Source: Hyalangium minutum (lineage in GTDB: Bacteria > Myxococcota > Myxococcia > Myxococcales > Myxococcaceae). From it: a stretch of DNA of 64,000 nucleotides. The DNA lies in NCBI RefSeq assembly GCF_000737315.1, contig NZ_JMCB01000003.1, positions 310,001 through 374,000 of the forward strand, written 5' to 3'. The notes beneath the pieces are model-generated. The model was not told where the DNA came from. It did not search any database and saw only the letters and a program-made list of their open reading frames with translations. Of the stretch, positions 1 through 64,000 are shown in pieces. The translations under genes were made by a program, and so were the position numbers. Numbering within the stretch: position 1 is the first letter of the stretch; every line of letters begins with the position of its first letter.

Positions 1-1476
1 CGGGCGGGGGCTGCGGCTGCGGCGGAGGCTCGAGGGCTGAAGGGCAAGTGGGCGATCCCCAACACGCGCTCGGCGATGGAGCCGTTCCTGACGTACTCGT
101 CCCGGCGGGAGCTGCGCGAGAAGGTGTGGCGCTACTACGTCGACCGGGGTGACAACCGGGACGCGCACGACAACAACGCGATCATCTCGGAGATCCTCAA
201 GCTGCGCGCCGAGCGGGCCAAGCTGCTGGGCTACGCGACGCACGCGCACTGGCGGCTCGAGAACACCATGGCCAAGACGCCCGAGCGGGCCATGGAGCTG
301 ATGGAAGCGGTCTGGAAGCCGGCGGTGGCCCGGGTCCGCGAGGAGGTCGCCGACATGCAGGCGATCGCCAACAAGGAGGGTGCGAAGTTCAAGATCGCTC
401 CTTGGGACTACCGCTACTACGCCGAGAAGGTGCGCAAGGCGAAGTACGACCTGGACCAGAACGAGGTGAAGCCGTACCTGCAGCTGGAGAAGCTGCGCGA
501 GGGCATGTTCTGGGTGGCGGGAGAGCTGTTCGGTTTCGTGTTCGAGCCGGTGAACAACGTGCCCGTGTACCACCCGGATGTCCGCGTCTGGGAGGTGAAG
601 GACAAGGCCACAGGGCGGCACATTGGGCTCTGGTACTTCGATCCGTACGCGCGGCAGGGGAAGCGGTCCGGGGCGTGGATGAACGCGTACCGGGCGCAGG
701 AGCGGTTCAAGGGGGACGTGACGACGATCGTCTCCAACAACGCGAACTTCGTGAAGGGCAAGCCGGGCGAGCCGGTGCTCATCAGCTGGGAGGACGCGTC
801 GACGCTGTTCCACGAGTTCGGCCACGCGCTGCACGGGCTGAACTCGCAGGTGACGTACGGCACGCTGTCGGGCACGGCGGTGGCGCGGGACTACGTGGAG
901 TTCCCGTCGCAACTTCTGGAGCACTGGCTCCCGACGCCCGAGGTGTTGAACCGGTTCGCGCTGAACGCCGAGACGGGCAAGCCCGTGCCGCCGGAGCTGG
1001 TGGCGCGGATCACCAAGGCGTCCACGTTCAACCAGGGCTTCGCCACGGTGGAGTACCTGGCGAGCGCTCTGGTGGACATGAAGCTGCACCTGGCGGGGGA
1101 CAAGCCGATCGACGCGGATGCGTTCGAGCGGGAGACGCTGAAGACGCTCGGGATGCCGCAGGAGATCGTCATGCGGCACCGCACGCCGCAGTTCAGCCAC
1201 GTGTTCGCGGGGGATGGGTACTCGGCGGGCTACTACAGCTATCTGTGGTCCGACACACTCACGGCCGATGCGTACGAGGCCTTCACTGAAGGGAAGGGGG
1301 CCTACGATCGCGATGTGGCCGAGCGTCTGCGCAAGCACGTCTTCTCGGTGGGTAACACGATCGACCCCGCCGAGGGCTACCGGGCCTTCCGAGGCAAGGA
1401 GGCCGGGATCGATGCGCTGATGCGCAAGCGCGGCTTCCCTGTCCCCAGCGCTCCGGCCTCCAAGAAGGCGAAGTAG
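1..1476 (+). CDS. dcp: M3 family metallopeptidase (peptidyl-dipeptidase Dcp/oligopeptidase A-like), 5' end outside window
   Basis: HEFGH zincin motif, RxGKRSGAWM, DYVEFPSQ and GYSAGYYSYLW M3 motifs; frame is open from base 1. Confidence 0.9.
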   Translation, partial: RAGAAAAAEARGLKGKWAIPNTRSAMEPFLTYSSRRELREKVWRYYVDRGDNRDAHDNNAIISEILKLRAERAKLLGYATHAHWRLENTMAKTPERAMELMEAVWKPAVARVREEVADMQAIANKEGAKFKIAPWDYRYYAEKVRKAKYDLDQNEVKPYLQLEKLREGMFWVAGELFGFVFEPVNNVPVYHPDVRVWEVKDKATGRHIGLWYFDPYARQGKRSGAWMNAYRAQERFKGDVTTIVSNNANFVKGKPGEPVLISWEDASTLFHEFGHALHGLNSQVTYGTLSGTAVARDYVEFPSQLLEHWLPTPEVLNRFALNAETGKPVPPELVARITKASTFNQGFATVEYLASALVDMKLHLAGDKPIDADAFERETLKTLGMPQEIVMRHRTPQFSHVFAGDGYSAGYYSYLWSDTLTADAYEAFTEGKGAYDRDVAERLRKHVFSVGNTIDPAEGYRAFRGKEAGIDALMRKRGFPVPSAPASKKAK

Positions 1477-1496
1477 GGCCGCTCAGGGAGGCGGGT

Positions 1497-2392
1497 TCAG
1501 CTCTTGCCCGCCTTCTCCAGCATCTGGAGCAGCCAGCGTCGATGAGAGTAGACGCTGGTGAAGATGGACAGATGCCCCCCGGTGGGCGTCTTCGAGCCTA
1601 CTGTTGAGATGCCTATGAGGATGTTTCTACGCTCGTTCTTGACGCAGGCACCGCCACTGTCGCCGTTCTGCATGTGAGAGGCCGCCGAGCCATCGGGCAG
1701 CAATCTCGCGTCCGTCCTGAAGACGGAACTTCCAGTCTCCAGATGGATCAACCGGCTCACGCGGTTGGAGCCGAAGTAGCGGACGCCATAGTCGGGCGCC
1801 GAGTCTTCTCCGTAGGAATAGCCCACCATGGTGATGGCATCCCCTTCTTGAACCTCGGCCTCGGTGATTTCGAGCCGTGGCATGTTGTCGCCGAGGGGCT
1901 CCTTCAGGAAAATGACGGCGAGATCGGCGTTGCTCCACACCACTCCCTGGCTCTGGCCACGTTGGCCAGTGATGAGCTCGAAAGCCGGGTGGATGACCAC
2001 CGCTCCCATGTGGTCCTGAATCGTTGGCTCGGAGCCAGGACCGTCCTTCATCGAGGCGTACTGTCCTCATCTCTGGGAAGGCGTGCAATACAGACGCAGT
2101 GCGCTGCGGAGACCACCAGCTTCGGGTGGACAATCACGCCGGAGCAGGACTTGCGAGTCATGGAGCCGCTGGGGCTGATGACGCTCGTGTTCACCATGAC
2201 GGACGGTAGATGGAAGTCTTCGATATCTGCTGTTCCGGGAGCGACAAGCAGTTCCCCTGGAGGAAACGGTTCTTCCAACGCTTGCATCGGTCCTTCTTTC
2301 ACGGCCGGCTGACTGGCGGTGCAGCCATTCCATGCCATCAGCGATGCGACTGACAGGCAGAGCGCGGTTATCCAAGCTCGATGGGGATTCAT
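1497..2392 (-). pseudogene. Trypsin-like (S1) serine protease lipoprotein, split into two ORFs (2048-2392 and 1497-2051)
   Basis: Upstream part has signal/lipobox (WNGC) and CSGVIVHPKLVVSAAHC (catalytic His); downstream part in another frame has NADLAVI (Asp) and GDSGG (Ser); segment between His and Asp is shorter than in the neighbouring paralog. Confidence 0.75.
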
Positions 2393-3423
2393 TAGGGTGC
2401 TCCAGGGAGCTGACGCTTCTCAGCCGCCGCTGCACGGGAAATTTCACCGTGAATCCAGTCCCTATAGGGCTGCATGCTGGTCATGGTCGGCTCTTGCCCC
2501 AGTCCTGTGGTCGAGATGCCCACGAGCCTGGGGCCATCCCGGGTCTCCCGAAAGCAGGGGCCACCCGAATCGCCCCTGAAGAGGGATCCATTCTCATTCG
2601 TGAGGAGAAAGGTGCCGTCGGTTGGGGCCAGGGATTTCAGTACCTTGCTCTCTTACACAAGGCGTCTCCCATCCAAGGCCCCCGACGTGTCGTCGTAGCC
2701 GAAGCCCACCCGCTTCAAGGTTTCGCCGGGGACCACCGGACTTTTCGCCAGCACGGCTGCTCGGAAACCGACGGGAACGGGCTCATCCAAGAGGAGGGTT
2801 GCCAGATCCGCATGGCTGGAGAGGAGCTGGTTCTGTTCGTTCAGCCGGATCTGAAGTTCAGGATGGGGCCGGATCCGTCCCTGTCGCTCCGCGTAGGTGA
2901 AACCTCTGATCTGCTCGGGGGCACGTGGATCCTGCTCATAGAAGGAGACCCTCACTGTTGCGGTTTCCGCACATGTGGTCGCATCAATCCGGTGTTCGCG
3001 GCGGCCTTCGGGAGTGGTGGCTTGATGACGACGGCAGACACAGTGACCGGCTGTCACGACAAGACGCTGAGCCACAATGACTCCGCCACACTGGCGCAGC
3101 TTGGCGCCGTTGCTGGGAGACTGCGCGTGGACCATGACGGCGGAGGGATAGCGGTTGTCGGCATCCGGCTTCCCTGCCAGCTCGAACATCACGGCGCCCA
3201 CAAAGTCGCCTGAGAGGATGCCGAAAGGGGGATCGAGCTCGTCCGGCTCTCCAGCGTCAGAGGGGAGTGCTGGCCCAGAGGACTTGGTCTCAGGGAGCGA
3301 TGATGCATCTGGAGCCACAGAGGTGCCCCGAGGCGAAGGGGAGCACCCCCCGCAGCCCTGTGCCATCCACAGGAAGCACAGAGTCCACGCCAGGAGAAGG
3401 ACTTGCCGGGGAAGGAGAGGCAC
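2392..3423 (-). pseudogene. Trypsin-like (S1) serine protease lipoprotein with internal TAA stop at 2653-2655
   Basis: CGGVIVAQRLVVTAGHC (His) and HADLATLLL (Asp) precede the stop; manual in-frame translation after the TAA gives ESKVLKS...FRGDSGGPCF...LVGIST...YRDWI up to TAA 2392-2394. Confidence 0.85.
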
Positions 3424-4494
3424 TCAGGGCCTCCACTCCGCGTCTCCGAGAGGGGCGAAGCAGGCCTCCACGGCGTCGTCACTCACCTCGGCCAGGGTGG
3501 CCGGGTTCCAGCGCGGGCGCTGGTCCTTGTCCACCAGCACCGCTCTGATGCCTTCCCAGAAGTCCGGCAGCGCGGTGACGTGCTGGCTCAGCCGATACTC
3601 GAGCGCCGCGACCTCCGTATAAGGAAGGGAGCGGCACCGCCGCAGCTGACGCAACGTCACCTTCAGGCTGCTCGGAGACATGCGCCCCAGGGTCGCCCGG
3701 GTCGTCTCGGCCCACTCGGTGCCCTCCGTCGCCAAGGCTTCCAGGATGCCTTCCACCCGATCCCCTCGGAAGCACCGATCGATCGCCTCCTGCAATCTCT
3801 CAAGCGGTGCAGGTCCCGCATTCGTAGCGAAGGAGGAGAGGACCCGCGTGGCGGCCTCGCGCGGGGTCTCCACGCCCCAGTCCGCTTTCTCCAGCGCCTC
3901 CAGCAACGCGTCGAGCTTCGTGTGCTCCACGTACTGCGTGCCGTAGCCCACCCACATCGCGTCCGCGGCCGTGCCCCGCGCGCCCGTGAGTGCCAGATAT
4001 GTCCCCACCTCGCCCGGGAAGCGTGGGAGGAACCACCCACCTCCCACATCCGGGAACAGGCCGATCGCCGTCTCTGGCATCGAGAACACCAGCCGCTCGG
4101 TCACCACGCGGTGCGATCCGTGGATCGACAGCCCCAGTCCTCCGCCCATGCTGATGCCATCCACCAGCGCGATGAACGGCTTCTCGTAATGATGGATGCG
4201 GTGGTTGAGCGCGTACTCCTCGCGGAAGTACGCGGCGGACAGGGGCTCCTCGCCCTCGGGTACCGGCTTGCCCAGCGAGAGGGCCACCGCGCGCACGTCT
4301 CCTCCCGCGCAGAACGCCTTCCCACCCGCCCCGCGAATCACCACCGCCTTCACCTGCGGTTCCTTCGCCCACGCGTCCAGTTGCGGATGGAGGGCCCGGA
4401 TCATTCCCAGGTCCAGCGCGTTGAGCGCCTTGGTTCGAGTCAGCGTCACCAGCCCGATGGGGCCTCGCGTCTCCGCCTGCACATCTTGGCTCAT
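3424..4494 (-). CDS. Enoyl-CoA hydratase/isomerase family, 3-hydroxyisobutyryl-CoA hydrolase-like
   Basis: AFCAGGDV, GISMGGGLG, MPETAIGLFPDVG, C-terminal EGIRAVLVDKDxxPRWNP. Confidence 0.9.
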   Translation of the reverse strand: MSQDVQAETRGPIGLVTLTRTKALNALDLGMIRALHPQLDAWAKEPQVKAVVIRGAGGKAFCAGGDVRAVALSLGKPVPEGEEPLSAAYFREEYALNHRIHHYEKPFIALVDGISMGGGLGLSIHGSHRVVTERLVFSMPETAIGLFPDVGGGWFLPRFPGEVGTYLALTGARGTAADAMWVGYGTQYVEHTKLDALLEALEKADWGVETPREAATRVLSSFATNAGPAPLERLQEAIDRCFRGDRVEGILEALATEGTEWAETTRATLGRMSPSSLKVTLRQLRRCRSLPYTEVAALEYRLSQHVTALPDFWEGIRAVLVDKDQRPRWNPATLAEVSDDAVEACFAPLGDAEWRP

Positions 4495-4600
4495 GCTCCG
4501 GGTGTAGCCGATTCCACGCCAAATGGGGCGTCAGGGTGCACGGCTCGCACCGTTCACTCCCCTCTGTCCGCGAGCCCCCTCTTGGCGGTAAGCACGTCTC

Positions 4601-5164
4601 ATGCGTGTCCCCGTCGAGCTGTCTCGCTGCGCCCGGTTCCTCAACCCTGGGCCGACCACCCTCATCACCTCGGCCGCAGGCGGGCGCACCAACGTCATGA
4701 CCGCCGCCTGGGTGATGGCCGTGGACTTCACGCCTCCGAAGCTCGCCGCTGTCATCGCCGAGGGCACGCTCACCCGCGAGCTCGTTGATGCTTCGGGCGA
4801 GTTCGTGGTGGCGCTGCCCACCCTGGCGATGATCGACACCGTCTACGCCGTGGGCCATTGCTCCGGCCGCGACGTGGACAAGTTCGCCACCTATGGACTC
4901 CAAACTGCATCGGGCTCGATCGTGCGCGCGCCGCTCGTGGAGGGGTGCGTGGCGTGGCTCGAGTGCCGGGTCCTCCCAGAGCCCGGCCCTCAGCAGCGCT
5001 ATGATCTCTTTGTCGCCGAGATCGTCGCCGCCTGGGTGGATGACGAGGTCTACGTTGAAGGGGAGTGGCGCTTCACCCGGGACGAACACCGCATGGTGCA
5101 CCACACCGCTCGCGGGGTCTTCTTCGCCACGGGGCAACGCGTGGAGGCTGGGAGGCGCTCGTGA
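4601..5164 (+). CDS. Flavin reductase family protein (flavoredoxin-like)
   Basis: NVMTAAWVM, GEFVVALP, SGRDVDKF, LECRV, DLFVAEIV motifs. Confidence 0.88.
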   Translation: MRVPVELSRCARFLNPGPTTLITSAAGGRTNVMTAAWVMAVDFTPPKLAAVIAEGTLTRELVDASGEFVVALPTLAMIDTVYAVGHCSGRDVDKFATYGLQTASGSIVRAPLVEGCVAWLECRVLPEPGPQQRYDLFVAEIVAAWVDDEVYVEGEWRFTRDEHRMVHHTARGVFFATGQRVEAGRRS

Positions 5165-5955
5165 GCTTGAGGGTGATGACGTTCAATGTGCTCTTCGGGG
5201 GCCAGGACCGGTTCGAGGCCATCCTCGACGTGCTCCGGCGCGTGCAGCCGGACGTGCTGGTGCTGCAGGAGTGTCTCGGGTGGGAGACGTGCGATCGCCT
5301 GAGCCAGGTTGCCGGAGCCCTGGGCGTGCCAGCCGATGCCTCTCACATTCACCTGGGCACCTCGCGGCCTCGGGGCAGTGGCCGGCGCTACCACGTGGCG
5401 CTCGCCAGCCGCCGTCCCCTCCGAGCCATTCAGATTCACAACGATCCACGTCAGATCGGCCACTGCCTGATCCAGTGCCAGTTCGACCTCGACGAGCCGG
5501 TGACCTTCTTCGGCACCCACTACGACGCGCAGCATGAGGATCCCCGGCTCGTGGAGGCCCGGTTCCTGTGCGATCTGCTCGACCCGATCCGCTTCCGCGA
5601 GGGCCTGTATGTGCTGGCCGGTGATCTCAACTCGCTGTCACGCCGCGATCCGTATCCCGCGGATCTCGCCGAGCGGCTCCTGGCTGCGGGCACGGACAAG
5701 TACGGCCATCCACCCCGGTTCTCGGTGCTTGACGCTCTGGAGTCCTTCGGCTGGGTGGACACGCTCTATTACCGGGGGCCGCCTACCGAGTGGGTGACGG
5801 CGCGGCGCCAGAACAACGGCGTGCAGATCGACTATCGCACGGACTACATCCTCGCTTCGCCTCGGATGGCCGAGCGGCTCGTTTCCACCGAGATCATTGA
5901 TGTGGGCGAGGCCTCGGATCACCAGGCAGTGGTGACTACCTTCCGCGAAGGGTAG
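5161..5955 (+). CDS. Endonuclease/exonuclease/phosphatase (EEP) family protein
   Basis: MTFNV, DVLVLQE, LAGDLNS, DYIL, SDH motifs; GTG start overlaps stop of upstream gene. Confidence 0.88.
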   Translation: MSLRVMTFNVLFGGQDRFEAILDVLRRVQPDVLVLQECLGWETCDRLSQVAGALGVPADASHIHLGTSRPRGSGRRYHVALASRRPLRAIQIHNDPRQIGHCLIQCQFDLDEPVTFFGTHYDAQHEDPRLVEARFLCDLLDPIRFREGLYVLAGDLNSLSRRDPYPADLAERLLAAGTDKYGHPPRFSVLDALESFGWVDTLYYRGPPTEWVTARRQNNGVQIDYRTDYILASPRMAERLVSTEIIDVGEASDHQAVVTTFREG

Positions 5956-6002
5956 CGGGGGAGACTCGCCTCGCCCTGGCAAAAGCTGTTACAGCTTCGG
6001 GT

Positions 6003-7748
6003 ATGGCAACTCCGCGATCCTGCCTTGCGTCGCTGCTCCTCGGTGTCGTGGTCTCGGCTTGTGGCGAGAAGGAACCTCCCCCGCCGGAGCCGCCTGTATT
6101 GATCGTGACCCTCGACAACTCGGACACGGTCTATTGCACCACCGCTTCGGTGACCGTCACGGCCTCCGTCGCCGGAGGAACGCCAACCGCTGTCGAGGTG
6201 CTCGAGGATGACAAGACCGTGGCCTGGGTCCAGGCTCCCTACCCATACTCTTTTGGCTGTGCCGCCAAGGCAGAGCGCTCTTATGCGATCTCCTTCCGCG
6301 CTCACATTCAGGGGAACACCTACGCCAGTTCGGCCAAGCAGATCGTGGTCGATCGCAGCCGGCCGACCGTCGTCTCCGGGCCATTTCTGGCCACCGATAC
6401 CGAGATCGCCAAGGACACGCCCATCCGCGTGACGTTCTCCGAGCCCATGCGCCCCACGGGCTCGAACAGTTTCAGCCTCGTCACCGCGACGACCACTGTG
6501 TCCTGGTCCCAGGATGGGAAGGTCCTCACGATCGTCCCCCAGGAGCCGATCACTCCGCCGCAGTCCTTCGTCCTCTTTCTGCATCCGGAGTACTTCCAGG
6601 ATCTGGCTGGCAATCCGCTCGCGGTCGACGCGCCTCGGCAGTGGTCCTGGACCTTCCCCGCGCTCCTCCATTCCTGGACTCTGCCGAAGCACGGAGATGG
6701 CCTGACGTCGCAGAACCGTCCCTCGTTTGCTCGGGATCGCTCTGGGCGCTCCGTAGTGGCCTGGTTCGAGTACACGCAGGCCAGCGGCGCGGCGGATGTG
6801 TATGTCCACCGCTCTGGGGCGAGCGGCTCCTCGCTGCTCGGTGGGCCCCTCAGTGCCGTCGCCGGAGGCGACAGCTGGGCCGAGGAGGTCCAGGTCGCGG
6901 TGGATTCTTTGGACCGGCCCGTGGTGGCGTGGACTGAGCGGATCTCGGGTGAGGCGAAGGTCTTTGTGCGCCGGTGGAATGGGGTGGATTGGGAGTCACT
7001 GGCCAATGTGCCCAATCCCATCATCCCATCCGACGCGAAGGACCTGACGCTGGCCGTCGGGAACTCGGAGCTTCCGGCCGTGGCCTGGACCGAGGTCGAT
7101 GCGGTCCAGAAGGCTCGCGTGTACGTCTATCGATGGAATGGAACGAGCTGGGACGCCGTGGCCACCCCGATCGAGGCTCCCGGCACCCCGAATCTGATCT
7201 ATCCCTCGATGGTCATCGATGCCGATAACCGTCCCGTCGTCGCCGTGACGCAGCAGGGCTCCTCTGCCACCAGCATGGCGGCCGTGTGGCGGTTCAATGG
7301 CACCAGCTGGGTTCAGTTGGGAGCAGGCATCCGTCCCACGCAGGCGAGCACCGGTGCCACGGTGCAGCGGACGTCGCTCGCGCTGGACGCCCAGGGCAAG
7401 CCCGCACTGGCGTTCGAGCTCTCCACTCCGGGGTCTCCCGCCGCGGCCGAGGTGTACCTCGCTCGGTATACGGATCCCACTTGGGCCACTCCTCAGCGGA
7501 TGGATGGCCCGGATGCCCGATGGCCCTCGCTCGGCTTCGACGCGGCGGGCGCGGCCTGGGTGGCCTGGGAGAAGGGGAACTCGACGGCCAGTCTCTCCGC
7601 GTGGGTGCGCAAGACCACCGGAGACGTGCCGGACACGAGCCAAGCGCAGGCGCTTCGTCCCCAGTTCCCCAATGGGGGAGGGGGCGCGCCCGTGTTTCTG
7701 ATCGTGGACCAACAGCAGAAGGCCGCTCAGGTCTTGTTGCGCCAGTAG
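6003..7748 (+). CDS. Lipoprotein with Ig-like (Big/SbsA-type) domains and C-terminal beta-propeller-like repeats
   Basis: Lipobox VSAC; IRVTFSEPM and DLAGNPL Ig signature; repeated RWNGxxW...P.VAW units. Confidence 0.7.
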   Translation: MATPRSCLASLLLGVVVSACGEKEPPPPEPPVLIVTLDNSDTVYCTTASVTVTASVAGGTPTAVEVLEDDKTVAWVQAPYPYSFGCAAKAERSYAISFRAHIQGNTYASSAKQIVVDRSRPTVVSGPFLATDTEIAKDTPIRVTFSEPMRPTGSNSFSLVTATTTVSWSQDGKVLTIVPQEPITPPQSFVLFLHPEYFQDLAGNPLAVDAPRQWSWTFPALLHSWTLPKHGDGLTSQNRPSFARDRSGRSVVAWFEYTQASGAADVYVHRSGASGSSLLGGPLSAVAGGDSWAEEVQVAVDSLDRPVVAWTERISGEAKVFVRRWNGVDWESLANVPNPIIPSDAKDLTLAVGNSELPAVAWTEVDAVQKARVYVYRWNGTSWDAVATPIEAPGTPNLIYPSMVIDADNRPVVAVTQQGSSATSMAAVWRFNGTSWVQLGAGIRPTQASTGATVQRTSLALDAQGKPALAFELSTPGSPAAAEVYLARYTDPTWATPQRMDGPDARWPSLGFDAAGAAWVAWEKGNSTASLSAWVRKTTGDVPDTSQAQALRPQFPNGGGGAPVFLIVDQQQKAAQVLLRQ

Positions 7749-7763
7749 CCGCCGCCCACGGTC

Positions 7764-10700
7764 CTACGGTTTGGCGGAGGTTGCTCCGGAATCCTCCGCC
7801 GCGAGCGTCTCCCTCAGCCAGGTGCGCAATGCGTTGGGGGCCAGGGGCAAGTCCTCGGGCCACAGCCGCACGGTGCCGTCCTTGCTCGCCGAAGCCACCG
7901 ACTTTCCGTCCGGCGAGAACGCCACCTGGACCACGCTGTCGGTGTGGCCCTGCAACACCCGGCTCTCGCCGCTCTCCACGTCCCAGATGCGCACCGTGCG
8001 ATCGTCGCTCGCGGTGACCATGCGCTGGCCCTCGGGCGACCACGCGAAGTGGTTCACCTGGTTCAGGTGGCCGCGCAGCACGCCGCGGGCTGCCCCGGTC
8101 TCCACGTCCCAGAGGCGCAGCGAGTTGTCTCCCTGGCTCGAGCTCACCAGCCGCTGCCCATCCGGCGAGAAGCCCACCGCGAGCACGCCGATCCCGCCCA
8201 CGTCGAGCCGCCGCCCCTGGCCCGAGGGCAACTCCTGGAGCCAGAGCGTGTGGTCCTTGCTCCCGGACACCAACCACCGGCCATCGTGCGAGAAGGCCAG
8301 CGCGACCACCACGTCATCGCTCGTGTGCAGGACGCGGCCCTGCCCAGACTCCAGGTTCCAGAGCCGAAGCGAGTTGTCCTCGCCGCCCGAGGCCACGAAC
8401 CTCCCATCCGGAGAGAACGACAGGCAGAGCACTCCGCCGTTGGCGTGCTGGCCGAGCGTCCGCTCCTTGCCAGTGGTGGGATCCCACAGGCGCACCATGC
8501 CGTCCGCACTTCCAACGGCCACCCAGTCCCCGCTCGGTGAGAACTCCAACGCCCGGATGGGGTGCGCGGAGAAGGGGAGGGCCTGCAGCTCCCGGCCCGA
8601 GCGATCCCACAGGCGCACCGTGCCATCCGCGCCCCCGGTGACGGCCCGCTCGCCATCCGGAGACAGCCGCGCGAGAGGCACCTCGCTCCGGTGGCCGCGC
8701 ATCTTTACGGTGCCAGCGCCCGTCACATTCCACCGGCTCGCCAGCCCGTCCGCCCCCGAGGACAACAATGTCTGCCCATCTCGGGAGAACCGCAGCGACA
8801 GGACCGGCCCCGTGTGCTGCCCGACGAGCTGGGACGGGTTGGCTCCCACCGGGTACAGCCGGGTGACACCGTCCACGCTGGCCACCGCGAGCCGCTGTCC
8901 ATCCGGAGCGAACGCCAGCGACGTCACCGCGTCCTCGGCGCCCCGGAGCGCGCGGCCTTGCCCGGTGTTCACATCCCACAGCCACGCCAGGCGATCCCGG
9001 CCGCCCGTGGCCACCCAGCGCCCATCCTTCGAGAAGGCGAGCGGTGCGGGAGGCTCCTTGGAGCCCTCGAAGACGCGCGCCGTCCCCGTGGCCAGATCCC
9101 ACAGCCGCACGGTGCCGTCATGCGAACGCGACGCGAGCTTCGTCCCATCCGGCGAGAAGGCCACGGATTGGACGCGGTTCGTGTGCCCCTCGAGGACGCG
9201 CAGCTTGCCGGTGGCGGCCTCCCAGAGCCGGACCTTGCCGTCCGCGCAGCCCGTGGCGATGAGCTTTCCATCCGGAGAGAAGGTGACTTGATACGGCTGG
9301 GCCGGGTGCGTGCCGAGCGTCTGGCTCTCTCCCGTCTCCACGTCCCACAGCCGCAGCGTCTTGTCGTCCTTGCCCACCGTCACCAGCCGCCGCGAGTCCG
9401 GCGAGCTGTCCAGGCTCGCGACCCACCCCTCGTGCTTGCCGAGACGCTGGCCCTTGCCCCCGGGCAGATCCCAGCGCCACACCTCGCCATCCAGGCTCGA
9501 GGTGAACACGCGCCGGTTATCAGGCGAGAAGACCACTCCGAAGATCGGAGCGACGTGGCCCTGGAGCACCTGGCCGTCGCCGCTCTGCACGTTCCACAGG
9601 CGCAGCGTCCGATCCTTTCCCGTGGTCGCCAGCCATTGGCCGTCGGGCGAGAAGGCCGCGCGCCACACCTCGTCACCGTGAGAGCCCAGCAGGCGCATGG
9701 CGCCGCTCTGGGCGTTCCACAGGCGCACCGTCCGATCGTCGCTCACGGTGGCCAGCCAGCGGCCGTCCGGGGAGAAGGTGACGAAGTTGACGCCCTGCGT
9801 GTGGCCTCGCAGCAGGGTGGCCAGCCCGCGAGCCTGAGCGTCCGCGGCGATGACTCGCGCCGAGCCCCACTGGGTGAACACGGGCGACAGCGTGCCAAGC
9901 CATTCGAGCGCCTTGTTGGGGAACCGCTCCACTGCGGCGCGGGCCTCCACGAGCGTCAGCTGATCGGCGCGGAGCGTGGCCTCGCGCGAGGCGGCCTCGG
10001 CCTCGAGCTGCTTGTGCTCGGCGCGATCCCTCTCATGGAGGATGCGCCGGACGCTGAGCGCTCCCGTGGTACCCCAGGCCGCCAGCACCACGGCGGTCAC
10101 CGCGAGCACCTTCCGGTTGCGGCGCACGAAGCGCTTCACCAGATCCAGCCGCGAGTAGTGGTGCGCTCCGACGAGCTGTCCGGTCAGGTAACGACGCAGA
10201 TCCTCCGCCAGCGCTCGCGCCGTCGGGTAGCGCTGCGCCGGATCCCTCGCCATCGCCTGGGTGACGATGGCCAGCAGTTCCTCGGGAACGCCCTTCTGCA
10301 GCCGCTCCAGCGGAGTAGGGGAGCCTGCAATCACCCGATCCAGCACCTCGTGCGCGCTGCCTCCTCCATAGGGACGGGCACCCACCAGCAGGTGATAGAG
10401 GATGGCGCCGAGCGCATACACATCCGCGCGCTCGTCCACGGGACGCCCCGCAGCCTGCTCGGGAGGCATGTACGCCGGTGTGCCGAGCACGATCCCCGCC
10501 ATGGTGTGGTTCGCGTTCCCTCCGGAGCTCGGCGTCGCGGCTTCCGCCGAGAAGATCGGTGTCCGCGGCGTGGGCGCGGCCGCGACCGGCGAGCTGGTGG
10601 GAGCCGCCTCCTGGGAGAGCTGCTTGGCCAGACCCCAGTCGATGACGACTGTCTCGCCAAACTCGCCCACCAGCACGTTGGCGGGCTTGAGATCGCGGTG

Positions 10701-11252
10701 GATGATCCGCTCGCTGTGCGCGTAGGCGATCGCCTCCGTCACCGCGAGGACGTGGGGCAGCAGGGCCAGCCGCTCTCCAAAGGTCTTCGTCTCCGAGAGC
10801 CGCTCATCCAACGAGCGCCCGGAGACGAGCCGCATCGCATAGAAGGGCTCGCCGTTGGACCAGCGCCCGGCCTCGTAGATGGGGACGATGCCGGGGTGCT
10901 GGAGCCGGGCCGTCACCAGTGCTTCATTGAGGAACCGGTTCTCGTCCGGCCCCTGGGGATGCAGCAGCTCCTTGAGGGCCACCGGCCGGCCCAGCCGCAG
11001 GTCCCGGGCGCGCAGGATGCGGCCAATCCCACCCCGGGCGAACACCCCCTCGATGGCATAGGTGTTCCGGTCCACCACGGGCAGGCGCTGGGCCTCCGTG
11101 GGAGGGGCAGGGGAGGGAGGGCGTTGCTTCGGGTCCCCCGAGGAGATGAGCGTCCCCGCGAGATCCACCGTGGGAGGCGTGTCCCCCGAAGAGCTCGGTT
11201 CGGGTGCGGCTCCCTCCGGAGGAGGAGGAGCGTTTCTGGCGGCGTCGCTCAT
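7764..11252 (-). CDS. Hanks-type Ser/Thr protein kinase with TM helix and 16 WD40 repeats
   Basis: RGGIGRI, VALKEL, HRDLKPAN, DWG, GTPAYMPPEQ; hydrophobic segment VLAVTAVVLAAWG; 16 GH...FSPDG...D..VRLW repeats. Confidence 0.93.
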   Translation of the reverse strand: MSDAARNAPPPPEGAAPEPSSSGDTPPTVDLAGTLISSGDPKQRPPSPAPPTEAQRLPVVDRNTYAIEGVFARGGIGRILRARDLRLGRPVALKELLHPQGPDENRFLNEALVTARLQHPGIVPIYEAGRWSNGEPFYAMRLVSGRSLDERLSETKTFGERLALLPHVLAVTEAIAYAHSERIIHRDLKPANVLVGEFGETVVIDWGLAKQLSQEAAPTSSPVAAAPTPRTPIFSAEAATPSSGGNANHTMAGIVLGTPAYMPPEQAAGRPVDERADVYALGAILYHLLVGARPYGGGSAHEVLDRVIAGSPTPLERLQKGVPEELLAIVTQAMARDPAQRYPTARALAEDLRRYLTGQLVGAHHYSRLDLVKRFVRRNRKVLAVTAVVLAAWGTTGALSVRRILHERDRAEHKQLEAEAASREATLRADQLTLVEARAAVERFPNKALEWLGTLSPVFTQWGSARVIAADAQARGLATLLRGHTQGVNFVTFSPDGRWLATVSDDRTVRLWNAQSGAMRLLGSHGDEVWRAAFSPDGQWLATTGKDRTLRLWNVQSGDGQVLQGHVAPIFGVVFSPDNRRVFTSSLDGEVWRWDLPGGKGQRLGKHEGWVASLDSSPDSRRLVTVGKDDKTLRLWDVETGESQTLGTHPAQPYQVTFSPDGKLIATGCADGKVRLWEAATGKLRVLEGHTNRVQSVAFSPDGTKLASRSHDGTVRLWDLATGTARVFEGSKEPPAPLAFSKDGRWVATGGRDRLAWLWDVNTGQGRALRGAEDAVTSLAFAPDGQRLAVASVDGVTRLYPVGANPSQLVGQHTGPVLSLRFSRDGQTLLSSGADGLASRWNVTGAGTVKMRGHRSEVPLARLSPDGERAVTGGADGTVRLWDRSGRELQALPFSAHPIRALEFSPSGDWVAVGSADGMVRLWDPTTGKERTLGQHANGGVLCLSFSPDGRFVASGGEDNSLRLWNLESGQGRVLHTSDDVVVALAFSHDGRWLVSGSKDHTLWLQELPSGQGRRLDVGGIGVLAVGFSPDGQRLVSSSQGDNSLRLWDVETGAARGVLRGHLNQVNHFAWSPEGQRMVTASDDRTVRIWDVESGESRVLQGHTDSVVQVAFSPDGKSVASASKDGTVRLWPEDLPLAPNALRTWLRETLAAEDSGATSAKP

Positions 11253-11270
11253 CGTGCTCCTCAGAGGGGC

Positions 11271-12380
11271 CTACTGCTGCGGCTTCGCGGCGTCGATCAG
11301 GATGCGGTGCCGGAAGAGCTCGACCAGGATGTCATCGTGCAGATCCGCCTGCTTCTCGTCCCGGAGGCGCTGGCGCACCGTCTCCACGGGCTCCTTGCCG
11401 GTGAACTCCACCAGCAGCGAGTACGCCTCACCGGGCAGGGCCACCGCGTCGAGCTCGCTGTACGACGCCATGGCCACGCTCCCATCCGGCAGCCACTGGA
11501 TGGTGGCGCTGGGGTTGAGCTTGAGCGTCTTGGGCAGGCTCGCGGTGACGGCGTTCCCGTGGAGCCGCTTGAGGACGGACAGCTCGATGATTCCGTCGAT
11601 GCCGAGCAGGTTCTCGAACTCCTCCGAGGACAGGGCCCGGACGACGTCATACGAGCGCCGGTAGAACTCTTCCTCGCGGCCCACCCAGGGGTGCCAGAGC
11701 TCGGCGTAGTCCTTCTCGGGGAGGCGCTGGTCGTCCAGGTCCTCGACCGTGAGCGGCCCGCTCTGGTTGTCGGCCTTGTCCTTGCCGAGCAGCACGTAGT
11801 CCGGCAGCAGCTGGAGCAGGGCGTAGCGCGACAGCTGGATCTCGGCCAGCGTGAGCCACGTCTTCAAGGTCATCCAGAACTTCCGGCCGTCCGCGCCCGC
11901 CACGTACTTGCAGAAGTACGTCGAGCACACCGCCTCGCGGTAGCGCCAGATGGTGCACAGGCCCCCGTTCGGCTCGTAATAAGGACAGCGGAGGGACTCG
12001 GAGCGGCCGAACGCCTGCCGCGCGTTCATATAAAGGAGGTTGTAGCGGGTGGGGGCCTTGATCCACTGCGGGTTCACGCTGGCGCCCCGGGCGATCTTCG
12101 CCTGGATGCGCCGCCGGCCCTCGGCCATGCCGGCCTCCTCGTCCGAGAGGATCGCTCCCACCAGGTAGTTGGGCAGGCGAGGGTGGTAGGTGCAGCACTT
12201 GGTATCCGGCCGGAAGAACCGGTTCACCCCATCCACCGAGTCAATGCGGAGGGGGTTGGCCGACTCGCACATGGCGCACGCGGAGCAGGTGGCCTTGGTC
12301 TCGGAGGGGATGGGGCTCTGGAAGAAGGAGGGGAAGAGGCCGCGATACAGGGCCGGCAGGCTGTCCAGGATGGAAGACAT
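11271..12380 (-). CDS. Cys-rich YkgJ/CxxCxxCC-like metal-cluster protein with C-terminal PqqD/RRE-like domain
   Basis: CSACAMC, KCCTYHP, CPYY...CTIWRYREAVCSTYFC; C-terminal 3-strand + 3-helix pattern. Confidence 0.6.
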   Translation of the reverse strand: MSSILDSLPALYRGLFPSFFQSPIPSETKATCSACAMCESANPLRIDSVDGVNRFFRPDTKCCTYHPRLPNYLVGAILSDEEAGMAEGRRRIQAKIARGASVNPQWIKAPTRYNLLYMNARQAFGRSESLRCPYYEPNGGLCTIWRYREAVCSTYFCKYVAGADGRKFWMTLKTWLTLAEIQLSRYALLQLLPDYVLLGKDKADNQSGPLTVEDLDDQRLPEKDYAELWHPWVGREEEFYRRSYDVVRALSSEEFENLLGIDGIIELSVLKRLHGNAVTASLPKTLKLNPSATIQWLPDGSVAMASYSELDAVALPGEAYSLLVEFTGKEPVETVRQRLRDEKQADLHDDILVELFRHRILIDAAKPQQ

Positions 12381-12386
12381 GGGCAC

Positions 12387-13187
12387 TCAGAACAGGTCGC
12401 CGATGCCGCTGGCGATGTCGAAGAAGAAGTCGATACCAACGTCGAGCAGATCGATGGCCTCAACGCCCGTCTCCACCACCTCCGCCACGGTCTCCGCGCT
12501 GCTGGAGTCGGCAATGGGAGTGGTGCCGACGGAGGTGGACGCCGCCTGAACCTGGGAGTCGATCTTCCGGAAGAAGCCGTCGAGCTTCATGTGCTCCATG
12601 AGGATCTGGGCTGCCACTGCGGGGGCCACGACACCCGCTGCCACCGCCGCGGGATTCAGGCCCTCGACAGTGGCCCCCAGGGCCTTGGGATCCAGGATGC
12701 ACAGGGGGGCGCGGCAGCGAGGGCAGGCCGAGTCGGTCTCCAATGAGATGGGATCTCCGCAGTCCGAGCACTGGAGGTGCTGGACGTGCTTCTTCAGCTC
12801 GGCGAGCTCCTTGGCATTCAGGCTGCGGACGATCCCCTTCTCTCGGAGGAACTGGAAGAAGGTGATGAAGTGCCCATGCTCGTTGGGGCAGCGGAAGTAC
12901 TGGAAGCGATTGCTGCGGGCCAGATCTTGAGTCTTCGTCAGCGTCGCCCGGCAGCGGGGGCAGGCGAGGGGCTCCTTCAGCCGGTAGTGCTCGTCCTTGT
13001 GGCCGTGCATCTGGCGGAAGAGCCGGAGGACTCCATTCGAGGAGAGCTGGATGCTCTCCTTGGCGTCGAACCACAGGCCGTGACAGGTAGGGCACACGTC
13101 CAACAGGACTTTGGCGCCGCGCGAGCCTTCGAAGCCCTGCTCGACGGTCTTGGACCTACAGGCGGGACAGTTCATTCCGGCCGCCAT
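12387..13187 (-). CDS. zf-TFIIB-like multi zinc-ribbon protein
   Basis: CPAC..LDVCPTCHGLWFD, CPRC..CPNEHG, CSDC..CPRC; start may be 13175 instead. Confidence 0.75.
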   Translation of the reverse strand: MAAGMNCPACRSKTVEQGFEGSRGAKVLLDVCPTCHGLWFDAKESIQLSSNGVLRLFRQMHGHKDEHYRLKEPLACPRCRATLTKTQDLARSNRFQYFRCPNEHGHFITFFQFLREKGIVRSLNAKELAELKKHVQHLQCSDCGDPISLETDSACPRCRAPLCILDPKALGATVEGLNPAAVAAGVVAPAVAAQILMEHMKLDGFFRKIDSQVQAASTSVGTTPIADSSSAETVAEVVETGVEAIDLLDVGIDFFFDIASGIGDLF

Positions 13188-13260
13188 CCTACAAAGAGAA
13201 GAGGCTGCCGGGGTGTGCCCCGACAGCCTCTCTGACTTCAAGGGGTTACGCGGGCAGGGC

Positions 13261-15345
13261 TCACCCCGCCGGCTTGGCCTTCACCGGAGGCTGCTTGCCT
13301 GGGCGCAGCTCCTCGAGCACCCGGTTGGCGCCGTAGATCTTCGCCAGGGCCTCGATGATGGCGTCACTGTGCACTGCCACCGTGCGGTTGACGCTCTCGT
13401 CGAAGCCGAAGTCACCGCCCAACGACTGGATGTTGCCGTCGAACACCAGGCCGACGATCTCCGCGTCCTTGTTGATCATGGGCGAGCCCGAGTTGCCGCC
13501 GATGATGTCGTTGGTCGTGACGAAGTTCATCGGGGTGGAGAGCTTCAGCTTGCTCTTGGAGTCGATCCAGCTCTTGGGCAGGGCGAAGGGGTCCTCGCCG
13601 GTGTTGCGCTCGTAGGCGCCGGCCATCTGGGTGAACGGAGTCACCTTCTTGCCGTTGTCCGTGTAGCCCTGAACGGAGCCGTAGGACAGGCGCAGGGAGA
13701 AGGTGGCGTCCGGGTAGACGTTGGTGCCGTAGGCCTCGAACTTCGCCTTGGCGACCAGCTCGCTGTTCTTGCGGATGACCGACTCGATGTTCTCCTCGTA
13801 GTTCTTCCGGATGGCGCGGCCGTCCGGGTCCACGAGGATGGCCAGCTGGATCATCGGATCCTTGGAGCTGGTGATGGCCTTCTTGCCGCCCTCGAACAGC
13901 TTCTCACGCACCGCCACGTCCCGCAGCTGGGTGCCGTTGACCAGGCGGGTGGCCAGGCCCAGCGGGGACTCCTTGCCCAGCACCTTCTTCACGAAGGGGT
14001 GATCCGGGCCGAGCTCCTCGCGCAGCTTGGTGAGCGAGAACTCCAGTCGGGCGATCTCCAGCTCGGGGTAGATGGGGGCGGTGCTGAACAGCTGGGCCTT
14101 GAAGGCGGGCAGGCCGGCGTCGGTGTACTCGCGCAGGCGCTGGCCGTTCTCCTTGGGGAGCTCGTCCGCGGCGCGCACCAGCCGCTGGGCGATGTTGAAG
14201 AGGCTCGAGCTGAGGCCCTGACCCTGCTCGATGTAGTTCAGCTCCTTGCGGATGAGCTTGAGCTGCTCCTGGGCCTTGGCGATCTCGTCCCACGCCGCGC
14301 CGTACTTCTTCTTCAGCTCGGGGTTGGCCTCGACCTTCTGGCGGAGCTCCTGCTCGGCGGCGACCTTGGTGGCGAAGAACTTCTTGTCCACCAGCGCCTC
14401 GTGCCTGCCCTTGATGGCCTTGAGCCCGTTCTCCACGCCGAACTTCATGTTGTTGGAGATGCGCTGCTGCTCGGGGCCGCGCTTCTGGAACTCGGTGATC
14501 ATGCCGCGGATCTCGGCCAGGGTGACCAGCGTCTTGGGCATGACCACGTCGCGCTGGTACTCCAGCTCCGCCACGGTGAGGCCGCGCGAGGTGCGGCCCG
14601 GGTGTCCGGAGACGAAGGTGAGCTCGCCGTCCTTGGCGCCGCCCTTGGACCACTTGAAGTAGTTGGCGATCTGCGCCGGCTTGTCGTCCTGGTAGACGCG
14701 CACGAAGGAGACGTCCAAGTCATACCGGGGGAACTCGAAGTTGTCCGGGTCGCCGCCGAAGAAGGCGATGGCGTGCTCGGGGGCGAACACCAGGCGCACG
14801 TCCTGGAAGCGGCGGTACTTATAGAGGTTGTACTTGCCGCCCTGGTACAGGGTGACGACGTCGCAGCGGACCTGATCGCTGGTGGCGCAGTCCTTCTCGA
14901 TCTTGGACATCTCGGCCTTGAGGGTGTCCGAGTACTGCTTGCCGGAGAGCCCCTGGGTGGCCTTGTTGAGCTGATCGGTGACGTCGACGATCTCGCTCAG
15001 CTGGTTGATCTCCATGGCCGGGCACTTGAGCTCGTCGGCCTCGGTCTTCGCGGAGAAGCCGTTGGCGATGTAGTCCTTCTCGGCGGTGGAGAGCTGCTCG
15101 ATGCAGCCGCGAGCGCAGTGGTGGTTGGTCATCACCAGGCCGTTGGGCGACACGAAGCTGGCAGAGCAGCCGCCGGCGAGCCGGGCCGAGGACAGGCGCA
15201 CGTTGTCGAGCCACTGCTGCGAGGGCTCGAAGCCGTACTTGGCCTTCACCTTGGCGGAGGGGAAATTGTTATAGGTCCACATGCCCTCATCGGCGAGCGC
15301 GGGGAGTGCACCCACCAGGGCGGCCACAACGACCAGACGCTTCAT
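13261..15345 (-). CDS. S46 family dipeptidyl peptidase (DPP7/DPP11-like), secreted
   Basis: Signal peptide then ADEGMW, GCSASFVSPNGLVMTNHHC, TNDIIGGNSGSP, GLVFDGN. Confidence 0.93.
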   Translation of the reverse strand: MKRLVVVAALVGALPALADEGMWTYNNFPSAKVKAKYGFEPSQQWLDNVRLSSARLAGGCSASFVSPNGLVMTNHHCARGCIEQLSTAEKDYIANGFSAKTEADELKCPAMEINQLSEIVDVTDQLNKATQGLSGKQYSDTLKAEMSKIEKDCATSDQVRCDVVTLYQGGKYNLYKYRRFQDVRLVFAPEHAIAFFGGDPDNFEFPRYDLDVSFVRVYQDDKPAQIANYFKWSKGGAKDGELTFVSGHPGRTSRGLTVAELEYQRDVVMPKTLVTLAEIRGMITEFQKRGPEQQRISNNMKFGVENGLKAIKGRHEALVDKKFFATKVAAEQELRQKVEANPELKKKYGAAWDEIAKAQEQLKLIRKELNYIEQGQGLSSSLFNIAQRLVRAADELPKENGQRLREYTDAGLPAFKAQLFSTAPIYPELEIARLEFSLTKLREELGPDHPFVKKVLGKESPLGLATRLVNGTQLRDVAVREKLFEGGKKAITSSKDPMIQLAILVDPDGRAIRKNYEENIESVIRKNSELVAKAKFEAYGTNVYPDATFSLRLSYGSVQGYTDNGKKVTPFTQMAGAYERNTGEDPFALPKSWIDSKSKLKLSTPMNFVTTNDIIGGNSGSPMINKDAEIVGLVFDGNIQSLGGDFGFDESVNRTVAVHSDAIIEALAKIYGANRVLEELRPGKQPPVKAKPAG

Positions 15346-15557
15346 GAATGGTTCCTTTCCGGGAGCCAGAAGTGCCGCGCGTTCTGCGGGAAGCTCCGGT
15401 CTCGGTCAAGCAGGGAAAAAATCCCCGGCCCCTGAACGGCTCGGCGGGCATTTGATTTCCGGGCCCTGCTGATTCTTTGGAACCCGCACCCTACCTGGAG
15501 AATTTGGTAGGAGCGGCATGACGCGTTGTGGCGAGGACTCGGGGTGGGAAGCGGGCA

Positions 15558-15692
15558 GGTGGCCCGGCGGGCCTGCCGCTCGCCAGGCTTGTAGCAGGCC
15601 ACGAAGTCGTCCAGGTGCTCGCGTTTGTTGGCGGGCTTGCGCTCGAAGAAGAGGACGTTCGCCTTGACGCCCTGGGCATAGAAGATGCCGGT
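15558..15692 (-). pseudogene. hsdM: Relic of type I restriction-modification methyltransferase (HsdM) C-terminal region
   Basis: TGIFYAQGVKANVLFFERKPA joined to EHLDDFVACYKP; matches my recollection of HsdM C-termini with the intervening part deleted. Confidence 0.65.
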
Positions 15693-15748
15693 GAATTTCC
15701 CAGCCGCTTGCTGGCTGGGGTTGTTCATGGGGTTCTCTTGGGACTTCT

Positions 15749-16192
15749 TCACTGAACGGCGAGGACTCGTCCCTTGCCATCAATGGCGTAGATGGCTCCT
15801 GCATCGAAAAGGAGGAAGCCTGTTGTATCAATCTGGCATTTGGCGAAGTCTGGGGAGAAGGACACGAAGAACAGGTTGTCATTCACCTTGAGCACAGAGA
15901 CGTCATAGATATCCCGGCGCAGGAGGCATTTCGCCATCTGCTCGTCATGCGCCACGGCCTTCACGCCCGGGGGCATGAACTCGTTCCTGGCAACCTCCAG
16001 CGCTGCCATGGAAGGGCCGTCTAACCGGACGGCGTTCTCGTACGAGTCAGGGAACACAACCTTCTCCGCTTCAGCGGGAGGGGCCCACTCGGCACCTCGG
16101 TATTTGTAGTAGCCGAAGAATGAGCAACCCGGAAGGAGAGTGGAGCAGCAAGCTGATAGAAGCAGTGGCTTCACGAAGCCGTGATCTGTCAT
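15749..16192 (-). CDS. Small myxobacterial lipoprotein, partner/immunity-like
   Basis: Lipobox LPGC; ATGA overlap with upstream gene stop; C-terminal GAIYAIDGKGRVLAVQ. Confidence 0.65.
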   Translation of the reverse strand: MTDHGFVKPLLLSACCSTLLPGCSFFGYYKYRGAEWAPPAEAEKVVFPDSYENAVRLDGPSMAALEVARNEFMPPGVKAVAHDEQMAKCLLRRDIYDVSVLKVNDNLFFVSFSPDFAKCQIDTTGFLLFDAGAIYAIDGKGRVLAVQ

Positions 16193-16799
16193 GGGAGCCA
16201 ATCCTTGCCGTCTATCATTTGAATGTTGCCCGCTTCGTCATAGACGCGACCAATGGCTTCAAGGTGGTTGTCGCGGAGAGCGGAAACGACTTGGGTCACC
16301 ATGTTAAAAGAGTAGGCTCTGCATGTTCCGTTCTTCTCCCTAAAAAAGAGCCACAACTCACGCTGAATGACCTTGCCCGTGGTTCTATCGACGGCACGGG
16401 AGGGATGCCAGCGGAGCCTCAAGTCTTTCGCGGAGAACTTGCGGTTATGAGGGTGCGTATGCGCGCCTCCGACAATGAGTGCGTCAAGATGAAGGGGATC
16501 GTTCAAGACGAGAGGGATGAGACACGTCTTGACTCCCTTGCTTCGGTACCGTTCGTGGCGCCTCCTTGGCTGGTCATCAGTTCACAAGCGCTGTGCGCGA
16601 GTTCTTCTTGTGACTTGAAGGGACCGGCCAAGGGGCCGTCAACTTGTAAGCGACCATCGGGAAGACGGCGTGCTCTGAGGTTCGGGTTTGGGGCGCAGTT
16701 GGCCAAGAGTAGGCCTGATGCCAGGGCCAGTAGCCTCCGCAATCCACTGGGGCGGGCCCTCGATTTCACACCAGCCACATGCACGGGCTTGTCGGTCAT
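16189..16799 (-). pseudogene. Lipoprotein with JAB/MPN-like HxH...SxxD motif, frameshifted near 16550
   Basis: 5' part has lipobox LANC and GPLAGPF; 3' part in another frame reads SKGVKTCLIPLVLNDP...GGAHTHPHNRKFSAKDL. Confidence 0.65.
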
Positions 16800-16843
16800 G
16801 ACGAGGTGTGGCAAGGCAGGAGTGGCCCCCGTCAGATGATTAA

Positions 16844-17929
<1,086 letters not shown>

Positions 17930-18125
17930 TCAATTGGAGCGGAAAACGAGCCGTGGGAATGGCCATGGGAGGGCTGGGGGACCGGGCGGAAAGGCCACGA
18001 AAACGGTCACGAACTTAGTTTACATAACGCATCTTATCAGACCCAACGCCAGAGGGAGCCAGGGGAGAAACCGGGCCACCAGACGCCGGGTTTCCCCTTC
18101 ATGGGCTCGTTATTTTGGCCTGCTT

Positions 18126-18377
18126 CTACGGCTTGGACTTCTTGAGGAGACGCTGGCCGGCCTCAATCGCCTTCTTGGCGGTTTGAGCGACCACGCCGGG
18201 CTCCGTTCCGGCTGTCTCCACGCCCATCGCTTCGAGCACGGCTCTTCGGAGCCTGAGGCTCTCGAGCACGATCGCGTTGACGCTTCGGCCAGTGGCTTTG
18301 ACCTCTTCTGCAAGCTCGTGCTCCTCGTAGGCGGGAAGCTGGATGGTGTGCTGCGACAGCTCAGGCTGCTTGGGCAT
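18126..18377 (-). CDS. Small hypothetical protein, possibly ribbon-helix-helix DNA-binding
   Basis: GGAG RBS before ATG; HTIQLP-helix-GRSVNAIVLESL pattern resembles Arc/CopG. Confidence 0.45.
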   Translation of the reverse strand: MPKQPELSQHTIQLPAYEEHELAEEVKATGRSVNAIVLESLRLRRAVLEAMGVETAGTEPGVVAQTAKKAIEAGQRLLKKSKP

Positions 18378-18601
18378 GGTGGCGGTCTCCAGGTGAACGA
18401 CGGTGTTGGCGGAAGAAGTTCCAGGGGCGCTTTGTCACCCTACCGCACAGGTAGAGTCGATCGCACCCTCCTTCATGGGTTTCGTCGACCCCAGAACCTG
18501 CCAGGTTCTCCTCGGTGCCAGGTTGTCCCGCCAACGGCCCGTCATGCAGGCCCGTCTTCGCGCTTCACCCGGCCACCCGTGGGACGTACCGTGTCCGGCC
18601 T

Positions 18602-19147
18602 ATGCATCTCCTCCGTCGCGGCCTCATGGCCCTCTGCCTGTCGACCCTCCTGACCGGATGCCCGGACAAGCAGTCCGCCACCCTCGCTGACGGCGGCGTG
18701 GCCGAGGCCCCCCAGGATGCAGGCCCAGCCGCGCCTCCTCCCGCCGCCTTCACGGTCCGCTACCAGCTCAATGATGGAGGCATGGAGGCCATCCCCCTTG
18801 CCGTCGACGAGCGGCCCACCATCGAGTCCACCTCCATGGTCGAGCTCCGAAGCTCCATCGGCCTGCGCAATTACCGCATCCGCCTCTTTGATGAGGCCGA
18901 GCGCGCCATGGTCTCCGATGACTCCGCCGAGGAGTCTCCCTCCGGAGTCACCTACCGGATCGCGCTGCCCACTCCTCTCAAGTCCGGCCACAAGTACACG
19001 GTCGTCCTGGATGCCCAAACGGGCTCATCCATGACCGATGCCCTCGGCCGCGAAGTCGAAGATCTCCGCTTTGAGTTCCAGGTGGCCGGCGAGAAGGAAA
19101 AGGACGCCCCTCCGCCCCCGCCCAAGAAGAAGAAGAAGGGCCGGTAG
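18602..19147 (+). CDS. Lipoprotein with Ig-like domain, Lys-rich C-terminus
   Basis: MHLLRRGLMALCLSTLLTGC lipobox; PLKSGHKYTVVLD Ig-like motif. Confidence 0.7.
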   Translation: MHLLRRGLMALCLSTLLTGCPDKQSATLADGGVAEAPQDAGPAAPPPAAFTVRYQLNDGGMEAIPLAVDERPTIESTSMVELRSSIGLRNYRIRLFDEAERAMVSDDSAEESPSGVTYRIALPTPLKSGHKYTVVLDAQTGSSMTDALGREVEDLRFEFQVAGEKEKDAPPPPPKKKKKGR

Positions 19148-19155
19148 CCCGCGCC

Positions 19156-20052
19156 TCAGAGCTCGCGCAGATCCCGATCCTGGCTGCGCACCCGGGCGAT
19201 CGTCTCCATATCCCGCTCCGTGGGCCCCAGCTCCAGGATGAGCTTACTCACGTCGTACAGCACGTCCCCGCGGTGGAACACCGGCAGCCGCGGTACGTCC
19301 TGGTTCAGCTCGTCCGCGCCCTTGTTGTACGTGACGTCCATCAACGTCCGCAGCTGGAACGCGTCATAGAGGTTGTACTCCACCAGGAACCGCAGGGCCT
19401 CCACGTCCCCCCGCGCCTTGTATGCCCGCCACAGCAGCACCGCGTCCCACCCGTTCACGCCCCGCAGGTGCGGCGGCCGGCCCATGCCCAGGCTGTCCTC
19501 GATCTCCTTCAGCCCGCCGCCCATCCCCAGCCGCTTCGTCACGAACCGCAGATCGATGTGCGCGTCCGGCTTTGGAAACCGGGACTCGCCGAAGTAGTCC
19601 CGCAGCACCGGCGCGTCGAAGCACGTCCCGTTGAACGACACCCAGAGCCGCCGCGCCGCCATCGCCTCCGGCAGCGCGTCCATGTTCCGGCCGTGGATGA
19701 ACACGTGCAGCCCGGCGCTGTCGAACAGGCTCACCACCGTGGGCACCTGCTGCTCCCGCCCATCCGTCTCGATGTCGAAGAACAGCGCGTCCTCGGCGAA
19801 GTCCGGGTACAGCCGCCAGTGCTCCCGCGACGGCACCAGCTCCACCAACCCGCGCAGATCCTTCCGCGCCAGCGCCTCCCGCGCCTTCGCGATGTACTCG
19901 CGCGCCACGCCGTCCGACTTCTTGCTGATGGCCGGTGCGCCCGTGCCCGCCGCCGGAAAGTCGTCCCACGTGCGGATGCCCTGCGCCCAGAGATCCTTCT
20001 CCCGGTACGGCCCCACGCCCGGAATGTGCTGGAACGTCCGCTGCAACATCAC
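19156..20052 (-). CDS. RNase H-like DEDD exonuclease domain protein (YprB/RNase_H_2 family)
   Basis: FFDIETDG, SFNGTCFD, HIDLRF, YNLYD; N-terminal HhH-like IPGVG. Confidence 0.85.
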   Translation of the reverse strand: MMLQRTFQHIPGVGPYREKDLWAQGIRTWDDFPAAGTGAPAISKKSDGVAREYIAKAREALARKDLRGLVELVPSREHWRLYPDFAEDALFFDIETDGREQQVPTVVSLFDSAGLHVFIHGRNMDALPEAMAARRLWVSFNGTCFDAPVLRDYFGESRFPKPDAHIDLRFVTKRLGMGGGLKEIEDSLGMGRPPHLRGVNGWDAVLLWRAYKARGDVEALRFLVEYNLYDAFQLRTLMDVTYNKGADELNQDVPRLPVFHRGDVLYDVSKLILELGPTERDMETIARVRSQDRDLREL

Positions 20053-20477
20053 CGCGACAGCTCCATCCTTCCCGCTACCAGGTCCTCCAGCAGCGGAATG
20101 TCCGCCTCGCAGAACGGCAGCGCCGTCATCTCGGGCGGAGTCAGAAACCGCAGCGCGTGCGCCCCGAGCGGCTTGGGCTCACCCGACACCCAACGGCAGG
20201 CGTACAGCACCAATTCCACCGTGAGATCCGGGTACGTGTGCTTGCCTTCCCAGAGCCGCCGGCCCACCGCGAGCTCGACATCCAGCTCTTCGCGGCACTC
20301 GCGCGCCAGGGCGGCCTCATCCGTCTCGCCGGACTCCACCTTGCCGCCGGGGAACTCCCAGAGCAGAGCCCGGCTCCCGCCAGGCAGCCGCTGCTGCACC
20401 AGGTACCGCGAACTGTCTCCGGGCTGCGGAATCAGCGCCGCCACCACCCGGACCGTCCTCGGCGCTCTACCCGTCAA
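20049..20477 (-). CDS. NUDIX hydrolase (MutT-like)
   Basis: WEFPGGKVESGETDEAALARECREEL Nudix box; TTG start overlapping bamB stop. Confidence 0.9.
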   Translation of the reverse strand: MTGRAPRTVRVVAALIPQPGDSSRYLVQQRLPGGSRALLWEFPGGKVESGETDEAALARECREELDVELAVGRRLWEGKHTYPDLTVELVLYACRWVSGEPKPLGAHALRFLTPPEMTALPFCEADIPLLEDLVAGRMELSR

Positions 20478-21628
20478 CCGCCGCCCCCGTGCAAGCGCAG
20501 CGCATACAGGTACCCGTTGTTCGACAAGACGTACGCCGTGGAGCCCTGGACGGTCGGTGCCGCGCTGATGCCCTCGCCCGGGTTCCAGGCCAGCCGGGAA
20601 TGCCCCGTCTTCGGATCCATGAAGAGCAGCGCACGCTGGTTGGGCACCAGCAGCAGGCCCCGCGCCATCACCGGCGTTCTGCCTGCCCGCTCGCCCAGGT
20701 TGTGAGACCACAGCATCCGGCCCGTCTCGCCCAGGTACGCATCCACCCGGCCCTCGCCGGCGGCGAACACCACCTCGCCGCGCGCCAGCAGTGACGTGAT
20801 CCCCGCCACCGTGGTCGTCCACTCCACATCCCCAGTGTCGGCGCTCAGGGCGTACAGCCCGCCCTGGTACGAGGCCGCGTACACCCGCCCCGCGTCGTCC
20901 ACCACCGGTGTGGTGTCCACATCCAGGAACTCGGTGGCCCCGCCCGCCAGGGACTTCTCCCACTTCGTGGTGCCGCCCGTGGCATCCAGCGCCACCAGGT
21001 AGCCGTCGGCGAAGCCCACGTACACCGTGGTGTCCTTCACCACCGGCGCCGAGACGCCGTGGATGGTGAAGCCGCTGGGCGGATCCCGCCGGTACTGCCA
21101 GGCCCACTTGCCCGTCTCGCGCTCCACCGCGAACACCGTGTCGCTCTCCGAGGCCACCAGCACCCGCCCACCGGCCAGCACCGGCACCGTCGCGAGCGAC
21201 TCACCGGCCTCGTACTTCCACTTCAGCTCGCCCTTGCGCACATCCAGCGCGTACAGGAAGCCGTCGCCGCCGGGCACATAGGCGATGCCCTCGTGCACCA
21301 GGGCACCGGCGTTGAAGCGATTGCCCGTCTTGAAGGCCCACTCCACCTTGCCGCCGGGTGCCACGCTCCGGACGAAGCCGTCCCGGGTGAGCGTGATGAC
21401 ACGGCCCGACTCCGGATCCACCGCGGGCGAGGCGAACTCCCGAGGGGCGTACTCCCACTGCGTCGGCTCTACGAGCGGCGTCCACCAGCCGACCTCGAAG
21501 AAGTCGGCCGGGGCCTGCCGGAGCTCGGAGCTGACCGGGTTGCCGTGAAGGGGGACGGAGTTACACGCGCCGAGAAGCCCCGCCGCCCCAATCCCCGCCA
21601 CCCACTGCTTCCACGCGCGGCGCTTCAT
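20474..21628 (-). CDS. bamB: PQQ-type beta-propeller lipoprotein, BamB-like
   Basis: Lipobox LGAC, repeated G.LYALD...G...W motifs, position after yfgM/der. Confidence 0.8.
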   Translation of the reverse strand: MKRRAWKQWVAGIGAAGLLGACNSVPLHGNPVSSELRQAPADFFEVGWWTPLVEPTQWEYAPREFASPAVDPESGRVITLTRDGFVRSVAPGGKVEWAFKTGNRFNAGALVHEGIAYVPGGDGFLYALDVRKGELKWKYEAGESLATVPVLAGGRVLVASESDTVFAVERETGKWAWQYRRDPPSGFTIHGVSAPVVKDTTVYVGFADGYLVALDATGGTTKWEKSLAGGATEFLDVDTTPVVDDAGRVYAASYQGGLYALSADTGDVEWTTTVAGITSLLARGEVVFAAGEGRVDAYLGETGRMLWSHNLGERAGRTPVMARGLLLVPNQRALLFMDPKTGHSRLAWNPGEGISAAPTVQGSTAYVLSNNGYLYALRLHGGGG

Positions 21629-22437
21629 GCGCCTCCGTCCTTCTTGCCAGCCTCAGGCTCCGGCGGGGGCGGGATCTTCACGCCTTCAGCGGCCAGCAGC
21701 GACGTGCGCTCGGTGGCCAGGCGGGCCGCCGCCGAGCCCGGATGATCGATCGGAAGCTTCACGAGGACGGCGGCCGCGTCCTCCTTCTTCCCCTGGAGGA
21801 TGAGGATGCGAGCACGGTGGTACTGGCCCATGCCCTCCAGATAACCGCCCGAATCCACCTTGGACATCTCATCGAAGGAGGCGAGCGCCTGGTCGTACTT
21901 CTGCTGGGCCTCGTAGGCGTAGCCCTGGCCCTCGAGCGCCCCGGCGCGCATCGGGTCGTTCTGCGGTGCGTCCTTGAGGAACTCGGCGTAGGCGGCCAGC
22001 GCCTCGTCCACCTTGCCCAGGCGATACTGGGCCTTGGCCAGCGGCAGGGCCGCCGTCGTGGCGGACGTGGTGCCCTTGTAGGCGTTACGGAAGGCCGTCA
22101 GCGCCTTCACCAACTCTCCATCCTGATCCTGGGCCGTCCTGAACGGGGCCTTGTCGCCCTCGGCGACCGGCTTCGCCTCGGTGCCCTCGGGGGTGGGAAC
22201 GATGGGACGATCGAGGATCTCCAGGGCGGCGCCCAGCTCCTTGGCGGCCTTGGTCTCGCTGCGGTGGGAGAAGTAGGCGAACATCGCCACGATCAGGCCG
22301 CCCACCAGCAGTACGCCCACCGCCAGCGCGACGATCGTCTGGCGCTCGACCAGCCAGTGCTGAGCCTCGGCGCCCATCTGCTGGAAAGCGTCGGGCTGCT
22401 TGAGCTCTCGCTGGGTCATCTTCTCGGACTTGGCCAC
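21625..22437 (-). CDS. yfgM: YfgM-like membrane-anchored TPR protein
   Basis: RELKQPDAFQ, single TM helix, TPR helices, synteny with der and bamB. Confidence 0.75.
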   Translation of the reverse strand: MAKSEKMTQRELKQPDAFQQMGAEAQHWLVERQTIVALAVGVLLVGGLIVAMFAYFSHRSETKAAKELGAALEILDRPIVPTPEGTEAKPVAEGDKAPFRTAQDQDGELVKALTAFRNAYKGTTSATTAALPLAKAQYRLGKVDEALAAYAEFLKDAPQNDPMRAGALEGQGYAYEAQQKYDQALASFDEMSKVDSGGYLEGMGQYHRARILILQGKKEDAAAVLVKLPIDHPGSAAARLATERTSLLAAEGVKIPPPPEPEAGKKDGGA

Positions 22438-22523
22438 GTCGCAGAACCTCTTCTGTTCTTCTAAGGGTGCAAAAGGCGGCGCAATGTACGGAGCGCCTGC
22501 CCGGGGTGTCAACGCGAAGACGC

Positions 22524-23918
22524 TCAGTCCCGACGGGACGGCTTCTTCTTCTTCAGGTGGGGCTTCTTGCGGGACTCCCGCTTGGCCTTCCCCGGCCGCT
22601 CCTTGAAGAGCAGCCGCAGGGGCACCCTCAGATCGAAGGTCTTCCGGATCTGGTTGGTGATGTAGCGCTTGTACATCTCCGGCACGCCCTGGGGCACGTT
22701 GCACGTGAGGGCGAAGGTGGGCGGCGCCGTGCCCACCTGGGCGATGTAGTACAGGCGCAAGGGCTTGCTGTGGACGATGGGGGCCGGGTTGTTGTCCACC
22801 ATGTGGTCCAGCAGCCGGTTGAGCTGCGGAGTGGGAGCCCGGTAGCGGAACTGCTCGGCGAGCTCCACGGCGATGTCCACCACCTTCTCCACCTTGGAGC
22901 CGGTGAGCGCCGAGGTGAAGACGATGGGCGCGTACCCCACGAACTTCAGCGAGTACTTCAGCGCCTCGCGGTAGGCCTCCTGGCGGCGCTGGTCCGTACC
23001 GATGAGGTCCCACTTGTTCACGACGATGACGAGCGCGCGGCCCTTCTCCTCGGCCAGGGCGGCCAGCTTGGCGTCCTGGTCCACGGCGGGCTCGGTGGCG
23101 TCCATGAGGAGCACGGCCACGTCGCTGCGGTCCATCACCCTCAAGGCCGCCATCACGGAGTACTTCTCCACGCGGTGGGCAATGGAGCGCTTGCGCCGGA
23201 TGCCAGCGGTGTCCGTGAGGACAACTTTCTTGTCCTTGTAGGTGAGCGTCGAGTCGATGGGATCGCGCGTGGTGCCCGGCACCTCGCTGGCCACCAGGCG
23301 CTTCTCCTTCAGGAGCGCGTTCACCAGCGTGCTCTTGCCCACGTTGGGACGGCCGATGATGGCGATGCGGATGGAGCCGTCGTCAGGGCGCTCCTCGGAG
23401 TCCTCGCCCTCCTTCTTGGCCGGGAGCTTGTCCAGCAGCGTCCCCGCGAGGTTCTCGATGCCCAGGCCGTGCTCGGCCGACAGCGGGAACACCTCGCCCA
23501 GGCCCAGCCGGAAGAACTCCGCCGAGAGCGCCTGGACCGTGCCGATCGGGCTGTCCAGCTTGTTGGCCACCACGAGCACCGGCTTGCCGCTCTTGCGCAG
23601 CAAGGCGCCCACGGCCTCGTCCGCGGCGGTGAGCCCGGCGCGCCCGTCCGTGACGAAGAGGATGACGTCACACTCCTCCACGGCGAGCTGGGCCTGCTCG
23701 CGCACCTCCTTGAGGAGCACGTCCTGGTCGCCGGGCACGAAGCCGCCCGTGTCGATCACCGTGAAGGTGCGGTCTCCCCACGAGGCGTCCGCGTAGTGGC
23801 GATCCCGGGTGACACCGGGCACGTCCTCCACCAGCGCGGCACGGCGGCGGATGAGGCGGTTGAAGAGCGTGGATTTGCCCACGTTGGGGCGTCCGACGAT
23901 GGCGACCAGCGGTTTCAT
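22524..23918 (-). CDS. der: Ribosome biogenesis GTPase Der (EngA)
   Basis: Two GRPNVGKST P-loops, PGVTRDR, DTAGIRR. Confidence 0.97.
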   Translation of the reverse strand: MKPLVAIVGRPNVGKSTLFNRLIRRRAALVEDVPGVTRDRHYADASWGDRTFTVIDTGGFVPGDQDVLLKEVREQAQLAVEECDVILFVTDGRAGLTAADEAVGALLRKSGKPVLVVANKLDSPIGTVQALSAEFFRLGLGEVFPLSAEHGLGIENLAGTLLDKLPAKKEGEDSEERPDDGSIRIAIIGRPNVGKSTLVNALLKEKRLVASEVPGTTRDPIDSTLTYKDKKVVLTDTAGIRRKRSIAHRVEKYSVMAALRVMDRSDVAVLLMDATEPAVDQDAKLAALAEEKGRALVIVVNKWDLIGTDQRRQEAYREALKYSLKFVGYAPIVFTSALTGSKVEKVVDIAVELAEQFRYRAPTPQLNRLLDHMVDNNPAPIVHSKPLRLYYIAQVGTAPPTFALTCNVPQGVPEMYKRYITNQIRKTFDLRVPLRLLFKERPGKAKRESRKKPHLKKKKPSRRD

Positions 23919-24860
23919 TTACTCGTACCCCAGCTTCTTGAGGCCCTCGCGGCGCTCGCTCCAGCGAGGCTCCACGCGGACCCGGAGGGACAGGTACACG
24001 TGCGCCCCCAGCAGCCGCTGGATGGCCTTGCGCGCGTCCGTGCCAATTGTCTTCAGCATCTGCCCCTGCTTGCCGATGATGATGGCCTTCTGGCTGTCGC
24101 GCTCCACATAGATGGAGGCGGCAATCCGGATGAGGCCCGCAAGCTGCCCCTCGGGCGTGCCCGGCAGGGGCTCTCGCTCGGACTCGTCGAACACCTCCAC
24201 CAGCACCGCGGCGGAGTATGGGATTTCCTGGCGGCAGTGCCGCAGCACCTGCTCGCGGATGTACTCGGACACCAGCGTGCGCTCCTGCTGGTCGGTGAGC
24301 ATCTCCTCGTCGAAGATCTTCTCGCCCTCGGGCAGGTGCTGGAGCACCACCTGGAAGAGCCGGTCCACCCCGTCTCCCTCGCGCGCGGAGATGGGCACCA
24401 CCTCCGCGAACGGGAACTCGTTGCGGAACAGCTCGATCAGCGGCAGCAGCTTGGCCTTCGGAAGGCTGTCGATCTTGTTGATGACGAGGAAGGTCGGCTT
24501 GCGGATCCGCTGCAGCCGCTCGAGGATCATCCGGTTGCCCGGGCCCACCTCGGGCTTCTCCCCGCCGGGCGGCTCGATGACGAAGAGGACGAGGTCCACC
24601 TCCTCGGCGGCCTGGAGGGCTGTCTCCACCATGTAGCGGTTGAGCTCGCCCTTGGCCTGGTGGATGCCGGGCGTGTCGATGAAGGCAACCTGCCCCTCGG
24701 GGCGCGTCACCACGCCCAGGATGCGGTTACGGGTTGTCTGCGGCTTGGGAGAGACGATGGCGATCTTCTCGCCCGTCAGCTCGTTGAGCAGCGTGCTCTT
24801 GCCCACGTTGGGGCGCCCAATGAGCGCGGCAAAGCCGCTGCGGTAGGTCTTCGAGGCCAT
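23919..24860 (-). CDS. era: GTPase Era
   Basis: GRPNVGKSTLLN, PQTTR, DTPG, NKID, KH domain with SQKAIIIGKQG. Confidence 0.97.
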   Translation of the reverse strand: MASKTYRSGFAALIGRPNVGKSTLLNELTGEKIAIVSPKPQTTRNRILGVVTRPEGQVAFIDTPGIHQAKGELNRYMVETALQAAEEVDLVLFVIEPPGGEKPEVGPGNRMILERLQRIRKPTFLVINKIDSLPKAKLLPLIELFRNEFPFAEVVPISAREGDGVDRLFQVVLQHLPEGEKIFDEEMLTDQQERTLVSEYIREQVLRHCRQEIPYSAAVLVEVFDESEREPLPGTPEGQLAGLIRIAASIYVERDSQKAIIIGKQGQMLKTIGTDARKAIQRLLGAHVYLSLRVRVEPRWSERREGLKKLGYE

Positions 24861-24960
24861 TGTTGCGAAGGTGATCTGAAAGCCTCTTCCGAGGAGGAGG
24901 CTCCGTGGGACTGCGGGTGCGACCGGTGCTCCCCTGCCCGCCTGCATGGCGGGCCGAGGG

Positions 24961-25515
24961 CTACGGCGCGGACGTCGAGATGGTCAGCTTGTTGATGCGG
25001 ACTTCCGTGGTGGGCCGGTCGTTCCGGTCCTTGGTGATGTGGTTGGCGATGCGATCGACGACCTCATAGCCCTGTACCACCTCGCCGAAGATGGTGTGCT
25101 TGTTGTTGAGGTGCGGGGTGGGCACCACGGTGATGAAGAACTGGCTGCCGTTGGTGTTGGGCCCCGAGTTGGCCATGGCCAGCAGGCCCTTCTTGTCAAA
25201 ACGCTTGCCGCTCTTGAACTCATCCTCGAAGCGGTATCCCGGGCCGCCCGTACCCCGGCCGAGCGGATCGCCACCCTGGATCATGAAGTCATCAATGCAG
25301 CGGTGGAAGATCGTCCCGTCGTAGAGCGGCTTGCCCGTCATGCGCTGGCTCGTCTGGGGGTGCGTCCACTCCTTCTCCCCCGTGGCCAGCCCCACGAAGT
25401 TCTCCACCGTCTTCGGGGCATCCTTCGGGAACAGCTTCACCACCACCTGACCTTCGGTGGTGTCGAAGGTGGCGTACAGATCATTTCCCTCGCGCGCCTC
25501 GTCCATCATGCCCAT
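24961..25515 (-). CDS. Cyclophilin-type peptidyl-prolyl isomerase (cytoplasmic)
   Basis: FHRCIDDFMIQGGDP, LAMANSGPNTNGSQFFIT. Confidence 0.95.
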   Translation of the reverse strand: MGMMDEAREGNDLYATFDTTEGQVVVKLFPKDAPKTVENFVGLATGEKEWTHPQTSQRMTGKPLYDGTIFHRCIDDFMIQGGDPLGRGTGGPGYRFEDEFKSGKRFDKKGLLAMANSGPNTNGSQFFITVVPTPHLNNKHTIFGEVVQGYEVVDRIANHITKDRNDRPTTEVRINKLTISTSAP

Positions 25516-25547
25516 CTGTGGCTCCGCTTGTAGTGGGACTGCCTGCG

Positions 25548-26234
25548 CTACTTCGCCTTCTTCTCCACGGCCTTCTTCGCGGCGCCCTTGGCACCCGCGG
25601 CCGGAGCGGCGGGGACGCCCTTGGGCGCCTTGTCGCTCAGCTCGATCTTGGTGAGCTCGATCTCGGTGTTCGGCCGATCCATCGCGTCCCGGGGAGCCAG
25701 GGAGATCTTCTCCACCACGTCGTAGCCCTTCACCACCTCGCCGAAGATGGTGTGGCGGTTGTTGAGGTGGGCTGGGGTGGAGGTGGTGATGAAGAACTGG
25801 CTGCCGTTGGTGTTGGGGCCCGCGTTGGCCATGGCCAGCAAGCCTTTCTTGTCGAACTTGCGGCCGCTCTGGAACTCGTCCTCGAAGCTGTAGCCACCGT
25901 CGCCCATGCCCGTGCCCATGGGATCCCCGCCCTGAACCATGAAGTTGGGGATGACGCGGTGAAAGATTGTCCCTTCATAGAGGGGCCGCTTCGTCTTCTG
26001 GCCCGTCCTCGGGTCCGTCCACTCCTTCTCGCCAGAGGCCAGCCCCACGAAGTTCGCCACGGTCTTCGGGGCGTCCTTGGAGAAGAGCCGGACGACAATG
26101 TCGCCCTGGCTCGTCTTGAGGGTAGCGTAGATGTCTTTGCCCTCCTGCGCCTTCTTCGTCCACGGGCCGGGGGTGGGCTGCGCCCCGGCGACGGTGGCGG
26201 CCAGAACCAGGGAGGTCGCGAGCAGTCGGAACAT
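25548..26234 (-). CDS. Cyclophilin-type peptidyl-prolyl isomerase with signal peptide
   Basis: Signal peptide; FHRVIPNFMVQGGDP, LAMANAGPNTNGSQFFIT. Confidence 0.95.
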   Translation of the reverse strand: MFRLLATSLVLAATVAGAQPTPGPWTKKAQEGKDIYATLKTSQGDIVVRLFSKDAPKTVANFVGLASGEKEWTDPRTGQKTKRPLYEGTIFHRVIPNFMVQGGDPMGTGMGDGGYSFEDEFQSGRKFDKKGLLAMANAGPNTNGSQFFITTSTPAHLNNRHTIFGEVVKGYDVVEKISLAPRDAMDRPNTEIELTKIELSDKAPKGVPAAPAAGAKGAAKKAVEKKAK

Positions 26235-26277
26235 GGCGGGGGACCCTATTCGGAACCCTCCCCCCGTCCAAGGGGTT

Positions 26278-27000
26278 TCACTTCGAGGTGTCGTCCTTCC
26301 GAAGCATGTCCAGGGTGGCCCGGGCGGCTGCCTGCTCCGCCTCCTTCTTGCTGCGCCCCGTGGCCCGCGCGTACAGCTCCGCGCCGATGGACACCTCCAC
26401 CTCGAATGTCTTCTCGTGGTCAGGCCCTGCTTCGGCCACCACCCGGTAGCGCGGGGAGACTTTCAGCCGATTCTGGACGTCCTCCTGGAGCTTCGTCTTG
26501 TAGTCCAGGCCGCTGCGGCCCTCGGCCACCCCCTCCAGGGCCTCCTGGAAGTGCCGGTCCACCAGCGCCATCACCGAGTCCATGCCCGCGCCCAGGTACA
26601 CCGCGCCGATCACCGCCTCCATGGCGTCCGCGAGCACCGAGCTCTTCTCCCGGCCGCCCGTCATCTCCTCGCCCCGGCCCAGCAGCAGCAGCTCGCCCAG
26701 GTTCAACGCCCGGGCGATGCGCGCCAGCCCCTCCTCGTTGACGATGAGCGCGCGCAGCTTGGACAGCTCGCCCTCGGAGGCGTTGGGGAAGCGCTCCATC
26801 AACCGGTGGCTGATGGCCAGATCCACCACCGCGTCCCCGAGGAACTCCAGGCGCTCGTTGTCCTGGAGCGCGGAGTCCCGGTGCTCGTTGAAGTAGCTCT
26901 TGTGCGTGAGCGCCGCCAGGCCCAAGTCCTTCCGGGGCAGGGCCACCCCCAACCTCGTCTCCAGCGCCTGGACGCGCTCTTGAAGGCTCAGCTTGTCCAC
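26278..27000 (-). CDS. rnc: Ribonuclease III
   Basis: NERLEFLGDAV signature, DAMEAVIGA, dsRBD (GPDHEKTF, GRSKKEAEQ); GTG start inferred. Confidence 0.96.
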   Translation of the reverse strand: MDKLSLQERVQALETRLGVALPRKDLGLAALTHKSYFNEHRDSALQDNERLEFLGDAVVDLAISHRLMERFPNASEGELSKLRALIVNEEGLARIARALNLGELLLLGRGEEMTGGREKSSVLADAMEAVIGAVYLGAGMDSVMALVDRHFQEALEGVAEGRSGLDYKTKLQEDVQNRLKVSPRYRVVAEAGPDHEKTFEVEVSIGAELYARATGRSKKEAEQAAARATLDMLRKDDTSK

Positions 27001-27004
27001 GGGC

Positions 27005-28045
27005 TTACTCCGCCAACTGGCTCGCCAACTCCTCGGCGAGCGCGTACGGATCCGCCTGCCGCTCGGCGATGCGGCTGGCCACCTCGTCCAACCGGCCGCG
27101 CTCTCGCTCCAGCTTCGCCAGCGCGCCCCGGAGCAGCCGCTCGCGCAGCAAGGCCACGAACTGCATGGCCGCGCGGCTGCGCTCCTTCTCCTTGCGCAGC
27201 CCCGTCTCCTCCAGGAAGGCCCGGTGCTGCTCGATCGCCTGCACCAGCTCGTCCACACCCTGGCTCTTGGCGGCCACCACCTTGAGGATGGGCGGCTCCC
27301 ACTCGCGCGGGGGCGGCGTCTCCTCCACGTGGCGTCCTTCCGCCTTGGCGCGGACCATGCGGTGGTGCGCGTCATGGTCCATGGCCGGTGCCTTCACCGC
27401 GTGGCGCAGCTCCAGCATCATCCGCAGCTCGCGCACCATGCGGTCCGCGCCGTCCAGATCGGACTTGTTCACCGCGAAGACGTCCGCCACCTCGAGGATT
27501 CCGGCCTTGATGGCCTGCACGTCGTCCCCCATGCCGGGCACTGTCACCACCACCGTGGTGTGCGCCATCTGGGCGATGTCGATCTCGTCCTGCCCCACGC
27601 CCACCGTCTCCACCAGGACGATGTCCTGGCCCATGGCGTCCATGACGCGGATGCAGTCACCGGTAGCGCGCGACAGGCCGCCCAGGTTGCCGCGGGTGGC
27701 CAGCGAGCGGATGAAGACACCCGGGTCCGTGGCGTGCTCCTGCATGCGGATGCGATCGCCCAGGATGGCGCCGCCGGTGAACGGGCTGGTGGGATCCACC
27801 GCCAGCACCCCGACCCGCTTGCCCTGCTTGCGGAACCGGGTGATGAGCCGGTCCGTCAGCGTGGACTTGCCCGCGCCGGGCGAGCCGGTGAGGCCGATGA
27901 TGTAGGCCTTGCCTGTCTTGGGGAACAGGGCCTGGAGGTCCGCGGTGGCGCTGGCCTCGCCGTCGTCGATGTGGCGCATCAGGCGCGAGGCGGCGCGCAC
28001 ATCGCCCGCGAGCACCCGCTGAGAGAGTGGTGTCACTGTTGCCAA
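27005..28045 (-). CDS. meaB: MeaB/ArgK GTPase, B12 acyl-CoA mutase chaperone
   Basis: GLTGSPGAGKSTL, AVDPTSPFTGGAILGDRIRM, ETVGVGQ, NKSD. Confidence 0.93.
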   Translation of the reverse strand: MATVTPLSQRVLAGDVRAASRLMRHIDDGEASATADLQALFPKTGKAYIIGLTGSPGAGKSTLTDRLITRFRKQGKRVGVLAVDPTSPFTGGAILGDRIRMQEHATDPGVFIRSLATRGNLGGLSRATGDCIRVMDAMGQDIVLVETVGVGQDEIDIAQMAHTTVVVTVPGMGDDVQAIKAGILEVADVFAVNKSDLDGADRMVRELRMMLELRHAVKAPAMDHDAHHRMVRAKAEGRHVEETPPPREWEPPILKVVAAKSQGVDELVQAIEQHRAFLEETGLRKEKERSRAAMQFVALLRERLLRGALAKLERERGRLDEVASRIAERQADPYALAEELASQLAE

Positions 28046-28048
28046 AGC

Positions 28049-28918
28049 CTACTCCTGAGGCGAGTCCGGGCTGACGGCCTGCACGGCCGAGGCGGGAACC
28101 TTCAACAGGTTCGCCACGAACGGGACGACGCCCGGAAAGCCATCGAGTTCAAACCGATCCGACCAGATCTTCCCCGTCGTGCCGGCCAGGAGACCGCGGA
28201 AGGTGCGGCCCATCACCCGGCCCGCGGCGAAGCGGTACTTCTCGCCGTTCACGACCAGCTCCACCAGCACCTCCAGGGGGCTGCGCGGGGGAACCTGCGA
28301 GTGAGGACCGAAGGCCTGGGCGACCTCCTCATAGAGGACCCGGGCGCCCGGGCCCACGGCCGAGGCGGGGGGCCGGGCCAAACGCTCCTCGATGAGCGCG
28401 CTCAGGTAGTCCGCCAGGGCGGCCCGGTCCCGGAACTCGAACAGCTCGAAGCGGAACGGCGGCAGGCCGCTCAGCTCCTTGCCGTCGCGGCGCACCCGGG
28501 CCACATGGAACTGGCCATGCCTGTCCGCCACCAGCGTGAGCGAGAGGGGCCCGGCCTCCAGCTCGGTGGACAGCACCAGTGACTCTGGATCCAGATCCGG
28601 GTGCAGCCCCATGGAGTGCAGCTGCGCGGAGCGGCGCTCGATGTGGAAGAGGTAGTCATCGAAGGCGCCGCTGAGCACCAGGGCCACATCCTCCTGGGAT
28701 GCCGCGGCGCTGAGGAGGACGGGAGTCATCCCCACCACCGCCGGAGGGGCCGCGGGGATCAGCCGATCCCGCTCGATGTGGAACGAGATGGTGGTGAGCG
28801 GCTGCCGGGTGACCGGGTTGATGGGGGCCGAGCTCTCGTCCAGCTCCAAGATGGCGATGGGGCCTTGGGCGCCCTGCTCGACGCGCAGGCCGAGCTGCTC
28901 AATCCGGGTGGTGTCCAT
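28049..28918 (-). CDS. Hypothetical protein in the liuA-meaB-rnc unit
   Basis: 289 aa ORF with host-like codon usage, 3-bp spacing to both neighbours. Confidence 0.7.
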   Translation of the reverse strand: MDTTRIEQLGLRVEQGAQGPIAILELDESSAPINPVTRQPLTTISFHIERDRLIPAAPPAVVGMTPVLLSAAASQEDVALVLSGAFDDYLFHIERRSAQLHSMGLHPDLDPESLVLSTELEAGPLSLTLVADRHGQFHVARVRRDGKELSGLPPFRFELFEFRDRAALADYLSALIEERLARPPASAVGPGARVLYEEVAQAFGPHSQVPPRSPLEVLVELVVNGEKYRFAAGRVMGRTFRGLLAGTTGKIWSDRFELDGFPGVVPFVANLLKVPASAVQAVSPDSPQE

Positions 28919-28921
28919 GCG

Positions 28922-30064
28922 TCAGCCCTTGAAGATTTCGCGGGCGATGACGCTGCGCTGGATCTCGCTGGTGCCCTCGCCGATCTCGCACAGCTTGGCG
29001 TCGCGCAGGTAGCGCTCCACCGGGAACTCGCGCGTGTAGCCGTAGCCGCCGTGGATCTGCACCGCCTTGTTGCAGGCGCGCATGGCGGCCTCCGAGGCGA
29101 ACAGCTTGGCCTGCGAGGCGGCCTGCGTGTACGTCTGGCCCGCGTCCGCCATCCACGCCGCGCGATGGACGAGCAGGCGTGCCGCGTCGATCTCCGTCTT
29201 CATGTCCGAGAACATCCAGCGCAGGCCCTGGAACTCGGCGATGGGCTGGCCGAAGGCGGTGCGCTCGCGGGCGTAGCGCACGGACTCTTCAATGGCACCT
29301 CGGCCCAGGCCCACCGCCAACGCGCCGATGGTGATGCGGCCCTTGTCGAGGATCTTCAGCGTGTCGATGAAGCCGTGGTCCACCTCGCCCAGCCGCTGCG
29401 AGTCCGGCACCTCCACGCCCTCGAGCACCAGCTCCGCCGTGTCCGAGGAGCGCATGCCCAGCTTTCCGTGGATGGAGCGCTGGCTGAAGCCCGGCGTGCC
29501 CTTCTCCAAGATGAAGGCGGTGATGCCCTTCTGGCGCTTCTCCGGGGCGGTGAGCGCGAGGATCACGAACACGTGGCCCACGGTGCCCTGGGTGATGAAC
29601 ATCTTGGCGCCGTTGAGGATCCACTTGTCGCCCTTGCGGACGGCGGTGGTCTTCAGGCCCGAGGCGTCCGAGCCGGAGGCGGGCTCGGTCAGGCCCCAGG
29701 CGCCCAGCCACTCGCCCGAGGCGAGCTTGGGCAGGTACTTCTTCTTCTGGGCGTCGTTGCCGAACACGCGGATGTGGCTGGTGCCCAGGCCGTTGTGCGA
29801 GGCCACCGTGAGGGCCAGCGAGCCGTCGTAGCGGGCGATCTCCTCCACGGCCACCGCCACCGCCAGGCTGTCCATGGCCGCTCCGCCGTACTCCTCGGAG
29901 ACCAGCATGCCCAGCACGCCCATCTCGCCCAGCTCCCGGACGACCTCCGCCGGGAACCTCTCGTCTTTGTCCCACTCCCGAGACTGGGTTTTGACCTTGC
30001 GCTCGCAGAAGTCCTTCAGCGAGTTCTTCAGGGCGCGGTGACTCTCTGGAAGTTCGAAGTCCAT
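28922..30064 (-). CDS. liuA: Acyl-CoA dehydrogenase (isovaleryl-CoA dehydrogenase LiuA-like)
   Basis: LTEPASGSDA, NGAKMFIT, KLGMRSSDT, QIHGGYGY, IGEGTSEIQ; adjacent to carboxyltransferase and LiuC. Confidence 0.85.
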   Translation of the reverse strand: MDFELPESHRALKNSLKDFCERKVKTQSREWDKDERFPAEVVRELGEMGVLGMLVSEEYGGAAMDSLAVAVAVEEIARYDGSLALTVASHNGLGTSHIRVFGNDAQKKKYLPKLASGEWLGAWGLTEPASGSDASGLKTTAVRKGDKWILNGAKMFITQGTVGHVFVILALTAPEKRQKGITAFILEKGTPGFSQRSIHGKLGMRSSDTAELVLEGVEVPDSQRLGEVDHGFIDTLKILDKGRITIGALAVGLGRGAIEESVRYARERTAFGQPIAEFQGLRWMFSDMKTEIDAARLLVHRAAWMADAGQTYTQAASQAKLFASEAAMRACNKAVQIHGGYGYTREFPVERYLRDAKLCEIGEGTSEIQRSVIAREIFKG

Positions 30065-30144
30065 GGTGTTCGAAATATCTAATCCCGAGGAGGGGGCAGT
30101 GGGTAGCGGAAGAGTCCGAGGATGGATACTGGAGCGGCTCGGCC

Positions 30145-31674
30145 TTACACGGGCAGTACGCCGTGCTTCTTCTCCGGGCGAGGCTGGTAGCGGCGCGAGT
30201 AGGTCTCGAAGCGCTGGGTCAGCTCATGACGCAGCCGGTCACCGGGGACGATCTCGTCCACCACCAGCTCGCTGGCCAGCTTGTAGATGTCCACGTCCGC
30301 CCGGTACTCGTCCCGGAGCTGCTGGACGTAGGCGGCACGCTCGGCCTCGGGCTTCTCCTGGATCTTGTTGAAGTACACGGCGTTCACGGCGGCCTCGGGG
30401 CCCATGACGGCGATCATCGCCTGGGGCAGCGCCAGGGTGGCATCCGGGGCGAAGCCGGGGCCGGACATGGCATAGAGCCCCGCGCCGTAGGCCTTGCGCA
30501 CCACCACGCAGATGCGCGGCACGCTGGCCTCGGACACGGCGGAGATCATCTTCGCGCCGGCGCGGATGATGCCCGCGCGCTCCACCTTGGTGCCGATCAT
30601 GAAGCCCGGCACGTCCGCCAGGTAGAGCAGCGGGATGTTGAAGGCATCACACAGCCAGATGAACCGGGCAGCCTTGTCCGCCGAGTCCACGAAGAGCACT
30701 CCCCCCTTGTACTTGGGCTGGTTGGCGACGATGCCCACCGGGCGGCCGTTGATGCGGCCCAGGCCGGTGACGATCTCCTGGGCGAAGAGCTTCTTCACCT
30801 CGAACCAGCTGCCCTCGTCGATCAGCTCGTTGATGAGGGCGTACATGTCGAACGGCTTGTTCTGATCCGCGGGGATGAGCTCGTCCACGCGCTTGCCGCT
30901 GGCCTTGGGGGCCTTGGGCGCGGCGGCGGGCGGCGGCTGGCTGAAGTTCTCCGGGAAGAAGCTGAGGTAGTGCTTGGCCGCCTCGATGGCCTCGGGCTCC
31001 GTCTTCACCAGCACGTCGCCGCAGCCGGAGATCGAGCAGTGCATCTTCGCGCCGCCCATCTCCTCGAGCGTCACCTTCTCGCCGATCACCATCTCCGCCA
31101 TGCGCGGGCTGCCCAGGTACATGGAGGCGTTGCCGTCCACCATGATGACCAAATCACAGAACGCGGGGATGTAGGCGCCGCCGGCCGCCGAGGGCCCGAA
31201 CAGCAGGCAGATCTGCGGCACGAAGCCGGACAGGTGCACCTCGTTGTAGAAGATGCGGCCCGCGCCGCGGCGGCCGGGGAACATCTCCACCTGATCGGTG
31301 ATGCGGGCGCCCGCCGAGTCCACCAGGTACAGCAGCGGACAGCGCAGCGTGCGGGCCGTCTCCTGGATGCGGAGGATCTTCTCCACGGTGCGAGCGCCCC
31401 AGCTTCCCGCCTTCACGGTGGAGTCGTTGGCCATGATGGCGACAGTGCGGCCGGCCACCTTGCCCAAGCCGATGACGACGCCGTCCGAGGGCAGCTCGGA
31501 ATCGGCGTTGTTGGCGAGCTTGGCGTCCTCGATGAAGGAGTCCGCGTCCACCAGCAGGCGGATGCGCTCGCGCGCGAAGAGCTTGCCCGCCTCTTTGTTC
31601 TTCGCGTGGTACTTCTCGGCGCCGCCCTTCTCTACGTCGGCGATCTTCTGGAGAAGCTTCTGGTCGTAGGACAT
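30145..31674 (-). CDS. liuB: Acyl-CoA carboxylase carboxyltransferase subunit (methylcrotonyl-CoA carboxylase beta, LiuB-like)
   Basis: DSAGARI, GPSAAGGAY, MGGAKMH, DVPGFMIG, RKAYGAG. Confidence 0.85.
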   Translation of the reverse strand: MSYDQKLLQKIADVEKGGAEKYHAKNKEAGKLFARERIRLLVDADSFIEDAKLANNADSELPSDGVVIGLGKVAGRTVAIMANDSTVKAGSWGARTVEKILRIQETARTLRCPLLYLVDSAGARITDQVEMFPGRRGAGRIFYNEVHLSGFVPQICLLFGPSAAGGAYIPAFCDLVIMVDGNASMYLGSPRMAEMVIGEKVTLEEMGGAKMHCSISGCGDVLVKTEPEAIEAAKHYLSFFPENFSQPPPAAAPKAPKASGKRVDELIPADQNKPFDMYALINELIDEGSWFEVKKLFAQEIVTGLGRINGRPVGIVANQPKYKGGVLFVDSADKAARFIWLCDAFNIPLLYLADVPGFMIGTKVERAGIIRAGAKMISAVSEASVPRICVVVRKAYGAGLYAMSGPGFAPDATLALPQAMIAVMGPEAAVNAVYFNKIQEKPEAERAAYVQQLRDEYRADVDIYKLASELVVDEIVPGDRLRHELTQRFETYSRRYQPRPEKKHGVLPV

Positions 31675-31750
31675 GGCGGGGGGCCACATACCAGAAAAGA
31701 CGCTCGGCTGGCTGCTCTCAGGAAGTGTTGAGTGGAGCAACCCGTCGGCC

Positions 31751-31780
31751 GTTGGACCGACCGACCGACCGGTGGGCAAC
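31751..31780. promoter_or_regulatory. (GACC)4 tandem/near-palindromic element in liuB/ytxH divergent region; candidate TetR-type operator
   Basis: gttggaccgaccgaccgaccggtgggcaac. Confidence 0.35.
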
Positions 31781-31898
31781 TAGGAAAGATTTTTCACGGG
31801 ATGCCGCGACGCGCCCCCCTGCCTACTTTGAAGGCTCAACGGGGGACAAAAACCGTTGGGGCGCGGTGCTCCCGGAACCATCGGCCCAGGAGGGAACC

Positions 31899-32243
31899 AT
31901 GTTCGCGACGAAGGCAAAGTGGGCGGCGAAGAGCGGCATCTATCGGAAGTGGTTGGCGCATAAGTTCCTGAACGACATTCCGCGTGTCGCGAAGGACAAG
32001 TGGGAGGATTTCGACGTGGATGAGCTGCTGCATGCGGTGGGTCTGACCACCTACAAGCCGGCCAAGGCGGGCTTCGGCACGCTGGGCGTGTTCATCATCG
32101 GCGCGGCGGTGGGCAGCATCGCGGCCCTGCTGCTGGCGCCCACCCCTGGCACCGAGCTGCGTACCCAGGTCAAGGACAAGGCCATGGGCTACCTGAACAA
32201 GCAGAACCTGGGCATCGGCCAGGAGAAGACGGCGAGCGCCTAG
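31899..32243 (+). CDS. YtxH-like small membrane protein
   Basis: GGAG RBS; GAAVGSIAALLLAPTPGTELR YtxH motif. Confidence 0.8.
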   Translation: MFATKAKWAAKSGIYRKWLAHKFLNDIPRVAKDKWEDFDVDELLHAVGLTTYKPAKAGFGTLGVFIIGAAVGSIAALLLAPTPGTELRTQVKDKAMGYLNKQNLGIGQEKTASA

Positions 32244-32320
32244 GTCTGAGCGTTTGTTGGCGGTAACAGACGGAGCCGTCGGGGCGGGGGCGCCTCGGCG
32301 GCTCTGGCTGTTTGCGGGGC

Positions 32321-33097
32321 TCAGCGGCCCTTGTAAACGGGCGGACGCTTCTCCGCGAAGGCGCGCAGGCCCTCGAGCCGATCCTCTGTCTTCAGGACTT
32401 CCTCGTACTTGCGCAGCTCCAGCGCCAGCGCTGCCTCCAGCTCCAGGCCCATGCCCTCGTTGATGGCGTGCTTGGCGGTGGACACCGCGATCGGCGCGTT
32501 ATCGACGATCGCCTCCGCCAGCGAGAACGCCGTCTCCAGCAGGTGGCCCTCCGGCGCCAGCCGGTTCACCAGCCCCACGCTGAAGGCCTCGGCCGCGTTC
32601 ATCCGCCGCCCTGTGAGGATCAGATCCTTCGCCCGCCCCGGCCCAATGAGCCGGCTCAGCCGCTGGGTGCCGCCACCCCCTGGGATGATCCCCAGCTTCA
32701 CCTCCGTCAGCCCCAGCTCCGCCGCCGGCGCCGCCACCCGGAGATCGCACGCCAGCGCCAGCTCCGTCCCTCCGCCGAACGCCGCTCCGTTGATCGCCGC
32801 GATGAACGTGCAGTCGCTCTTCTCGATTGCCCGGAACGTCTGCCGCAAACCATCGAGGAACGCCCGCACCTCGGGCTCACTCATCGTGGCGCGCTCCTTC
32901 AGATCCGCTCCCGCGCAGAACGCCTTGTCCCCCGCCCCCGTGATGATGACCGCACGGACCTGCCGCCCGCTGGAGACCCGCCCCACCATCTCCCCGAGCT
33001 CCCGGAGCATGGCCCGGCTGATCGCGTTGCGCCGGTCCGCCCCGTCGATGGTCCAGATCTCGATGGCTCCCCGTGCGTCGATCTTGAACTCTGCCAT
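32321..33097 (-). CDS. liuC: 3-methylglutaconyl-CoA hydratase (LiuC), crotonase family
   Basis: [38 protein letters not shown]; closely resembles M. xanthus LiuC as I recall it. Confidence 0.9.
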
Positions 33098-33199
33098 GTG
33101 CGCTCCCCTTCCTGGCCCTGTGTCGGGCCGCCGCTGAGCGGGGCAGCCTGCGGCGTTGGAGCAGGTCTGGCAAGGCTGAAGCGGTTACAGTGGAGAGCT

Positions 33200-35131
33200 A
33201 TGCGCACCGCGTCGAGCCGCCTGATCCGTCTGGCCCCCTGGCTGCTGCCCCTGGTGGCACTGATTCCCCTCGTGGCCCTCGCCCGCGGAGGCGGCGGAGA
33301 GCACTACAGCCGAGGCAGCCGCGACAGCGGAGGTGATGGAGGCAGCGACGGCCTCTTCTACATCTTCTTCCGCCTCATCGAGCTGGTCTTCTATTACCCC
33401 AAGATCGGCATCCCCCTGCTCATCGGCTTCGGCATCTTCTGGTACTTCTACAAGCGCAACCTGCACCCCACCGGAGCCACCCAGCGGGCCATCGAACGCC
33501 GGGAGGCCGAGCAGCGCACCCGCGTTGCTCCTCAGGATGTCCAGGCCTGGGTCCAAGCGCTCAAGTCCAAGGATCCTCAGTTCGAACTCGAGGCCGTGCT
33601 CGGCAAGGTGCGCCAGCTCTTCCCCACCCTGCAGGAAGCCTGGTTCAAGCGCGAGCTCACGCCCATTCGCCCGTTCCTCTCGGATGCCACCTACCAGCGC
33701 TTCGCCGTGCAGCTCCAGCTCATGGCTGACCAGGGCATCCGCGACGCCATCTCCGACGTGCGGCTGTTGGACTTGCAGCTCCTCGGCATCGAACAGAGTG
33801 AGTGGTTCGACAGCATCCACGTGCGGGTGCGCGCCGAGATGCGCGACACGGACGTGCCCGCGAGCTTCTCGGACGAGAAGGCCCTTGCCGCCGCCCGCGG
33901 CGCCCCCGTGGAGTCCTTCACCGAGGTGTGGACCTTCGTGCGCAAGCCCGGTGCCCAGACGCGCATGGGCCAGGACCTCTACCAGGGCAAGTGCCCCCAC
34001 TGCGGCGCGCCCTATAAAGGAGGCGCCACCAATGCCTGCGAGTACTGCGGCGCGGTGGTCAACTCCGGCAACTACGACTGGACGCTCTCGGAGATCACCC
34101 AGGGCATCGAGTTCAACCGCTACCTCTCCGACGTGCCCGGACTGCGCGAGGCCCGCCGGGACGATCCCGCCCTCAACCTGGAGAGCCTCGAGGACCGCAC
34201 CTCGCTCTTGTTCTGGAAGTGGATCGAGGCGCAGAGCCGCGGCGACGTGAACCTCCTGGCCCAGGTGGCTCCTTCCCAGATGCTCTCCCGGCTCGGCGAC
34301 GAGCTGTCCCGCCTGAACCAGCAGGGCCGCCGCCGTGTCATCCTCGAGTGCGCGGTGGGCGCCGTCACCACCCGCGCCTTCGAGCTCCACCCGGACGGAG
34401 ACGATCTGGCCCATGTGGAGATCCGCTGGAGCGCGCGCATGGGCGTGGGGCCCGCCGGACAGCGCCCACCGCAACTGCCCACCGTGCCCCAGCGCTGGGT
34501 CTTCACCCTGGCACGCAAGCACGGAGCCCAGACGAACACCTCCAACGGCATGGGCACGAACCGGTGCCCCCAATGCAATGCCCCCCTGACGGGCAACGGT
34601 GCTGCCTCGTGTGAGTTCTGCGGAGCTCGGCTGGGCACCGGCGAGCAGGACTGGGTGTTGGCTGCCACCTCGCTCCTGGAGACCTGGGAGGCCCGTGAGC
34701 GCCAGCGGCGGATGTCGGGGGGTGGGTTCCCCTCCCCTACTCCCCTTCAGGAAAAAAAACCTGCCGTGCCCGAGGCCTTCGGGGGGGATGCCGTCATGGA
34801 CGTCCAGGATCGCGAGCGGCTCCTCTATATGATGGCTGCCATTGCTGCGGCGGATGGGGCGGTGGACGCCTCGGAGCGCAAGCTGCTCAAGCTGTGTGCC
34901 ACCCGCTGGAGCATTCCCTGGCAGAACGTGGAGATGGCGCTCAACTCCGGCGAGTCCCTCTTCGGCAAGCTCATCCCCCGGGGCAGCCCCGAGGCCGCCG
35001 TCTTTCTGCGACATCTCGTGCAAATGGCGCTCGTGGATGGCCGTGTAGACCGCAAGGAGCGCCGGATGCTGGAGGCTGCGGCCGGGCACCTCGACCTGCG
35101 CCCACAGCTTGAGGCTATGCTTCGCGGGTAG
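33200..35131 (+). CDS. Membrane protein with duplicated Tim44-like + zinc-ribbon units and C-terminal TerB-like domain
   Basis: Signal + TM; EVWTFVR..CPHCGA..CEYC..DWTL repeated as RWVFTL..CPQCNA..CEFC..DWVL; AAADGAVDASERKLL and DGRVDRKERRML. Confidence 0.75.
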   Translation: MRTASSRLIRLAPWLLPLVALIPLVALARGGGGEHYSRGSRDSGGDGGSDGLFYIFFRLIELVFYYPKIGIPLLIGFGIFWYFYKRNLHPTGATQRAIERREAEQRTRVAPQDVQAWVQALKSKDPQFELEAVLGKVRQLFPTLQEAWFKRELTPIRPFLSDATYQRFAVQLQLMADQGIRDAISDVRLLDLQLLGIEQSEWFDSIHVRVRAEMRDTDVPASFSDEKALAAARGAPVESFTEVWTFVRKPGAQTRMGQDLYQGKCPHCGAPYKGGATNACEYCGAVVNSGNYDWTLSEITQGIEFNRYLSDVPGLREARRDDPALNLESLEDRTSLLFWKWIEAQSRGDVNLLAQVAPSQMLSRLGDELSRLNQQGRRRVILECAVGAVTTRAFELHPDGDDLAHVEIRWSARMGVGPAGQRPPQLPTVPQRWVFTLARKHGAQTNTSNGMGTNRCPQCNAPLTGNGAASCEFCGARLGTGEQDWVLAATSLLETWEARERQRRMSGGGFPSPTPLQEKKPAVPEAFGGDAVMDVQDRERLLYMMAAIAAADGAVDASERKLLKLCATRWSIPWQNVEMALNSGESLFGKLIPRGSPEAAVFLRHLVQMALVDGRVDRKERRMLEAAAGHLDLRPQLEAMLRG

Positions 35132-35256
35132 GGACAAGCGTCCACGAGCCAACACAGTGCTAACCCCGCAGCGCAATATGCGGTGGTGAACCCTTCTCCG
35201 GATGATCCAAACGGTACGGAAGGAAACACTGCCCCGTACCTGGGGGGAGCTTACCA

Positions 35257-36882
35257 ATGACCGCGACTTCTGCTTCCTTGGCCGAGCCGGATCGGCTGAG
35301 CGAAGAGCTCTTCCACGCCCGGCACCAGGCCCTGCTGCGCGCCATCATCGATAACATCTCCGAGGGTGTCTCCATCACGGATGCCTCGGGCAAGTGGATC
35401 TACACGAGCGCCTTCGCCGAGCGGATCTACCAAACCGGTCCAGTCACCAGTGCCGATGTTCCCAACGAGGAGTTGACCACCCGGTTTGGCATCTTCCGCT
35501 CCGATGGGCAGACGATCTTCCCCGTGAACGAGCTGCCCGTCTGGCAGGCGCTGAAGGGCAAGCCGGCGCGGGATGTCCACATGGTCATCCGCAACGCGCA
35601 GACGCCTCAGGGACTCCACATCCGCTGCACCTGCATCCCCCTGTTCAGCGAACAAGGCGAGCTGCTGGGAGCCATGGCGCTCACCCAGGACGTGGACAAG
35701 CAGCGCCAGGCCGAGGCCGAGAAGCAGCGCTCCGAGCAACGCTACCGGGAGATCATCGAGACGGCTCAGGAAGGCGTCTGGACCATCGACGCCCAGGCGT
35801 GCACCACCTACGTCAACGGCTACATGGCCTCCATGTTGGGCTACACCGTCGAGGAGATGCTGGGCGAGCCCTTGTTCCGCTTCCTGGATGAGGAGTGCCG
35901 GCAGCAGGCCCTCAAGAACCTGGACCGCAGGGACCGCTCTCCCCGCGGAGAGGTGAAGGATTTCCGCTTCCTGCGTAAAGACGGCACCCCCATCTGGACC
36001 AGCATCTCCACCACCCCGCTCTTCGACGAGCAGGGCCGCTACTCCGGCTCGCTGGCCATGATCACTGACATCTCCCAGCGCCGCGCGGCGGAGGAGCAGG
36101 TGCGCCAGCTCAACGCGGAGCTGGAGCGCCGCATCTCCGAGCGCACCGCGCAGCTCGAGTTCTCCAACCGCGAACTGGAGGCCTTCGCGTACACCGTGGC
36201 GCATGATCTGCGCACTCCGCTGCGCAGCATTGCCAGCTTCAGCGACGCGCTGGTGGAGGACTGCGGCGGCCAGATCGACGAGGTAGGCCAGGACTACCTG
36301 CGCCGCATCGTCGGGGGCGCGCGGCGCATGGCCGAGCTCATCGACGGAATCCTCGCGCTCTCGCGCGTCAACAGCACCGCGCTGAGCACCCGTCCGTGCG
36401 ATCTGTCCGCCATGGCGCGCGTCGTGCTGGATCAGCTCCAGCAACTGCAGCCCGAGCGCAAGGTGCGGGTCAGCGTCCAGGAGGGGCTGGTGGAGCAAGG
36501 CGATGCCCAGCTCCTGCGCTCCGTGTTCGAGAACCTGCTGGGCAACGCCTGGAAGTTCACCCGCGAGCGCCCGGACGCGGAGATCTCCTTCAGCGCCATG
36601 CGCGACGAGAAGGGCCTGCGGACCTATGTGGTGCGCGACAACGGGGCCGGCTTCGACATGGCCTACCGCGAGAAGCTCTTCGGAGTCTTCCAGCGGCTGC
36701 ACACCCAGCAGGAGTTCGAAGGCAATGGCGTGGGCCTGGCCGCCGTGCAGCGCATCATCCGCCGCCACGGTGGCCGCATCTGGGCCGAGGGCCAGCCGGG
36801 CCGCGGCGCCACCTTCTTCTTCACCTTGAACGAGTACCCGCTGCCCCCGGGGACGTCTGCTTCTCTCCCTCCCAGGAAATGA
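35257..36882 (+). CDS. PAS-PAS sensor histidine kinase
   Basis: Two PAS/PAC domains, AHDLRTPL H-box, NLLGNAWKF, VRDNGAGF, GNGVGLA. Confidence 0.93.
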   Translation: MTATSASLAEPDRLSEELFHARHQALLRAIIDNISEGVSITDASGKWIYTSAFAERIYQTGPVTSADVPNEELTTRFGIFRSDGQTIFPVNELPVWQALKGKPARDVHMVIRNAQTPQGLHIRCTCIPLFSEQGELLGAMALTQDVDKQRQAEAEKQRSEQRYREIIETAQEGVWTIDAQACTTYVNGYMASMLGYTVEEMLGEPLFRFLDEECRQQALKNLDRRDRSPRGEVKDFRFLRKDGTPIWTSISTTPLFDEQGRYSGSLAMITDISQRRAAEEQVRQLNAELERRISERTAQLEFSNRELEAFAYTVAHDLRTPLRSIASFSDALVEDCGGQIDEVGQDYLRRIVGGARRMAELIDGILALSRVNSTALSTRPCDLSAMARVVLDQLQQLQPERKVRVSVQEGLVEQGDAQLLRSVFENLLGNAWKFTRERPDAEISFSAMRDEKGLRTYVVRDNGAGFDMAYREKLFGVFQRLHTQQEFEGNGVGLAAVQRIIRRHGGRIWAEGQPGRGATFFFTLNEYPLPPGTSASLPPRK

Positions 36883-36886
36883 CACC

Positions 36887-37351
36887 ATGCACGAGTTCGA
36901 CCAGCGCCCCATTCTCCTCGTGGAGGACAACCAAGATGACGAGGTGCTCACCCTGCGCGCCTTCCGGAAGAGCAACATCCGCAACCCAGTGGTCGTCGCG
37001 CGAGACGGAGCCGAGGCGCTCGACTACCTCTTCGGCCGCAACGCCTACGCCCACCGGGACTTGAGCGTGATGCCCCAGGTCGTCCTGCTGGATGTCCACC
37101 TGCCCAAGCTGGATGGGCTCGAGGTGCTGCGCCACATCCGCGAGGACGAGCGCACCCGGATGTTACCCGTGGTGATACTCACCTCCTCCAACGAGGAGCG
37201 AGACTTGAGCGACAGTTACCAGTTGGGCGTCAACAGCTACGTGCGCAAGCCAGTGGACGTCACTTCCTTCTTCGAGGCGGTGCGGCAACTGGGCATGTAC
37301 TGGCTGGTGCTCAATGAGACTTCCTCCCGTGGGGGGGCGAGGCAGCCATGA
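36887..37351 (+). CDS. Single-domain response regulator (Rcp1-like)
   Basis: ILLVEDN, VLLDVHLPKLDG, LTSS, YVRKP. Confidence 0.93.
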   Translation: MHEFDQRPILLVEDNQDDEVLTLRAFRKSNIRNPVVVARDGAEALDYLFGRNAYAHRDLSVMPQVVLLDVHLPKLDGLEVLRHIREDERTRMLPVVILTSSNEERDLSDSYQLGVNSYVRKPVDVTSFFEAVRQLGMYWLVLNETSSRGGARQP

Positions 37352-38865
37352 GCGGAACTTCGCTGCACCTGCTCCTTATCGAGGACTCCGAGGATGATGC
37401 GGCCCTCCTGCTGCGGGAGCTGCGGCGGGCGGGCTATGCCGTGACCCACACCCGCGTGCAGACGGCCGAGGAGCTCGAGCGGGCCCTGGGCGAGGGCACA
37501 TGGGACATCATCATCTCCGACTATTCCCTGCCCCGCTTCGATGGCCTGGCGGCGTTCGCCCAGGTGCAGAAGCGCGGGCTGGACGTGCCGTTCCTCATCG
37601 TGTCCGGGGCCATTGGCGAGGACACCGCCGTGGCGGCGATGAAGGCCGGCGTCCATGACTTCCTGCTCAAGGATCGGCTGGCGCGGCTGGCTCCGGCGGT
37701 GGCGCGCGAGCTGCGCGAGGCCCAGGTCCGCGCGGACCGGCGCCGGATGCAGGAGCAGCTGATGCTCTCCGAGCGGCTCTCCTCGCTGGGCATGCTGGCC
37801 GCCAGCGTGGCCCATGAGATCAACAACCCGCTGGCCTCGCTGATGATGAACCTGAGCTTCGCGCAGGAGCTCCTCCGGGGCGAAGTCCCTCCCGAGGAAG
37901 GACTGCAGGTGTTGCGCGAGGCCGTCGAGTGCTCCCAGCGCATCCGGGACATCGTCCAGGACATCAAGGTCTTCTCTCGTCCGGACGAGCAGGACTCCGG
38001 CCCCACGGATCTGCACCGGGTGCTGGACTCGTCGCTGCGCATGGCGCGCAACCACGTGGTTCACCGGGCCCAGCTCGTGACGGACTACGCGCAGGACGTC
38101 CCTCGGGTTCAGGGCAGCGAGGCCCGGCTGGGGCAGATCTTCCTCAACCTCATCATCAACGCGGCCCAGGCCATCCCCGAGGGCCACCGCGACGAGCACG
38201 AGATCCGCGTGGTGACGTCGCGCGAGCCCACCGGCGGCGTGCGGGTGGAGATCCGCGACACGGGCGTGGGCATCCCCGAGTCGCTGCACGAGCGCATCTT
38301 CGAGCCGTTCTTCACCACGAAGCCCGAGGGCGTGGGCACCGGGCTGGGGCTGTCCATCTGCCGCCGCCTCATCACGCAGATGGGCGGGAGCATCCGCGTG
38401 GAGAGCAAGCTCGGCCGAGGCACCACGTTCCAGCTCCACCTGCAGGAGGCCGCCGCGGTTGCGCGCGTCTCCTCCCGCAGGGCGGCGCGCCCCAAGTCCG
38501 GCCTGCACGTGCTCGTGGTGGATGACGACGTCCCCGTGGCCAAGGCCATCAAGCGCAACCTGAGCCGGCGTTACGAGGTGATCGCCCTGGATCGCGCTCG
38601 GGCGGCGCTGGAGCTCATCGCCTCGGGGCAGCGCTTCGATGCCATCCTCTGCGATCTCATGATGCCGGAGATGACAGGGCCTCAGTTCCACGAAGAGCTG
38701 CAGCGGCTAGCGCCCGAGCAGGCGCTGCGCGTCACCTTCATGACGGGAGGCGCCTTCACCTCCGAGGCTCGCGCCTTCCTGGCCACCACGCCCAACCCCT
38801 GTGTGGAGAAGCCCCTGGACATGGAGCGCCTGTTCCCCCTGCTGGAGGCCGCGCCGCAGCGCTAG
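37348..38865 (+). CDS. Hybrid REC-histidine kinase-REC protein
   Basis: N-terminal REC (IISDYSLP), AHEINNPL, NLIINAAQA, GTGLGL, C-terminal REC (LCDLMMP). Confidence 0.93.
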   Translation: MSGTSLHLLLIEDSEDDAALLLRELRRAGYAVTHTRVQTAEELERALGEGTWDIIISDYSLPRFDGLAAFAQVQKRGLDVPFLIVSGAIGEDTAVAAMKAGVHDFLLKDRLARLAPAVARELREAQVRADRRRMQEQLMLSERLSSLGMLAASVAHEINNPLASLMMNLSFAQELLRGEVPPEEGLQVLREAVECSQRIRDIVQDIKVFSRPDEQDSGPTDLHRVLDSSLRMARNHVVHRAQLVTDYAQDVPRVQGSEARLGQIFLNLIINAAQAIPEGHRDEHEIRVVTSREPTGGVRVEIRDTGVGIPESLHERIFEPFFTTKPEGVGTGLGLSICRRLITQMGGSIRVESKLGRGTTFQLHLQEAAAVARVSSRRAARPKSGLHVLVVDDDVPVAKAIKRNLSRRYEVIALDRARAALELIASGQRFDAILCDLMMPEMTGPQFHEELQRLAPEQALRVTFMTGGAFTSEARAFLATTPNPCVEKPLDMERLFPLLEAAPQR

Positions 38866-38867
38866 CC

Positions 38868-41282
38868 TCAGGGGCTCATCACGAGGGTGCCCAGATCCTG
38901 GATGGAGACTCCCTCCGGGAACTCGGGCGCCGTGCGCAGCACTGGCTGGAGCCCCGGGGCGGACAGCTCGATGCGCTCCTGGCCGGGCTGGTGGATGAGG
39001 AGGGAGATCTCCCCATCCTCCCGGGAGATCTCCCTCCCGTTGACGCGGAAGTGCGTCACCGGTGAGCCATCCGGGTGCACCAGGCGGCCGGTGACGAACA
39101 CCTCCCGTCCGAGCACGAGGCGCGCCTCCTGGCCATCGTTCTTCACGCGGATGCAGCGCGCGGGGCCGTGGACAGCGGGGAGCGGTACGTAGGCGCTTCC
39201 CCGGATGCAGGCGTCGAACTCCTCCCCGGAGACCTGCACGAGAGTGAACCGGCCCTCGACATCCGTCTTGATGCTCAGGTCTGGCATGTGGCCTCCCCGC
39301 GAGAGCACTTGCCGCGGCACGGGCAGCAACAGCACGGGGATGTCCGGCAGCGGCTGGCCTCGCCAATCCACCGCCTTGCCCGTGAAGGAGCGGCCTTCGT
39401 CGAAGCGCAGCCGGACGCGGGCCTCGCCCCCGGGCTCCACCGCGACTGTCTGCGTCGCCGTGCGGAGGAAGTTCCGGGAGAACAGCTCGGCCATCACCGT
39501 GTAGCGGCCCGCGCTGGGGAGCTTGAGCGAGAACCGGCCCTCTCCATCCGTGTCGTCCAGATCGATCGGCCGGTCCTTGGGAGCGGCCTGCTCGGGCCAG
39601 ATGGCCACCTCGGCATTCGGGAGGGGCATCCCCGTCTCGTCGACGACCTCGCCCACCACGTGCAGCAGCGTCTCACCGACGATCCGCAGCGGTTTCGTGG
39701 GCACCGTGACGTTCAGGGTCTGCATCTTGACCCGCTCGCCTTCCACCTTCAGCTCGTAGTCGTCCGGCAATGCGGCGGACAGGGAGAAGCGGCCCTCCGC
39801 GTCCGTCTGGGCGTGGTCCCACGCCGAGCCGTCCGCGAAGGAGCGCAGAGACACATACTCGCCCTCCACCGGGTGGCCTTGGGTGTCCACCAGCTGGCCC
39901 TCCACGAGCGAGGCCCGCTTCAACGTGAAGTCCTGGGCCGTCACCCGCTGTGTGTACGGGCGCGACTCCTCGATGACCTGCTGGTGCGTGCGTGTCCTGG
40001 CGGACAGCTGGTACCAGCCGGGAGGCATGGGGCCCAGGCGGTAGTGCCCAGCCTCGTCCGTGGTCGCGAGGAGCGGCCCCGGGGATTCCTGCCCCTCCCC
40101 TTGCTCCGCTCCCTCCTCCTCCGTTTTCTCCTCCCCTTCCCGCTCGACGTCATCCCAGTACGCGGAGACCTCGGCATCGGGCAGCGGCTGTTGGTCCTCG
40201 CCCCGCACCTTGCCCTCGATGAAGACCACGGGCTTCAGCTCCAGGGTGATCTCCGGGCTCGAGGGCTCCTCGCCCAGATGGATCGTGGTGGAGTCGCCCT
40301 CCCCTTCCTGCTCGGCGAGCACCGTGTAGAACTCCGGGGACAGCCCGTCGAACGAGAAGCGCCCGGCGGCATCCGTGACGGCGGTGCGGGGCTCCTCTAC
40401 ACCCAGATCGTGGGTGAGCTGGACCTCGACTCCTGGCACTGGGAGCTTCGCGCGCAGGACCCGGCCTGTCAGCTGCTTGGGCTGTGTGAGCACGAAGGTC
40501 CTCTTCACGTCGGGGGTATAGGTCCAGAGGGGCTCGGCCGAGCTGAGCAGGCCCTCTTTCGCGGCGAGCGCTACGAGGACGCCAGGCGGAAGCGGCCCGA
40601 GCTGGTAGCGGCCTTGAGCGTCGGTCAGGGTCTCGAAGAAGCGGCTGTGAGAGGAGAAGATGGCGGTGACGAGCGCCCCGGCAACGGGAACGTTCGCGTC
40701 ATCGGTGACCAGGCCCGACACCCACCGAGCTGGGCCGAGGCGCAGCTCCACCGGCTCGGCGCCCGCGAGCACCGAAGGCCGGAACGCGACACCCTCCGCG
40801 CTCTCCACCCACACGGCGTAGGAGCCCGGCTCCAGGCCGGACAGGGAGAAGGAACCATCCGCTGCCGAGCGGGTCTCGGCGCGCACGATGGCTTCCCCGC
40901 GCCGCTCTTTCACCAGTTGGAGGATCTCCGCCTCGTATTCCCCGTAAAGACAGTCGAGCAGTGTCCGATCCCGAAAGCCCCCACAGGGCAGCGTGGAGAG
41001 CGACTCCCCCGGCACCACCTCCGAGATCAGCACCTGGGCTCCGGCAACCGGCCCTTGGGCTCCCAGAACGAGGCCGCGGAGCTCGACGAGCGCCTCCGTG
41101 GAGGTTCTGGCTGCGGGAGCGCTCAGCCGCATTCGGGAGCGCGCTGTCCGGGCCGGCGAGTCCGTGGCGCTCGAGGACGTTGGGGCGGAAGCCTCGGAGC
41201 CGGGGCGCACCGGCAGCAGGAGCCACATCCCTGCTCCCACCACCGCCACCCCGATCGCAAGAAGCCACCCACGCCGCATCAA
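38868..41282 (-). CDS. Membrane-anchored protein with tandem carboxypeptidase regulatory-like (transthyretin-fold) repeats
   Basis: N-terminal TM; repeated G.V.D..G.PV.GA.V...T...G.F.L..L.PG.Y units. Confidence 0.85.
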   Translation of the reverse strand: MMRRGWLLAIGVAVVGAGMWLLLPVRPGSEASAPTSSSATDSPARTARSRMRLSAPAARTSTEALVELRGLVLGAQGPVAGAQVLISEVVPGESLSTLPCGGFRDRTLLDCLYGEYEAEILQLVKERRGEAIVRAETRSAADGSFSLSGLEPGSYAVWVESAEGVAFRPSVLAGAEPVELRLGPARWVSGLVTDDANVPVAGALVTAIFSSHSRFFETLTDAQGRYQLGPLPPGVLVALAAKEGLLSSAEPLWTYTPDVKRTFVLTQPKQLTGRVLRAKLPVPGVEVQLTHDLGVEEPRTAVTDAAGRFSFDGLSPEFYTVLAEQEGEGDSTTIHLGEEPSSPEITLELKPVVFIEGKVRGEDQQPLPDAEVSAYWDDVEREGEEKTEEEGAEQGEGQESPGPLLATTDEAGHYRLGPMPPGWYQLSARTRTHQQVIEESRPYTQRVTAQDFTLKRASLVEGQLVDTQGHPVEGEYVSLRSFADGSAWDHAQTDAEGRFSLSAALPDDYELKVEGERVKMQTLNVTVPTKPLRIVGETLLHVVGEVVDETGMPLPNAEVAIWPEQAAPKDRPIDLDDTDGEGRFSLKLPSAGRYTVMAELFSRNFLRTATQTVAVEPGGEARVRLRFDEGRSFTGKAVDWRGQPLPDIPVLLLPVPRQVLSRGGHMPDLSIKTDVEGRFTLVQVSGEEFDACIRGSAYVPLPAVHGPARCIRVKNDGQEARLVLGREVFVTGRLVHPDGSPVTHFRVNGREISREDGEISLLIHQPGQERIELSAPGLQPVLRTAPEFPEGVSIQDLGTLVMSP

Positions 41283-41297
41283 TGACTCCCTCCGTGC

Positions 41298-42236
41298 CTA
41301 CGAAGCGCCCGTCTTCTTGGGGAAGAGCGCCTGCATCACAGCGGAGACGTCCGCCCGGCCTACCCGCGATCCATGGGAGCTCAAGTACGCCTCGAGGGCG
41401 CTCTGGAAATCGTGCGGGTCTGGGTAGCGGTCCTCCTTCGCCCGGGCCAGTGCCTTCATCACGAGGGCGTCCAGCTCCGGCGGGACAGGGGCCACCCGTG
41501 AGGGAGGCAGGGCCTGACACTCGAACAACGCCTGGATCGTCTCCAGCGTCGAGTCCCGCTTGAACGGGCGGATCCCCGTGAGCAGCTCGTAGAGCACCAG
41601 CCCCGTGCCGAAGAGGTCCGTGCGCTGATCCTGCTCTTGGCCCATGAGCTGCTCGGGAGCCAGGTTCTCCACGCGGCTCTGGGTGAGCCCCGCGCGCACA
41701 GGCTCCGGGAGGTCCGCGAGGTTGTTGGCACCCAAGCCCATCACCTTCACCCTTCCATCGGAGCCCAAGAGGATGTGCCTCGCGGCGATCTCCCGGTGAA
41801 GGAGCCGCTGCGGCCGCTCCAGGTGATCCACTCGGTGGTACGCGTAGGCCAGGGCCTCGCAGACGCGGGCGATGATGTAGAGCGACAGGGGCTCGGAAAT
41901 CGGGACCCCGGTGTCTTTCGCCTTGCTCATCACAGCGTTCAGGGACTCGCCCTCAATGTACTCCCGGACGATGTAGGAAACGCGGTCGAACTCCCCGAAC
42001 TCGAGGATCCGGATGATGTGGGGATGCTGTAGCTGGGCGCCGAGCTTCGCCTCCTGGAGGAACAGCTCCACGGCCTCGGGCTGATCGGCGAGGTGTGGAA
42101 GGAGCCGCTTGATGAGAACGGTTTGCCCCTCGTCCCTGCGCTGCCGGGGACGCGCAAGCCACATCTCTGAGCTCGCGCCAACGGCGAAGCGCCGGAGGAG
42201 CTCGTAGCTGCCAAAAGGTCGAGGCGTCGAAGTCAT
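41298..42236 (-). CDS. Ser/Thr kinase-fold protein, predicted pseudokinase
   Basis: Kinase scaffold (IKRL, LAPEQ, DQRTDLF) but HRD to HRE, catalytic-loop N to H, DFG to GLG. Confidence 0.8.
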   Translation of the reverse strand: MTSTPRPFGSYELLRRFAVGASSEMWLARPRQRRDEGQTVLIKRLLPHLADQPEAVELFLQEAKLGAQLQHPHIIRILEFGEFDRVSYIVREYIEGESLNAVMSKAKDTGVPISEPLSLYIIARVCEALAYAYHRVDHLERPQRLLHREIAARHILLGSDGRVKVMGLGANNLADLPEPVRAGLTQSRVENLAPEQLMGQEQDQRTDLFGTGLVLYELLTGIRPFKRDSTLETIQALFECQALPPSRVAPVPPELDALVMKALARAKEDRYPDPHDFQSALEAYLSSHGSRVGRADVSAVMQALFPKKTGAS

Positions 42237-42314
42237 GGCCGGGGGACCCCTCGGGGCCCGCGCCCGTCAGCCTAGCTCAGCCGGGCGGCCCAGGGGTGAG
42301 CCGCTCCTCCGGAC

Positions 42315-43289
42315 TCAGGCCCGCTGCCGCTGGGCCCGCTTCTCCCGCTCGCCCAGCGCGGCCTGCAGGAACTTGCCGGCCAGCTTGCGGCCGATGAGCT
42401 GCTGCGCCAGCGCTCCGGCCTCCACGAGCCTTTCCAGGTTGATGCCCGTGTCCACGCCCATGCCATGGAACATGAAGACCGCATCCTCGGTGGCGAGGTT
42501 GCCCGCGGCGCCCGGCGCGTAGGGACACCCGCCCAGCCCGCCGATGCTGGCGTCGAACGTGGTGACGCCGGCCGACAGCCCCACCAGCGAGTTGGCCAGC
42601 GCCGTGCCGCGCGTGTCGTGCAGGTGCAGCGCCAGCTTCTCCACGGGGATGTACTTGATCAGCGCCTCGAGGATCTCCTCGGTCTGCCGAGGTGTCCCCA
42701 CGCCGATCGTGTCCCCCAGGCTCAGCTGGTACAGGCCCATGTCCACCAGCTTGCGGCAGATGTCCACCACCCGCTCCACCGGCACATGGCCCTCATAGGG
42801 GCAGCCCCACACGGTGGACAGGTAGCCGCGCACGCGCATCCCCGCCTGAGCGGCGGCGGTGGACACCTCGCGCGAGGCCTCCAGCGCCTCGGCGATCGTC
42901 TTGTTGATGTTCTTCTTGGAGTGGGCCTCGGAGGCCGAGATGAAGACGGCCGCCTCCTCGAGCCCCGCCTCGCGCGCGCGGACCAGGCCCTTGAGGTTGG
43001 GCACCAGCGCGGAGAACGTCACGCCCGGCTTCTTCCCCACCAGGCGCAGCACCTCCTCGGCGTCGGCGAGCTGGGGGATCCACTTGGGTGACACGAACGA
43101 CGTCACCTCGATCCGCTTCTCACCGGCGGCCACGAGCGCCTCGATGAGGCGGGCCTTGTCCTTGGTGGGCAGGGTGCGCAGCTCGTTCTGCAGACCATCC
43201 CGAGGGCCGACCTCATAGACGTCGACCCGCTTGGGAAGGCTGCCGAGCCAGCCACCTACGCGCGCTCTGGAATGTTCGTTCGAATCCAC
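42315..43289 (-). CDS. Hydroxymethylglutaryl-CoA lyase
   Basis: [45 protein letters not shown]; start codon uncertain. Confidence 0.93.
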
Positions 43290-43660
43290 TGGACGATGTC
43301 CTGCGTCGAGCTCCCGGGGGTGAAGATCTCCGTGACCCCCATGCCCTTGAGCTTGGGAATGTCGTCGTCCGGGATGATTCCGCCTCCAAACAGTCGGATG
43401 TCGTCGGCCTTGTTCTGTTTCAACAGGTCGATGACGGCGGGAAAGAGCGTCATGTGCGCGCCGGACATGATGGACATGCCGATCGCGTCGACGTCCTCCT
43501 GGATGGCGGCGTTGACGATCATCTCGGGCGTCTGGTGCAGCCCTGTGTAGATGACCTCCATGCCCGCATCGCGCAAGGCCCGTGCGATGATCTTCGCCCC
43601 ACGGTCGTGCCCGTCCAGGCCCGGTTTGGCCACCAGAATTCGAAGCTTCCTCTCAGCCAT
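43256..43660 (-). CDS. Cobalamin-binding small subunit of acyl-CoA mutase (IcmB-like)
   Basis: [12 protein letters not shown] (DxHxxG), SIMSGAH, FGGGIIP, FTPGS. Confidence 0.92.
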
Positions 43661-44381
43661 GTCGCAGCTCAGCTCCCACGATGAGGTCGGTCGAAGCGGA
43701 AGACAGCGGCTCGCCCTCCAGGCTGCCGTGCACCCACTTCGTCGAAAGTCCTGTCGCTTCCAACAGTTGGCGCAGTTCCGCAAGGGGATAGTAGCGGATG
43801 GTGTACACCCCCGAAAGCACACGACCGGTCGGTAGGGTGAGGCGGCGGCGCCCGTGATCCATGCCGGTGTCGGGATCGAAGCGGCTCTCCTCCTCCAGGA
43901 GGCTGCCGTCCGGGAGGGTGCGCTGGAAGGCCGCGCCTGGCTGCTCGCTCAGGCGCTCGTAGGGCACGGTCTGGAAGACCAGGAGCCCCCCGGGCCGCAG
44001 GCACCGTGCCACCTCCTGGAGGATGACGCGGTGCTCCGTCTCGGAGAAGGCGAACAGCGTCGAGTACCACGCGTAGGCCCCCGCCAGGGATCCGCTCTGG
44101 AACGGCAGGGCGCGGAGATCTCCCCGGATCGCGGGGAAGCCGGGGGCTCGCTGGGACAGGGAGTATGGGTCCAGCTCCAGCCCCACCACCCGGCCCTTCA
44201 GGGCTCCCGAGGCATTCAGCGGCGCGGCGTGGCGCCCATGGCCGCAGCCCAGATCCACCACGGGGCCGGGCAGCGTCAGGCCGGAGAAGGCCTGATCCAG
44301 GTAGGCCACCTCCTTGGCCGTCAGCTCGGGCGAGAGGAAGGGCCGCGTGCTGCGCAGGTAGAGCTCGCCAAAGAAGCTCAT
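43653..44381 (-). CDS. Class I SAM-dependent methyltransferase
   Basis: [24 protein letters not shown]; stop overlaps start of the B12-binding gene. Confidence 0.88.
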
Positions 44382-44618
44382 TTCAATTCCTCTCATCGAA
44401 AGAGGTGATCTCGGGACTTGCCGCTTTGCAAAGTCTTGCATGCCTCATGACGCTGCACGACAGGTCGGGTGGCCTCAGGATTCGTGGCCACAATCTTTAC
44501 ATGAGAGGCTTCATTATGTTTGGGTAGAAGCACTTCGATGGAGTCGAACACCCCCCGACTCGCAGCAGCCATGATCCGACGTCCCATCGAATTCAGCCAC
44601 ACACACGAGGGCAGGTTC

Positions 44619-45263
44619 ATGGCACAGGCCACGCCGCAGTCCCCAGAGCTCGAGGTCCGGACGCAGCCACACGGGAACAGGGTTTCGGAGGAGCGGCCGT
44701 TCCCCAATGCCGCGATGGTGCTCTTCCCCCTGGGAGTGGAGCACCCGGAGGGAGAGGGTCCCCTGCCCTCCCCTATCGCCGAGGGGGATGATGAGCCGAC
44801 GGATCCTCGGGCCGAGGGCGCGTGCCTCTTCGATCTGTCCTCCGAGGAGTGGCGGTTCGTGCGCAATGCGCCGCTGGTGGGTTTTCTGATCGTGGCGGGC
44901 GCGGACGGCACGGTGTCCTCGCGCGAGCGGCAGGCGCTGGTGGATGTGCTCGAGGCGGGCAAGGACTCCGAGTGCGGCCTGTTCCAGGCCGTGTGCCGTG
45001 AGCTGTACCGGAAGCGCGCCCGGCTGACGGAGATCTTCGTCACCGACAACCTCGAGCAGGATCAGCTGTTGGAGACGTACAAGCTCGTGAGCGGCAAGCT
45101 GGGCTCGCACGAGGCCGAGCAGTTCCGGGCGTGCCTCCTGAAGCTGGGCCATGAGGTGGCCAAGGCCTCCGGGGGCCTGTTGACTTCGTGGGGCTGGCTG
45201 CGTGGCGCGGAGAAGCGCGCCCTGGCCGAGCTGGGTGAGCTCTTCACCCAGCATCTGTCGTAG
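44619..45263 (+). CDS. Hypothetical protein, TerB-like fold
   Basis: GAGG RBS; FLIVAGADGTVSSRERQAL, VAKASGG..AEKRALAEL pattern. Confidence 0.55.
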   Translation: MAQATPQSPELEVRTQPHGNRVSEERPFPNAAMVLFPLGVEHPEGEGPLPSPIAEGDDEPTDPRAEGACLFDLSSEEWRFVRNAPLVGFLIVAGADGTVSSRERQALVDVLEAGKDSECGLFQAVCRELYRKRARLTEIFVTDNLEQDQLLETYKLVSGKLGSHEAEQFRACLLKLGHEVAKASGGLLTSWGWLRGAEKRALAELGELFTQHLS

Positions 45264-45315
45264 CCGTTGGCCGTGAGTGGGGCCCCTCGTGGGAGCCCCC
45301 CTCCTGCTCCGCGGG

Positions 45316-47199
45316 TTAGAACGCGCCGCCCTCGCGGTAGGCGCCCCAGACCTTGCGGAACACGTCGCAGATCTCGCCGAGCGTGGCGTAGGCCTTCACC
45401 GCCTCGAGCACCGGCGGCACCATGTTGTCCGTGCCGCGCGCCGCCGCCTCCACCTTGGCCAGCGCCGCCTGTACCGCCTCGTTGTTGCGCTCAGCCTTCA
45501 CCTGGGCCAGCCGCGCCTTCTGCTCCTCGGCCACCTTGTCGTCGATGTGGAGCAGCTCGATGGGCGCGTCCTTGTCCGCCTTGAACGCGTTCAGGCCGAC
45601 GATCAGCCGATCGCCCTGTTCCACCTCGCGCTGGAAGCGGTAGGCGCTCTCGCCGATCTCCTTCTGCGGGTACTGCTCCTCCACCGCGCGGATGATGCCG
45701 CCCATCTCGTCGATGCGGCGGATGTACTCCATCGCCCGCTTCTCCGTCTCGTCGGTGAGGTACTCCACGTAGTAGCTGCCCGCGAGCGGATCCACCACGC
45801 GGTCCACGCCGGACTCGTGAGCGATCAGCTGCTGGGTGCGCAGCGCGATCGTCACCGACTCCTCGGTGGGCAGCGCGTACGTCTCGTCCAGCGAGTTGGT
45901 GTGCAGCGACTGGGTGCCGCCCAGCACCGCTGCCATGGCCTGCAGCGCCGTGCGCACCACGTTGTTGTAGGGCTGCTGCGCCGTCAGCGACACGCCGGCC
46001 GTCTGCGCGTGCGTCTTCAGCTGCCACGAGCGCGGGTTCTTCGCGCCGAAGCGGTAGCGCATGACGTTGGCCCAGATGCGGCGCGCGGCGCGGAACTTGG
46101 CGATCTCCTCGAAGAAGTCGTTGTGCACGTCCCAGAAGAAGCTCAGCTGGGGCGCGAAGGAGTCCACGTCCATCCCGCGCTTCACGCACTCCTCCACGTA
46201 GCCGATGCCGTCGGCCAGCGTGAAGGCCAGCTCCTGGACGGCCGTCGCTCCGGCCTCGCGGATGTGGTAGCCGCTGATGGAGACCGGGTACCACTTGGGC
46301 ATGTGCTTCGTGCAGAACTCGATCATGTCCGTGACGATGCGCACGGCCGGCCGAGGCGCGACGATCCACTCCTTCTGCGCGATGTACTCCTTGAGCATGT
46401 CGTTCTGGATGGTGCCCGCGAGCTTGGCCATCGGAACGCCCTGCTTCTCACCCACCGCGATGTACATGCAGAGCGCCACCACCGCGCTCGCGTTGATGGT
46501 CATCGAGGTGGTGACCTTGTCCAGCTGGATCCCGTCGAAGAGGATCTCGAAGTCACGCAGCGAGGAGATGGCCACGCCCTCCTTGCCCACCTCGCCGCGG
46601 CTCATGGAGTGGTCCGCGTCGTAGCCCATGAGCGCCGGCATATCGAAGGCCGTGGACAGGCCTGTCATGCCGTGGCTGATGAGGTACTTGAAGCGCTTGT
46701 TGGTGTCCGCCGGCGTGCCGAAGCCCGCGAACTGGCGCATCGTCCAGAGCCGGCCCCGGTACATGGTGGGCTGAGGGCCGCGGGTGAACGGGAACTGGCC
46801 GGGCAGCCCGATGCGGTCGGCCTGCTCGTCCTTGCGATCGGCCAGCGTCAGCACGTCCGGAATGGGGATGCCCGAGTCCGTGGTGAACTGCTTGCGCCGC
46901 AGCGGCATCTTCGCCGTCACCTGGGCGAGCTCATCCTTGGCCCACTTCTCCGCCTGCTTCGCGGCAGCCTTCACCGAAGCGGCGTCATAGTGCTTCAGCG
47001 CGGCGGCCTTCTTCTTTGGGGCGGCCTTCTTCACCAGAGCCTTGCCCGCCTTGCCGGCCTTCTTGGCCACCTGGGCGACCTTCTTGGCGGCCTTGGCCAG
47101 CTTGGAGGGCTTGCCCCCCTTCTTGCTGACGGAGGCCTTCTTCGGGGACTGGGAGGCAGCGGAGCGAGCGACGGTCTTCGGAGCGGTTCGCGCAGGCAT
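45316..47199 (-). CDS. Adenosylcobalamin-dependent acyl-CoA mutase large subunit, isobutyryl-CoA mutase (IcmA)-type
   Basis: [57 protein letters not shown]; no B12-binding domain. Confidence 0.9.
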
Positions 47200-47255
47200 G
47201 GCGCGGGGATGTAGCACCCGCATCCAGGGGTCGCAAGCCGGGCGGAGCGAGCGTG

Positions 47256-48449
47256 TCAGCGTGCCTTCGTGAGCCCATCACGCAGGCGCCGAGCGCCCTC
47301 GTCCAGCACCCCGTCCGTCTTGCAGAAGGCGAAGCGAGCGAAGCGCTGGCCCAGGTGCCTGTGATCCGGCGAGTAGAAGACACTGGGAGGAATGGCCGCC
47401 ACGCCCACCTGCGTCACCAGGTGCCGACAGAAGGCCACGTCATCCGGGAAGCCCAGGTGGGAAATCTCCGCCAGGATGAAGTAGCTGCCCTCGGGGGCGT
47501 GCGCGGGCAGGCCTGCCTCTCGGAGGCCTCGCAGCAGCTTTTCGCGCCGCGCCAGGTAGTTCGCCGTCAGCTCCTGGAAGTAACTGTCCGGCAGACGCAG
47601 CGCGGCAGCGGTGGCCGTTTGGAGGGGGGACGCAGTGGCGAAGGTGACGAACTGGTGCGCGCGCTGCACCGCGTCACGCAGCGGCGGGGGCGCGATGACC
47701 CAGCCGATCTTCCAGCCGGTGAGGCTGAACGTCTTCCCCATGCTGCTCACGGTGACAGTTCGATCCGCCAGTGAAGGCACCGTGGCGGGGCGCACATGCT
47801 GGGCGGGCGCGAAGACGATGTGCTCGTACACCTCATCCGAGAGCACCTTCACATCGTGCTTCACGCACAGGGCGCCGATGCGCTCGAGTTCCTCACGGGT
47901 GAACACCTTGCCCGTGGGGTTCTGCGGGCTGTTGAGGATGAGCAGCCGCGTGCGCGGGCTGAAGGCGGCCTCCAGCTCGGCCCAGTCGATCCACCACTGG
48001 GCGTGTTGAGCATCCGGTGCGCGCAGCGGCACGTAGCGCGCCTTGGCTCCAATAAAGGTGATGTTCGCGTCGTACGAGTCATAGAAAGGCTCGAACGCGA
48101 TGACTTCGTCGCCCGGATCCACCAGGCCAAGAATGACGTCCAGGATGGCCTCGGTGGCGCCGCTGGTGACGGTGACCATCGTGTCCGGATCCACCTGCTG
48201 GCCGTAGAAGCGCGCGGCGTGCTCGGAGATGGCCTGGCGCAGATCCTTGGAGCCCGTGGTGATGGCGTACTGGTTGACGCCGTCGCGGATGGCGCGCTGA
48301 GCGGCCTCTTTCACTGCGTCGGGCCCGTCGAAGTCCGGGAAGCCCTGCCCGAGGTTCACCGCGCCGTGCTTCAGGGCGAGCGCACTGAACTCGGAGAAGA
48401 CCGTGGTGCCAAAGCGGGAGACGCGTTCCGCGGCGGAGGGCCGGCTCAT
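47256..48449 (-). CDS. PLP-dependent class I aminotransferase (YbdL/methionine-glutamine transaminase-like)
   Basis: [40 protein letters not shown]. Confidence 0.92.
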
Positions 48450-48492
48450 CGTGAGGCTCCTGTGGCGGCCGGCGGTCAGGGAGGCCGGCGCG

Positions 48493-49446
48493 CTAGCGGC
48501 GCACGATAGCGCCCATGGGCAGGGAACGCTCGGACGAGTAGCTCCGGCTGCCTTTCGCTGGGGACAGGGCTCGGGCGGCCGCCGCGACCAGCAGCACCAC
48601 GGGCAGCACCGCCACCAGGTCCACGGCGTAGTGGAAGCGCCCGGCCACCGTCGCCACGATGAGGCCGATTCCGGGCAGGAGCATCGTCCAGAAGACCCGC
48701 CGCGAGAACCGGAGCGCGTAGAAGAGGACCAGCAGCGTCACCCCGGTGTGGCCCGACGGGAAGCAGTCCCGGATGAACACGGGGGTGCGCATCAGCGAGT
48801 CCAGTACCGACGTCACGACCACCCCCTGGAGCGGTCCCGGGAAGGCGCTCGCGAGGAAGAGGCGCGGCCCGATGGCAGGCACGGCGATGTAGGCCGCGTA
48901 GCCCACGGTGAAGAAGAGGCCCATCGCCAGCAGGAACTCATCGAACGCCGCGGCCTTTCGATGGAGGTACAGCGTGACGCCCAGCACCATGGCCCAGGCG
49001 AAGTGGCCGTAGTAGCAGACCATCAGCACGTCCTGGAGCCACGGCGGCACCGCGCTCGAGAGCACCACCGAGACCTGAACGCCGAACAACCGCTCTTCCA
49101 GGGTGGCGAGCTGCGCATCCCGAAGCACGGGGTTGATCGCATCCACGAGCGGGTTGAGCAGCTCATGGCCCAGCCCCGCCACCGGGAGCAGCCAGAAGTC
49201 CGCCACCCAGCGCAGCGGCCGGACCCGAGGCCACCAGGACTGCAGCATGCGGAGCACCACCAGCCCCAGCGCGAACGCGGCGAAGCCCCCGGCGGAGCGC
49301 AGCGCTCCCGGTGCCCAGCGGCACGGACCCACGAGCGCCAGTGCGGCGACCGAGCAGGCGGCAATCAGAACGCAGTCGACCGGCTTGAAGCGCACCTTCC
49401 TACGGCGAGCAAGCAACCTCGCGCTCTGGTGGGACCAGGGGCTCAT
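48493..49446 (-). CDS. PAP2-superfamily membrane enzyme, AUR1/inositol-phosphorylceramide-synthase-like
   Basis: Multiple TM helices; PAIGPR, CFPSGHT, RFHYAVDL motifs; ATGA-coupled to MMPL gene. Confidence 0.75.
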   Translation of the reverse strand: MSPWSHQSARLLARRRKVRFKPVDCVLIAACSVAALALVGPCRWAPGALRSAGGFAAFALGLVVLRMLQSWWPRVRPLRWVADFWLLPVAGLGHELLNPLVDAINPVLRDAQLATLEERLFGVQVSVVLSSAVPPWLQDVLMVCYYGHFAWAMVLGVTLYLHRKAAAFDEFLLAMGLFFTVGYAAYIAVPAIGPRLFLASAFPGPLQGVVVTSVLDSLMRTPVFIRDCFPSGHTGVTLLVLFYALRFSRRVFWTMLLPGIGLIVATVAGRFHYAVDLVAVLPVVLLVAAAARALSPAKGSRSYSSERSLPMGAIVRR

Positions 49447-51938
49447 GCGGACTTCCGCTCTTCAGACGGAGCGGCTGGCTGGTCGCCCTCCGTGCGGATG
49501 TTCAGGCTCTGGACCACCGCAGCCTCCCCTGCCCTCTCCCCATGCCGGAACTTCCAGCGCTCCAGCAGCGCCAGCAGCGCCGGAAAGAACACCGTTGTTC
49601 CCAGGAAGGTGCACACGACTCCGAGGAGCGCAATCTGTCCGATGGAGCGCAATCCCTGGTGGCTGGCCACCAGCAAAGCGCCGTAGCCCGCGGCGTTGGA
49701 CAGCGTGGCCGCCACGGCGGCGAACCCCGTGTGCCGGACCACATGGCCCAGCGAGCCCGGGCCCTCTTCCTCATAGCGGTGGAAAAGATGCACGGAGTTG
49801 TCCACCGCGATCGCCAGCAGGTTGGGCAGCACCACCGCGTTGATGAAGTTGAGCTGCACGTCGAACAGGTACATGCCCCCGGCCAGGCACACCATGCCGA
49901 GGAACAGCGGCCCCGCGACGAGCATCGCCTTCTTCAGGCTGCGCAGGCTGGCGAAGATGGCCAGGAACACCACCAGCGCCGCCGCCCCCAGGATGAACGG
50001 CCCGTCCCCGCGCACCATCGCGAAGATGCGCGAGGCGATGCGGTTGCTGTCCAGCACCGACAGATCGATCCCCCGCACGTGCGCTTCATAGACCACCTCG
50101 TCGAGCTGTGACGCCCAGCGCTGGAGATCCCGCGTGTCGTAGTTGGACACCGAGGGGAACAGCAGCAGGAACATCCCCTTGCCATCCAGCGCCTCGAAGC
50201 GGCGGCGGGCCTCCACCGGCAGTTGCTCGATGCCGTACGGGGTGGCCCCCAACATGGCCTGGAAGTCCTTCACGCGAGGGTCTTCCCGGACGGACTCGGG
50301 CATCTGGGACACCAGCTCTCGCAGGCGGGCGATCTCCGCCTGGCGGTGCTCCACATCCTCGGGGATCAGATCGGCCAGCGAGGCGGAGCGCAGGAACACC
50401 GAGTGCGTGCTGTGCCGGCTGTGCACCTCAGCGATCACCTGCCGCACCTTCCGGGCCTGCTCCAGATCGTCCACGAGCAAAATGGCCGGGTTGAGCGGGT
50501 TGCCGAGCTGCTCGGTGATGTGATCGTCCAGGCGCGAAGAGGGCGAGTCGCCCTTCAGCTTGCGCATGTCCGTCTCGAAGCCGAGCCGAGGTGCCACGAA
50601 CGCCGAGAAGCCCGCGAAGGCCACCACCACCAGCGCCAGGCCCGCCACCACGGACGTAGGCCAGCGCTTCCCCGCACGCACGGGAGCGCGCTCCCCCGCC
50701 GGGGCCTTGGCGGCCGCTGAGGGGGCACGGAAGGGACGGATCCGCTCGGCGATGGACAGCAGCGACGGCCCCAGCCCGTACGCGGCGAGCACCGCCAACA
50801 TCACTCCCATGCCCGCCAGCAGGCCAAACTGTTGGAAGGCGTGGAACTGCGCCAGGAGCAGCACCAGGAAGGCCGCCGCGTTGGTAAAGGCCGACGTGAG
50901 CGCGCCCGAGAACGTGCCTCGCACCGCCGCGCTGAGCGCCTCGCGCGAATCCAGGTGCTGCCGCTCCTCCCAGTAGCGCATGCCCAGGTGGACGCCGTAC
51001 TCGATGCCCAGTCCGATCAGGATGGCCACCAGGAAGCCCGTCACCACGTTCAGGTGCCCGATGACCAGCTGCGCGAAGGCGAACGTCAGCACCACGCTCA
51101 CCATCACCGGCACTCCCACCACCGCCAGCGCCGACACGCGCCGCGTGGCCAGCAGGATGATGCCTACCGCCAGCAGCGCGGACAGAATGCCCGCGTTGGC
51201 CAGGTCCCGCCGCATCACCGAGTCCTCTTCGATGCGGCTCTGGAAGTTGCCTGTGGCATCCACCGTCACGCCCGGGTAGCCCTGGGCCACCTCCGCCGCG
51301 ACGGCCTTGGCCTCGTCCACGAACTGGCGCGCAAAGCCCAGGTCCGCCGCCGTCCCGGCCGGCTTGAGGAAGAGGTACACCTCTCGGCCATCCGCCGACG
51401 CCAGCTCCTCCTGGATGGGCGACTCAGGCAGGTACTTGCGCTGGAGCTCCTCAAAGGTAGGCGGCGCCTCCTGATTCTCCAGCTCCACGTAGAACGGATT
51501 GAGCTGCCTCCGCTCATACGTCACCCGGGCCTCGAGCTCGTCGTGCAACGCTCGCAGGCGCTCGGCTGGCATGAGCAGCAGTCCGTTGCGCAGGAAGAAG
51601 CCCACGTCAAAGTGGTGCTCCACGTAGCGGACCTGGGGCAGCTTCTCCAGTCGCCCTTGCAGCTCCTTCGCGTAGGCCCGCAGCGTGTCTGGAGCAGCCC
51701 CCTGGGCCCGCAGCACCAGGTACCCGTCCCCACCTGCCTTCTGTGACACCCGCGTCAGATCCTGCACTTCGCGCGCGCCCTCGGGCAGCAGCTCCACGAA
51801 CGAGCCGCGGAACTCCAGCCGCGAGGCCAGCAGCGCCCCACCCAGTCCCAGCGCGGCGAAGAGCCCCACCATCCAGAGAGGACGCGCCACGGCTGTATGG
51901 AGGAACCGCTCAAACCACCGTTGACGCAAATTCGGCAC
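49443..51938 (-). CDS. MMPL/RND-family lipid transporter (HpnN-like architecture)
   Basis: Two repeats of TM + large periplasmic domain + TM bundle; LIGLGIEYGVH and LAIAVDNSVH RND motifs; GTG start inferred. Confidence 0.88.
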   Translation of the reverse strand: MPNLRQRWFERFLHTAVARPLWMVGLFAALGLGGALLASRLEFRGSFVELLPEGAREVQDLTRVSQKAGGDGYLVLRAQGAAPDTLRAYAKELQGRLEKLPQVRYVEHHFDVGFFLRNGLLLMPAERLRALHDELEARVTYERRQLNPFYVELENQEAPPTFEELQRKYLPESPIQEELASADGREVYLFLKPAGTAADLGFARQFVDEAKAVAAEVAQGYPGVTVDATGNFQSRIEEDSVMRRDLANAGILSALLAVGIILLATRRVSALAVVGVPVMVSVVLTFAFAQLVIGHLNVVTGFLVAILIGLGIEYGVHLGMRYWEERQHLDSREALSAAVRGTFSGALTSAFTNAAAFLVLLLAQFHAFQQFGLLAGMGVMLAVLAAYGLGPSLLSIAERIRPFRAPSAAAKAPAGERAPVRAGKRWPTSVVAGLALVVVAFAGFSAFVAPRLGFETDMRKLKGDSPSSRLDDHITEQLGNPLNPAILLVDDLEQARKVRQVIAEVHSRHSTHSVFLRSASLADLIPEDVEHRQAEIARLRELVSQMPESVREDPRVKDFQAMLGATPYGIEQLPVEARRRFEALDGKGMFLLLFPSVSNYDTRDLQRWASQLDEVVYEAHVRGIDLSVLDSNRIASRIFAMVRGDGPFILGAAALVVFLAIFASLRSLKKAMLVAGPLFLGMVCLAGGMYLFDVQLNFINAVVLPNLLAIAVDNSVHLFHRYEEEGPGSLGHVVRHTGFAAVAATLSNAAGYGALLVASHQGLRSIGQIALLGVVCTFLGTTVFFPALLALLERWKFRHGERAGEAAVVQSLNIRTEGDQPAAPSEERKSA

Positions 51939-52081
51939 CCGGCACCACCTTGTCCGCCGGACAAGAGCAAAATTCCGGCCGATCCATTTACAGGGCTTCA
52001 GCAACACCGCCCAAGGCGGAGGACTTCCAGGGGGTTGTAAATTACCCTGACATCGCTGCCATAGCGCCGGAAGTCTGCACC

Positions 52082-52110
52082 TTGACAGTGCTGGTTTCCC
52101 TCTTTATTCA
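52082..52110 (+). promoter_or_regulatory. Putative sigma70-type promoter of spt operon
   Basis: TTGACA, 17-nt spacer, TATTCA. Confidence 0.4.
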
Positions 52111-52155
52111 CGGCCCCGCGTCGCCCCGAAGGAGGTCGCACGCTGCATCAGAGTG

Positions 52156-52179
52156 TGTCAGGCCGGTACACATCTGACA
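52156..52179. promoter_or_regulatory. Inverted repeat TGTCAG-N12-CTGACA upstream of spt; candidate operator
   Basis: Perfect 6-bp arms; a further CTGACAT occurs at 52047-52053. Confidence 0.3.
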
Positions 52180-52233
52180 TCTGCGTGCGCCGAGCCCGCT
52201 CCAGGATCCCCCGACGCAGACAGAAAGACCATC

Positions 52234-53793
52234 ATGAGCGACGTCTTCGACAAGTGCAGTAACTGGAAGGATTACCGCATCGCGAAGGCCACCGGCCTTT
52301 ACCCGTACTTCCGTTCCATCGAAGCGTCCCACGGCGCCACGGAGGTCGAGATCGAAGGCCGCCGCGTCATCATGGTGGGCTCCAACAATTACCTGGGTCT
52401 GTCGGCCGATCCGCGCGTGAAGGAGGCGGCGATCAAGGCGGTAGAGAAGTTCGGCACCACGTGCTCGGGCTCGCGCCTGCTCAACGGCACGCTGGCGCTG
52501 CATGAGGAACTGGAGGCGAAGCTGGCCAAGTTCCTCAACCGCGAGTCGGCCCTGGTCATTTCCACGGGTTTCCAGACGAACCTGGCGCTGTCCTCCATCC
52601 TGGGCCGCCATGACATTGTCTTCACCGATCGGCAGAACCACGCCTCGCTGGTGGACGGCATTCGCCTGGGCTTCGCCACCGAGCGCAAGTTCCGCCACAA
52701 CGACATGGAGCACCTGGAGCAGCTGCTGTCGGCGGCGGATCCGGACGCGGGGAAGATCATCGTCACCGACGGCGTGTTCTCCATGGAGGGCGACATCTGC
52801 AACCTGCCCCGGATCGCCGAGCTGGCGAAGCAGTACAACGCCCGGGTGATGACGGATGACGCGCACTCCATGGGCGTGCTGGGCGAGACGGGCCGCGGCG
52901 TGCCGGAGTACTTCGGCCTGGAGGCGGAGACGGACCTGACGATGGGCACGTTCTCCAAGAGCTTCGCATCGCTGGGCGGCGTGCTGGCGGGGCCCTTCGA
53001 GGTCATCAACTACATGCGCCACAAGGCGCGCTCGGTGATCTTCTCGGCGTCCATGACGCCGGCTTCCATTGCGGCGGTGCTCAAGTCGCTGGAGATCATC
53101 GAGGCGGAGCCGCAGCGGCGCGCGCGCCTGCTGGACATCGCGGAGAAGATGCACAACGGCTTCCGCGCCATGGGCTTCGACACGGGCGTGTCGGTGACGC
53201 CGGTGGTGCCGGTGCACATCGGCGATCAGGTGAAGTGCTTCCGCTTCTGGAAGGCGCTGCACGAGGCGGGCGTGTTCGCCAACCCCGTCATCCCCCCGGC
53301 CGTCGAGGCGGGCCACGCGCTCATCCGCACCAGCTTCATGGCCACGCACACGGATGCGCAGCTGGATCGCGTGCTGGACACCTTCGAGAAGATCGGCCGG
53401 CGCATGGAAGTGATTCCCGAGACGCGGCCCACGGTGTACGAGCCGGTGAAGATCGCTCGGCCGGGCACGGGCGTGCGCTCTAACAAGGCCTCCGAGAAGT
53501 GGGCGGCGGGCTCTGTTGGCCAGCTGGCGGACAAGGGCGGGCTGACGCTCGAGCAGCTGTCGCGCATGTCCTCGCGCGAGGTGGCTGGGAAGATCTTCGA
53601 CGCGGTGGAGCACCTCACCTGGCGCGCGGCGAACCTGCAGCCGGCGGACCTGCGCAAGCTGGGCGGTGCCTCCAAGCGCCTGTGGGAGAAGCGCGGCGAG
53701 CTGCCCGGCCTGCTGCTGGAGAAGGGCGCTCACTTCTTCATGCGCAACGGCCAGGACGGCACCACCACCACCACCCAGGCGGAAAGGAACTAG
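52234..53793 (+). CDS. spt: Serine palmitoyltransferase (alpha-oxoamine synthase family) with C-terminal extension
   Basis: GSNNYLGL, GSRLLNGT, NHASLVDG, DGVFSMEGD, DDAHSMG, GTFSKSFASLGG (SPT-type Lys motif); followed by GNAT and SDR genes. Confidence 0.85.
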   Translation: MSDVFDKCSNWKDYRIAKATGLYPYFRSIEASHGATEVEIEGRRVIMVGSNNYLGLSADPRVKEAAIKAVEKFGTTCSGSRLLNGTLALHEELEAKLAKFLNRESALVISTGFQTNLALSSILGRHDIVFTDRQNHASLVDGIRLGFATERKFRHNDMEHLEQLLSAADPDAGKIIVTDGVFSMEGDICNLPRIAELAKQYNARVMTDDAHSMGVLGETGRGVPEYFGLEAETDLTMGTFSKSFASLGGVLAGPFEVINYMRHKARSVIFSASMTPASIAAVLKSLEIIEAEPQRRARLLDIAEKMHNGFRAMGFDTGVSVTPVVPVHIGDQVKCFRFWKALHEAGVFANPVIPPAVEAGHALIRTSFMATHTDAQLDRVLDTFEKIGRRMEVIPETRPTVYEPVKIARPGTGVRSNKASEKWAAGSVGQLADKGGLTLEQLSRMSSREVAGKIFDAVEHLTWRAANLQPADLRKLGGASKRLWEKRGELPGLLLEKGAHFFMRNGQDGTTTTTQAERN

Positions 53794-53799
53794 GCGCCC

Positions 53800-54978
53800 A
53801 TGGCCCTCCCCGCCGAGTCGTCCAGCGCCACCACCCTGCCCCCAGTTCCCTCGGATGTGACGGTGAAGCCCGTGCGGACCAGCGCGGACAAGACCGCGTT
53901 CATCCGCATGGTCTATCCGATCTACCAGGGGGACCCGAACTGGGTGCCGCCCTTGGAGATGGAGCGAAACGACTTCCTCGACCGGAAGAAGAACCCGTTC
54001 TTCGAGTTCGGTGAGGTGGAGCTGTTCCTGGCGCTCCGGGGTGGCCAGGTGGTGGGCCGCATCGCCGCGGTGAGGGATCCCCACTACAACGAGTTCCACG
54101 GCACCAACGAGGGCTTCTTCGGCCTGTTCGAGTGCATCAACGACGCGGGCGTGGCTCGGGCCCTGTTCGACGCGGCGTCTCAGTGGCTGCGCGCTCAGGG
54201 CTTCGTGAAGATCCTCGGGCCGATGAACTTCTCCACCAACCACGAGGTGGGGCTCCTGGTGGACGGGTTCGATCGGACGCCGGCGATCATGACGACGTAC
54301 AACCCGCCGTACTACGGCGCGCTGATCGAGGCGAACGGCTTCACGAAGGCCAAGGATCTGTGGTCCTTCGAGCTGTCGTCCTCGGTCCAGCCGCCGGAGA
54401 AGGTGGCGCGCATCGCGGAGAAGATCCGCCAGCGCGAGGGCGTCACCGTCCGCTCGGTGGACCTGAAGAACTTCGAGGCCGAGGTGCGCCTCATCAAGAC
54501 CATCTACAACGCGGCCTGGGAGAAGAACTGGGGCTTCGTCCCGATGACGGACCGCGAGTTCGATCACCTGGCGCGGGACATGAAGCAGATCGTCCGGTCG
54601 GAGCTGCTGCTGATCGCCGAGGTGAAGGGCGAGCCAGTGGCCTTCTCCATGACGATCCCGGACGCCAACGAGGCCCTGAAGGAGGCCAAGGGGCGGCTGA
54701 CCACGTTCGGCCTGCCCATCGGGCTGGTGAAGATGCTGCTGGCGGCGCGGAAGATCCGTCGGCTGCGGCTCATCACGCTCGGCATCAAGGAGGGCTACCG
54801 GCGCCGGGGCCTGGACGCCATCCTGTACCTGGACACCCTGCGCACTGCGCACCAACTAGGCTACGAGGGCGGGGAGATCTCCTGGACGCTCGAGGACAAC
54901 CACCTGGTGAACCGGGCGATCGAGTCCATGGGCGGCAAGCGCTCGAAGACCCACCGCGTCTACGAGCGCGCGCTCTAA
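53800..54978 (+). CDS. GNAT-family bacterial ceramide synthase (bCerS/YghO-like)
   Basis: DPNWVPPL, NPFFE, VVGRIAA, GFFGLFECIND, GPMNFSTNHEVGLLVDGF, YNPPYY, SWTLEDN; 6 bp after spt. Confidence 0.85.
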   Translation: MALPAESSSATTLPPVPSDVTVKPVRTSADKTAFIRMVYPIYQGDPNWVPPLEMERNDFLDRKKNPFFEFGEVELFLALRGGQVVGRIAAVRDPHYNEFHGTNEGFFGLFECINDAGVARALFDAASQWLRAQGFVKILGPMNFSTNHEVGLLVDGFDRTPAIMTTYNPPYYGALIEANGFTKAKDLWSFELSSSVQPPEKVARIAEKIRQREGVTVRSVDLKNFEAEVRLIKTIYNAAWEKNWGFVPMTDREFDHLARDMKQIVRSELLLIAEVKGEPVAFSMTIPDANEALKEAKGRLTTFGLPIGLVKMLLAARKIRRLRLITLGIKEGYRRRGLDAILYLDTLRTAHQLGYEGGEISWTLEDNHLVNRAIESMGGKRSKTHRVYERAL

Positions 54979-54995
54979 GCAGCAGCGGAGACAAC

Positions 54996-55997
54996 GTGAA
55001 GATCCTCCTGACGGGAAGCACCGGGTTCATCGGCCAGCGGCTGGCCAAGCGCATCGTCGAGCGGGGTGACACCCTGACGGCGCTCGTGCGGCGCACCTCG
55101 AAGCGGGGGGCGCTGGAGTCGCTCGGTGTGCGCTTCGCGATGGGCGATCTGCTCACGGGCGAGGGGCTCACCGAGGCCGTGAAGGATGTGGACTGTGTGC
55201 TGCACCTGGCCGGTGTCACCAAGTCCCGGGACGAGGCGGGCTACTTCCAGGGCAACGCCGAGGGCACCCGGCGGCTGGTGAAGGCCATGGCGGAGCTCCC
55301 TACCCCGCCTCGGCTCGTGTACTGCTCGTCGCTGGCGGCGGCGGGGCCCTCGGTGCCGGGACGTCCCCGGCGCGAGGAGGAGACGCCAGCGCCTGTCTCC
55401 CTCTACGGCCGGAGCAAGCTGGGCGGAGAGCAGGCGGTGCGGGAGTTTGCGGACCGCGTGCCCTCGGTGATCGTGCGGCCGCCGATCGTGTACGGGCCGG
55501 GAGATCAGGAGTTCCTGCCATCCATGCTGCCGATGGCGCGGCTGGGCGTGATGCTCAAGAGCGGCTTTGGCCCCAAGCTCTACTCGCTCATCCACGTGGA
55601 TGACCTGTGCACCGCGCTGCTGGCGGCGACCGAGCGGGGCCAGACGATGCGCGCGGGTGACGCGACGGCGGGCGTGTACATGGTGTCGGATGGCACGGAG
55701 CACCGGTGGGAGGACTTCTGCCAGGCGCTCGCGCAGGCCATGGGCCGTGCGAAGCCCACGGTGGTGTCGGTGCCCGAGACGGTCAGCTATGTGGTGGGAC
55801 TGGGCTCGGAGCTGGCGGCGCGCGTGAGGGGCACCATTCCGATTCTCAACCGGGACAAGGTCCGGGAGATGGCCTGTCCCGCGTGGACCTGCTCGATGGA
55901 GCGGGCCGCGAAAGAGCTGGGCTTCACGCCCGCCATCCCGCTGGCCCAGGGACTCGTAAGTGCTTTGGGCTCCGAGGCTCGGGCTTCGGGGCGCTAA
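54996..55997 (+). CDS. NAD-dependent epimerase/dehydratase-family SDR, probable ceramide reductase (CerR)
   Basis: GSTGFIG, HLAGVT, CSSLAAAG, YGRSK (YxxxK), RPPIVYGP; GGAG RBS + GTG. Confidence 0.75.
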   Translation: MKILLTGSTGFIGQRLAKRIVERGDTLTALVRRTSKRGALESLGVRFAMGDLLTGEGLTEAVKDVDCVLHLAGVTKSRDEAGYFQGNAEGTRRLVKAMAELPTPPRLVYCSSLAAAGPSVPGRPRREEETPAPVSLYGRSKLGGEQAVREFADRVPSVIVRPPIVYGPGDQEFLPSMLPMARLGVMLKSGFGPKLYSLIHVDDLCTALLAATERGQTMRAGDATAGVYMVSDGTEHRWEDFCQALAQAMGRAKPTVVSVPETVSYVVGLGSELAARVRGTIPILNRDKVREMACPAWTCSMERAAKELGFTPAIPLAQGLVSALGSEARASGR

Positions 55998-56015
55998 CTG
56001 CGCCCCACCCATACC

Positions 56016-56076
56016 CAGGTCTGACTGGTCAGACCTGAGGGTTGGCAGTAACGCCCAAGTCTAACCAGTTAGACTT
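56016..56076. repeat. Two related palindromes in the cerR/mlaC convergent gap; second may act as terminator
   Basis: CAGGTCTGAC-TG-GTCAGACCTG (56016-56037) and AAGTCTAAC-CA-GTTAGACTT (56057-56076) followed by TT. Confidence 0.75.
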
Positions 56077-56086
56077 TTGGGCCGGC

Positions 56087-56728
56087 CTACTTCCCGGTCG
56101 GAGCCTTCGGATCGGCGGTGCCCGTCGCCGCAGCCGGGGGCACATCCGCAGCCTTGGTGGTGGCAGCGGACTTCTCCAGCTGAGCCCGCTTGGTCTTCAG
56201 CGTGGAGAGCAGGCCGTCGAAGCCCTTGTCGGCCAGCAGCTTGCGGAACTGGCCTGCGTACGTCTCCACGAGGGACACCTCATCGGTGACGACATCGTAG
56301 ATGCGCCAGGTCGCGCCCTTCCCCGCCCCCTTGTAGAGCTTGTAGTCGACGGGGATCTGGTCCTTCTTCACTGCAAGGGTCGTGTTGACGACAGCCTCGT
56401 CGCCCTTGATGGTCTCCTTGCCGTACTTCACGTCCGCGTTGGCTTGGCCGATGGCCTTCTGAGCGTACGAGGCGCGCAGCAGCCCCTTCATGGTCTCGGT
56501 GAAGTCCTTGCGCTGCTCGGGCTTGAGCGTGTCCCACGTCTTGCCGAGTGCCCGCTTCGCGAGTTCCTCGAAGTCGACGAACTTCTCCACGACAGAGGCG
56601 AGCTGATCCACCGTGGCCCCAGGCGCGCCGGCGGCCTTCTGGACGTCCGCGTTGCCGGCCTTGACGACCTCGAGCGGAGTGGTGGGAGCGGCAGCGAGCA
56701 GCGTTGCGGCGATCAAAGGTGCAAGCAT
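56087..56728 (-). CDS. MlaC/Ttg2D-family periplasmic lipid-binding protein
   Basis: Signal peptide; FVDFEELAKRALG, F...LL..SY, VDYKL, WRIYDVVTDEVSLVETYAGQF. Confidence 0.88.
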   Translation of the reverse strand: MLAPLIAATLLAAAPTTPLEVVKAGNADVQKAAGAPGATVDQLASVVEKFVDFEELAKRALGKTWDTLKPEQRKDFTETMKGLLRASYAQKAIGQANADVKYGKETIKGDEAVVNTTLAVKKDQIPVDYKLYKGAGKGATWRIYDVVTDEVSLVETYAGQFRKLLADKGFDGLLSTLKTKRAQLEKSAATTKAADVPPAAATGTADPKAPTGK

Positions 56729-56787
56729 CGTTTTTGAGTCTCCGGGATGATGGTCGGAAGTGACGACAGGAGGAGCCAGTCCGTTAT

Positions 56788-58419
56788 TCACTGTCCTGCA
56801 GGCGCCATGCCGGTCACCCGGTTGAGCGCCGCTATTCCCACACGGGCGTCATGCCAGCTCTTGCCCTTGTCGGCTGAGGCCTGAGCAAGCGCTGTGAAGG
56901 CGTCCACCAGCTCGCGGGTGTCTCCCGTGCCGAGATCGAAGGCGGCATAGGCGGCGGTGGCCCAGCGGCGGGCGTTCTTCTCCGCGTCCGTCATGGCGCG
57001 GGCCTTGGCCAGCGCCGCCGTCAGCGCGCCATGCGTCTGGGTCACCTCCAGGCGGATGGCGGACTGGAGCAGCCGCTGCTGGGCCTTCAGCTTGTCCAGC
57101 TCCGCGCGGGATTGGTCGAGCTGCGCGTTCTTCATCGGGATGTCGAAGGTGCCGCGCGCCGCGATGCCGATGCCTGCGGAGCGATCGTTATAAGGATCGT
57201 AGGCGAAGGGTGTGCGCTGCGGGGTGGCGTTGGAGGTGTACGCGAACTTCGCGAAGCCCACGATCCCCAGGTCCGGGTAGTACGCACGCTCGCGGATGAG
57301 GACCTCCTGCTCGCGCGCCGCGATGCCCGCCTGGATGGCCGTCAGCTCGGGCCGGCGCTGCTCGGCCAGCGCCAGGGCCTTCTCCAATGTGGGCGGCGAG
57401 AACTCGTCCTCCTCCAGCGGCAGATCCACGCTGACGACCTGCACGGGCTCTCCAGGCTTGGCACCCGACAACAAACGGATGGCCTCCAGTGCCAGGATCC
57501 GTCCTTGCTGGGCCTCGGCGCGGCGGGACTCCAGCACCTGCCGGAAGAAGTTCAGCTTGTACGTGTCGATCTTGGAGACCTGCTGGGACTCCTCGTCCAG
57601 CAGCTCCTGGATGCGCTTGCCGGCATCCTCCAGTCGCTTCGCTGTCTCCTCGAGCTGCACGATTCCCGCGTTCGCGAGCTGGTACCCATAGAACGCCTGA
57701 GCAGCCTGGAAACCCGCCTCGGCGCGGGCCCGCTCCCGCAGCGCCGCGCCGATGATGGGGCCCTGGTCTCCCGCCTTCTCCAGCGCCGTGAGCTTGCCGA
57801 ACGTGTAGATGGGCAGCAGTGCGTTGACCTCCGCGCGCACCGTGACGCCCAGCGTGCCGAAGTTCCAGTCGCCCTCCAGCGTGGCCTCCGTCGTGGGAGG
57901 ACCGCCGAGCCCGTCATTGCGCGCCTCGGGCACCGGGCCGCCAAAGCCCACCACCGTTTCGAACTTGGGGAACCACGCCCAGTGGGCTTGCCTCTGGAGC
58001 GCTTGCAGCCGGTGAAGCTCCGCCTCGGCCTCCTCGACGCGCGCATCCGAGCGGCGCGCACGCGCCACGAGCTCCTCGAGCGTGAGCGGCCCGCTCTTGG
58101 CGGCCCCCTCGGCCGTGCCTGGAGCCTGCTGCTCGGTGGAGCGCGTCGCGTCCTGGGCGGCCTGATCCTGGGCTTGGGGCGTGGCGCTCTGCGCGCCCTC
58201 TCCCACCGTGGGCTGTCCCGGGAGCGTCGCGGGAGCGCCTGTTATGGGGGATGCCGTGCCCTGCCCGGCTTGAGAGGGGGTCGAGGTGCCCTGCCCTCCC
58301 GAGATGGGAGCGGCGGGTGCTGTGCCGGGCACGCCCTGCGCCGCCGCGCTCCCTGCCGAGAGCGCCAGCCCGATTCCCACGAGTCGTCCGAGTCCTGTCC
58401 GTTTCACCGATGGCCTCAT
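56788..58419 (-). CDS. TolC-family outer membrane efflux protein
   Basis: Signal peptide, P/A/Q/T-rich linker, LTLEELVARA, PIYTFGK, LAEQRRPEL, AAFDLGTGDTRELVDA. Confidence 0.85.
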   Translation of the reverse strand: MRPSVKRTGLGRLVGIGLALSAGSAAAQGVPGTAPAAPISGGQGTSTPSQAGQGTASPITGAPATLPGQPTVGEGAQSATPQAQDQAAQDATRSTEQQAPGTAEGAAKSGPLTLEELVARARRSDARVEEAEAELHRLQALQRQAHWAWFPKFETVVGFGGPVPEARNDGLGGPPTTEATLEGDWNFGTLGVTVRAEVNALLPIYTFGKLTALEKAGDQGPIIGAALRERARAEAGFQAAQAFYGYQLANAGIVQLEETAKRLEDAGKRIQELLDEESQQVSKIDTYKLNFFRQVLESRRAEAQQGRILALEAIRLLSGAKPGEPVQVVSVDLPLEEDEFSPPTLEKALALAEQRRPELTAIQAGIAAREQEVLIRERAYYPDLGIVGFAKFAYTSNATPQRTPFAYDPYNDRSAGIGIAARGTFDIPMKNAQLDQSRAELDKLKAQQRLLQSAIRLEVTQTHGALTAALAKARAMTDAEKNARRWATAAYAAFDLGTGDTRELVDAFTALAQASADKGKSWHDARVGIAALNRVTGMAPAGQ

Positions 58420-58666
58420 TCGCGGCCCGCCCTGTCGGCCCAGACCGCGGCGGCGCAGCATCTCCCTTCAAGGGGGCTCCGTCACCGCTTCTTTAACGTT
58501 TGCTGGGGGTTGTCCCGGGACTGATGAACGTTGGGGGCCCCACTGCGTGCGGGTGCTGACATTTTTTCGCGGGAACTCCTTGCGCTCTGTGGAGCGGGAA
58601 GCACAATCCGCGCCGCCCTTCGACGCGCCCGGCCCCCCGGCCGTGGCCCCAAGACTCAGGAGCCTT

Positions 58667-59587
58667 ATGGCCTACACCGATCGAGTGAAGCAGATCCTGT
58701 CGTGGTACCCGTCCGATAGCCCTGGCACCCTCACCAACCTGGCGCGCCTGCTGAACACCGGCACGCTGGCGGGCACGGGCAAGATGGTCATCCTCCCGGT
58801 GGATCAGGGCTTCGAGCACGGCCCGGCGCGCTCCTTCGGCCCCAACCCGGCCGGGTACGATCCGGACTACCACATCCAGCTCGCCATCGATTCGGGGTGC
58901 AACGCGTACGCGGCGCCGCTCGGCTTCCTCGAGGCCGTGGCCGGCAAGTACATGGGGGAGATTCCCCTCATCCTCAAGGTGAACAACTCGGACACGCTGG
59001 CCAAGGTGGCCAACCCCATGTCCGCGGTGACGTCCTCCGTGAAGGACGCGGTGCGGCTGGGCTGCGTGGCCGTGGGCTACACCATCTACCCGGGCTCGGG
59101 CGCTCGCAACGAGCAGTACGAGGATCTGCGCGACATCATCGCCGAGGCCAAGTCCTACGGCCTGCCCACCGTGCTCTGGGCCTACGCCCGCGGCAACATG
59201 TCCAAGGAGGGTGAGACGGGCATCGACGTGATTGCGTATGCGGCGCAGATCAGCGCGCAGTTGGGCGCCCACATCATCAAGGTGAAGCCGCCGCAGGACT
59301 TCATCGAGCAGCCCGAGGCCAAGAAGGCCTTCGAGAAGGCCGGCATCGCCACCAAGACGATGGCGGACCGCGTGAAAGAGGTGGTGCGCTCGGCGTTCAA
59401 CGGCAAGCGCATCGTCATCTTCTCGGGCGGCGAGTCCAAGGAGACGCCGGCCTTGCTGGAGGAGATCCGGCAGATCCACCAGGGTGGCGGCTTCGGCTCC
59501 ATCATGGGCCGCAACGCCTTCCAGCGTCCGCACGCCGAGTCGGTCAAACTGCTCAAGGACGTGATGAACGTCTTCGCCGGGAAGTAG
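58667..59587 (+). CDS. fbaB: Class I fructose-bisphosphate aldolase (DhnA family)
   Basis: ILPVDQGFEHGP, YTIYPGS, AHIIKVKPP Schiff-base Lys, GSIMGRNAFQ. Confidence 0.93.
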   Translation: MAYTDRVKQILSWYPSDSPGTLTNLARLLNTGTLAGTGKMVILPVDQGFEHGPARSFGPNPAGYDPDYHIQLAIDSGCNAYAAPLGFLEAVAGKYMGEIPLILKVNNSDTLAKVANPMSAVTSSVKDAVRLGCVAVGYTIYPGSGARNEQYEDLRDIIAEAKSYGLPTVLWAYARGNMSKEGETGIDVIAYAAQISAQLGAHIIKVKPPQDFIEQPEAKKAFEKAGIATKTMADRVKEVVRSAFNGKRIVIFSGGESKETPALLEEIRQIHQGGGFGSIMGRNAFQRPHAESVKLLKDVMNVFAGK

Positions 59588-59612
59588 TCCCTCCCCGAGC
59601 GACCCTGCAGCC

Positions 59613-59650
59613 GAACGGCCGGTGCTCCTCTCCAGGGGCCCGGCCGTTTC
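59613..59650 (+). terminator. Putative terminator hairpin after fbaB
   Basis: gaacggccgg...ccggccgtttc inverted repeat. Confidence 0.45.
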
Positions 59651-59684
59651 CGCTTCAGCGAGGCCCACGCGAATCAGGGCCCGC

Positions 59685-59725
59685 AAAAGCGGAAGCCCCC
59701 CGAGGATTTCTCCTCGGAGGGCTTC
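59685..59725 (-). terminator. Intrinsic terminator after tRNA-Ala
   Basis: On minus strand gaagccctccgagg-agaaat-cctcggggggcttc followed by cgctttt. Confidence 0.7.
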
Positions 59726-59729
59726 TGAG

Positions 59730-59802
<73 letters not shown>

Positions 59803-59858
59803 GAAACATGCTGCTGGCGCCGCTCTGGGGAGCGGCAACCGTCGAAAGCGGCGCTCTT

Positions 59859-60260
59859 CTACTTCTTCTTCGGTTTGGACGCCAGCGCTGTTTGCGCCTT
59901 TCCGTCGTTTTTTCCCTTCAACCGCGCCGCCAGGGCCTCCCCTTCCTGGAGGATGTCGGTGATCTGCGAGGCGTGCGCCGCTGCCTTCTGCTCGGCTGCT
60001 TCCACCGCCTTCACCGAGGGTGCGAGCGCGGCAGGAAGCTCCAGCTTGCCCTTCTGCACCATTCGGAACACCGCCTCGCCCAGCGCCCGAAACGCCTTTT
60101 CCTTCTCCATCTGCAGGTAGTTGCCCTGCGAGTTCAGCCGGGCCAGTTCCTCGGTGTGCCGCACCTGCTCCCGGAGCTGCGCCAGTTGCGCCTGCGCCGC
60201 CTGGAACGCCTGCTGAATCTGCTTCATCACCTCGGACTGCGTCGGCTTTGCATCTGCCAA
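59859..60260 (-). CDS. Hypothetical coiled-coil protein
   Basis: 133 aa helical Q/A/E/K-rich ORF between RsmB-like gene and tRNA. Confidence 0.65.
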   Translation of the reverse strand: MADAKPTQSEVMKQIQQAFQAAQAQLAQLREQVRHTEELARLNSQGNYLQMEKEKAFRALGEAVFRMVQKGKLELPAALAPSVKAVEAAEQKAAAHASQITDILQEGEALAARLKGKNDGKAQTALASKPKKK

Positions 60261-60320
60261 GACGGGCGACCCCTAGGAAGAGCTGACGAGGGAGTCCGTA
60301 GCGTGGCGCATCGGGGACTG

Positions 60321-61691
60321 TCAACCCTGGAGCTTGCGCAGCCGCGCCGCGAAGAAGCCCCCGCCTGGGACTTTGGGGGGAATGGGCCGAAGGAAGGGCC
60401 CGTCGCAGAGCGCCGCCGCCCGCTCCGGCCCCACCACCGGTGCCACCGGCTCCAGCGCGAAGCCCGGCTGCTTCTCCAGGAAGCCGTGCACCACCTCGTC
60501 ATTCTCCTCGGGCAGCAGGGAGCAAGTGGCGTAGACGAGGATCGCCCCAGGCCGGGCCTCCCGCCCTACCTCTTCTAGAAGCGCCAGCTGGGTCGCTTGG
60601 AAGTCGGTGATCGCCTTGGGGGTGAGCTTCCACTTCTGATCCGGCTCTCGCGCCAGGGAGCCCGTCCCGCTACAGGGGGCGTCCACCAGCAGCACGTCCG
60701 CCCCTCCCAGGGGCAGGGGGTGGGGGAAGGACACGTTGCGCACCGACAAGTCCCTCACCCGCTCGCGGGCCTGGGCCAGCCGCCGGCGCGAGCGATCTCC
60801 TGCCAGCACCCGCCCCGAAGTTCCTACCCCATCCGCCAGCGCCAGCGTCTTGCCCCCAGCTCCGGCGCAGACATCCACCACCGTGAGGCCCTCCAGTGTC
60901 CCCCCTGGCGGGCGGCACACTTCGGCGATGAGCTGGCTGCCCACGTCCTGCACCTGGAGGCGGCCCGACTTCATCACCTTCGTCTCGAAGACGCGGTGGC
61001 TCGCGTCGGCGATCCGCACCGCGTCCGGGGCAAGGTCCACCGGCTCGGCGGCCACTCCCTCCTCTTGAAGGAGGGTGAGCACCTCCGCTCGTGTGCCCGT
61101 GGGGCGGACGCGGAAGTACAGGGGAGGCTCCTCGTCCAGCGCGGCGAGGAGCGCTTCCAGCACAGTCTCGGGGTGGAGCCCCGCCAGCCGCTCCACCAAC
61201 CAGGAGGGGAACGAGTAGCGCGTCGCCAGGCGATCGGTGGCCGACTCGGACATCGGCGGCTCTGGCAGTGGCCCCTCCACCACCTGGGCGAGCAGATCAT
61301 CCTTGATCGTCCGAGGCCGCACGGGCCCGGGCAGCTTCACCTCGGGGCCAATCCGGGCCCACTTCTCTCCGCAAAAGAGGCGCCGCCAAAGTGCGTAACG
61401 GACCAGGGCTTGATCTTCGGTGAGCCCCACCTTGCTGGGAGGGTGGCCGAGCAGCCGCGCCGCCAGGTCCAACAGCCGCTGGTGCCGGGAGAGTTCCCTC
61501 GCCGCGAAGGCCGTGAAGCGCCGCTCCTGGCCCCCCAGCCCGCCTGCCTCTCGCAGGGCTGTGGCGAGCGAGGCCTTGAGCGGTTCCCCCCGCAGCACGG
61601 CGATGTGGGCCTCAATGGCGGCCGTGGCCGCGCGCCGCGAGGGACGGCCCAGTTTTTCAGAGGGATGAGGGGTAGGCCAGAGCGTGTTCAC
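60321..61691 (-). CDS. RsmB/NOP2 family RNA m5C methyltransferase
   Basis: VQDVGSQL, DVCAGAGGKT, LVDAPCSGTG, VYATCS. Confidence 0.9.
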   Translation of the reverse strand: MNTLWPTPHPSEKLGRPSRRAATAAIEAHIAVLRGEPLKASLATALREAGGLGGQERRFTAFAARELSRHQRLLDLAARLLGHPPSKVGLTEDQALVRYALWRRLFCGEKWARIGPEVKLPGPVRPRTIKDDLLAQVVEGPLPEPPMSESATDRLATRYSFPSWLVERLAGLHPETVLEALLAALDEEPPLYFRVRPTGTRAEVLTLLQEEGVAAEPVDLAPDAVRIADASHRVFETKVMKSGRLQVQDVGSQLIAEVCRPPGGTLEGLTVVDVCAGAGGKTLALADGVGTSGRVLAGDRSRRRLAQARERVRDLSVRNVSFPHPLPLGGADVLLVDAPCSGTGSLAREPDQKWKLTPKAITDFQATQLALLEEVGREARPGAILVYATCSLLPEENDEVVHGFLEKQPGFALEPVAPVVGPERAAALCDGPFLRPIPPKVPGGGFFAARLRKLQG

Positions 61692-61712
61692 GGGGGGACG
61701 TCTCCCAGAGTC

Positions 61713-62384
61713 CTAACCCTTCAGCGCCAGCGAGACGGCCAGACAGCCCTTCTCGGTCCGGGTCTCCGGCGGCGGGCTCGTGGAGAGGAACAAATAATGC
61801 GGGGCCGGCTGCCGCGCGCCATCCACTTCCAGATCGCCCTCCACCACCAGGACACCGGCGCGCCCGCGGTGGTGCGTCCACGCGTAGCTCGTCCCGGGCT
61901 GCAGGCGGATCCACATCAGCCCCTGCTCGGCCGAGGCTCCCGAGGGCCGCAGCACCTGGACCCCCGGCGCCTCTTGCGTCCAGCCCGCGTCGTCGGGAGG
62001 ACGCTTCGTGGCCTGCTGATCCAGCTCCTGCCGCAGCGCGAGGAAGCGCTCCACCAGCGCCGTCATGTCCTCGAGCTGGAAGGGCTTGATCAGGACCGCA
62101 TCCGGCTCCCAGGGGTGGAGCGCCCGCTGGAACTCCTCCTCAGCGGCCGCGCTGACGAGCGCCACCGGCTGCAGCCGCCGGCGGGCCATCTCGACGATGC
62201 TCCGCCCGCCCTGCCCTCCTCCGGAGATGCGCAAGTCGGTGAGGATCAGCTCGAAGCGCTCCTGCCGGAGCACCGTCAGGGCCGAGTCCACCAGGCCCAG
62301 GGCGCGCACCTCGGCCTGCTCGGAGATGATGTCGCTCATCCCCTCGCGCAGGCTCGCGTCATCCTCGACCAGCAGCACCTTCAT
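61713..62384 (-). CDS. Response regulator receiver fused to cupin-like (ChrR-type) domain
   Basis: VLLVEDD, ILTD, IKPF; C-terminal LQPG...HH.G...LVVEGDLEVDG. Confidence 0.75.
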   Translation of the reverse strand: MKVLLVEDDASLREGMSDIISEQAEVRALGLVDSALTVLRQERFELILTDLRISGGGQGGRSIVEMARRRLQPVALVSAAAEEEFQRALHPWEPDAVLIKPFQLEDMTALVERFLALRQELDQQATKRPPDDAGWTQEAPGVQVLRPSGASAEQGLMWIRLQPGTSYAWTHHRGRAGVLVVEGDLEVDGARQPAPHYLFLSTSPPPETRTEKGCLAVSLALKG

Positions 62385-62473
62385 CGGGTTTCTCCCGCCG
62401 GGGACGTTCCTTCCGCCCCCCCAGGACGCGCCCCCTCAGGGCCGCGCAACGCGCACTTCCGACCGTTTCGTAG

Positions 62474-62559
62474 TGGCCCTCCCCGGACTCGAACCGGGAC
62501 GCGGGGTCAGCCGCAGCGGATTTTGAGTCCGCCTCGTCTACCAATTTCGACAGAGGGCC
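62474..62559 (-). tRNA. tRNA-Leu (CAA), long variable arm, CCA not encoded
   Basis: GGCCCTC/GAGGGCC acceptor stem, AATTGGTAGAC D-loop, GCGGA-CTCAAAA-TCCGC anticodon arm, GGTTCGAGTCC. Confidence 0.95.
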
Positions 62560-62658
62560 CTGTCTGCCACCGACAATCGGGCAGACGTATACCGCGCTCA
62601 ACGCTCGCATGCACCCGGAGATTGCGGTGTTGCCTTCAAATGACTAGAGGGACCGCGC

Positions 62659-63411
62659 ATGTACAACCTTCTCATCTCCCTGGGCGTGGGGATCGCCGTA
62701 GCTCTGGGCATCAAGCTGCTGGGCTACTCCCTGTGGGCCGGCCTCATTCCGGGCACCCTCGCCTTCGCCTTCACCTTCATTCTCCTGGCCCGCCGGGTGG
62801 CCAAGCGCATCCAGGCCCTCATGGACTCCGTCCAGAAGGAGTTCGCCACCCAGGCCACCCACCAGAAGGAAGCCCAGCAGAAGGTGGAGCGCGCCGTGAA
62901 GACCCTGGAGCAGGGTCTGGTCTACGACAAATGGCAGCTCATGGTCGGCCCCGAGCTCCACGCCCAGATCGGCATGCTCAAGTACATGGTGAAGGATCTG
63001 GACGGCGCCCAGGCCCACTTCGCCAAGTCCGGTCCTCGCAACTACATGGCCAAGGCCATGGAGGGCGCCCTTCACTACCAGCGCAAGAACTTCACTGCCA
63101 TGGAGGCCTCCTTCGAGGCGGCAGTGAAGACGGGCAAGAAGGAGTCCGTCATCTGGGCCGCCTACGCCTGGTGCCTGCTGCAGAACAAGGACAAGGACAA
63201 GGCGCTCAAGGTGCTCGCTCGCGCCGTGCAGACCAACCCCACGGATGAGAAGCTCAAGGGCAGCCTCACCCAACTGCAGAACGACAAGCGGCTGAAGATG
63301 AAGCCTTACGAGCCCACCTGGTGGCAGTTCGGTCTGGAGGCTCCTCCCATGCCCACGATGGGGGGCGGCGGAGGCGGCGGCCGTCGCGTGCAGTTCATTA
63401 ATCGACGTTGA
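62659..63411 (+). CDS. Membrane-anchored TPR-like protein
   Basis: Two N-terminal TM helices then helical repeats (AWCLLQ..KALKVLARA). Confidence 0.7.
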   Translation: MYNLLISLGVGIAVALGIKLLGYSLWAGLIPGTLAFAFTFILLARRVAKRIQALMDSVQKEFATQATHQKEAQQKVERAVKTLEQGLVYDKWQLMVGPELHAQIGMLKYMVKDLDGAQAHFAKSGPRNYMAKAMEGALHYQRKNFTAMEASFEAAVKTGKKESVIWAAYAWCLLQNKDKDKALKVLARAVQTNPTDEKLKGSLTQLQNDKRLKMKPYEPTWWQFGLEAPPMPTMGGGGGGGRRVQFINRR

Positions 63412-63815
63412 AGACGTCCCTGGGTACAGGCATCCGTTCGCCGGAGCACGGGAATTCCTACCGATCGCGAGTTCCCATGCTGGTACGTCTTACGGATGAG
63501 CCAGACTCGTGGCGAATGAAGGGCGACGCAACCGCCTGAAAAAACACCGGCTGCCCCGTTTCGTCTCAGGGCATGGAGCTTGCTCCTATCCCCCTCACAC
63601 CTCCTCCGAGGAGGGGTGAGCAGCAAAGAAAAGAGACGGACGGACTTGGCAGCCGGAGGTCTCGGGTGAAGGTTGCGGAGGGAAGCGGGTGTCCGGAGTA
63701 CGGAGCGGCGGCGGCGGCGCGAGGGGCGCGAGGGCGTTGTGGGCACTCCGCAGGGCGTGGCGCTCGAGATCTTCGGCCTGCCATTTCGAGGCAGGCGTGC
63801 GCAACGGAGCGTTGC

Positions 63816-64000
63816 ATGGAACGGCGCGGCCGGGGCAGTGAGCGGGCCCAGATCCTCATCATCGAGGACGATGCAGGTGTTCGTGACAGCCTTTCGGATT
63901 TGTTGGTGGTGAAGTTCGAGGTGTTGACGGCCGCGGACGCGGGCGTGGGGGTGGAGCTGGCGCGAGAACACCACCCCGATCTGATCCTGCTGGATCGGTT
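63816..64000 (+). CDS. Response regulator receiver domain protein, 3' end outside window
   Basis: Manual translation MERRGRGSERAQILIIEDDAGVRDSLSDLL...HHPDLILLDR; not in ORF track because truncated. Confidence 0.8.
   Translation, partial: MERRGRGSERAQILIIEDDAGVRDSLSDLLVVKFEVLTAADAGVGVELAREHHPDLILLDR

Follow-up and report, generated by a model that had tools for sequence, protein, structure and literature searches.

Putative lipid-trafficking genes accompany the sphingolipid synthesis genes of Hyalangium minutum and other Myxococcota

In Hyalangium minutum, the putative sphingolipid synthesis genes spt-cerS-cerR are flanked by a divergent operon encoding an MMPL/RND protein and a PAP2 protein, and by a convergent operon encoding a TolC-family protein (OEP) and an MlaC-family protein. 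Comparative genomics supports a functional link of MMPL and MlaC, and usually also of the TolC-family protein, with the sphingolipid genes. With moderate confidence we propose that the locus combines sphingolipid synthesis with sphingolipid trafficking, for which RND pump, MlaC and OEP would constitute a modular route from the inner to the outer membrane. From the company these genes keep, the cargo is probably a finished phospho-sphingolipid rather than bare ceramide.

All seven genes of the original prediction were recovered with the orientation and family it had assigned to them, based on Pfam, NCBIfam and the gene calls of the source record (Table 1). The stop codon of the MMPL gene and the start of the PAP2 gene overlap by 4 nt, spt/cerS and cerS/cerR are spaced by 6 and 17 nt, respectively, and OEP and MlaC are neighbors on the same strand. 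The GTG start of the MMPL gene is backed by Hyalangium homologues; with this start the region shared with spt spans 298 bp (361 bp with the annotated start), which essentially matches the 295 bp given before. The same arrangement is present in Myxococcus xanthus as MXAN_3744-3750, with MXAN_3749 as the MMPL, MXAN_3745 as the MlaC-like protein, MXAN_3744 as the OEP and MXAN_3750 as the probable head-group enzyme. Neither the called genes within 10 kb nor the rest of the window, i.e., the whole 64-kb stretch of DNA that was analyzed, contained MlaD/E/F, an ABC ATPase or an HlyD/MFP adaptor, in agreement with the earlier statement that the locus lacks mlaFED ABC genes and an AcrA-type adaptor. 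In addition, no mlaFEDB or mlaA and no MIPS or PI-synthase gene were found in the 64-kb window.

Table 1. Features of the Hyalangium minutum locus (positions refer to the window).
Feature	Position	Strand	Details
PAP2_3 gene	48493-49446	-	Pfam; 317 aa, ~5-6 TM; last in MMPL operon
MMPL/RND gene	49443-51935	-	830 aa from GTG 51935; ORF up to 52007; annotated start 51872
Divergent intergenic region	51936-52233		between MMPL and spt
Candidate spt promoter, sigma-70-like	52083-52111	+	TTGACA, 17 nt, TATTCA; in divergent intergenic region
spt (serine palmitoyltransferase)	52234-53793	+	519 aa; Pfam, NCBIfam
GNAT-fold protein, candidate bCerS	53800-54978	+	392 aa; Pfam
SDR, extended SDR/epimerase-family, candidate CerR	54996-55997	+	333 aa; Pfam, source-record gene call
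MlaC-family gene	56087-56728	-	213 aa; alternative GTG start 56791 would overlap OEP stop
OEP/TolC-family gene	56788-58419	-	upstream of MlaC, same operon

Phylogenetic footprinting by alignment of the divergent intergenic region from 12 Myxococcaceae/Archangiaceae loci revealed that the hexamers of the candidate spt promoter are kept in at least 80% of them, and a second conserved element was located in the 5' leader of spt. A generic sigma-70 promoter scan of 48.3-58.8 kb called no promoter, the conserved one included. Scanning the same interval for terminators yielded one terminator-like site, while shuffled sequences yield more by chance. The sole match to Rfam was a tRNA. In the developmental RNA-seq of M. 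xanthus (eLife 2019 supplements), only two genes of the locus are listed as regulated, MXAN_3745 in group 8 and MXAN_3747 in group 9; as these groups differ, the tables of regulated genes lend no support to co-expression.

Spt has the fold of PLP-dependent class I/II aminotransferases (Pfam Aminotran_1_2, E=1.7e-54) and its best NCBIfam match is serine palmitoyltransferase NF047600 (513 bits, under the curated cutoff of 640), with BioF and Kbl behind; this fold and the clustering with bCerS/CerR genes place it in the alpha-oxoamine synthase family. Only in Myxococcota is the protein extended at its C-terminus by a conserved stretch of about 125 aa. The GNAT protein matched Pfam Acetyltransf_1 weakly (30.8 bits against a cutoff of 20.7) and no NCBIfam model. 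Since a GNAT paralogue also exists without spt, family membership alone is not sufficient to identify a bacterial ceramide synthase; in Myxococcota and at least nine loci of other phyla, however, the gene directly follows spt, which makes it a candidate bCerS. The SDR protein (Pfam Epimerase, E=9e-35, plus 3Beta_HSD) is by family and context a candidate ceramide reductase CerR. Its gene follows cerS in many phyla and is absent from this position in Corallococcus, Archangium and Citreicoccus loci. Adjacency of spt and cerS, with or without cerR, was found in the window, in the Myxococcota loci and in at least nine loci of other phyla.

The PAP2 protein matched Pfam PAP2_3 (45.9 bits against a cutoff of 27) and also PAP2_C. 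As a single sequence it found no match in the PDB; its similarity to AUR1 only emerged with a profile of 14 orthologues, which matched the structures of yeast AUR1 IPC synthase (9VJ3/9IVC, E=2e-12) ahead of PgpB (E=4e-3). Residues S231, H233, H272 and D276 are invariant among the 14 orthologues. The domain, the catalytic His/His/Asp motifs (SGH ... HxxxD) and the greater likeness to AUR1 than to phosphatases are those of an AUR1-type enzyme, and the profile match suggests that the protein is probably a head-group transferase and a candidate inositol-phosphorylceramide synthase, or synthase of a related phospho-head group such as ethanolamine or glycerol phosphate. M. xanthus has been reported to contain ceramide phosphoinositol, according to a citation in PMC9246714, and together with the homology to AUR1/IPC synthase this makes phosphoinositol the most likely head group.

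The MMPL protein possesses the Pfam MMPL domain (147 bits, in two stretches) plus a sterol-sensing domain. Its hydropathy profile indicates twelve transmembrane segments in a 1+5/1+5 arrangement (TM1, loop, TM2-6, TM7, loop, TM8-12), in which the two loops are periplasmic and each about 200 aa long, so that both domain and topology are those of the MMPL/RND superfamily. In a PDB search, the nearest solved relatives were HpnN (5KHN/6WU0, E=3e-23), followed by MmpL4/5. In NCBIfam, the HpnN equivalog models were matched far under their cutoffs (TIGR03480, 248 bits versus 752; NF052374, 130 bits versus 1100), as was the second match, BstA (229 bits versus 1400). Judged by these scores, the protein is HpnN-like, but not HpnN. 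The MlaC protein belongs to the MlaC/Ttg2D family (PF05494, 128 bits against a cutoff of 26) and has a hydrophobic, signal-peptide-like N-terminus at Met22. It likewise falls short of the equivalogs (HpnM TIGR03481, 86 bits versus 160; E. coli MlaC PRK15117, 38 bits versus 195); relatives in the PDB are 2QGU, 8DTE and MlaC chains. The OEP is a member of the TolC/OEP family (PF02321, two repeats, 88 bits versus a cutoff of 22). Its Sec-type signal peptide ends in AAA-QG, lacks a lipobox and is followed by about 110 aa of low-complexity sequence. Its low score with the TolC subfamily model TIGR01844 (36 bits against a cutoff of 225) and the lack of a phmmer match in the PDB indicate a divergent TolC-family member. 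A literature search by locus tag returned one paper only, in which MXAN_3744 is listed among TolC/T1SS genes.

The proteins resemble several known transport systems in part. In Rhodopseudomonas palustris, localization of hopanoids to the outer membrane requires HpnN, and synteny and AlphaFold 3 have led to the proposal that HpnM (MlaC-like) and HpnS (MlaA-like) are its partners (PMC12324291). As in that system, an adaptor-less RND pump of the HAE3/MMPL type, an MlaC-family protein and an outer-membrane partner are encoded beside biosynthesis genes for a non-glycerolipid, and in NCBIfam the MlaC protein matches HpnM best, just as HpnN is the nearest solved relative of the pump. However, both scores are far under the equivalog cutoffs, the neighboring pathway is that of sphingolipids rather than hopanoids, and the partner at the outer membrane would be a beta-barrel/alpha-tunnel protein of the TolC family, whereas HpnS is an MlaA-type lipoprotein. 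The Mla system (MlaFEDB - MlaC - MlaA/OmpC) shares a carrier of the MlaC fold, which presumably travels between a machine in the inner membrane and a partner in the outer one. In Mla, the partner at the inner membrane is an ABC transporter and that at the outer membrane an MlaA-type lipoprotein, while the inner-membrane partner in the window would be an RND pump driven by the proton-motive force; a canonical MlaD-MlaC pair (locus L089) is only about 30% identical. Efflux systems of the AcrAB-TolC type also combine an RND protein with a TolC-family protein in one locus, but the RND protein of the window is of the MMPL/HAE3-like branch and not HAE1. TolC-family channels normally need a periplasmic adaptor, in the expected place of which the window encodes an MlaC-type carrier. 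A canonical Mla system and an AcrAB-TolC-type efflux pump were both rejected as readings of the locus, since MlaFEDB and MlaA are missing from the window and no window gene encodes an HlyD/MFP adaptor. Methylococcus BstA-BstB-BstC and mycobacterial MmpL proteins are similar in that members of the same broad RND family move a specialized lipid toward the outer membrane alongside a periplasmic binding protein; their periplasmic and outer-membrane partners are, however, of unrelated folds.

Gene neighborhoods were compared at 80+ related loci. With the window MMPL as query, the best 120 matches were without exception close orthologues from Myxococcaceae, 65% identical or more; distant contexts were found with the Anaeromyxobacteraceae MlaC as query, and metagenomes were scanned with an alignment of four MlaC sequences. 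One further MlaC (P0247) was 32% identical and occurred in an uninformative genomic context. Co-occurrence with spt across the Myxococcota, suggested as a check in the original prediction, held at 31 of 40 assessable spt loci for MMPL and MlaC together; MMPL alone was present at one, MlaC alone at two and neither at six, and none of the sampled loci from other phyla had MMPL, MlaC or OEP within 10 kb. A route of this kind is thus not general among spt-bearing bacteria. Among the close relatives of H. minutum the housekeeping flanks are syntenic as well, so that linkage among them, taken alone, carries little weight. MMPL and MlaC also accompany the sphingolipid genes, however, in a second, deeply separated group of Myxococcota, in which the flanking genes are unrelated and the MMPL, OEP and MlaC proteins of these Anaeromyxobacteraceae-type loci are only 26-30% identical to those of the window. 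Across both groups, the transport module occurs in at least six gene orders, at least five of them besides that of the window (L052/L083, L085/L100, L084/L101, L099 and L087).

In the Anaeromyxobacteraceae-type loci, the transport genes are interleaved with an inositol-lipid cassette resembling that of Bacteroides, comprising MIPS, CDP-alcohol transferase, GtrA, HAD phosphatase and an AUR1-like PAP2 protein (compare PMC9246714). The operon of MMPL also encodes a GFO/IDH/MocA oxidoreductase and a class-III aminotransferase; the operon partners of MlaC are a CDP-alcohol phosphatidyltransferase, GtrA and HAD phosphatase. In Bacteroides thetaiotaomicron (BT_1522-BT_1526), the CDP-transferase-GtrA order of BT_1523-BT_1524 is the same as in the Anaeromyxobacteraceae-type loci, which also carry MIPS and the phosphatase (PMC9246714), and the PAP2 protein of the window is of the BT_1522/yeast AUR1 type. 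Unlike the myxobacterial clusters, the Bacteroides genes have no linked RND, MlaC or OEP genes and lack the oxidoreductase and aminotransferase, which suggest a modified (amino-)cyclitol head group in the myxobacteria.

Further evidence for a functional link was provided by a mid-clade in which the backbone MCM-AT ... spt-cerS ... FBA is conserved, with MMPL on one side of spt and OEP-MlaC on the other. Both are present at L011, L022, L026 and in the crown clade, and both are absent within 10 kb of spt at L023, L033, L036, L048, L037 and L054; discordant are L015 (OEP-MlaC without MMPL), L034 (MlaC only) and L003 (MMPL only). In this mosaic, MMPL and OEP-MlaC were gained or lost together despite their position on opposite sides of spt. 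OEP is located upstream of MlaC in the same operon in the window and three lineages, the third of which has the pair in a FabF/DciA housekeeping context with no MMPL and no spt. Judged by these contexts, OEP and MlaC form a unit of two genes that stands by itself. OEP is absent but MlaC kept in at least two lineages, six Archangium loci of one clade and L084/L101, indicating that the TolC-like protein is not an obligatory third component. Control DNA from the surroundings of the spt-less GNAT paralogue in Myxococcota (about 150 kb) and of bCerS homologues in other phyla (about 440 kb) contained no MMPL, MlaC or OEP, with a 28-bit OEP-profile match at L060 as the lone exception.

The shared operons with head-group enzymes, and locus L087, where the three transport genes occur with the inositol cassette and MIPS while spt, cerS and cerR are missing within 10 kb, make a phospho-sphingolipid defined by its head group the likelier cargo. 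The dedicated ceramide route of MMPL, shuttle and TolC in the original prediction is thereby supported in part: MMPL and MlaC, usually with OEP, remained linked through rearrangement and co-vary, but the TolC component is not obligatory and bare ceramide is the less likely cargo. The locus can also not be called a complete system, for which it had been a candidate, because no inner-membrane flippase was identified and some spt-bearing Myxococcota have none of the three transport genes near spt.

According to the model we favor, Spt, the GNAT ceramide synthase and the SDR reductase would make ceramide at the inner membrane, as suggested by family assignment and conserved clustering, and the AUR1-type PAP2 enzyme would add the phospho-head group, most likely phosphoinositol. 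The MMPL/RND protein, probably co-transcribed with the head-group enzyme, may then use the proton-motive force to pull the finished lipid out of the periplasmic leaflet of the inner membrane, as HpnN is thought to do with hopanoids. The secreted MlaC-family protein would ferry the lipid through the periplasm, and the TolC-family protein may serve at the outer membrane as a partner for docking or insertion, a role that an MlaA-type lipoprotein has in Mla and in the proposed HpnN-HpnM-HpnS system. The OEP-MlaC unit would in the window be joined to an adaptor-less RND pump, with OEP as a losable part. More tentatively, OEP-MlaC could represent a new unit for lipid transfer from the periplasm to the outer membrane, in which a TolC-family protein instead of MlaA is the partner of MlaC and which, together with the adaptor-less MMPL, would in Myxococcota form a dedicated three-part conveyor for inositol-phosphosphingolipids.

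Alternatively, the cargo may be defined by the head group only, and the module may export inositol- or aminocyclitol-phospholipids, possibly including glycerolipids, to the outer membrane or surface. The operons of the Anaeromyxobacteraceae-type loci and L087 fit this explanation, as does the translational coupling of MMPL to the AUR1-like enzyme in the window. We nevertheless consider it unlikely: in the mid-clade MMPL and PAP2 are not always found together (L022 has MMPL without PAP2; L013, L023 and L036 have PAP2 without MMPL), spt-cerS-cerR lie within a few kb at most loci, and as the window has neither MIPS nor PI-synthase, ceramide is the only local substrate pathway.

Still less probable, in our view, is a role in generic envelope lipid homeostasis, by which OEP-MlaC, and perhaps MMPL, would move glycerophospholipids in anterograde or, as in Mla, retrograde direction and reside near spt by inherited synteny. 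Such a role would be consistent with the conserved OEP-MlaC pair in the FabF-DciA context, the synteny of the whole block and its flanks among close relatives, the MCE-family gene MXAN_3719 about 25 kb away in M. xanthus and the spt-bearing Myxococcota without transport genes nearby. Arguments against it are an adjacency that persists through at least six gene orders, proteins of 26-30% identity and unrelated flanks, the interleaving with head-group-enzyme operons, the joint gain and loss on a fixed backbone and the absence of transport genes from about 600 kb of control neighborhoods, bar the match at L060.

Equally improbable appears an activity of MMPL at the inner membrane only, as a flippase or scaffold that presents (oxidized) ceramide to a periplasm-facing AUR1-like transferase or CerR, with OEP-MlaC acting separately. 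In Caulobacter, CerR has been reported to be periplasmic and Spt and bCerS cytoplasmic (PMC11087976), which requires translocation across the inner membrane. The operon partner of MMPL is, moreover, PAP2 and not OEP-MlaC, and L003, L015 and L034 are discordant. Against this, the co-variation of MMPL and OEP-MlaC on opposite sides of spt and their joint relocation in the Anaeromyxobacteraceae-type loci point to one system, and, to our knowledge, the RND/MMPL proteins studied (HpnN, MmpL3-5) export toward the periplasm or outer membrane and none acts as a flippase.

The only experimentally supported route of bacterial sphingolipid transport that we found is that of Caulobacter crescentus, which depends on LptF2/LptG2 (bioRxiv 10.64898/2026.04.12.717747, April 2026), paralogues of the Lpt ABC transporter and as such machinery entirely unlike that of the window. 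Its authors noted that myxococci, which have a single lptFG copy, and Bacteroidetes must use another route, and proposed the MmpL gene adjoining M. xanthus spt as alternative transporter (10.64898/2026.04.12.717747). The assumption that the route was undescribed is hence no longer valid for MMPL; the MlaC-like and TolC-like genes are not mentioned in that study, and no published description was found for these parts. The AUR1 match of the PAP2 orthologue profile is new here. The locus offers three genetically tractable candidates in the model species M. xanthus, MXAN_3749, MXAN_3745 and MXAN_3744, plus MXAN_3750. If the favored model is correct, the design of RND pump, MlaC-like carrier and outer-membrane partner would extend from hopanoids to sphingolipids, and a TolC-family protein could serve lipid trafficking without an adaptor. 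The OEP-MlaC-MMPL conveyor would then represent a second bacterial solution to sphingolipid transport, mechanistically unrelated to the Lpt-like route of Caulobacter, and bacterial sphingolipid transport would have evolved more than once.

All seven genes of the original prediction, an MMPL-PAP2 pair, an spt-GNAT-SDR series and a TolC-MlaC pair, were found in the arrangement it described (see table). The spt gene is followed after 6 nt by the candidate ceramide synthase gene (GNAT, cerS) and this after 17 nt by the candidate ceramide reductase gene (SDR, cerR). The gene of the TolC-family protein (OEP) directly precedes mlaC, and the end of the MMPL gene shares 4 nt with the beginning of PAP2. 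The nearest named relatives of the window's genes come from Hyalangium species. The divergent MMPL-spt gap, predicted at 295 bp, amounts to 298 bp with the homologue-supported 830-aa MMPL start and is thus essentially equal. Called genes within 10 kb and GC3-supported ORFs across the remaining window were searched for missing components and, as predicted for mlaFED ABC genes and an AcrA-type adaptor, the whole 64 kb contained no gene for MlaD/E/F, an ABC ATPase or an HlyD-type adaptor.

Features of the window and of compared loci from other genomes or MAGs (L-handles)
Feature	Source	Position	Strand	Remark
PAP2_3 protein	window	48493-49446	-	called gene, Pfam/NCBIfam searches
MMPL/RND protein	window	49443-51935	-	called gene, family searches; start per Hyalangium homologues
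Spt, aminotransferase fold	window	52234-53793	+	called gene, family searches
Spt C-terminal extension	window	53416-53793		residues ~395-519
GNAT protein	window	53800-54978	+	called gene, family searches
Extended SDR	window	54996-55997	+	called gene, family searches
MlaC-family protein	window	56087-56728	-	called gene, family searches
TolC-family (OEP) protein	window	56788-58419	-	called gene, family searches
OEP low-complexity stretch	window	58050-58380		residues ~43-125
Promoter-like stretch, spt leader	window	52083-52143	+	TTGACA-17 nt-TATTCA, then GGAGG.CGC.CGC
tRNA-Ala (GGC)	window	59729-59802	-	
Metabolic genes	window	27005-33097, 42315-47223		MeaB, acyl-CoA dehydrogenase, carboxyltransferase, enoyl-CoA hydratase, HMG-CoA-lyase-like, B12-binding protein, MCM-like mutase
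Kinase-WD40 protein	window	7764-11252	-	1162 aa
Second GNAT gene	L011	7457-8599		
Second GNAT gene	L013	11257-12363		
Second GNAT gene	L015	8511-9689		
Second GNAT gene	L022	11330-12502		
Second GNAT gene	L023	11219-12379		
Second GNAT gene	L026	5505-6680		
Second GNAT gene	L033	12202-13332		
Second GNAT gene	L034	11253-12425		
Second GNAT gene	L036	10211-11392		
No cerR at post-cerS position	L008-L010, L012, L014, L019-L021, L024, L028-L030, L055, L058			
Gene order	L083 (Anaeromyxobacter paludicola)			L051/L052 order plus PAP2_3 and DAGK_cat gene
Gene order	L085, L100			CDP-alcohol transferase-GtrA-HAD genes relocated behind MlaC
Gene order	L084, L101			as L085/L100, OEP absent
Gene order	L099			MMPL-GFO-AT3 / OEP-MlaC-CDPOH-GtrA-HAD / PAP2_3-MIPS-fatty-acid hydroxylase / spt-cerS-cerR
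Oxidoreductase/aminotransferase with inositol genes	L052	2016-5812, 12244-13293		also L083, L084, L085, L087, L099, L100, L101
OEP-MlaC pair, high-GC lineage	L088	976-3191		also L090-L096, L098
330-aa protein	L088	3276-4268		opposite strand after MlaC
330-aa protein	L091	10733-11725		opposite strand after MlaC

The spt leader carries a promoter-like element and, downstream of it, the element GGAGG.CGC.CGC, both conserved in the same 12 Myxococcaceae/Archangiaceae loci; as ~95 nt separate the latter from the spt ATG downstream, it is too distant to be the spt ribosome-binding site. Genes resembling leucine/isovaleryl-CoA and methylmalonyl/isobutyryl-CoA metabolism surround the sphingolipid locus and presumably correspond to the M. 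xanthus liu region; the MeaB/acyl-CoA dehydrogenase/MCM-like set could provide iso-branched starters for the lipids of myxobacteria. The tRNA-Ala gene lies just downstream of the locus-flanking aldolase gene. Unrelated to the sphingolipid finding is a protein that joins a Ser/Thr protein kinase domain at its N-terminus to an extended WD40 beta-propeller array, an architecture typical of myxobacterial eukaryote-like kinases.

The top NCBIfam model for Spt was serine palmitoyltransferase (513 bits against a curated cutoff of 640), with BioF and Kbl scoring lower. At 248 bits, with the HpnN cutoff at 752, MMPL is HpnN-like and not HpnN itself; its nearest solved structures are HpnN (5KHN, 6WU0), followed by MmpL4/5, and its hydropathy shows a classical RND topology whose two periplasmic loops each span ~200 residues. 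MlaC is a secure family member (128 bits) and, by NCBIfam scoring, an equivalog of neither MlaC nor HpnM. The OEP combines two OEP repeats with a Sec-type signal peptide that lacks a lipobox; we call it divergent, as a sequence search of the PDB gave no match and TIGR01844 scored only 36 bits. Immediately after the signal peptide, it contains a low-complexity stretch of ~80-110 residues rich in Pro, Gln, Ala and Thr, and the alignment to orthologues outside Hyalangium begins only at about residue 120. In Myxococcota, Spt carries a C-terminal extension of ~125 residues with the conserved core E..TWRA.N..PEDL..L....LW..R, which matched no Pfam family, was missing from the Spt proteins of all other phyla sampled and might be a candidate membrane- or partner-binding element.

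The original prediction gave no interpretation of the PAP2 gene. A PAP2 profile from 14 orthologues matched the yeast inositol-phosphorylceramide synthase AUR1 (9VJ3, 9IVC) over ~210 residues with E=2e-12, the runner-up being the phosphatase PgpB with E=4e-3, and none of these orthologues deviates at the catalytic Ser/His and His/Asp positions. BT_1522, the Bacteroides AUR1 homologue, has been identified experimentally as a phosphoinositol-dihydroceramide synthase, and M. xanthus has been cited as a ceramide phosphoinositol producer (PMC9246714). Judged by homology, PAP2 is a probable sphingolipid head-group transferase to which, given the gene overlap, MMPL is translationally coupled. In several loci without MMPL, PAP2 still adjoins spt.

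A second, rearranged locus type was represented by L051 and L052 (the latter labelled Anaeromyxobacteraceae in its record), whose MMPL, OEP and MlaC are just 26-30% identical to the window proteins. Here, OEP-MlaC is divergent from genes for a CDP-alcohol transferase, a class-III aminotransferase, a GFO/IDH/MocA oxidoreductase, MMPL, spt, cerS and cerR. Together with six further contexts found through homologues of this MlaC type, the transport genes thus remain within a sphingolipid/inositol-head-group cluster across at least six gene orders, and no flanking genes are common to this group and the window-type loci. The predicted conserved linkage is thereby borne out, and nothing speaks more strongly for a functional link than its survival through these orders with unshared flanks. 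MIPS, CDP-alcohol transferase, GtrA, phosphatase and AUR1-like PAP2 form a cassette that parallels the inositol-lipid cluster BT_1522-1526 of Bacteroides. The place of the transport genes in head-group clusters indicates a finished, head-group-bearing lipid as cargo. It may be that the head group defines the cargo, which then need not be a sphingolipid, as the transport module with MIPS and a head-group cassette in L087, with no spt within 10 kb, would allow; we consider this rather unlikely. The oxidoreductase and aminotransferase genes also occur beside those for MIPS, CDP-alcohol transferase, GtrA and HAD phosphatase, and some clusters add an NTP-transferase, fatty-acid hydroxylase or DAGK_cat kinase. 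Such a gene complement would be consistent with a phospho-sphingolipid whose head group is an amino-cyclitol or an inositol modified in some other way; we know of no description of such a head group.

More remote relatives of MlaC (31-37% identity), together with a metagenome scan, yielded a third lineage of nine loci, in which OEP lies immediately upstream of MlaC in 8/8 loci with sequence there (that of L097 is too short). Neighbours in the longer loci include FabF, DciA, SAM synthetase and PriA, with FabF upstream in L088, L090, L091 and L093 and DciA too in L088, L090 and L093. No MMPL or sphingolipid genes were found within 10 kb, nor Mla ABC genes nearby. A canonical MlaD-MlaC pair (L089) is at about the same distance as these MlaC relatives. 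After MlaC, a conserved 330-aa protein without Pfam match is encoded on the opposite strand. OEP-MlaC therefore looks like a self-standing two-gene unit: its recurrence backs the idea that both proteins act together, and its occurrence without sphingolipid genes shows that sphingolipid specificity is not intrinsic to the pair. MMPL might be only an inner-membrane flippase or scaffold and OEP-MlaC a separate system, which the correlated presence of MMPL and MlaC in the Myxococcota makes quite unlikely.

This correlation was determined in a GNAT-protein scan with one genome per species (80 loci, identity 91% down to 44%), scored by tblastn and profile searches of six-frame ORFs and ordered on a neighbour-joining tree of Spt plus CerS. 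Presence and absence were judged from single contigs, of which many came from MAGs, and up to a distance of 10 kb. Crown Myxococcaceae/Archangiaceae, including M. xanthus (MXAN_3744-3750), have an arrangement identical to the window and share its housekeeping flanks (aminotransferase, methylmalonyl-CoA mutase, aldolase), so that linkage in this clade is by itself weak evidence. The mid-clade, with a conserved MCM-AT ... spt-cerS ... FBA backbone, shows two states: spt flanked by MMPL on one side and by OEP-MlaC on the opposite side (L011, L022, L026), or neither within 10 kb (L023, L033, L036), as also in the more distant L037, L048 and L054. The predicted co-occurrence with spt held for 31 assessable Myxococcota loci with both MMPL and MlaC and failed in six with neither and three discordant ones (L003, L015, L034; MMPL only in one, MlaC only in two); OEP was missing and MlaC present in six Archangium loci forming one clade. 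Fisher's exact test of MMPL and MlaC co-presence gave p=5e-5 with loci treated without phylogenetic correction, and the independent events of co-variation number about three or four. MMPL, MlaC and OEP were all absent from Myxococcota loci with an spt-less GNAT paralogue and, within 10 kb of the GNAT gene, from other phyla (including Verrucomicrobiota, Poribacteria, Planctomycetota, Bacteroidota and KSB1), except for a single 28-bit OEP-profile match in L060. Generic phospholipid homeostasis with the spt linkage as inherited synteny, which the crown flanks would permit, is quite improbable in view of the two mid-clade states and the rearranged clusters.

In many mid-clade loci, another GNAT paralogue sits in tandem behind cerS or cerR; it shares 46-60% identity with the single window copy and may point to a second specificity for the N-acyl chain. 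With no spt nearby, L038-L041, L044, L045, L049, L053 and L056 carry GNAT genes of 49-62% identity to that of the window. The cerR gene follows cerS in Hyalangium and M. xanthus and is missing there in Corallococcus, Citreicoccus, Archangium and Vitiosangium loci, in which cerS directly borders on MlaC.

From the gene identities, operon organisation, linkage kept through rearrangement and correlated presence and absence observed here, we infer a route in which ceramide would be produced by Spt, bCerS and CerR and receive a phospho-head group from the AUR1-like PAP2 enzyme. A PMF-driven MMPL pump would then take the product out of the inner membrane, the MlaC-like protein would carry it through the periplasm, and the OEP would act as a dispensable or replaceable outer-membrane acceptor. 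We lean slightly towards this route as a whole. Of the dedicated ceramide route originally proposed, the link of MMPL, MlaC and OEP to sphingolipid genes is supported, whereas a head-group-bearing lipid is the more likely cargo and OEP-MlaC is not dedicated to sphingolipids as such.

Caulobacter has Spt and bCerS in the cytoplasm and CerR in the periplasm, and no flippase or transporter was known until recently (PMC11087976). An April 2026 preprint on Caulobacter LptF2/LptG2 reports a single lptFG in Myxococci and does not mention MlaC or TolC (bioRxiv 10.64898/2026.04.12.717747). For hopanoids, a 2025/2026 preprint has proposed a route of HpnN, the MlaC-like HpnM and the MlaA-like HpnS from synteny and AlphaFold 3 (PMC12324291). 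The locus is a variation on this known design of RND pump, MlaC-like carrier and outer-membrane partner. Our literature search on sphingolipids with MlaC and RND, and on MlaC in Myxococcus, found no description of the present gene combination; to that extent, the earlier claim of novelty holds for the OEP-MlaC part and not for the MmpL part, which has already been suggested in print. As a genomic reading, a dedicated route is reasonable, with support exceeding what a single locus could give. New relative to the literature found are the OEP-MlaC part, the AUR1-type head-group enzyme and the superclusters of Anaeromyxobacteraceae type.

Follow-up and report, generated by a model that had tools for sequence, protein, structure and literature searches.

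At this locus of Hyalangium minutum, three genes, spt, bcerS and cerR, follow one another on the forward strand, with gaps of 6 nt (spt/bcerS) and 17 nt (bcerS/cerR) according to the ORF map and to the raw sequence at the junctions. The coordinates and gaps given in the first-pass annotation proved exact to the base, and the GTFSKS motif it had noticed in the first gene was located as well. Table 1 collects these features with those of the flanking genes; the window, here and below, is the whole 64-kb stretch of DNA that was analysed.

Table 1. Position, strand and basis or description of the features at the spt-bcerS-cerR locus
Feature	Position	Strand	Basis or description
PAP2_3/Aur1-like membrane phosphotransferase	48493..49446	-	Pfam PAP2_3 E 7e-12, PAP2_C
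HpnN/BstA-like RND (MMPL) transporter	49443..52007	-	Pfam MMPL and Sterol-sensing
Divergent intergenic region, RND gene (-)/spt (+)	52008..52233	.	ORF map, sequence
spt	52234-53793	+	ATG start, TAG stop, 519 aa
Spt catalytic domain	52234-53412	+	aa 1-393
GTFSKS motif with PLP-binding lysine K242	52945..52962	+	aa 238-243
Spt C-terminal extension	53413..53790	+	aa 394-519, roughly 125 aa
bcerS	53800-54978	+	ATG start, TAA stop, 392 aa
cerR	54996-55997	+	GTG start, TAA stop, 333 aa
Two stable hairpins between cerR and the convergent mlaC-like gene	56009..56082	.	Folding
MlaC/HpnM-like periplasmic lipid-binding protein	56087..56791	-	Pfam MlaC E 3e-37
TolC-like outer-membrane efflux protein (OEP)	56788..58461	-	Pfam OEP E 9.5e-25

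Regarding the coding evidence, codon-position GC (GC3 of 0.90-0.95) backs spt and bcerS as genuine coding frames, the status of cerR is based on its Pfam and homology matches, and the start assigned to spt fits the N-terminal sequence MxDVFDKC seen in its homologues. Shine-Dalgarno-like purine-rich stretches precede both bcerS (GGAAAGGAA) and cerR (GCGGAGA). The region between the RND gene and spt is presumed to hold the promoters of both divergent units; a simple scan of it for a sigma-70 promoter gave no match. The two hairpins after cerR (MFE -39.5 kcal/mol, z = -3.67 against shuffles) likely mark the end of the transcription units, and they add to the other signs of an operon, namely the short gaps, the Shine-Dalgarno-like sequences and the divergent and convergent neighbours. 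The products of the three genes are all soluble, with no predicted transmembrane segments.

As for Spt, it is a fold-type I PLP enzyme by its match to Pfam Aminotran_1_2 (E 1.7e-54) and by the Schiff-base lysine of its GTFSKS motif, which aligns with that of the Sphingobacterium multivorum SPT, which is also its top match in the PDB (8guh/3a2b, E 4.7e-120, 405 bits, aa 6-393); the other alpha-oxoamine synthases (AOS) in the PDB follow with 305 bits (AONS/KBL), 251 bits (Kbl), 222 bits (CFAT, 28eh) and 196 bits (BioF). The top NCBIfam model is the CFB-type SPT (NF047600), with 513 bits compared to 390 bits for the next family; the score is below the cut-off of 640, a shortfall that reflects taxonomic distance from a CFB-specific model, and because the model is lineage-specific, it does not exclude SPT function. 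On these scores, Spt is nearer to the characterised SPTs than to BioF, Kbl, ALAS, CqsA or CFAT, with a lead of about 100 bits over any other alpha-oxoamine synthase, and it is placed by sequence in the Bacteroidetes/delta-proteobacterial SPT subgroup, where myxobacterial Spt proteins, with no adjacent acpR/aasR, had already been assigned (PMC9386255). The catalytic domain is followed by a C-terminal extension. Among the 56 loci with an spt gene, 16 encode this extension; 15 of these are titled Myxococcota and one is a MAG titled Pseudomonadota, the extension being otherwise Myxococcota-restricted. It gave no match in Pfam, PDB or Foldseek searches, and AF2 modelled it as helices with low confidence.

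The second gene product, bCerS, has a GNAT-type domain (Pfam Acetyltransf_1), and its residues 20-392 align with E. coli YghO in 381 columns at 34% identity (E 7e-78), YghO being the homologue of Caulobacter CC_1154, the bCerS of that organism (PMC9386255); the family has 9181 representatives, and the NCBIfam search returned no model for it. CerR is an extended SDR (Pfam Epimerase, E 8e-35), a ceramide/ketosphinganine reductase homologue with 29% full-length identity to the E. coli 'epi' protein ECD_02852 (E 2e-35), the homologue of CC_1164, or CerR (PMC9386255); the link of both proteins to those of Caulobacter thus runs via the E. coli BL21 homologues named in that work. Its NAD(P)-binding TGxxGxxG motif is TGSTGFIG (aa 6-13), and the catalytic YxxxK is YGRSK (aa 137-141). 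Caulobacter CerR is periplasmic (PMC11087976); a signal peptide was not found in the Hyalangium protein, whose Rossmann motif begins at residue 6; its E. coli homologue also lacks one, so that this feature argues neither for nor against a periplasmic location.

On the reverse strand, the operon is flanked by genes of membrane and lipid-transport type. The PAP2 protein is multi-span, with the invariant residues S231, H233, H272 and D276 in the motifs S-x-H (SGH) and H-x-x-x-D (HYAVD); its profile matched yeast AUR1 (9vj3, E 6e-4) over positions 102-291 (~190), and the single sequence gave no AUR1 match. Ceramide clusters of Acidobacteriota and other phyla likewise have a PAP2 (Aur1-like) gene as their fourth member, and the Hyalangium neighbour is a candidate ceramide head-group transferase. 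The RND protein has ~12 hydrophobic segments and scores 248 bits with the NCBIfam HpnN model and 229 bits with BstA, both below cut-off; the order RND-spt-bcerS-cerR is collinear in two of the compared loci (L022 and L024), and this protein is a candidate sphingolipid exporter. On the other side, the MlaC-like gene, whose translation probably begins at the Met near 56728, scores 86 bits with HpnM, below cut-off; it adjoins cerR in seven loci (L001, L002, L007, L008, L009, L011 and L013), and in most of them the OEP gene is syntenic with it, L013 being one where OEP was not detected. No Lpt paralogue turned up, either beside the operon or in the remaining major ORFs of the window.

The association of the three genes extends well beyond myxobacteria. 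The synteny scan covered 80 genomes from many phyla, each with a homologue of the bCerS family: an Spt-like gene lay at most 2.5 kb from it in 52 genomes, both Spt-like and CerR-like genes were near it in 32, and the adjacency is kept across at least 12 phyla; Stigmatella and Myxococcus have the same spt-bcerS-cerR order. Two natural fusions, P0174 (780 aa) and P0241 (777 aa), join an AOS domain to a bCerS-like domain in the manner of a Rosetta stone. That the adjacency is not due to chance follows from its recurrence in different phyla and in fused genes; the literature, too, describes the three genes as 'often found clustered' (PMC11334938).

Taken together, the three genes very probably form one transcription unit for the bacterial ceramide pathway, flanked by candidate head-group and export genes. 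The identities that the first-pass annotation had assigned to Spt, bCerS and CerR are borne out by full-length homology, by synteny in many phyla and by the Spt-bCerS fusions; what the data show directly is homology, motifs, operon structure, synteny and fusions, and we infer the substrates, the order of the steps, the acyl donor and the roles of the neighbours. Spt would condense L-serine with a long-chain acyl thioester into 3-ketosphinganine, the acyl chain being probably iso-branched in myxobacteria, as suggested by their known lipid composition. The GNAT-type bCerS would attach the N-acyl chain and the extended-SDR CerR would reduce the 3-keto group, although the order of N-acylation and reduction is disputed (PMC11087976, PMC9278070). 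The flanking genes would probably extend the pathway from ceramide to a phosphosphingolipid and on to the outer membrane; among myxobacteria, ceramide phosphoinositol has been reported from M. xanthus, in work cited by PMC9246714.

Concerning the acyl donor, the first-pass annotation had stated that the locus is without an ACP or acyl-CoA synthetase gene, and this holds for the whole window. Its major ORFs have no PP-binding or AMP-binding Pfam domain; phmmer searches of the complete six-frame ORF set (50 aa and longer) with E. coli AcpP and E. coli AcpR gave a best E of 1.2, and as a positive control the AcpP query recovered the E. coli AcpR, a divergent protein, from its own locus (E = 9e-6); tblastn with E. 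coli AasR found no match in the window. In the Bacteroidetes/delta-proteobacterial subgroup, spt as a rule has no ACP gene beside it, a feature that is already published (PMC9386255) and not special to this locus. Moreover, distant acpR-aasR homologues exist as an operon elsewhere in the genomes of M. xanthus (MXAN_6637/6636), S. aurantiaca and S. cellulosum (PMC9386255), so a 64-kb window cannot show that acyl-CoA or a housekeeping ACP is used.

Instead of either of these donors, Spt might receive its acyl chain from a dedicated carrier encoded elsewhere, as an AcpR/AasR-like pair. This would fit that distinct myxobacterial operon in its other genomic context and the strong preference of rhodobacterial SPTs for acyl-AcpR (both from PMC9386255), and an AasR-like ligase does lie near the ceramide genes in three loci (L021, L028 and L041). 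However, Spt from myxobacteria belongs to the Bacteroidetes type, the window has no carrier gene, and the myxobacterial acpR/aasR homologues are not known to be linked to sphingolipids. The characterised Sphingobacterium SPT uses palmitoyl-CoA in vitro, a further point against this option, and we regard a separate carrier as rather unlikely.

A second alternative keeps the same enzyme types and changes the amino acid, the product being a sphingolipid-like lipid made from alanine (1-deoxy), glycine or cysteate (sulfonolipid) in place of serine. The choice of substrate by an AOS is not readable with certainty from sequence, Spt scores below the curated SPT cut-off, and the cysteate-C-fatty acyltransferase 28eh is among its matches; yet all other AOS classes score about 100 bits or more below the SPT matches, the neighbourhood has no cysteate synthase or similar gene, and ceramide production is documented for myxobacteria (PMC9246714, PMC11334938 supplement), making a non-serine substrate very improbable. 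Finally, a reading of the three as chance neighbours, i.e., a BioF/Kbl-type synthase, a GNAT acetyltransferase and a sugar epimerase with housekeeping functions, would suit public annotation, where orthologues are named 'aminotransferase class I/II-fold PLP-dependent enzyme', '8-amino-7-oxononanoate synthase' and 'N-acetyltransferase', much as the first-pass annotation had forecast, but the conserved synteny and the fusions effectively refute it, and each of the three has its homologue in the E. coli ceramide cluster and thereby in the Caulobacter set.

The ceramide operon thus favoured can be compared with the systems known so far. In Caulobacter crescentus, Spt is CC_1162, bCerS CC_1154/CCNA_01212 and CerR CC_1164/CCNA_01222, as given in PMC11087976 and in PMC9386255, citing Olea-Ozuna 2021 and Stankeviciute 2022. 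Both organisms have an AOS, a GNAT-type acyltransferase of ~380 aa and an extended SDR, a likeness drawn by family and not by sequence, with some differences: Caulobacter needs AcpR and AasR beside spt, whereas the Hyalangium locus has neither carrier nor ligase gene; its bcerS lies several genes away, whereas the three Hyalangium genes are contiguous; and the Hyalangium Spt, with its 125-aa C-terminal extension, belongs to the Bacteroidetes-type subgroup, other than that of Caulobacter. The E. coli BL21(DE3) cluster yghO-aasR-epi-acpR-spt (ECD_02850-02854, NC_012971 2989282-2994885) encodes an Spt with 37% full-length identity to the Hyalangium protein, but it includes acpR and aasR, has yghO in divergent orientation and is followed by LptF/LptG paralogues, where Hyalangium has RND, MlaC-like and OEP genes. 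In the rhodobacterial five-gene system (acpR-spt plus aasR, epi and aca), the ACP gene lies directly upstream of spt and the AasR gene nearby, and neither has a counterpart in the Hyalangium window. The Sphingobacterium multivorum SPT ends at ~398 aa, compared to 519 aa here, and in Bacteroidota the three ceramide genes are not clustered (PMC11334938), in contrast to Hyalangium.

As for the neighbours, the nearest known counterparts of the PAP2 protein are two inositol phosphorylceramide synthases, yeast Aur1 and Bacteroides thetaiotaomicron BT_1522; its similarity, as gauged against AUR1, is weak. The position, beside lipid synthesis genes, of an MlaC/HpnM-like protein and of an RND pump that carries a sterol-sensing domain recalls HpnN/HpnM of hopanoids and BstA of sterols, although the Hyalangium scores are far below these family cut-offs. 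Caulobacter exports sphingolipids by LptF/G/C paralogues (preprint 10.64898/2026.04.12.717747), whereas at the Hyalangium locus the RND/MlaC-like/OEP set is a candidate for that role; myxobacteria have a single copy of lptFG, and the MmpL gene beside M. xanthus spt has been suggested as an alternative export route (both from the same preprint).

A wider, tentative reading is that the operon may be the core of a self-contained, Myxococcota-specific sphingolipid module of 11 kb (~47.3-58.5 kb), with roles for head-group addition, export and the Spt tail. The Aur1-like enzyme would add a phospho-head group to the ceramide made by Spt, bCerS and CerR; the HpnN-like RND pump, the MlaC/HpnM-like carrier and the TolC-like protein would bring the product to the outer membrane, by a route unlike that of the LptFGC paralogues of Caulobacter; and the lineage-specific C-terminal domain of Spt might serve as a tether to the membrane or this machinery, or as a dock for an unlinked acyl carrier.

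In conclusion, all that the ceramide operon itself contributes is one further orthologue for a pathway already published, and from a group known to make ceramides; its gene arrangement, the absence of an ACP gene included, is normal for the myxobacterial group, and only the adjoining candidate head-group and export genes and the tail of Spt are less familiar. The practical value of the operon lies in annotation, where public records say AONS, aminotransferase and N-acetyltransferase. Its surroundings are more useful: a 2026 preprint (10.64898/2026.04.12.717747) still called it 'a mystery' how sphingolipids reach the outer membrane of Gram-negative bacteria, and myxobacteria keep the RND/MlaC-like/OEP set beside their ceramide genes. 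The recurrent Aur1-like fourth gene, in turn, offers a testable candidate for the bacterial phosphosphingolipid synthases outside Bacteroides.

The three genes of the predicted ceramide operon, spt, bcerS and cerR, are plus-strand frames that fill exactly the interval assigned by the first-pass annotation to an intact three-enzyme pathway, as seen from the ORF map and the translations. The junction sequences agree with the spacing it had given: the TAG stop of spt is followed by 6 nt and an ATG, and the TAA stop of bcerS by 17 nt and the GTG of cerR, with Shine-Dalgarno-like, purine-rich stretches immediately 5′ of both starts. The GC content of the window is high (∼0.63-0.71), and a GC3 of 0.90-0.95 indicates that spt and bcerS are genuine coding frames; for cerR, this role is taken by Pfam and homology matches. 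As for the boundaries, the operon is limited at its 5′ side by a 226-bp intergenic region with a divergent gene beyond it, and at its 3′ side two stable hairpins (56009-56082, z = -3.67 on folding) precede the convergent mlaC-like gene; a simple promoter and terminator scan gave no match, both hairpins being missed by the terminator scan.

Coordinates of the predicted ceramide operon, its neighbours and related genes
Feature	Location	Strand	Remarks
Class I/II aminotransferase (methionine/aspartate aminotransferase-like, not α-oxoamine synthase)	47256-48449	-	divergent upstream unit
PAP2_3/PAP2_C multi-span protein (Aur1-like)	48493-49446	-	317 aa, divergent upstream unit
RND/MMPL transporter, sterol-sensing domain	49443-52007	-	854 aa, divergent upstream unit
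spt (gene 1)	52234-53793	+	519 aa
Spt extension	53413-53790	+	∼125 aa, C-terminal, conserved in Myxococcota only (except L058)
bcerS (gene 2)	53800-54978	+	392 aa
cerR (gene 3)	54996-55997	+	333 aa, GTG start
MlaC/HpnM-like protein	56087-56791	-	convergent downstream unit
TolC-like protein (OEP)	56788-58461	-	convergent downstream unit
PAP2 gene, L030	5311-5991
PAP2 gene, L053	12619-13233
PAP2 gene, L059	9334-9867
PAP2 gene, L064	9144-9920
PAP2 gene, L084	12297-13076
RND gene, L022	5832-8196
RND gene, L024	5940-8270
LptG/LptF paralogues, L006	22921-25067		E. coli BL21(DE3), NC_012971
Second bcerS-like paralogue, L010	12259-13392
L numbers denote genomic loci compared with the operon.

Regarding its catalytic part, Spt does carry the GTFSKS motif (aa 238-243, nt 52945-52962), and in a PDB search its residues 6-393 matched best the serine palmitoyltransferase (SPT) of Sphingobacterium multivorum (8guh/3a2b; E 4.7e-120, 405 bits); lower scores were obtained with bifunctional AONS/KBL (305 bits), the SPTs of Sphingomonas (268-279), Kbl (251), cysteate acyltransferase (222) and BioF (196). 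Its identity with E. coli Spt is 37%. The top NCBIfam model is likewise an SPT, of the CFB type, with 513 bits and the next family at 390; the curated cut-off is 640, and this shortfall accounts for the public names of its orthologues, "aminotransferase class I/II-fold PLP-dependent enzyme" or "8-amino-7-oxononanoate synthase", the kind of automatic label that had been anticipated.

The identity of the other two enzymes was traced to Caulobacter via E. coli BL21(DE3), in which YghO (ECD_02850) is the homologue of the acyltransferase CC_1154 (bCerS), and ECD_02852 that of the reductase CC_1164 (CerR) (PMC9386255). bCerS is 34% identical to YghO over its full length (E 7e-78), and its nearest public orthologues, from Hyalangium spp., are 85-92% identical; CerR is 29% identical to ECD_02852, also over its full length (E 2e-35), and has the motifs TGSTGFIG and YGRSK. 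No membrane segment was predicted in any of the three products, and CerR, like its E. coli homologue, has no signal peptide, whereas the Caulobacter enzyme is periplasmic (PMC11087976). The order of acylation and reduction in bacteria is unsettled (PMC11087976 against PMC9278070).

The bCerS family is large, with 9181 cluster representatives at E < 1e-3, and its nearest non-myxobacterial members include Streptomyces and Planctomycetota. A genome scan limited to one genome per species, with a 9-sequence bCerS alignment as the query, yielded 80 loci, spread over Myxococcota, Actinomycetota, Acidobacteriota, Verrucomicrobiota, Planctomycetota, Ignavibacteriota, Bacteroidota and other phyla. An spt-like gene occurred in 56 of them, 52 times at 2.5 kb or less from the bcerS homologue; a cerR-like gene was present in 35 (32 within the same distance), always together with spt, and the order spt-bcerS-cerR is identical in Stigmatella aurantiaca and Myxococcus stipitatus. 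Such synteny and shared gene order link the three genes functionally far beyond chance. Two protein representatives join an Spt-like α-oxoamine synthase domain to a bCerS-like one as natural fusions, P0174 with 780 aa and P0241 with 777 aa. Homology, synteny and fusions together support the reading of the operon as Spt, bCerS and CerR. A further representative, P0146 (784 aa), is a tandem double bCerS-like protein, and some Myxococcota (L010, L015, L016, L019) have a second bcerS-like paralogue, located directly after cerR or in a locus without spt within 10 kb.

The locus had also been described as devoid of acyl carrier protein (ACP) and acyl-CoA synthetase genes, and this holds for the whole 64-kb window: Pfam scans found no PP-binding or AMP-binding domain in any major ORF, tblastn with E. 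coli AasR, the acyl-ACP synthetase, gave no match, and phmmer searches of the six-frame ORFs of 50 aa or more with E. coli AcpP and AcpR gave nothing better than E = 1.2. As a control, the AcpP query recovered AcpR, although divergent, from the E. coli locus (E = 9e-6). Two SPT subgroups are known (PMC9386255): in the rhodobacterial one, acpR always adjoins spt and aasR usually does, while the Bacteroidetes/delta-proteobacterial one, with Myxococcus, Stigmatella and Sorangium, has neither, distant acpR-aasR homologues forming an operon elsewhere in the myxobacterial genomes. A locus without the ACP gene is thus what would be expected here, and the choice of acyl donor, acyl-CoA or the housekeeping ACP, is not deducible from the 64-kb window.

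Spt itself is longer than its counterparts: in the genome scan, all the proteins outside Myxococcota have ∼394-428 aa and most of those within it 507-523 aa; L058, a MAG titled Pseudomonadota, has 490 aa and groups with the long Myxococcota form. The difference lies in a C-terminal extension with a conserved core, IPxxRP...ARPG followed by ExxTW(R/K)AxNxxPxD...LxxxPxxLWxxR, that found no match in Pfam, PDB or Foldseek; the only stand-alone homologues among the matches listed were myxobacterial Spt fragments from short or frameshifted assemblies. AF2 models had a pLDDT of 54 for the full-length protein and 60 for the extension alone, with low-confidence helices and nothing finer that could be interpreted. 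A fused ACP was considered and rejected, given that there was no PP-binding match and that searches with AcpP and AcpR gave nothing, although the control worked; moreover, the sole candidate serines (aa 445-446) are not kept in the deep Myxococcota lineages. A role in membrane or partner docking is a guess.

As for the neighbourhood, the PAP2 protein upstream of spt has four residues invariant across phyla, S231, H233, H272 and D276. As a single sequence it had no match in the PDB, and its family profile aligned over ∼190 positions with yeast AUR1 (E 6e-4); other PAP2 structures matched the last 70 profile positions only. Bacteroides has an Aur1 homologue, BT_1522, which is its proven phosphoinositol-dihydroceramide synthase, and ceramide phosphoinositol is reported from M. 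xanthus (PMC9246714). In Acidobacteriota (L059, L064, L077), a Candidatus Eisenbacteria MAG (L053), L030 and L084, the PAP2 gene forms a fourth member collinear with those for ceramide synthesis. The protein is a candidate ceramide head-group transferase. The aminotransferase gene adjoins that for PAP2 in the majority of related myxobacterial loci carrying it, as well as in L058; in Stigmatella and L009, both without the PAP2 gene, it is placed upstream of spt.

The best NCBIfam matches of the RND transporter were HpnN and BstA, both below the cut-off. In the deep-branching Myxococcota L022 and L024, its gene shares the strand of spt and lies directly 5′ of it; in Stigmatella, the MlaC-like/OEP pair is still beside cerR, though the RND and PAP2 genes are missing. 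Caulobacter exports its sphingolipids by LptF/G/C paralogues, and the MmpL gene next to M. xanthus spt was proposed as a possible alternative (preprint 10.64898/2026.04.12.717747); in agreement with the former, the E. coli B cluster (yghO, acyl-AMP ligase, epimerase, ACP, spt) is directly followed by LptG/LptF paralogues. From gene context, the RND, MlaC-like and TolC-like proteins might constitute a route for sphingolipid export other than that of the Lpt paralogues in Caulobacter and E. coli BL21. For the MmpL gene beside M. xanthus spt, this idea has already been voiced; the literature searched had no mention of the MlaC-like/OEP pair or of the Aur1-like gene in myxobacteria.

Elsewhere in the window, the regions 3424-4530, 27005-31779 and 45316-47223 contain genes of acyl-CoA metabolism (enoyl-CoA hydratase, MeaB GTPase, acyl-CoA dehydrogenase, carboxyltransferase and a methylmalonyl-CoA-mutase-like protein) that may be related to the branched-chain starters of iso-fatty acids, and 7764-11270 (minus strand) encodes a 1168-aa protein with a Ser/Thr kinase domain and a long WD40 β-propeller array.

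In conclusion, the ceramide locus of H. minutum is a further example of an already described pathway, and the parts that deserve attention are the neighbourhood of the operon and the extension of Spt.
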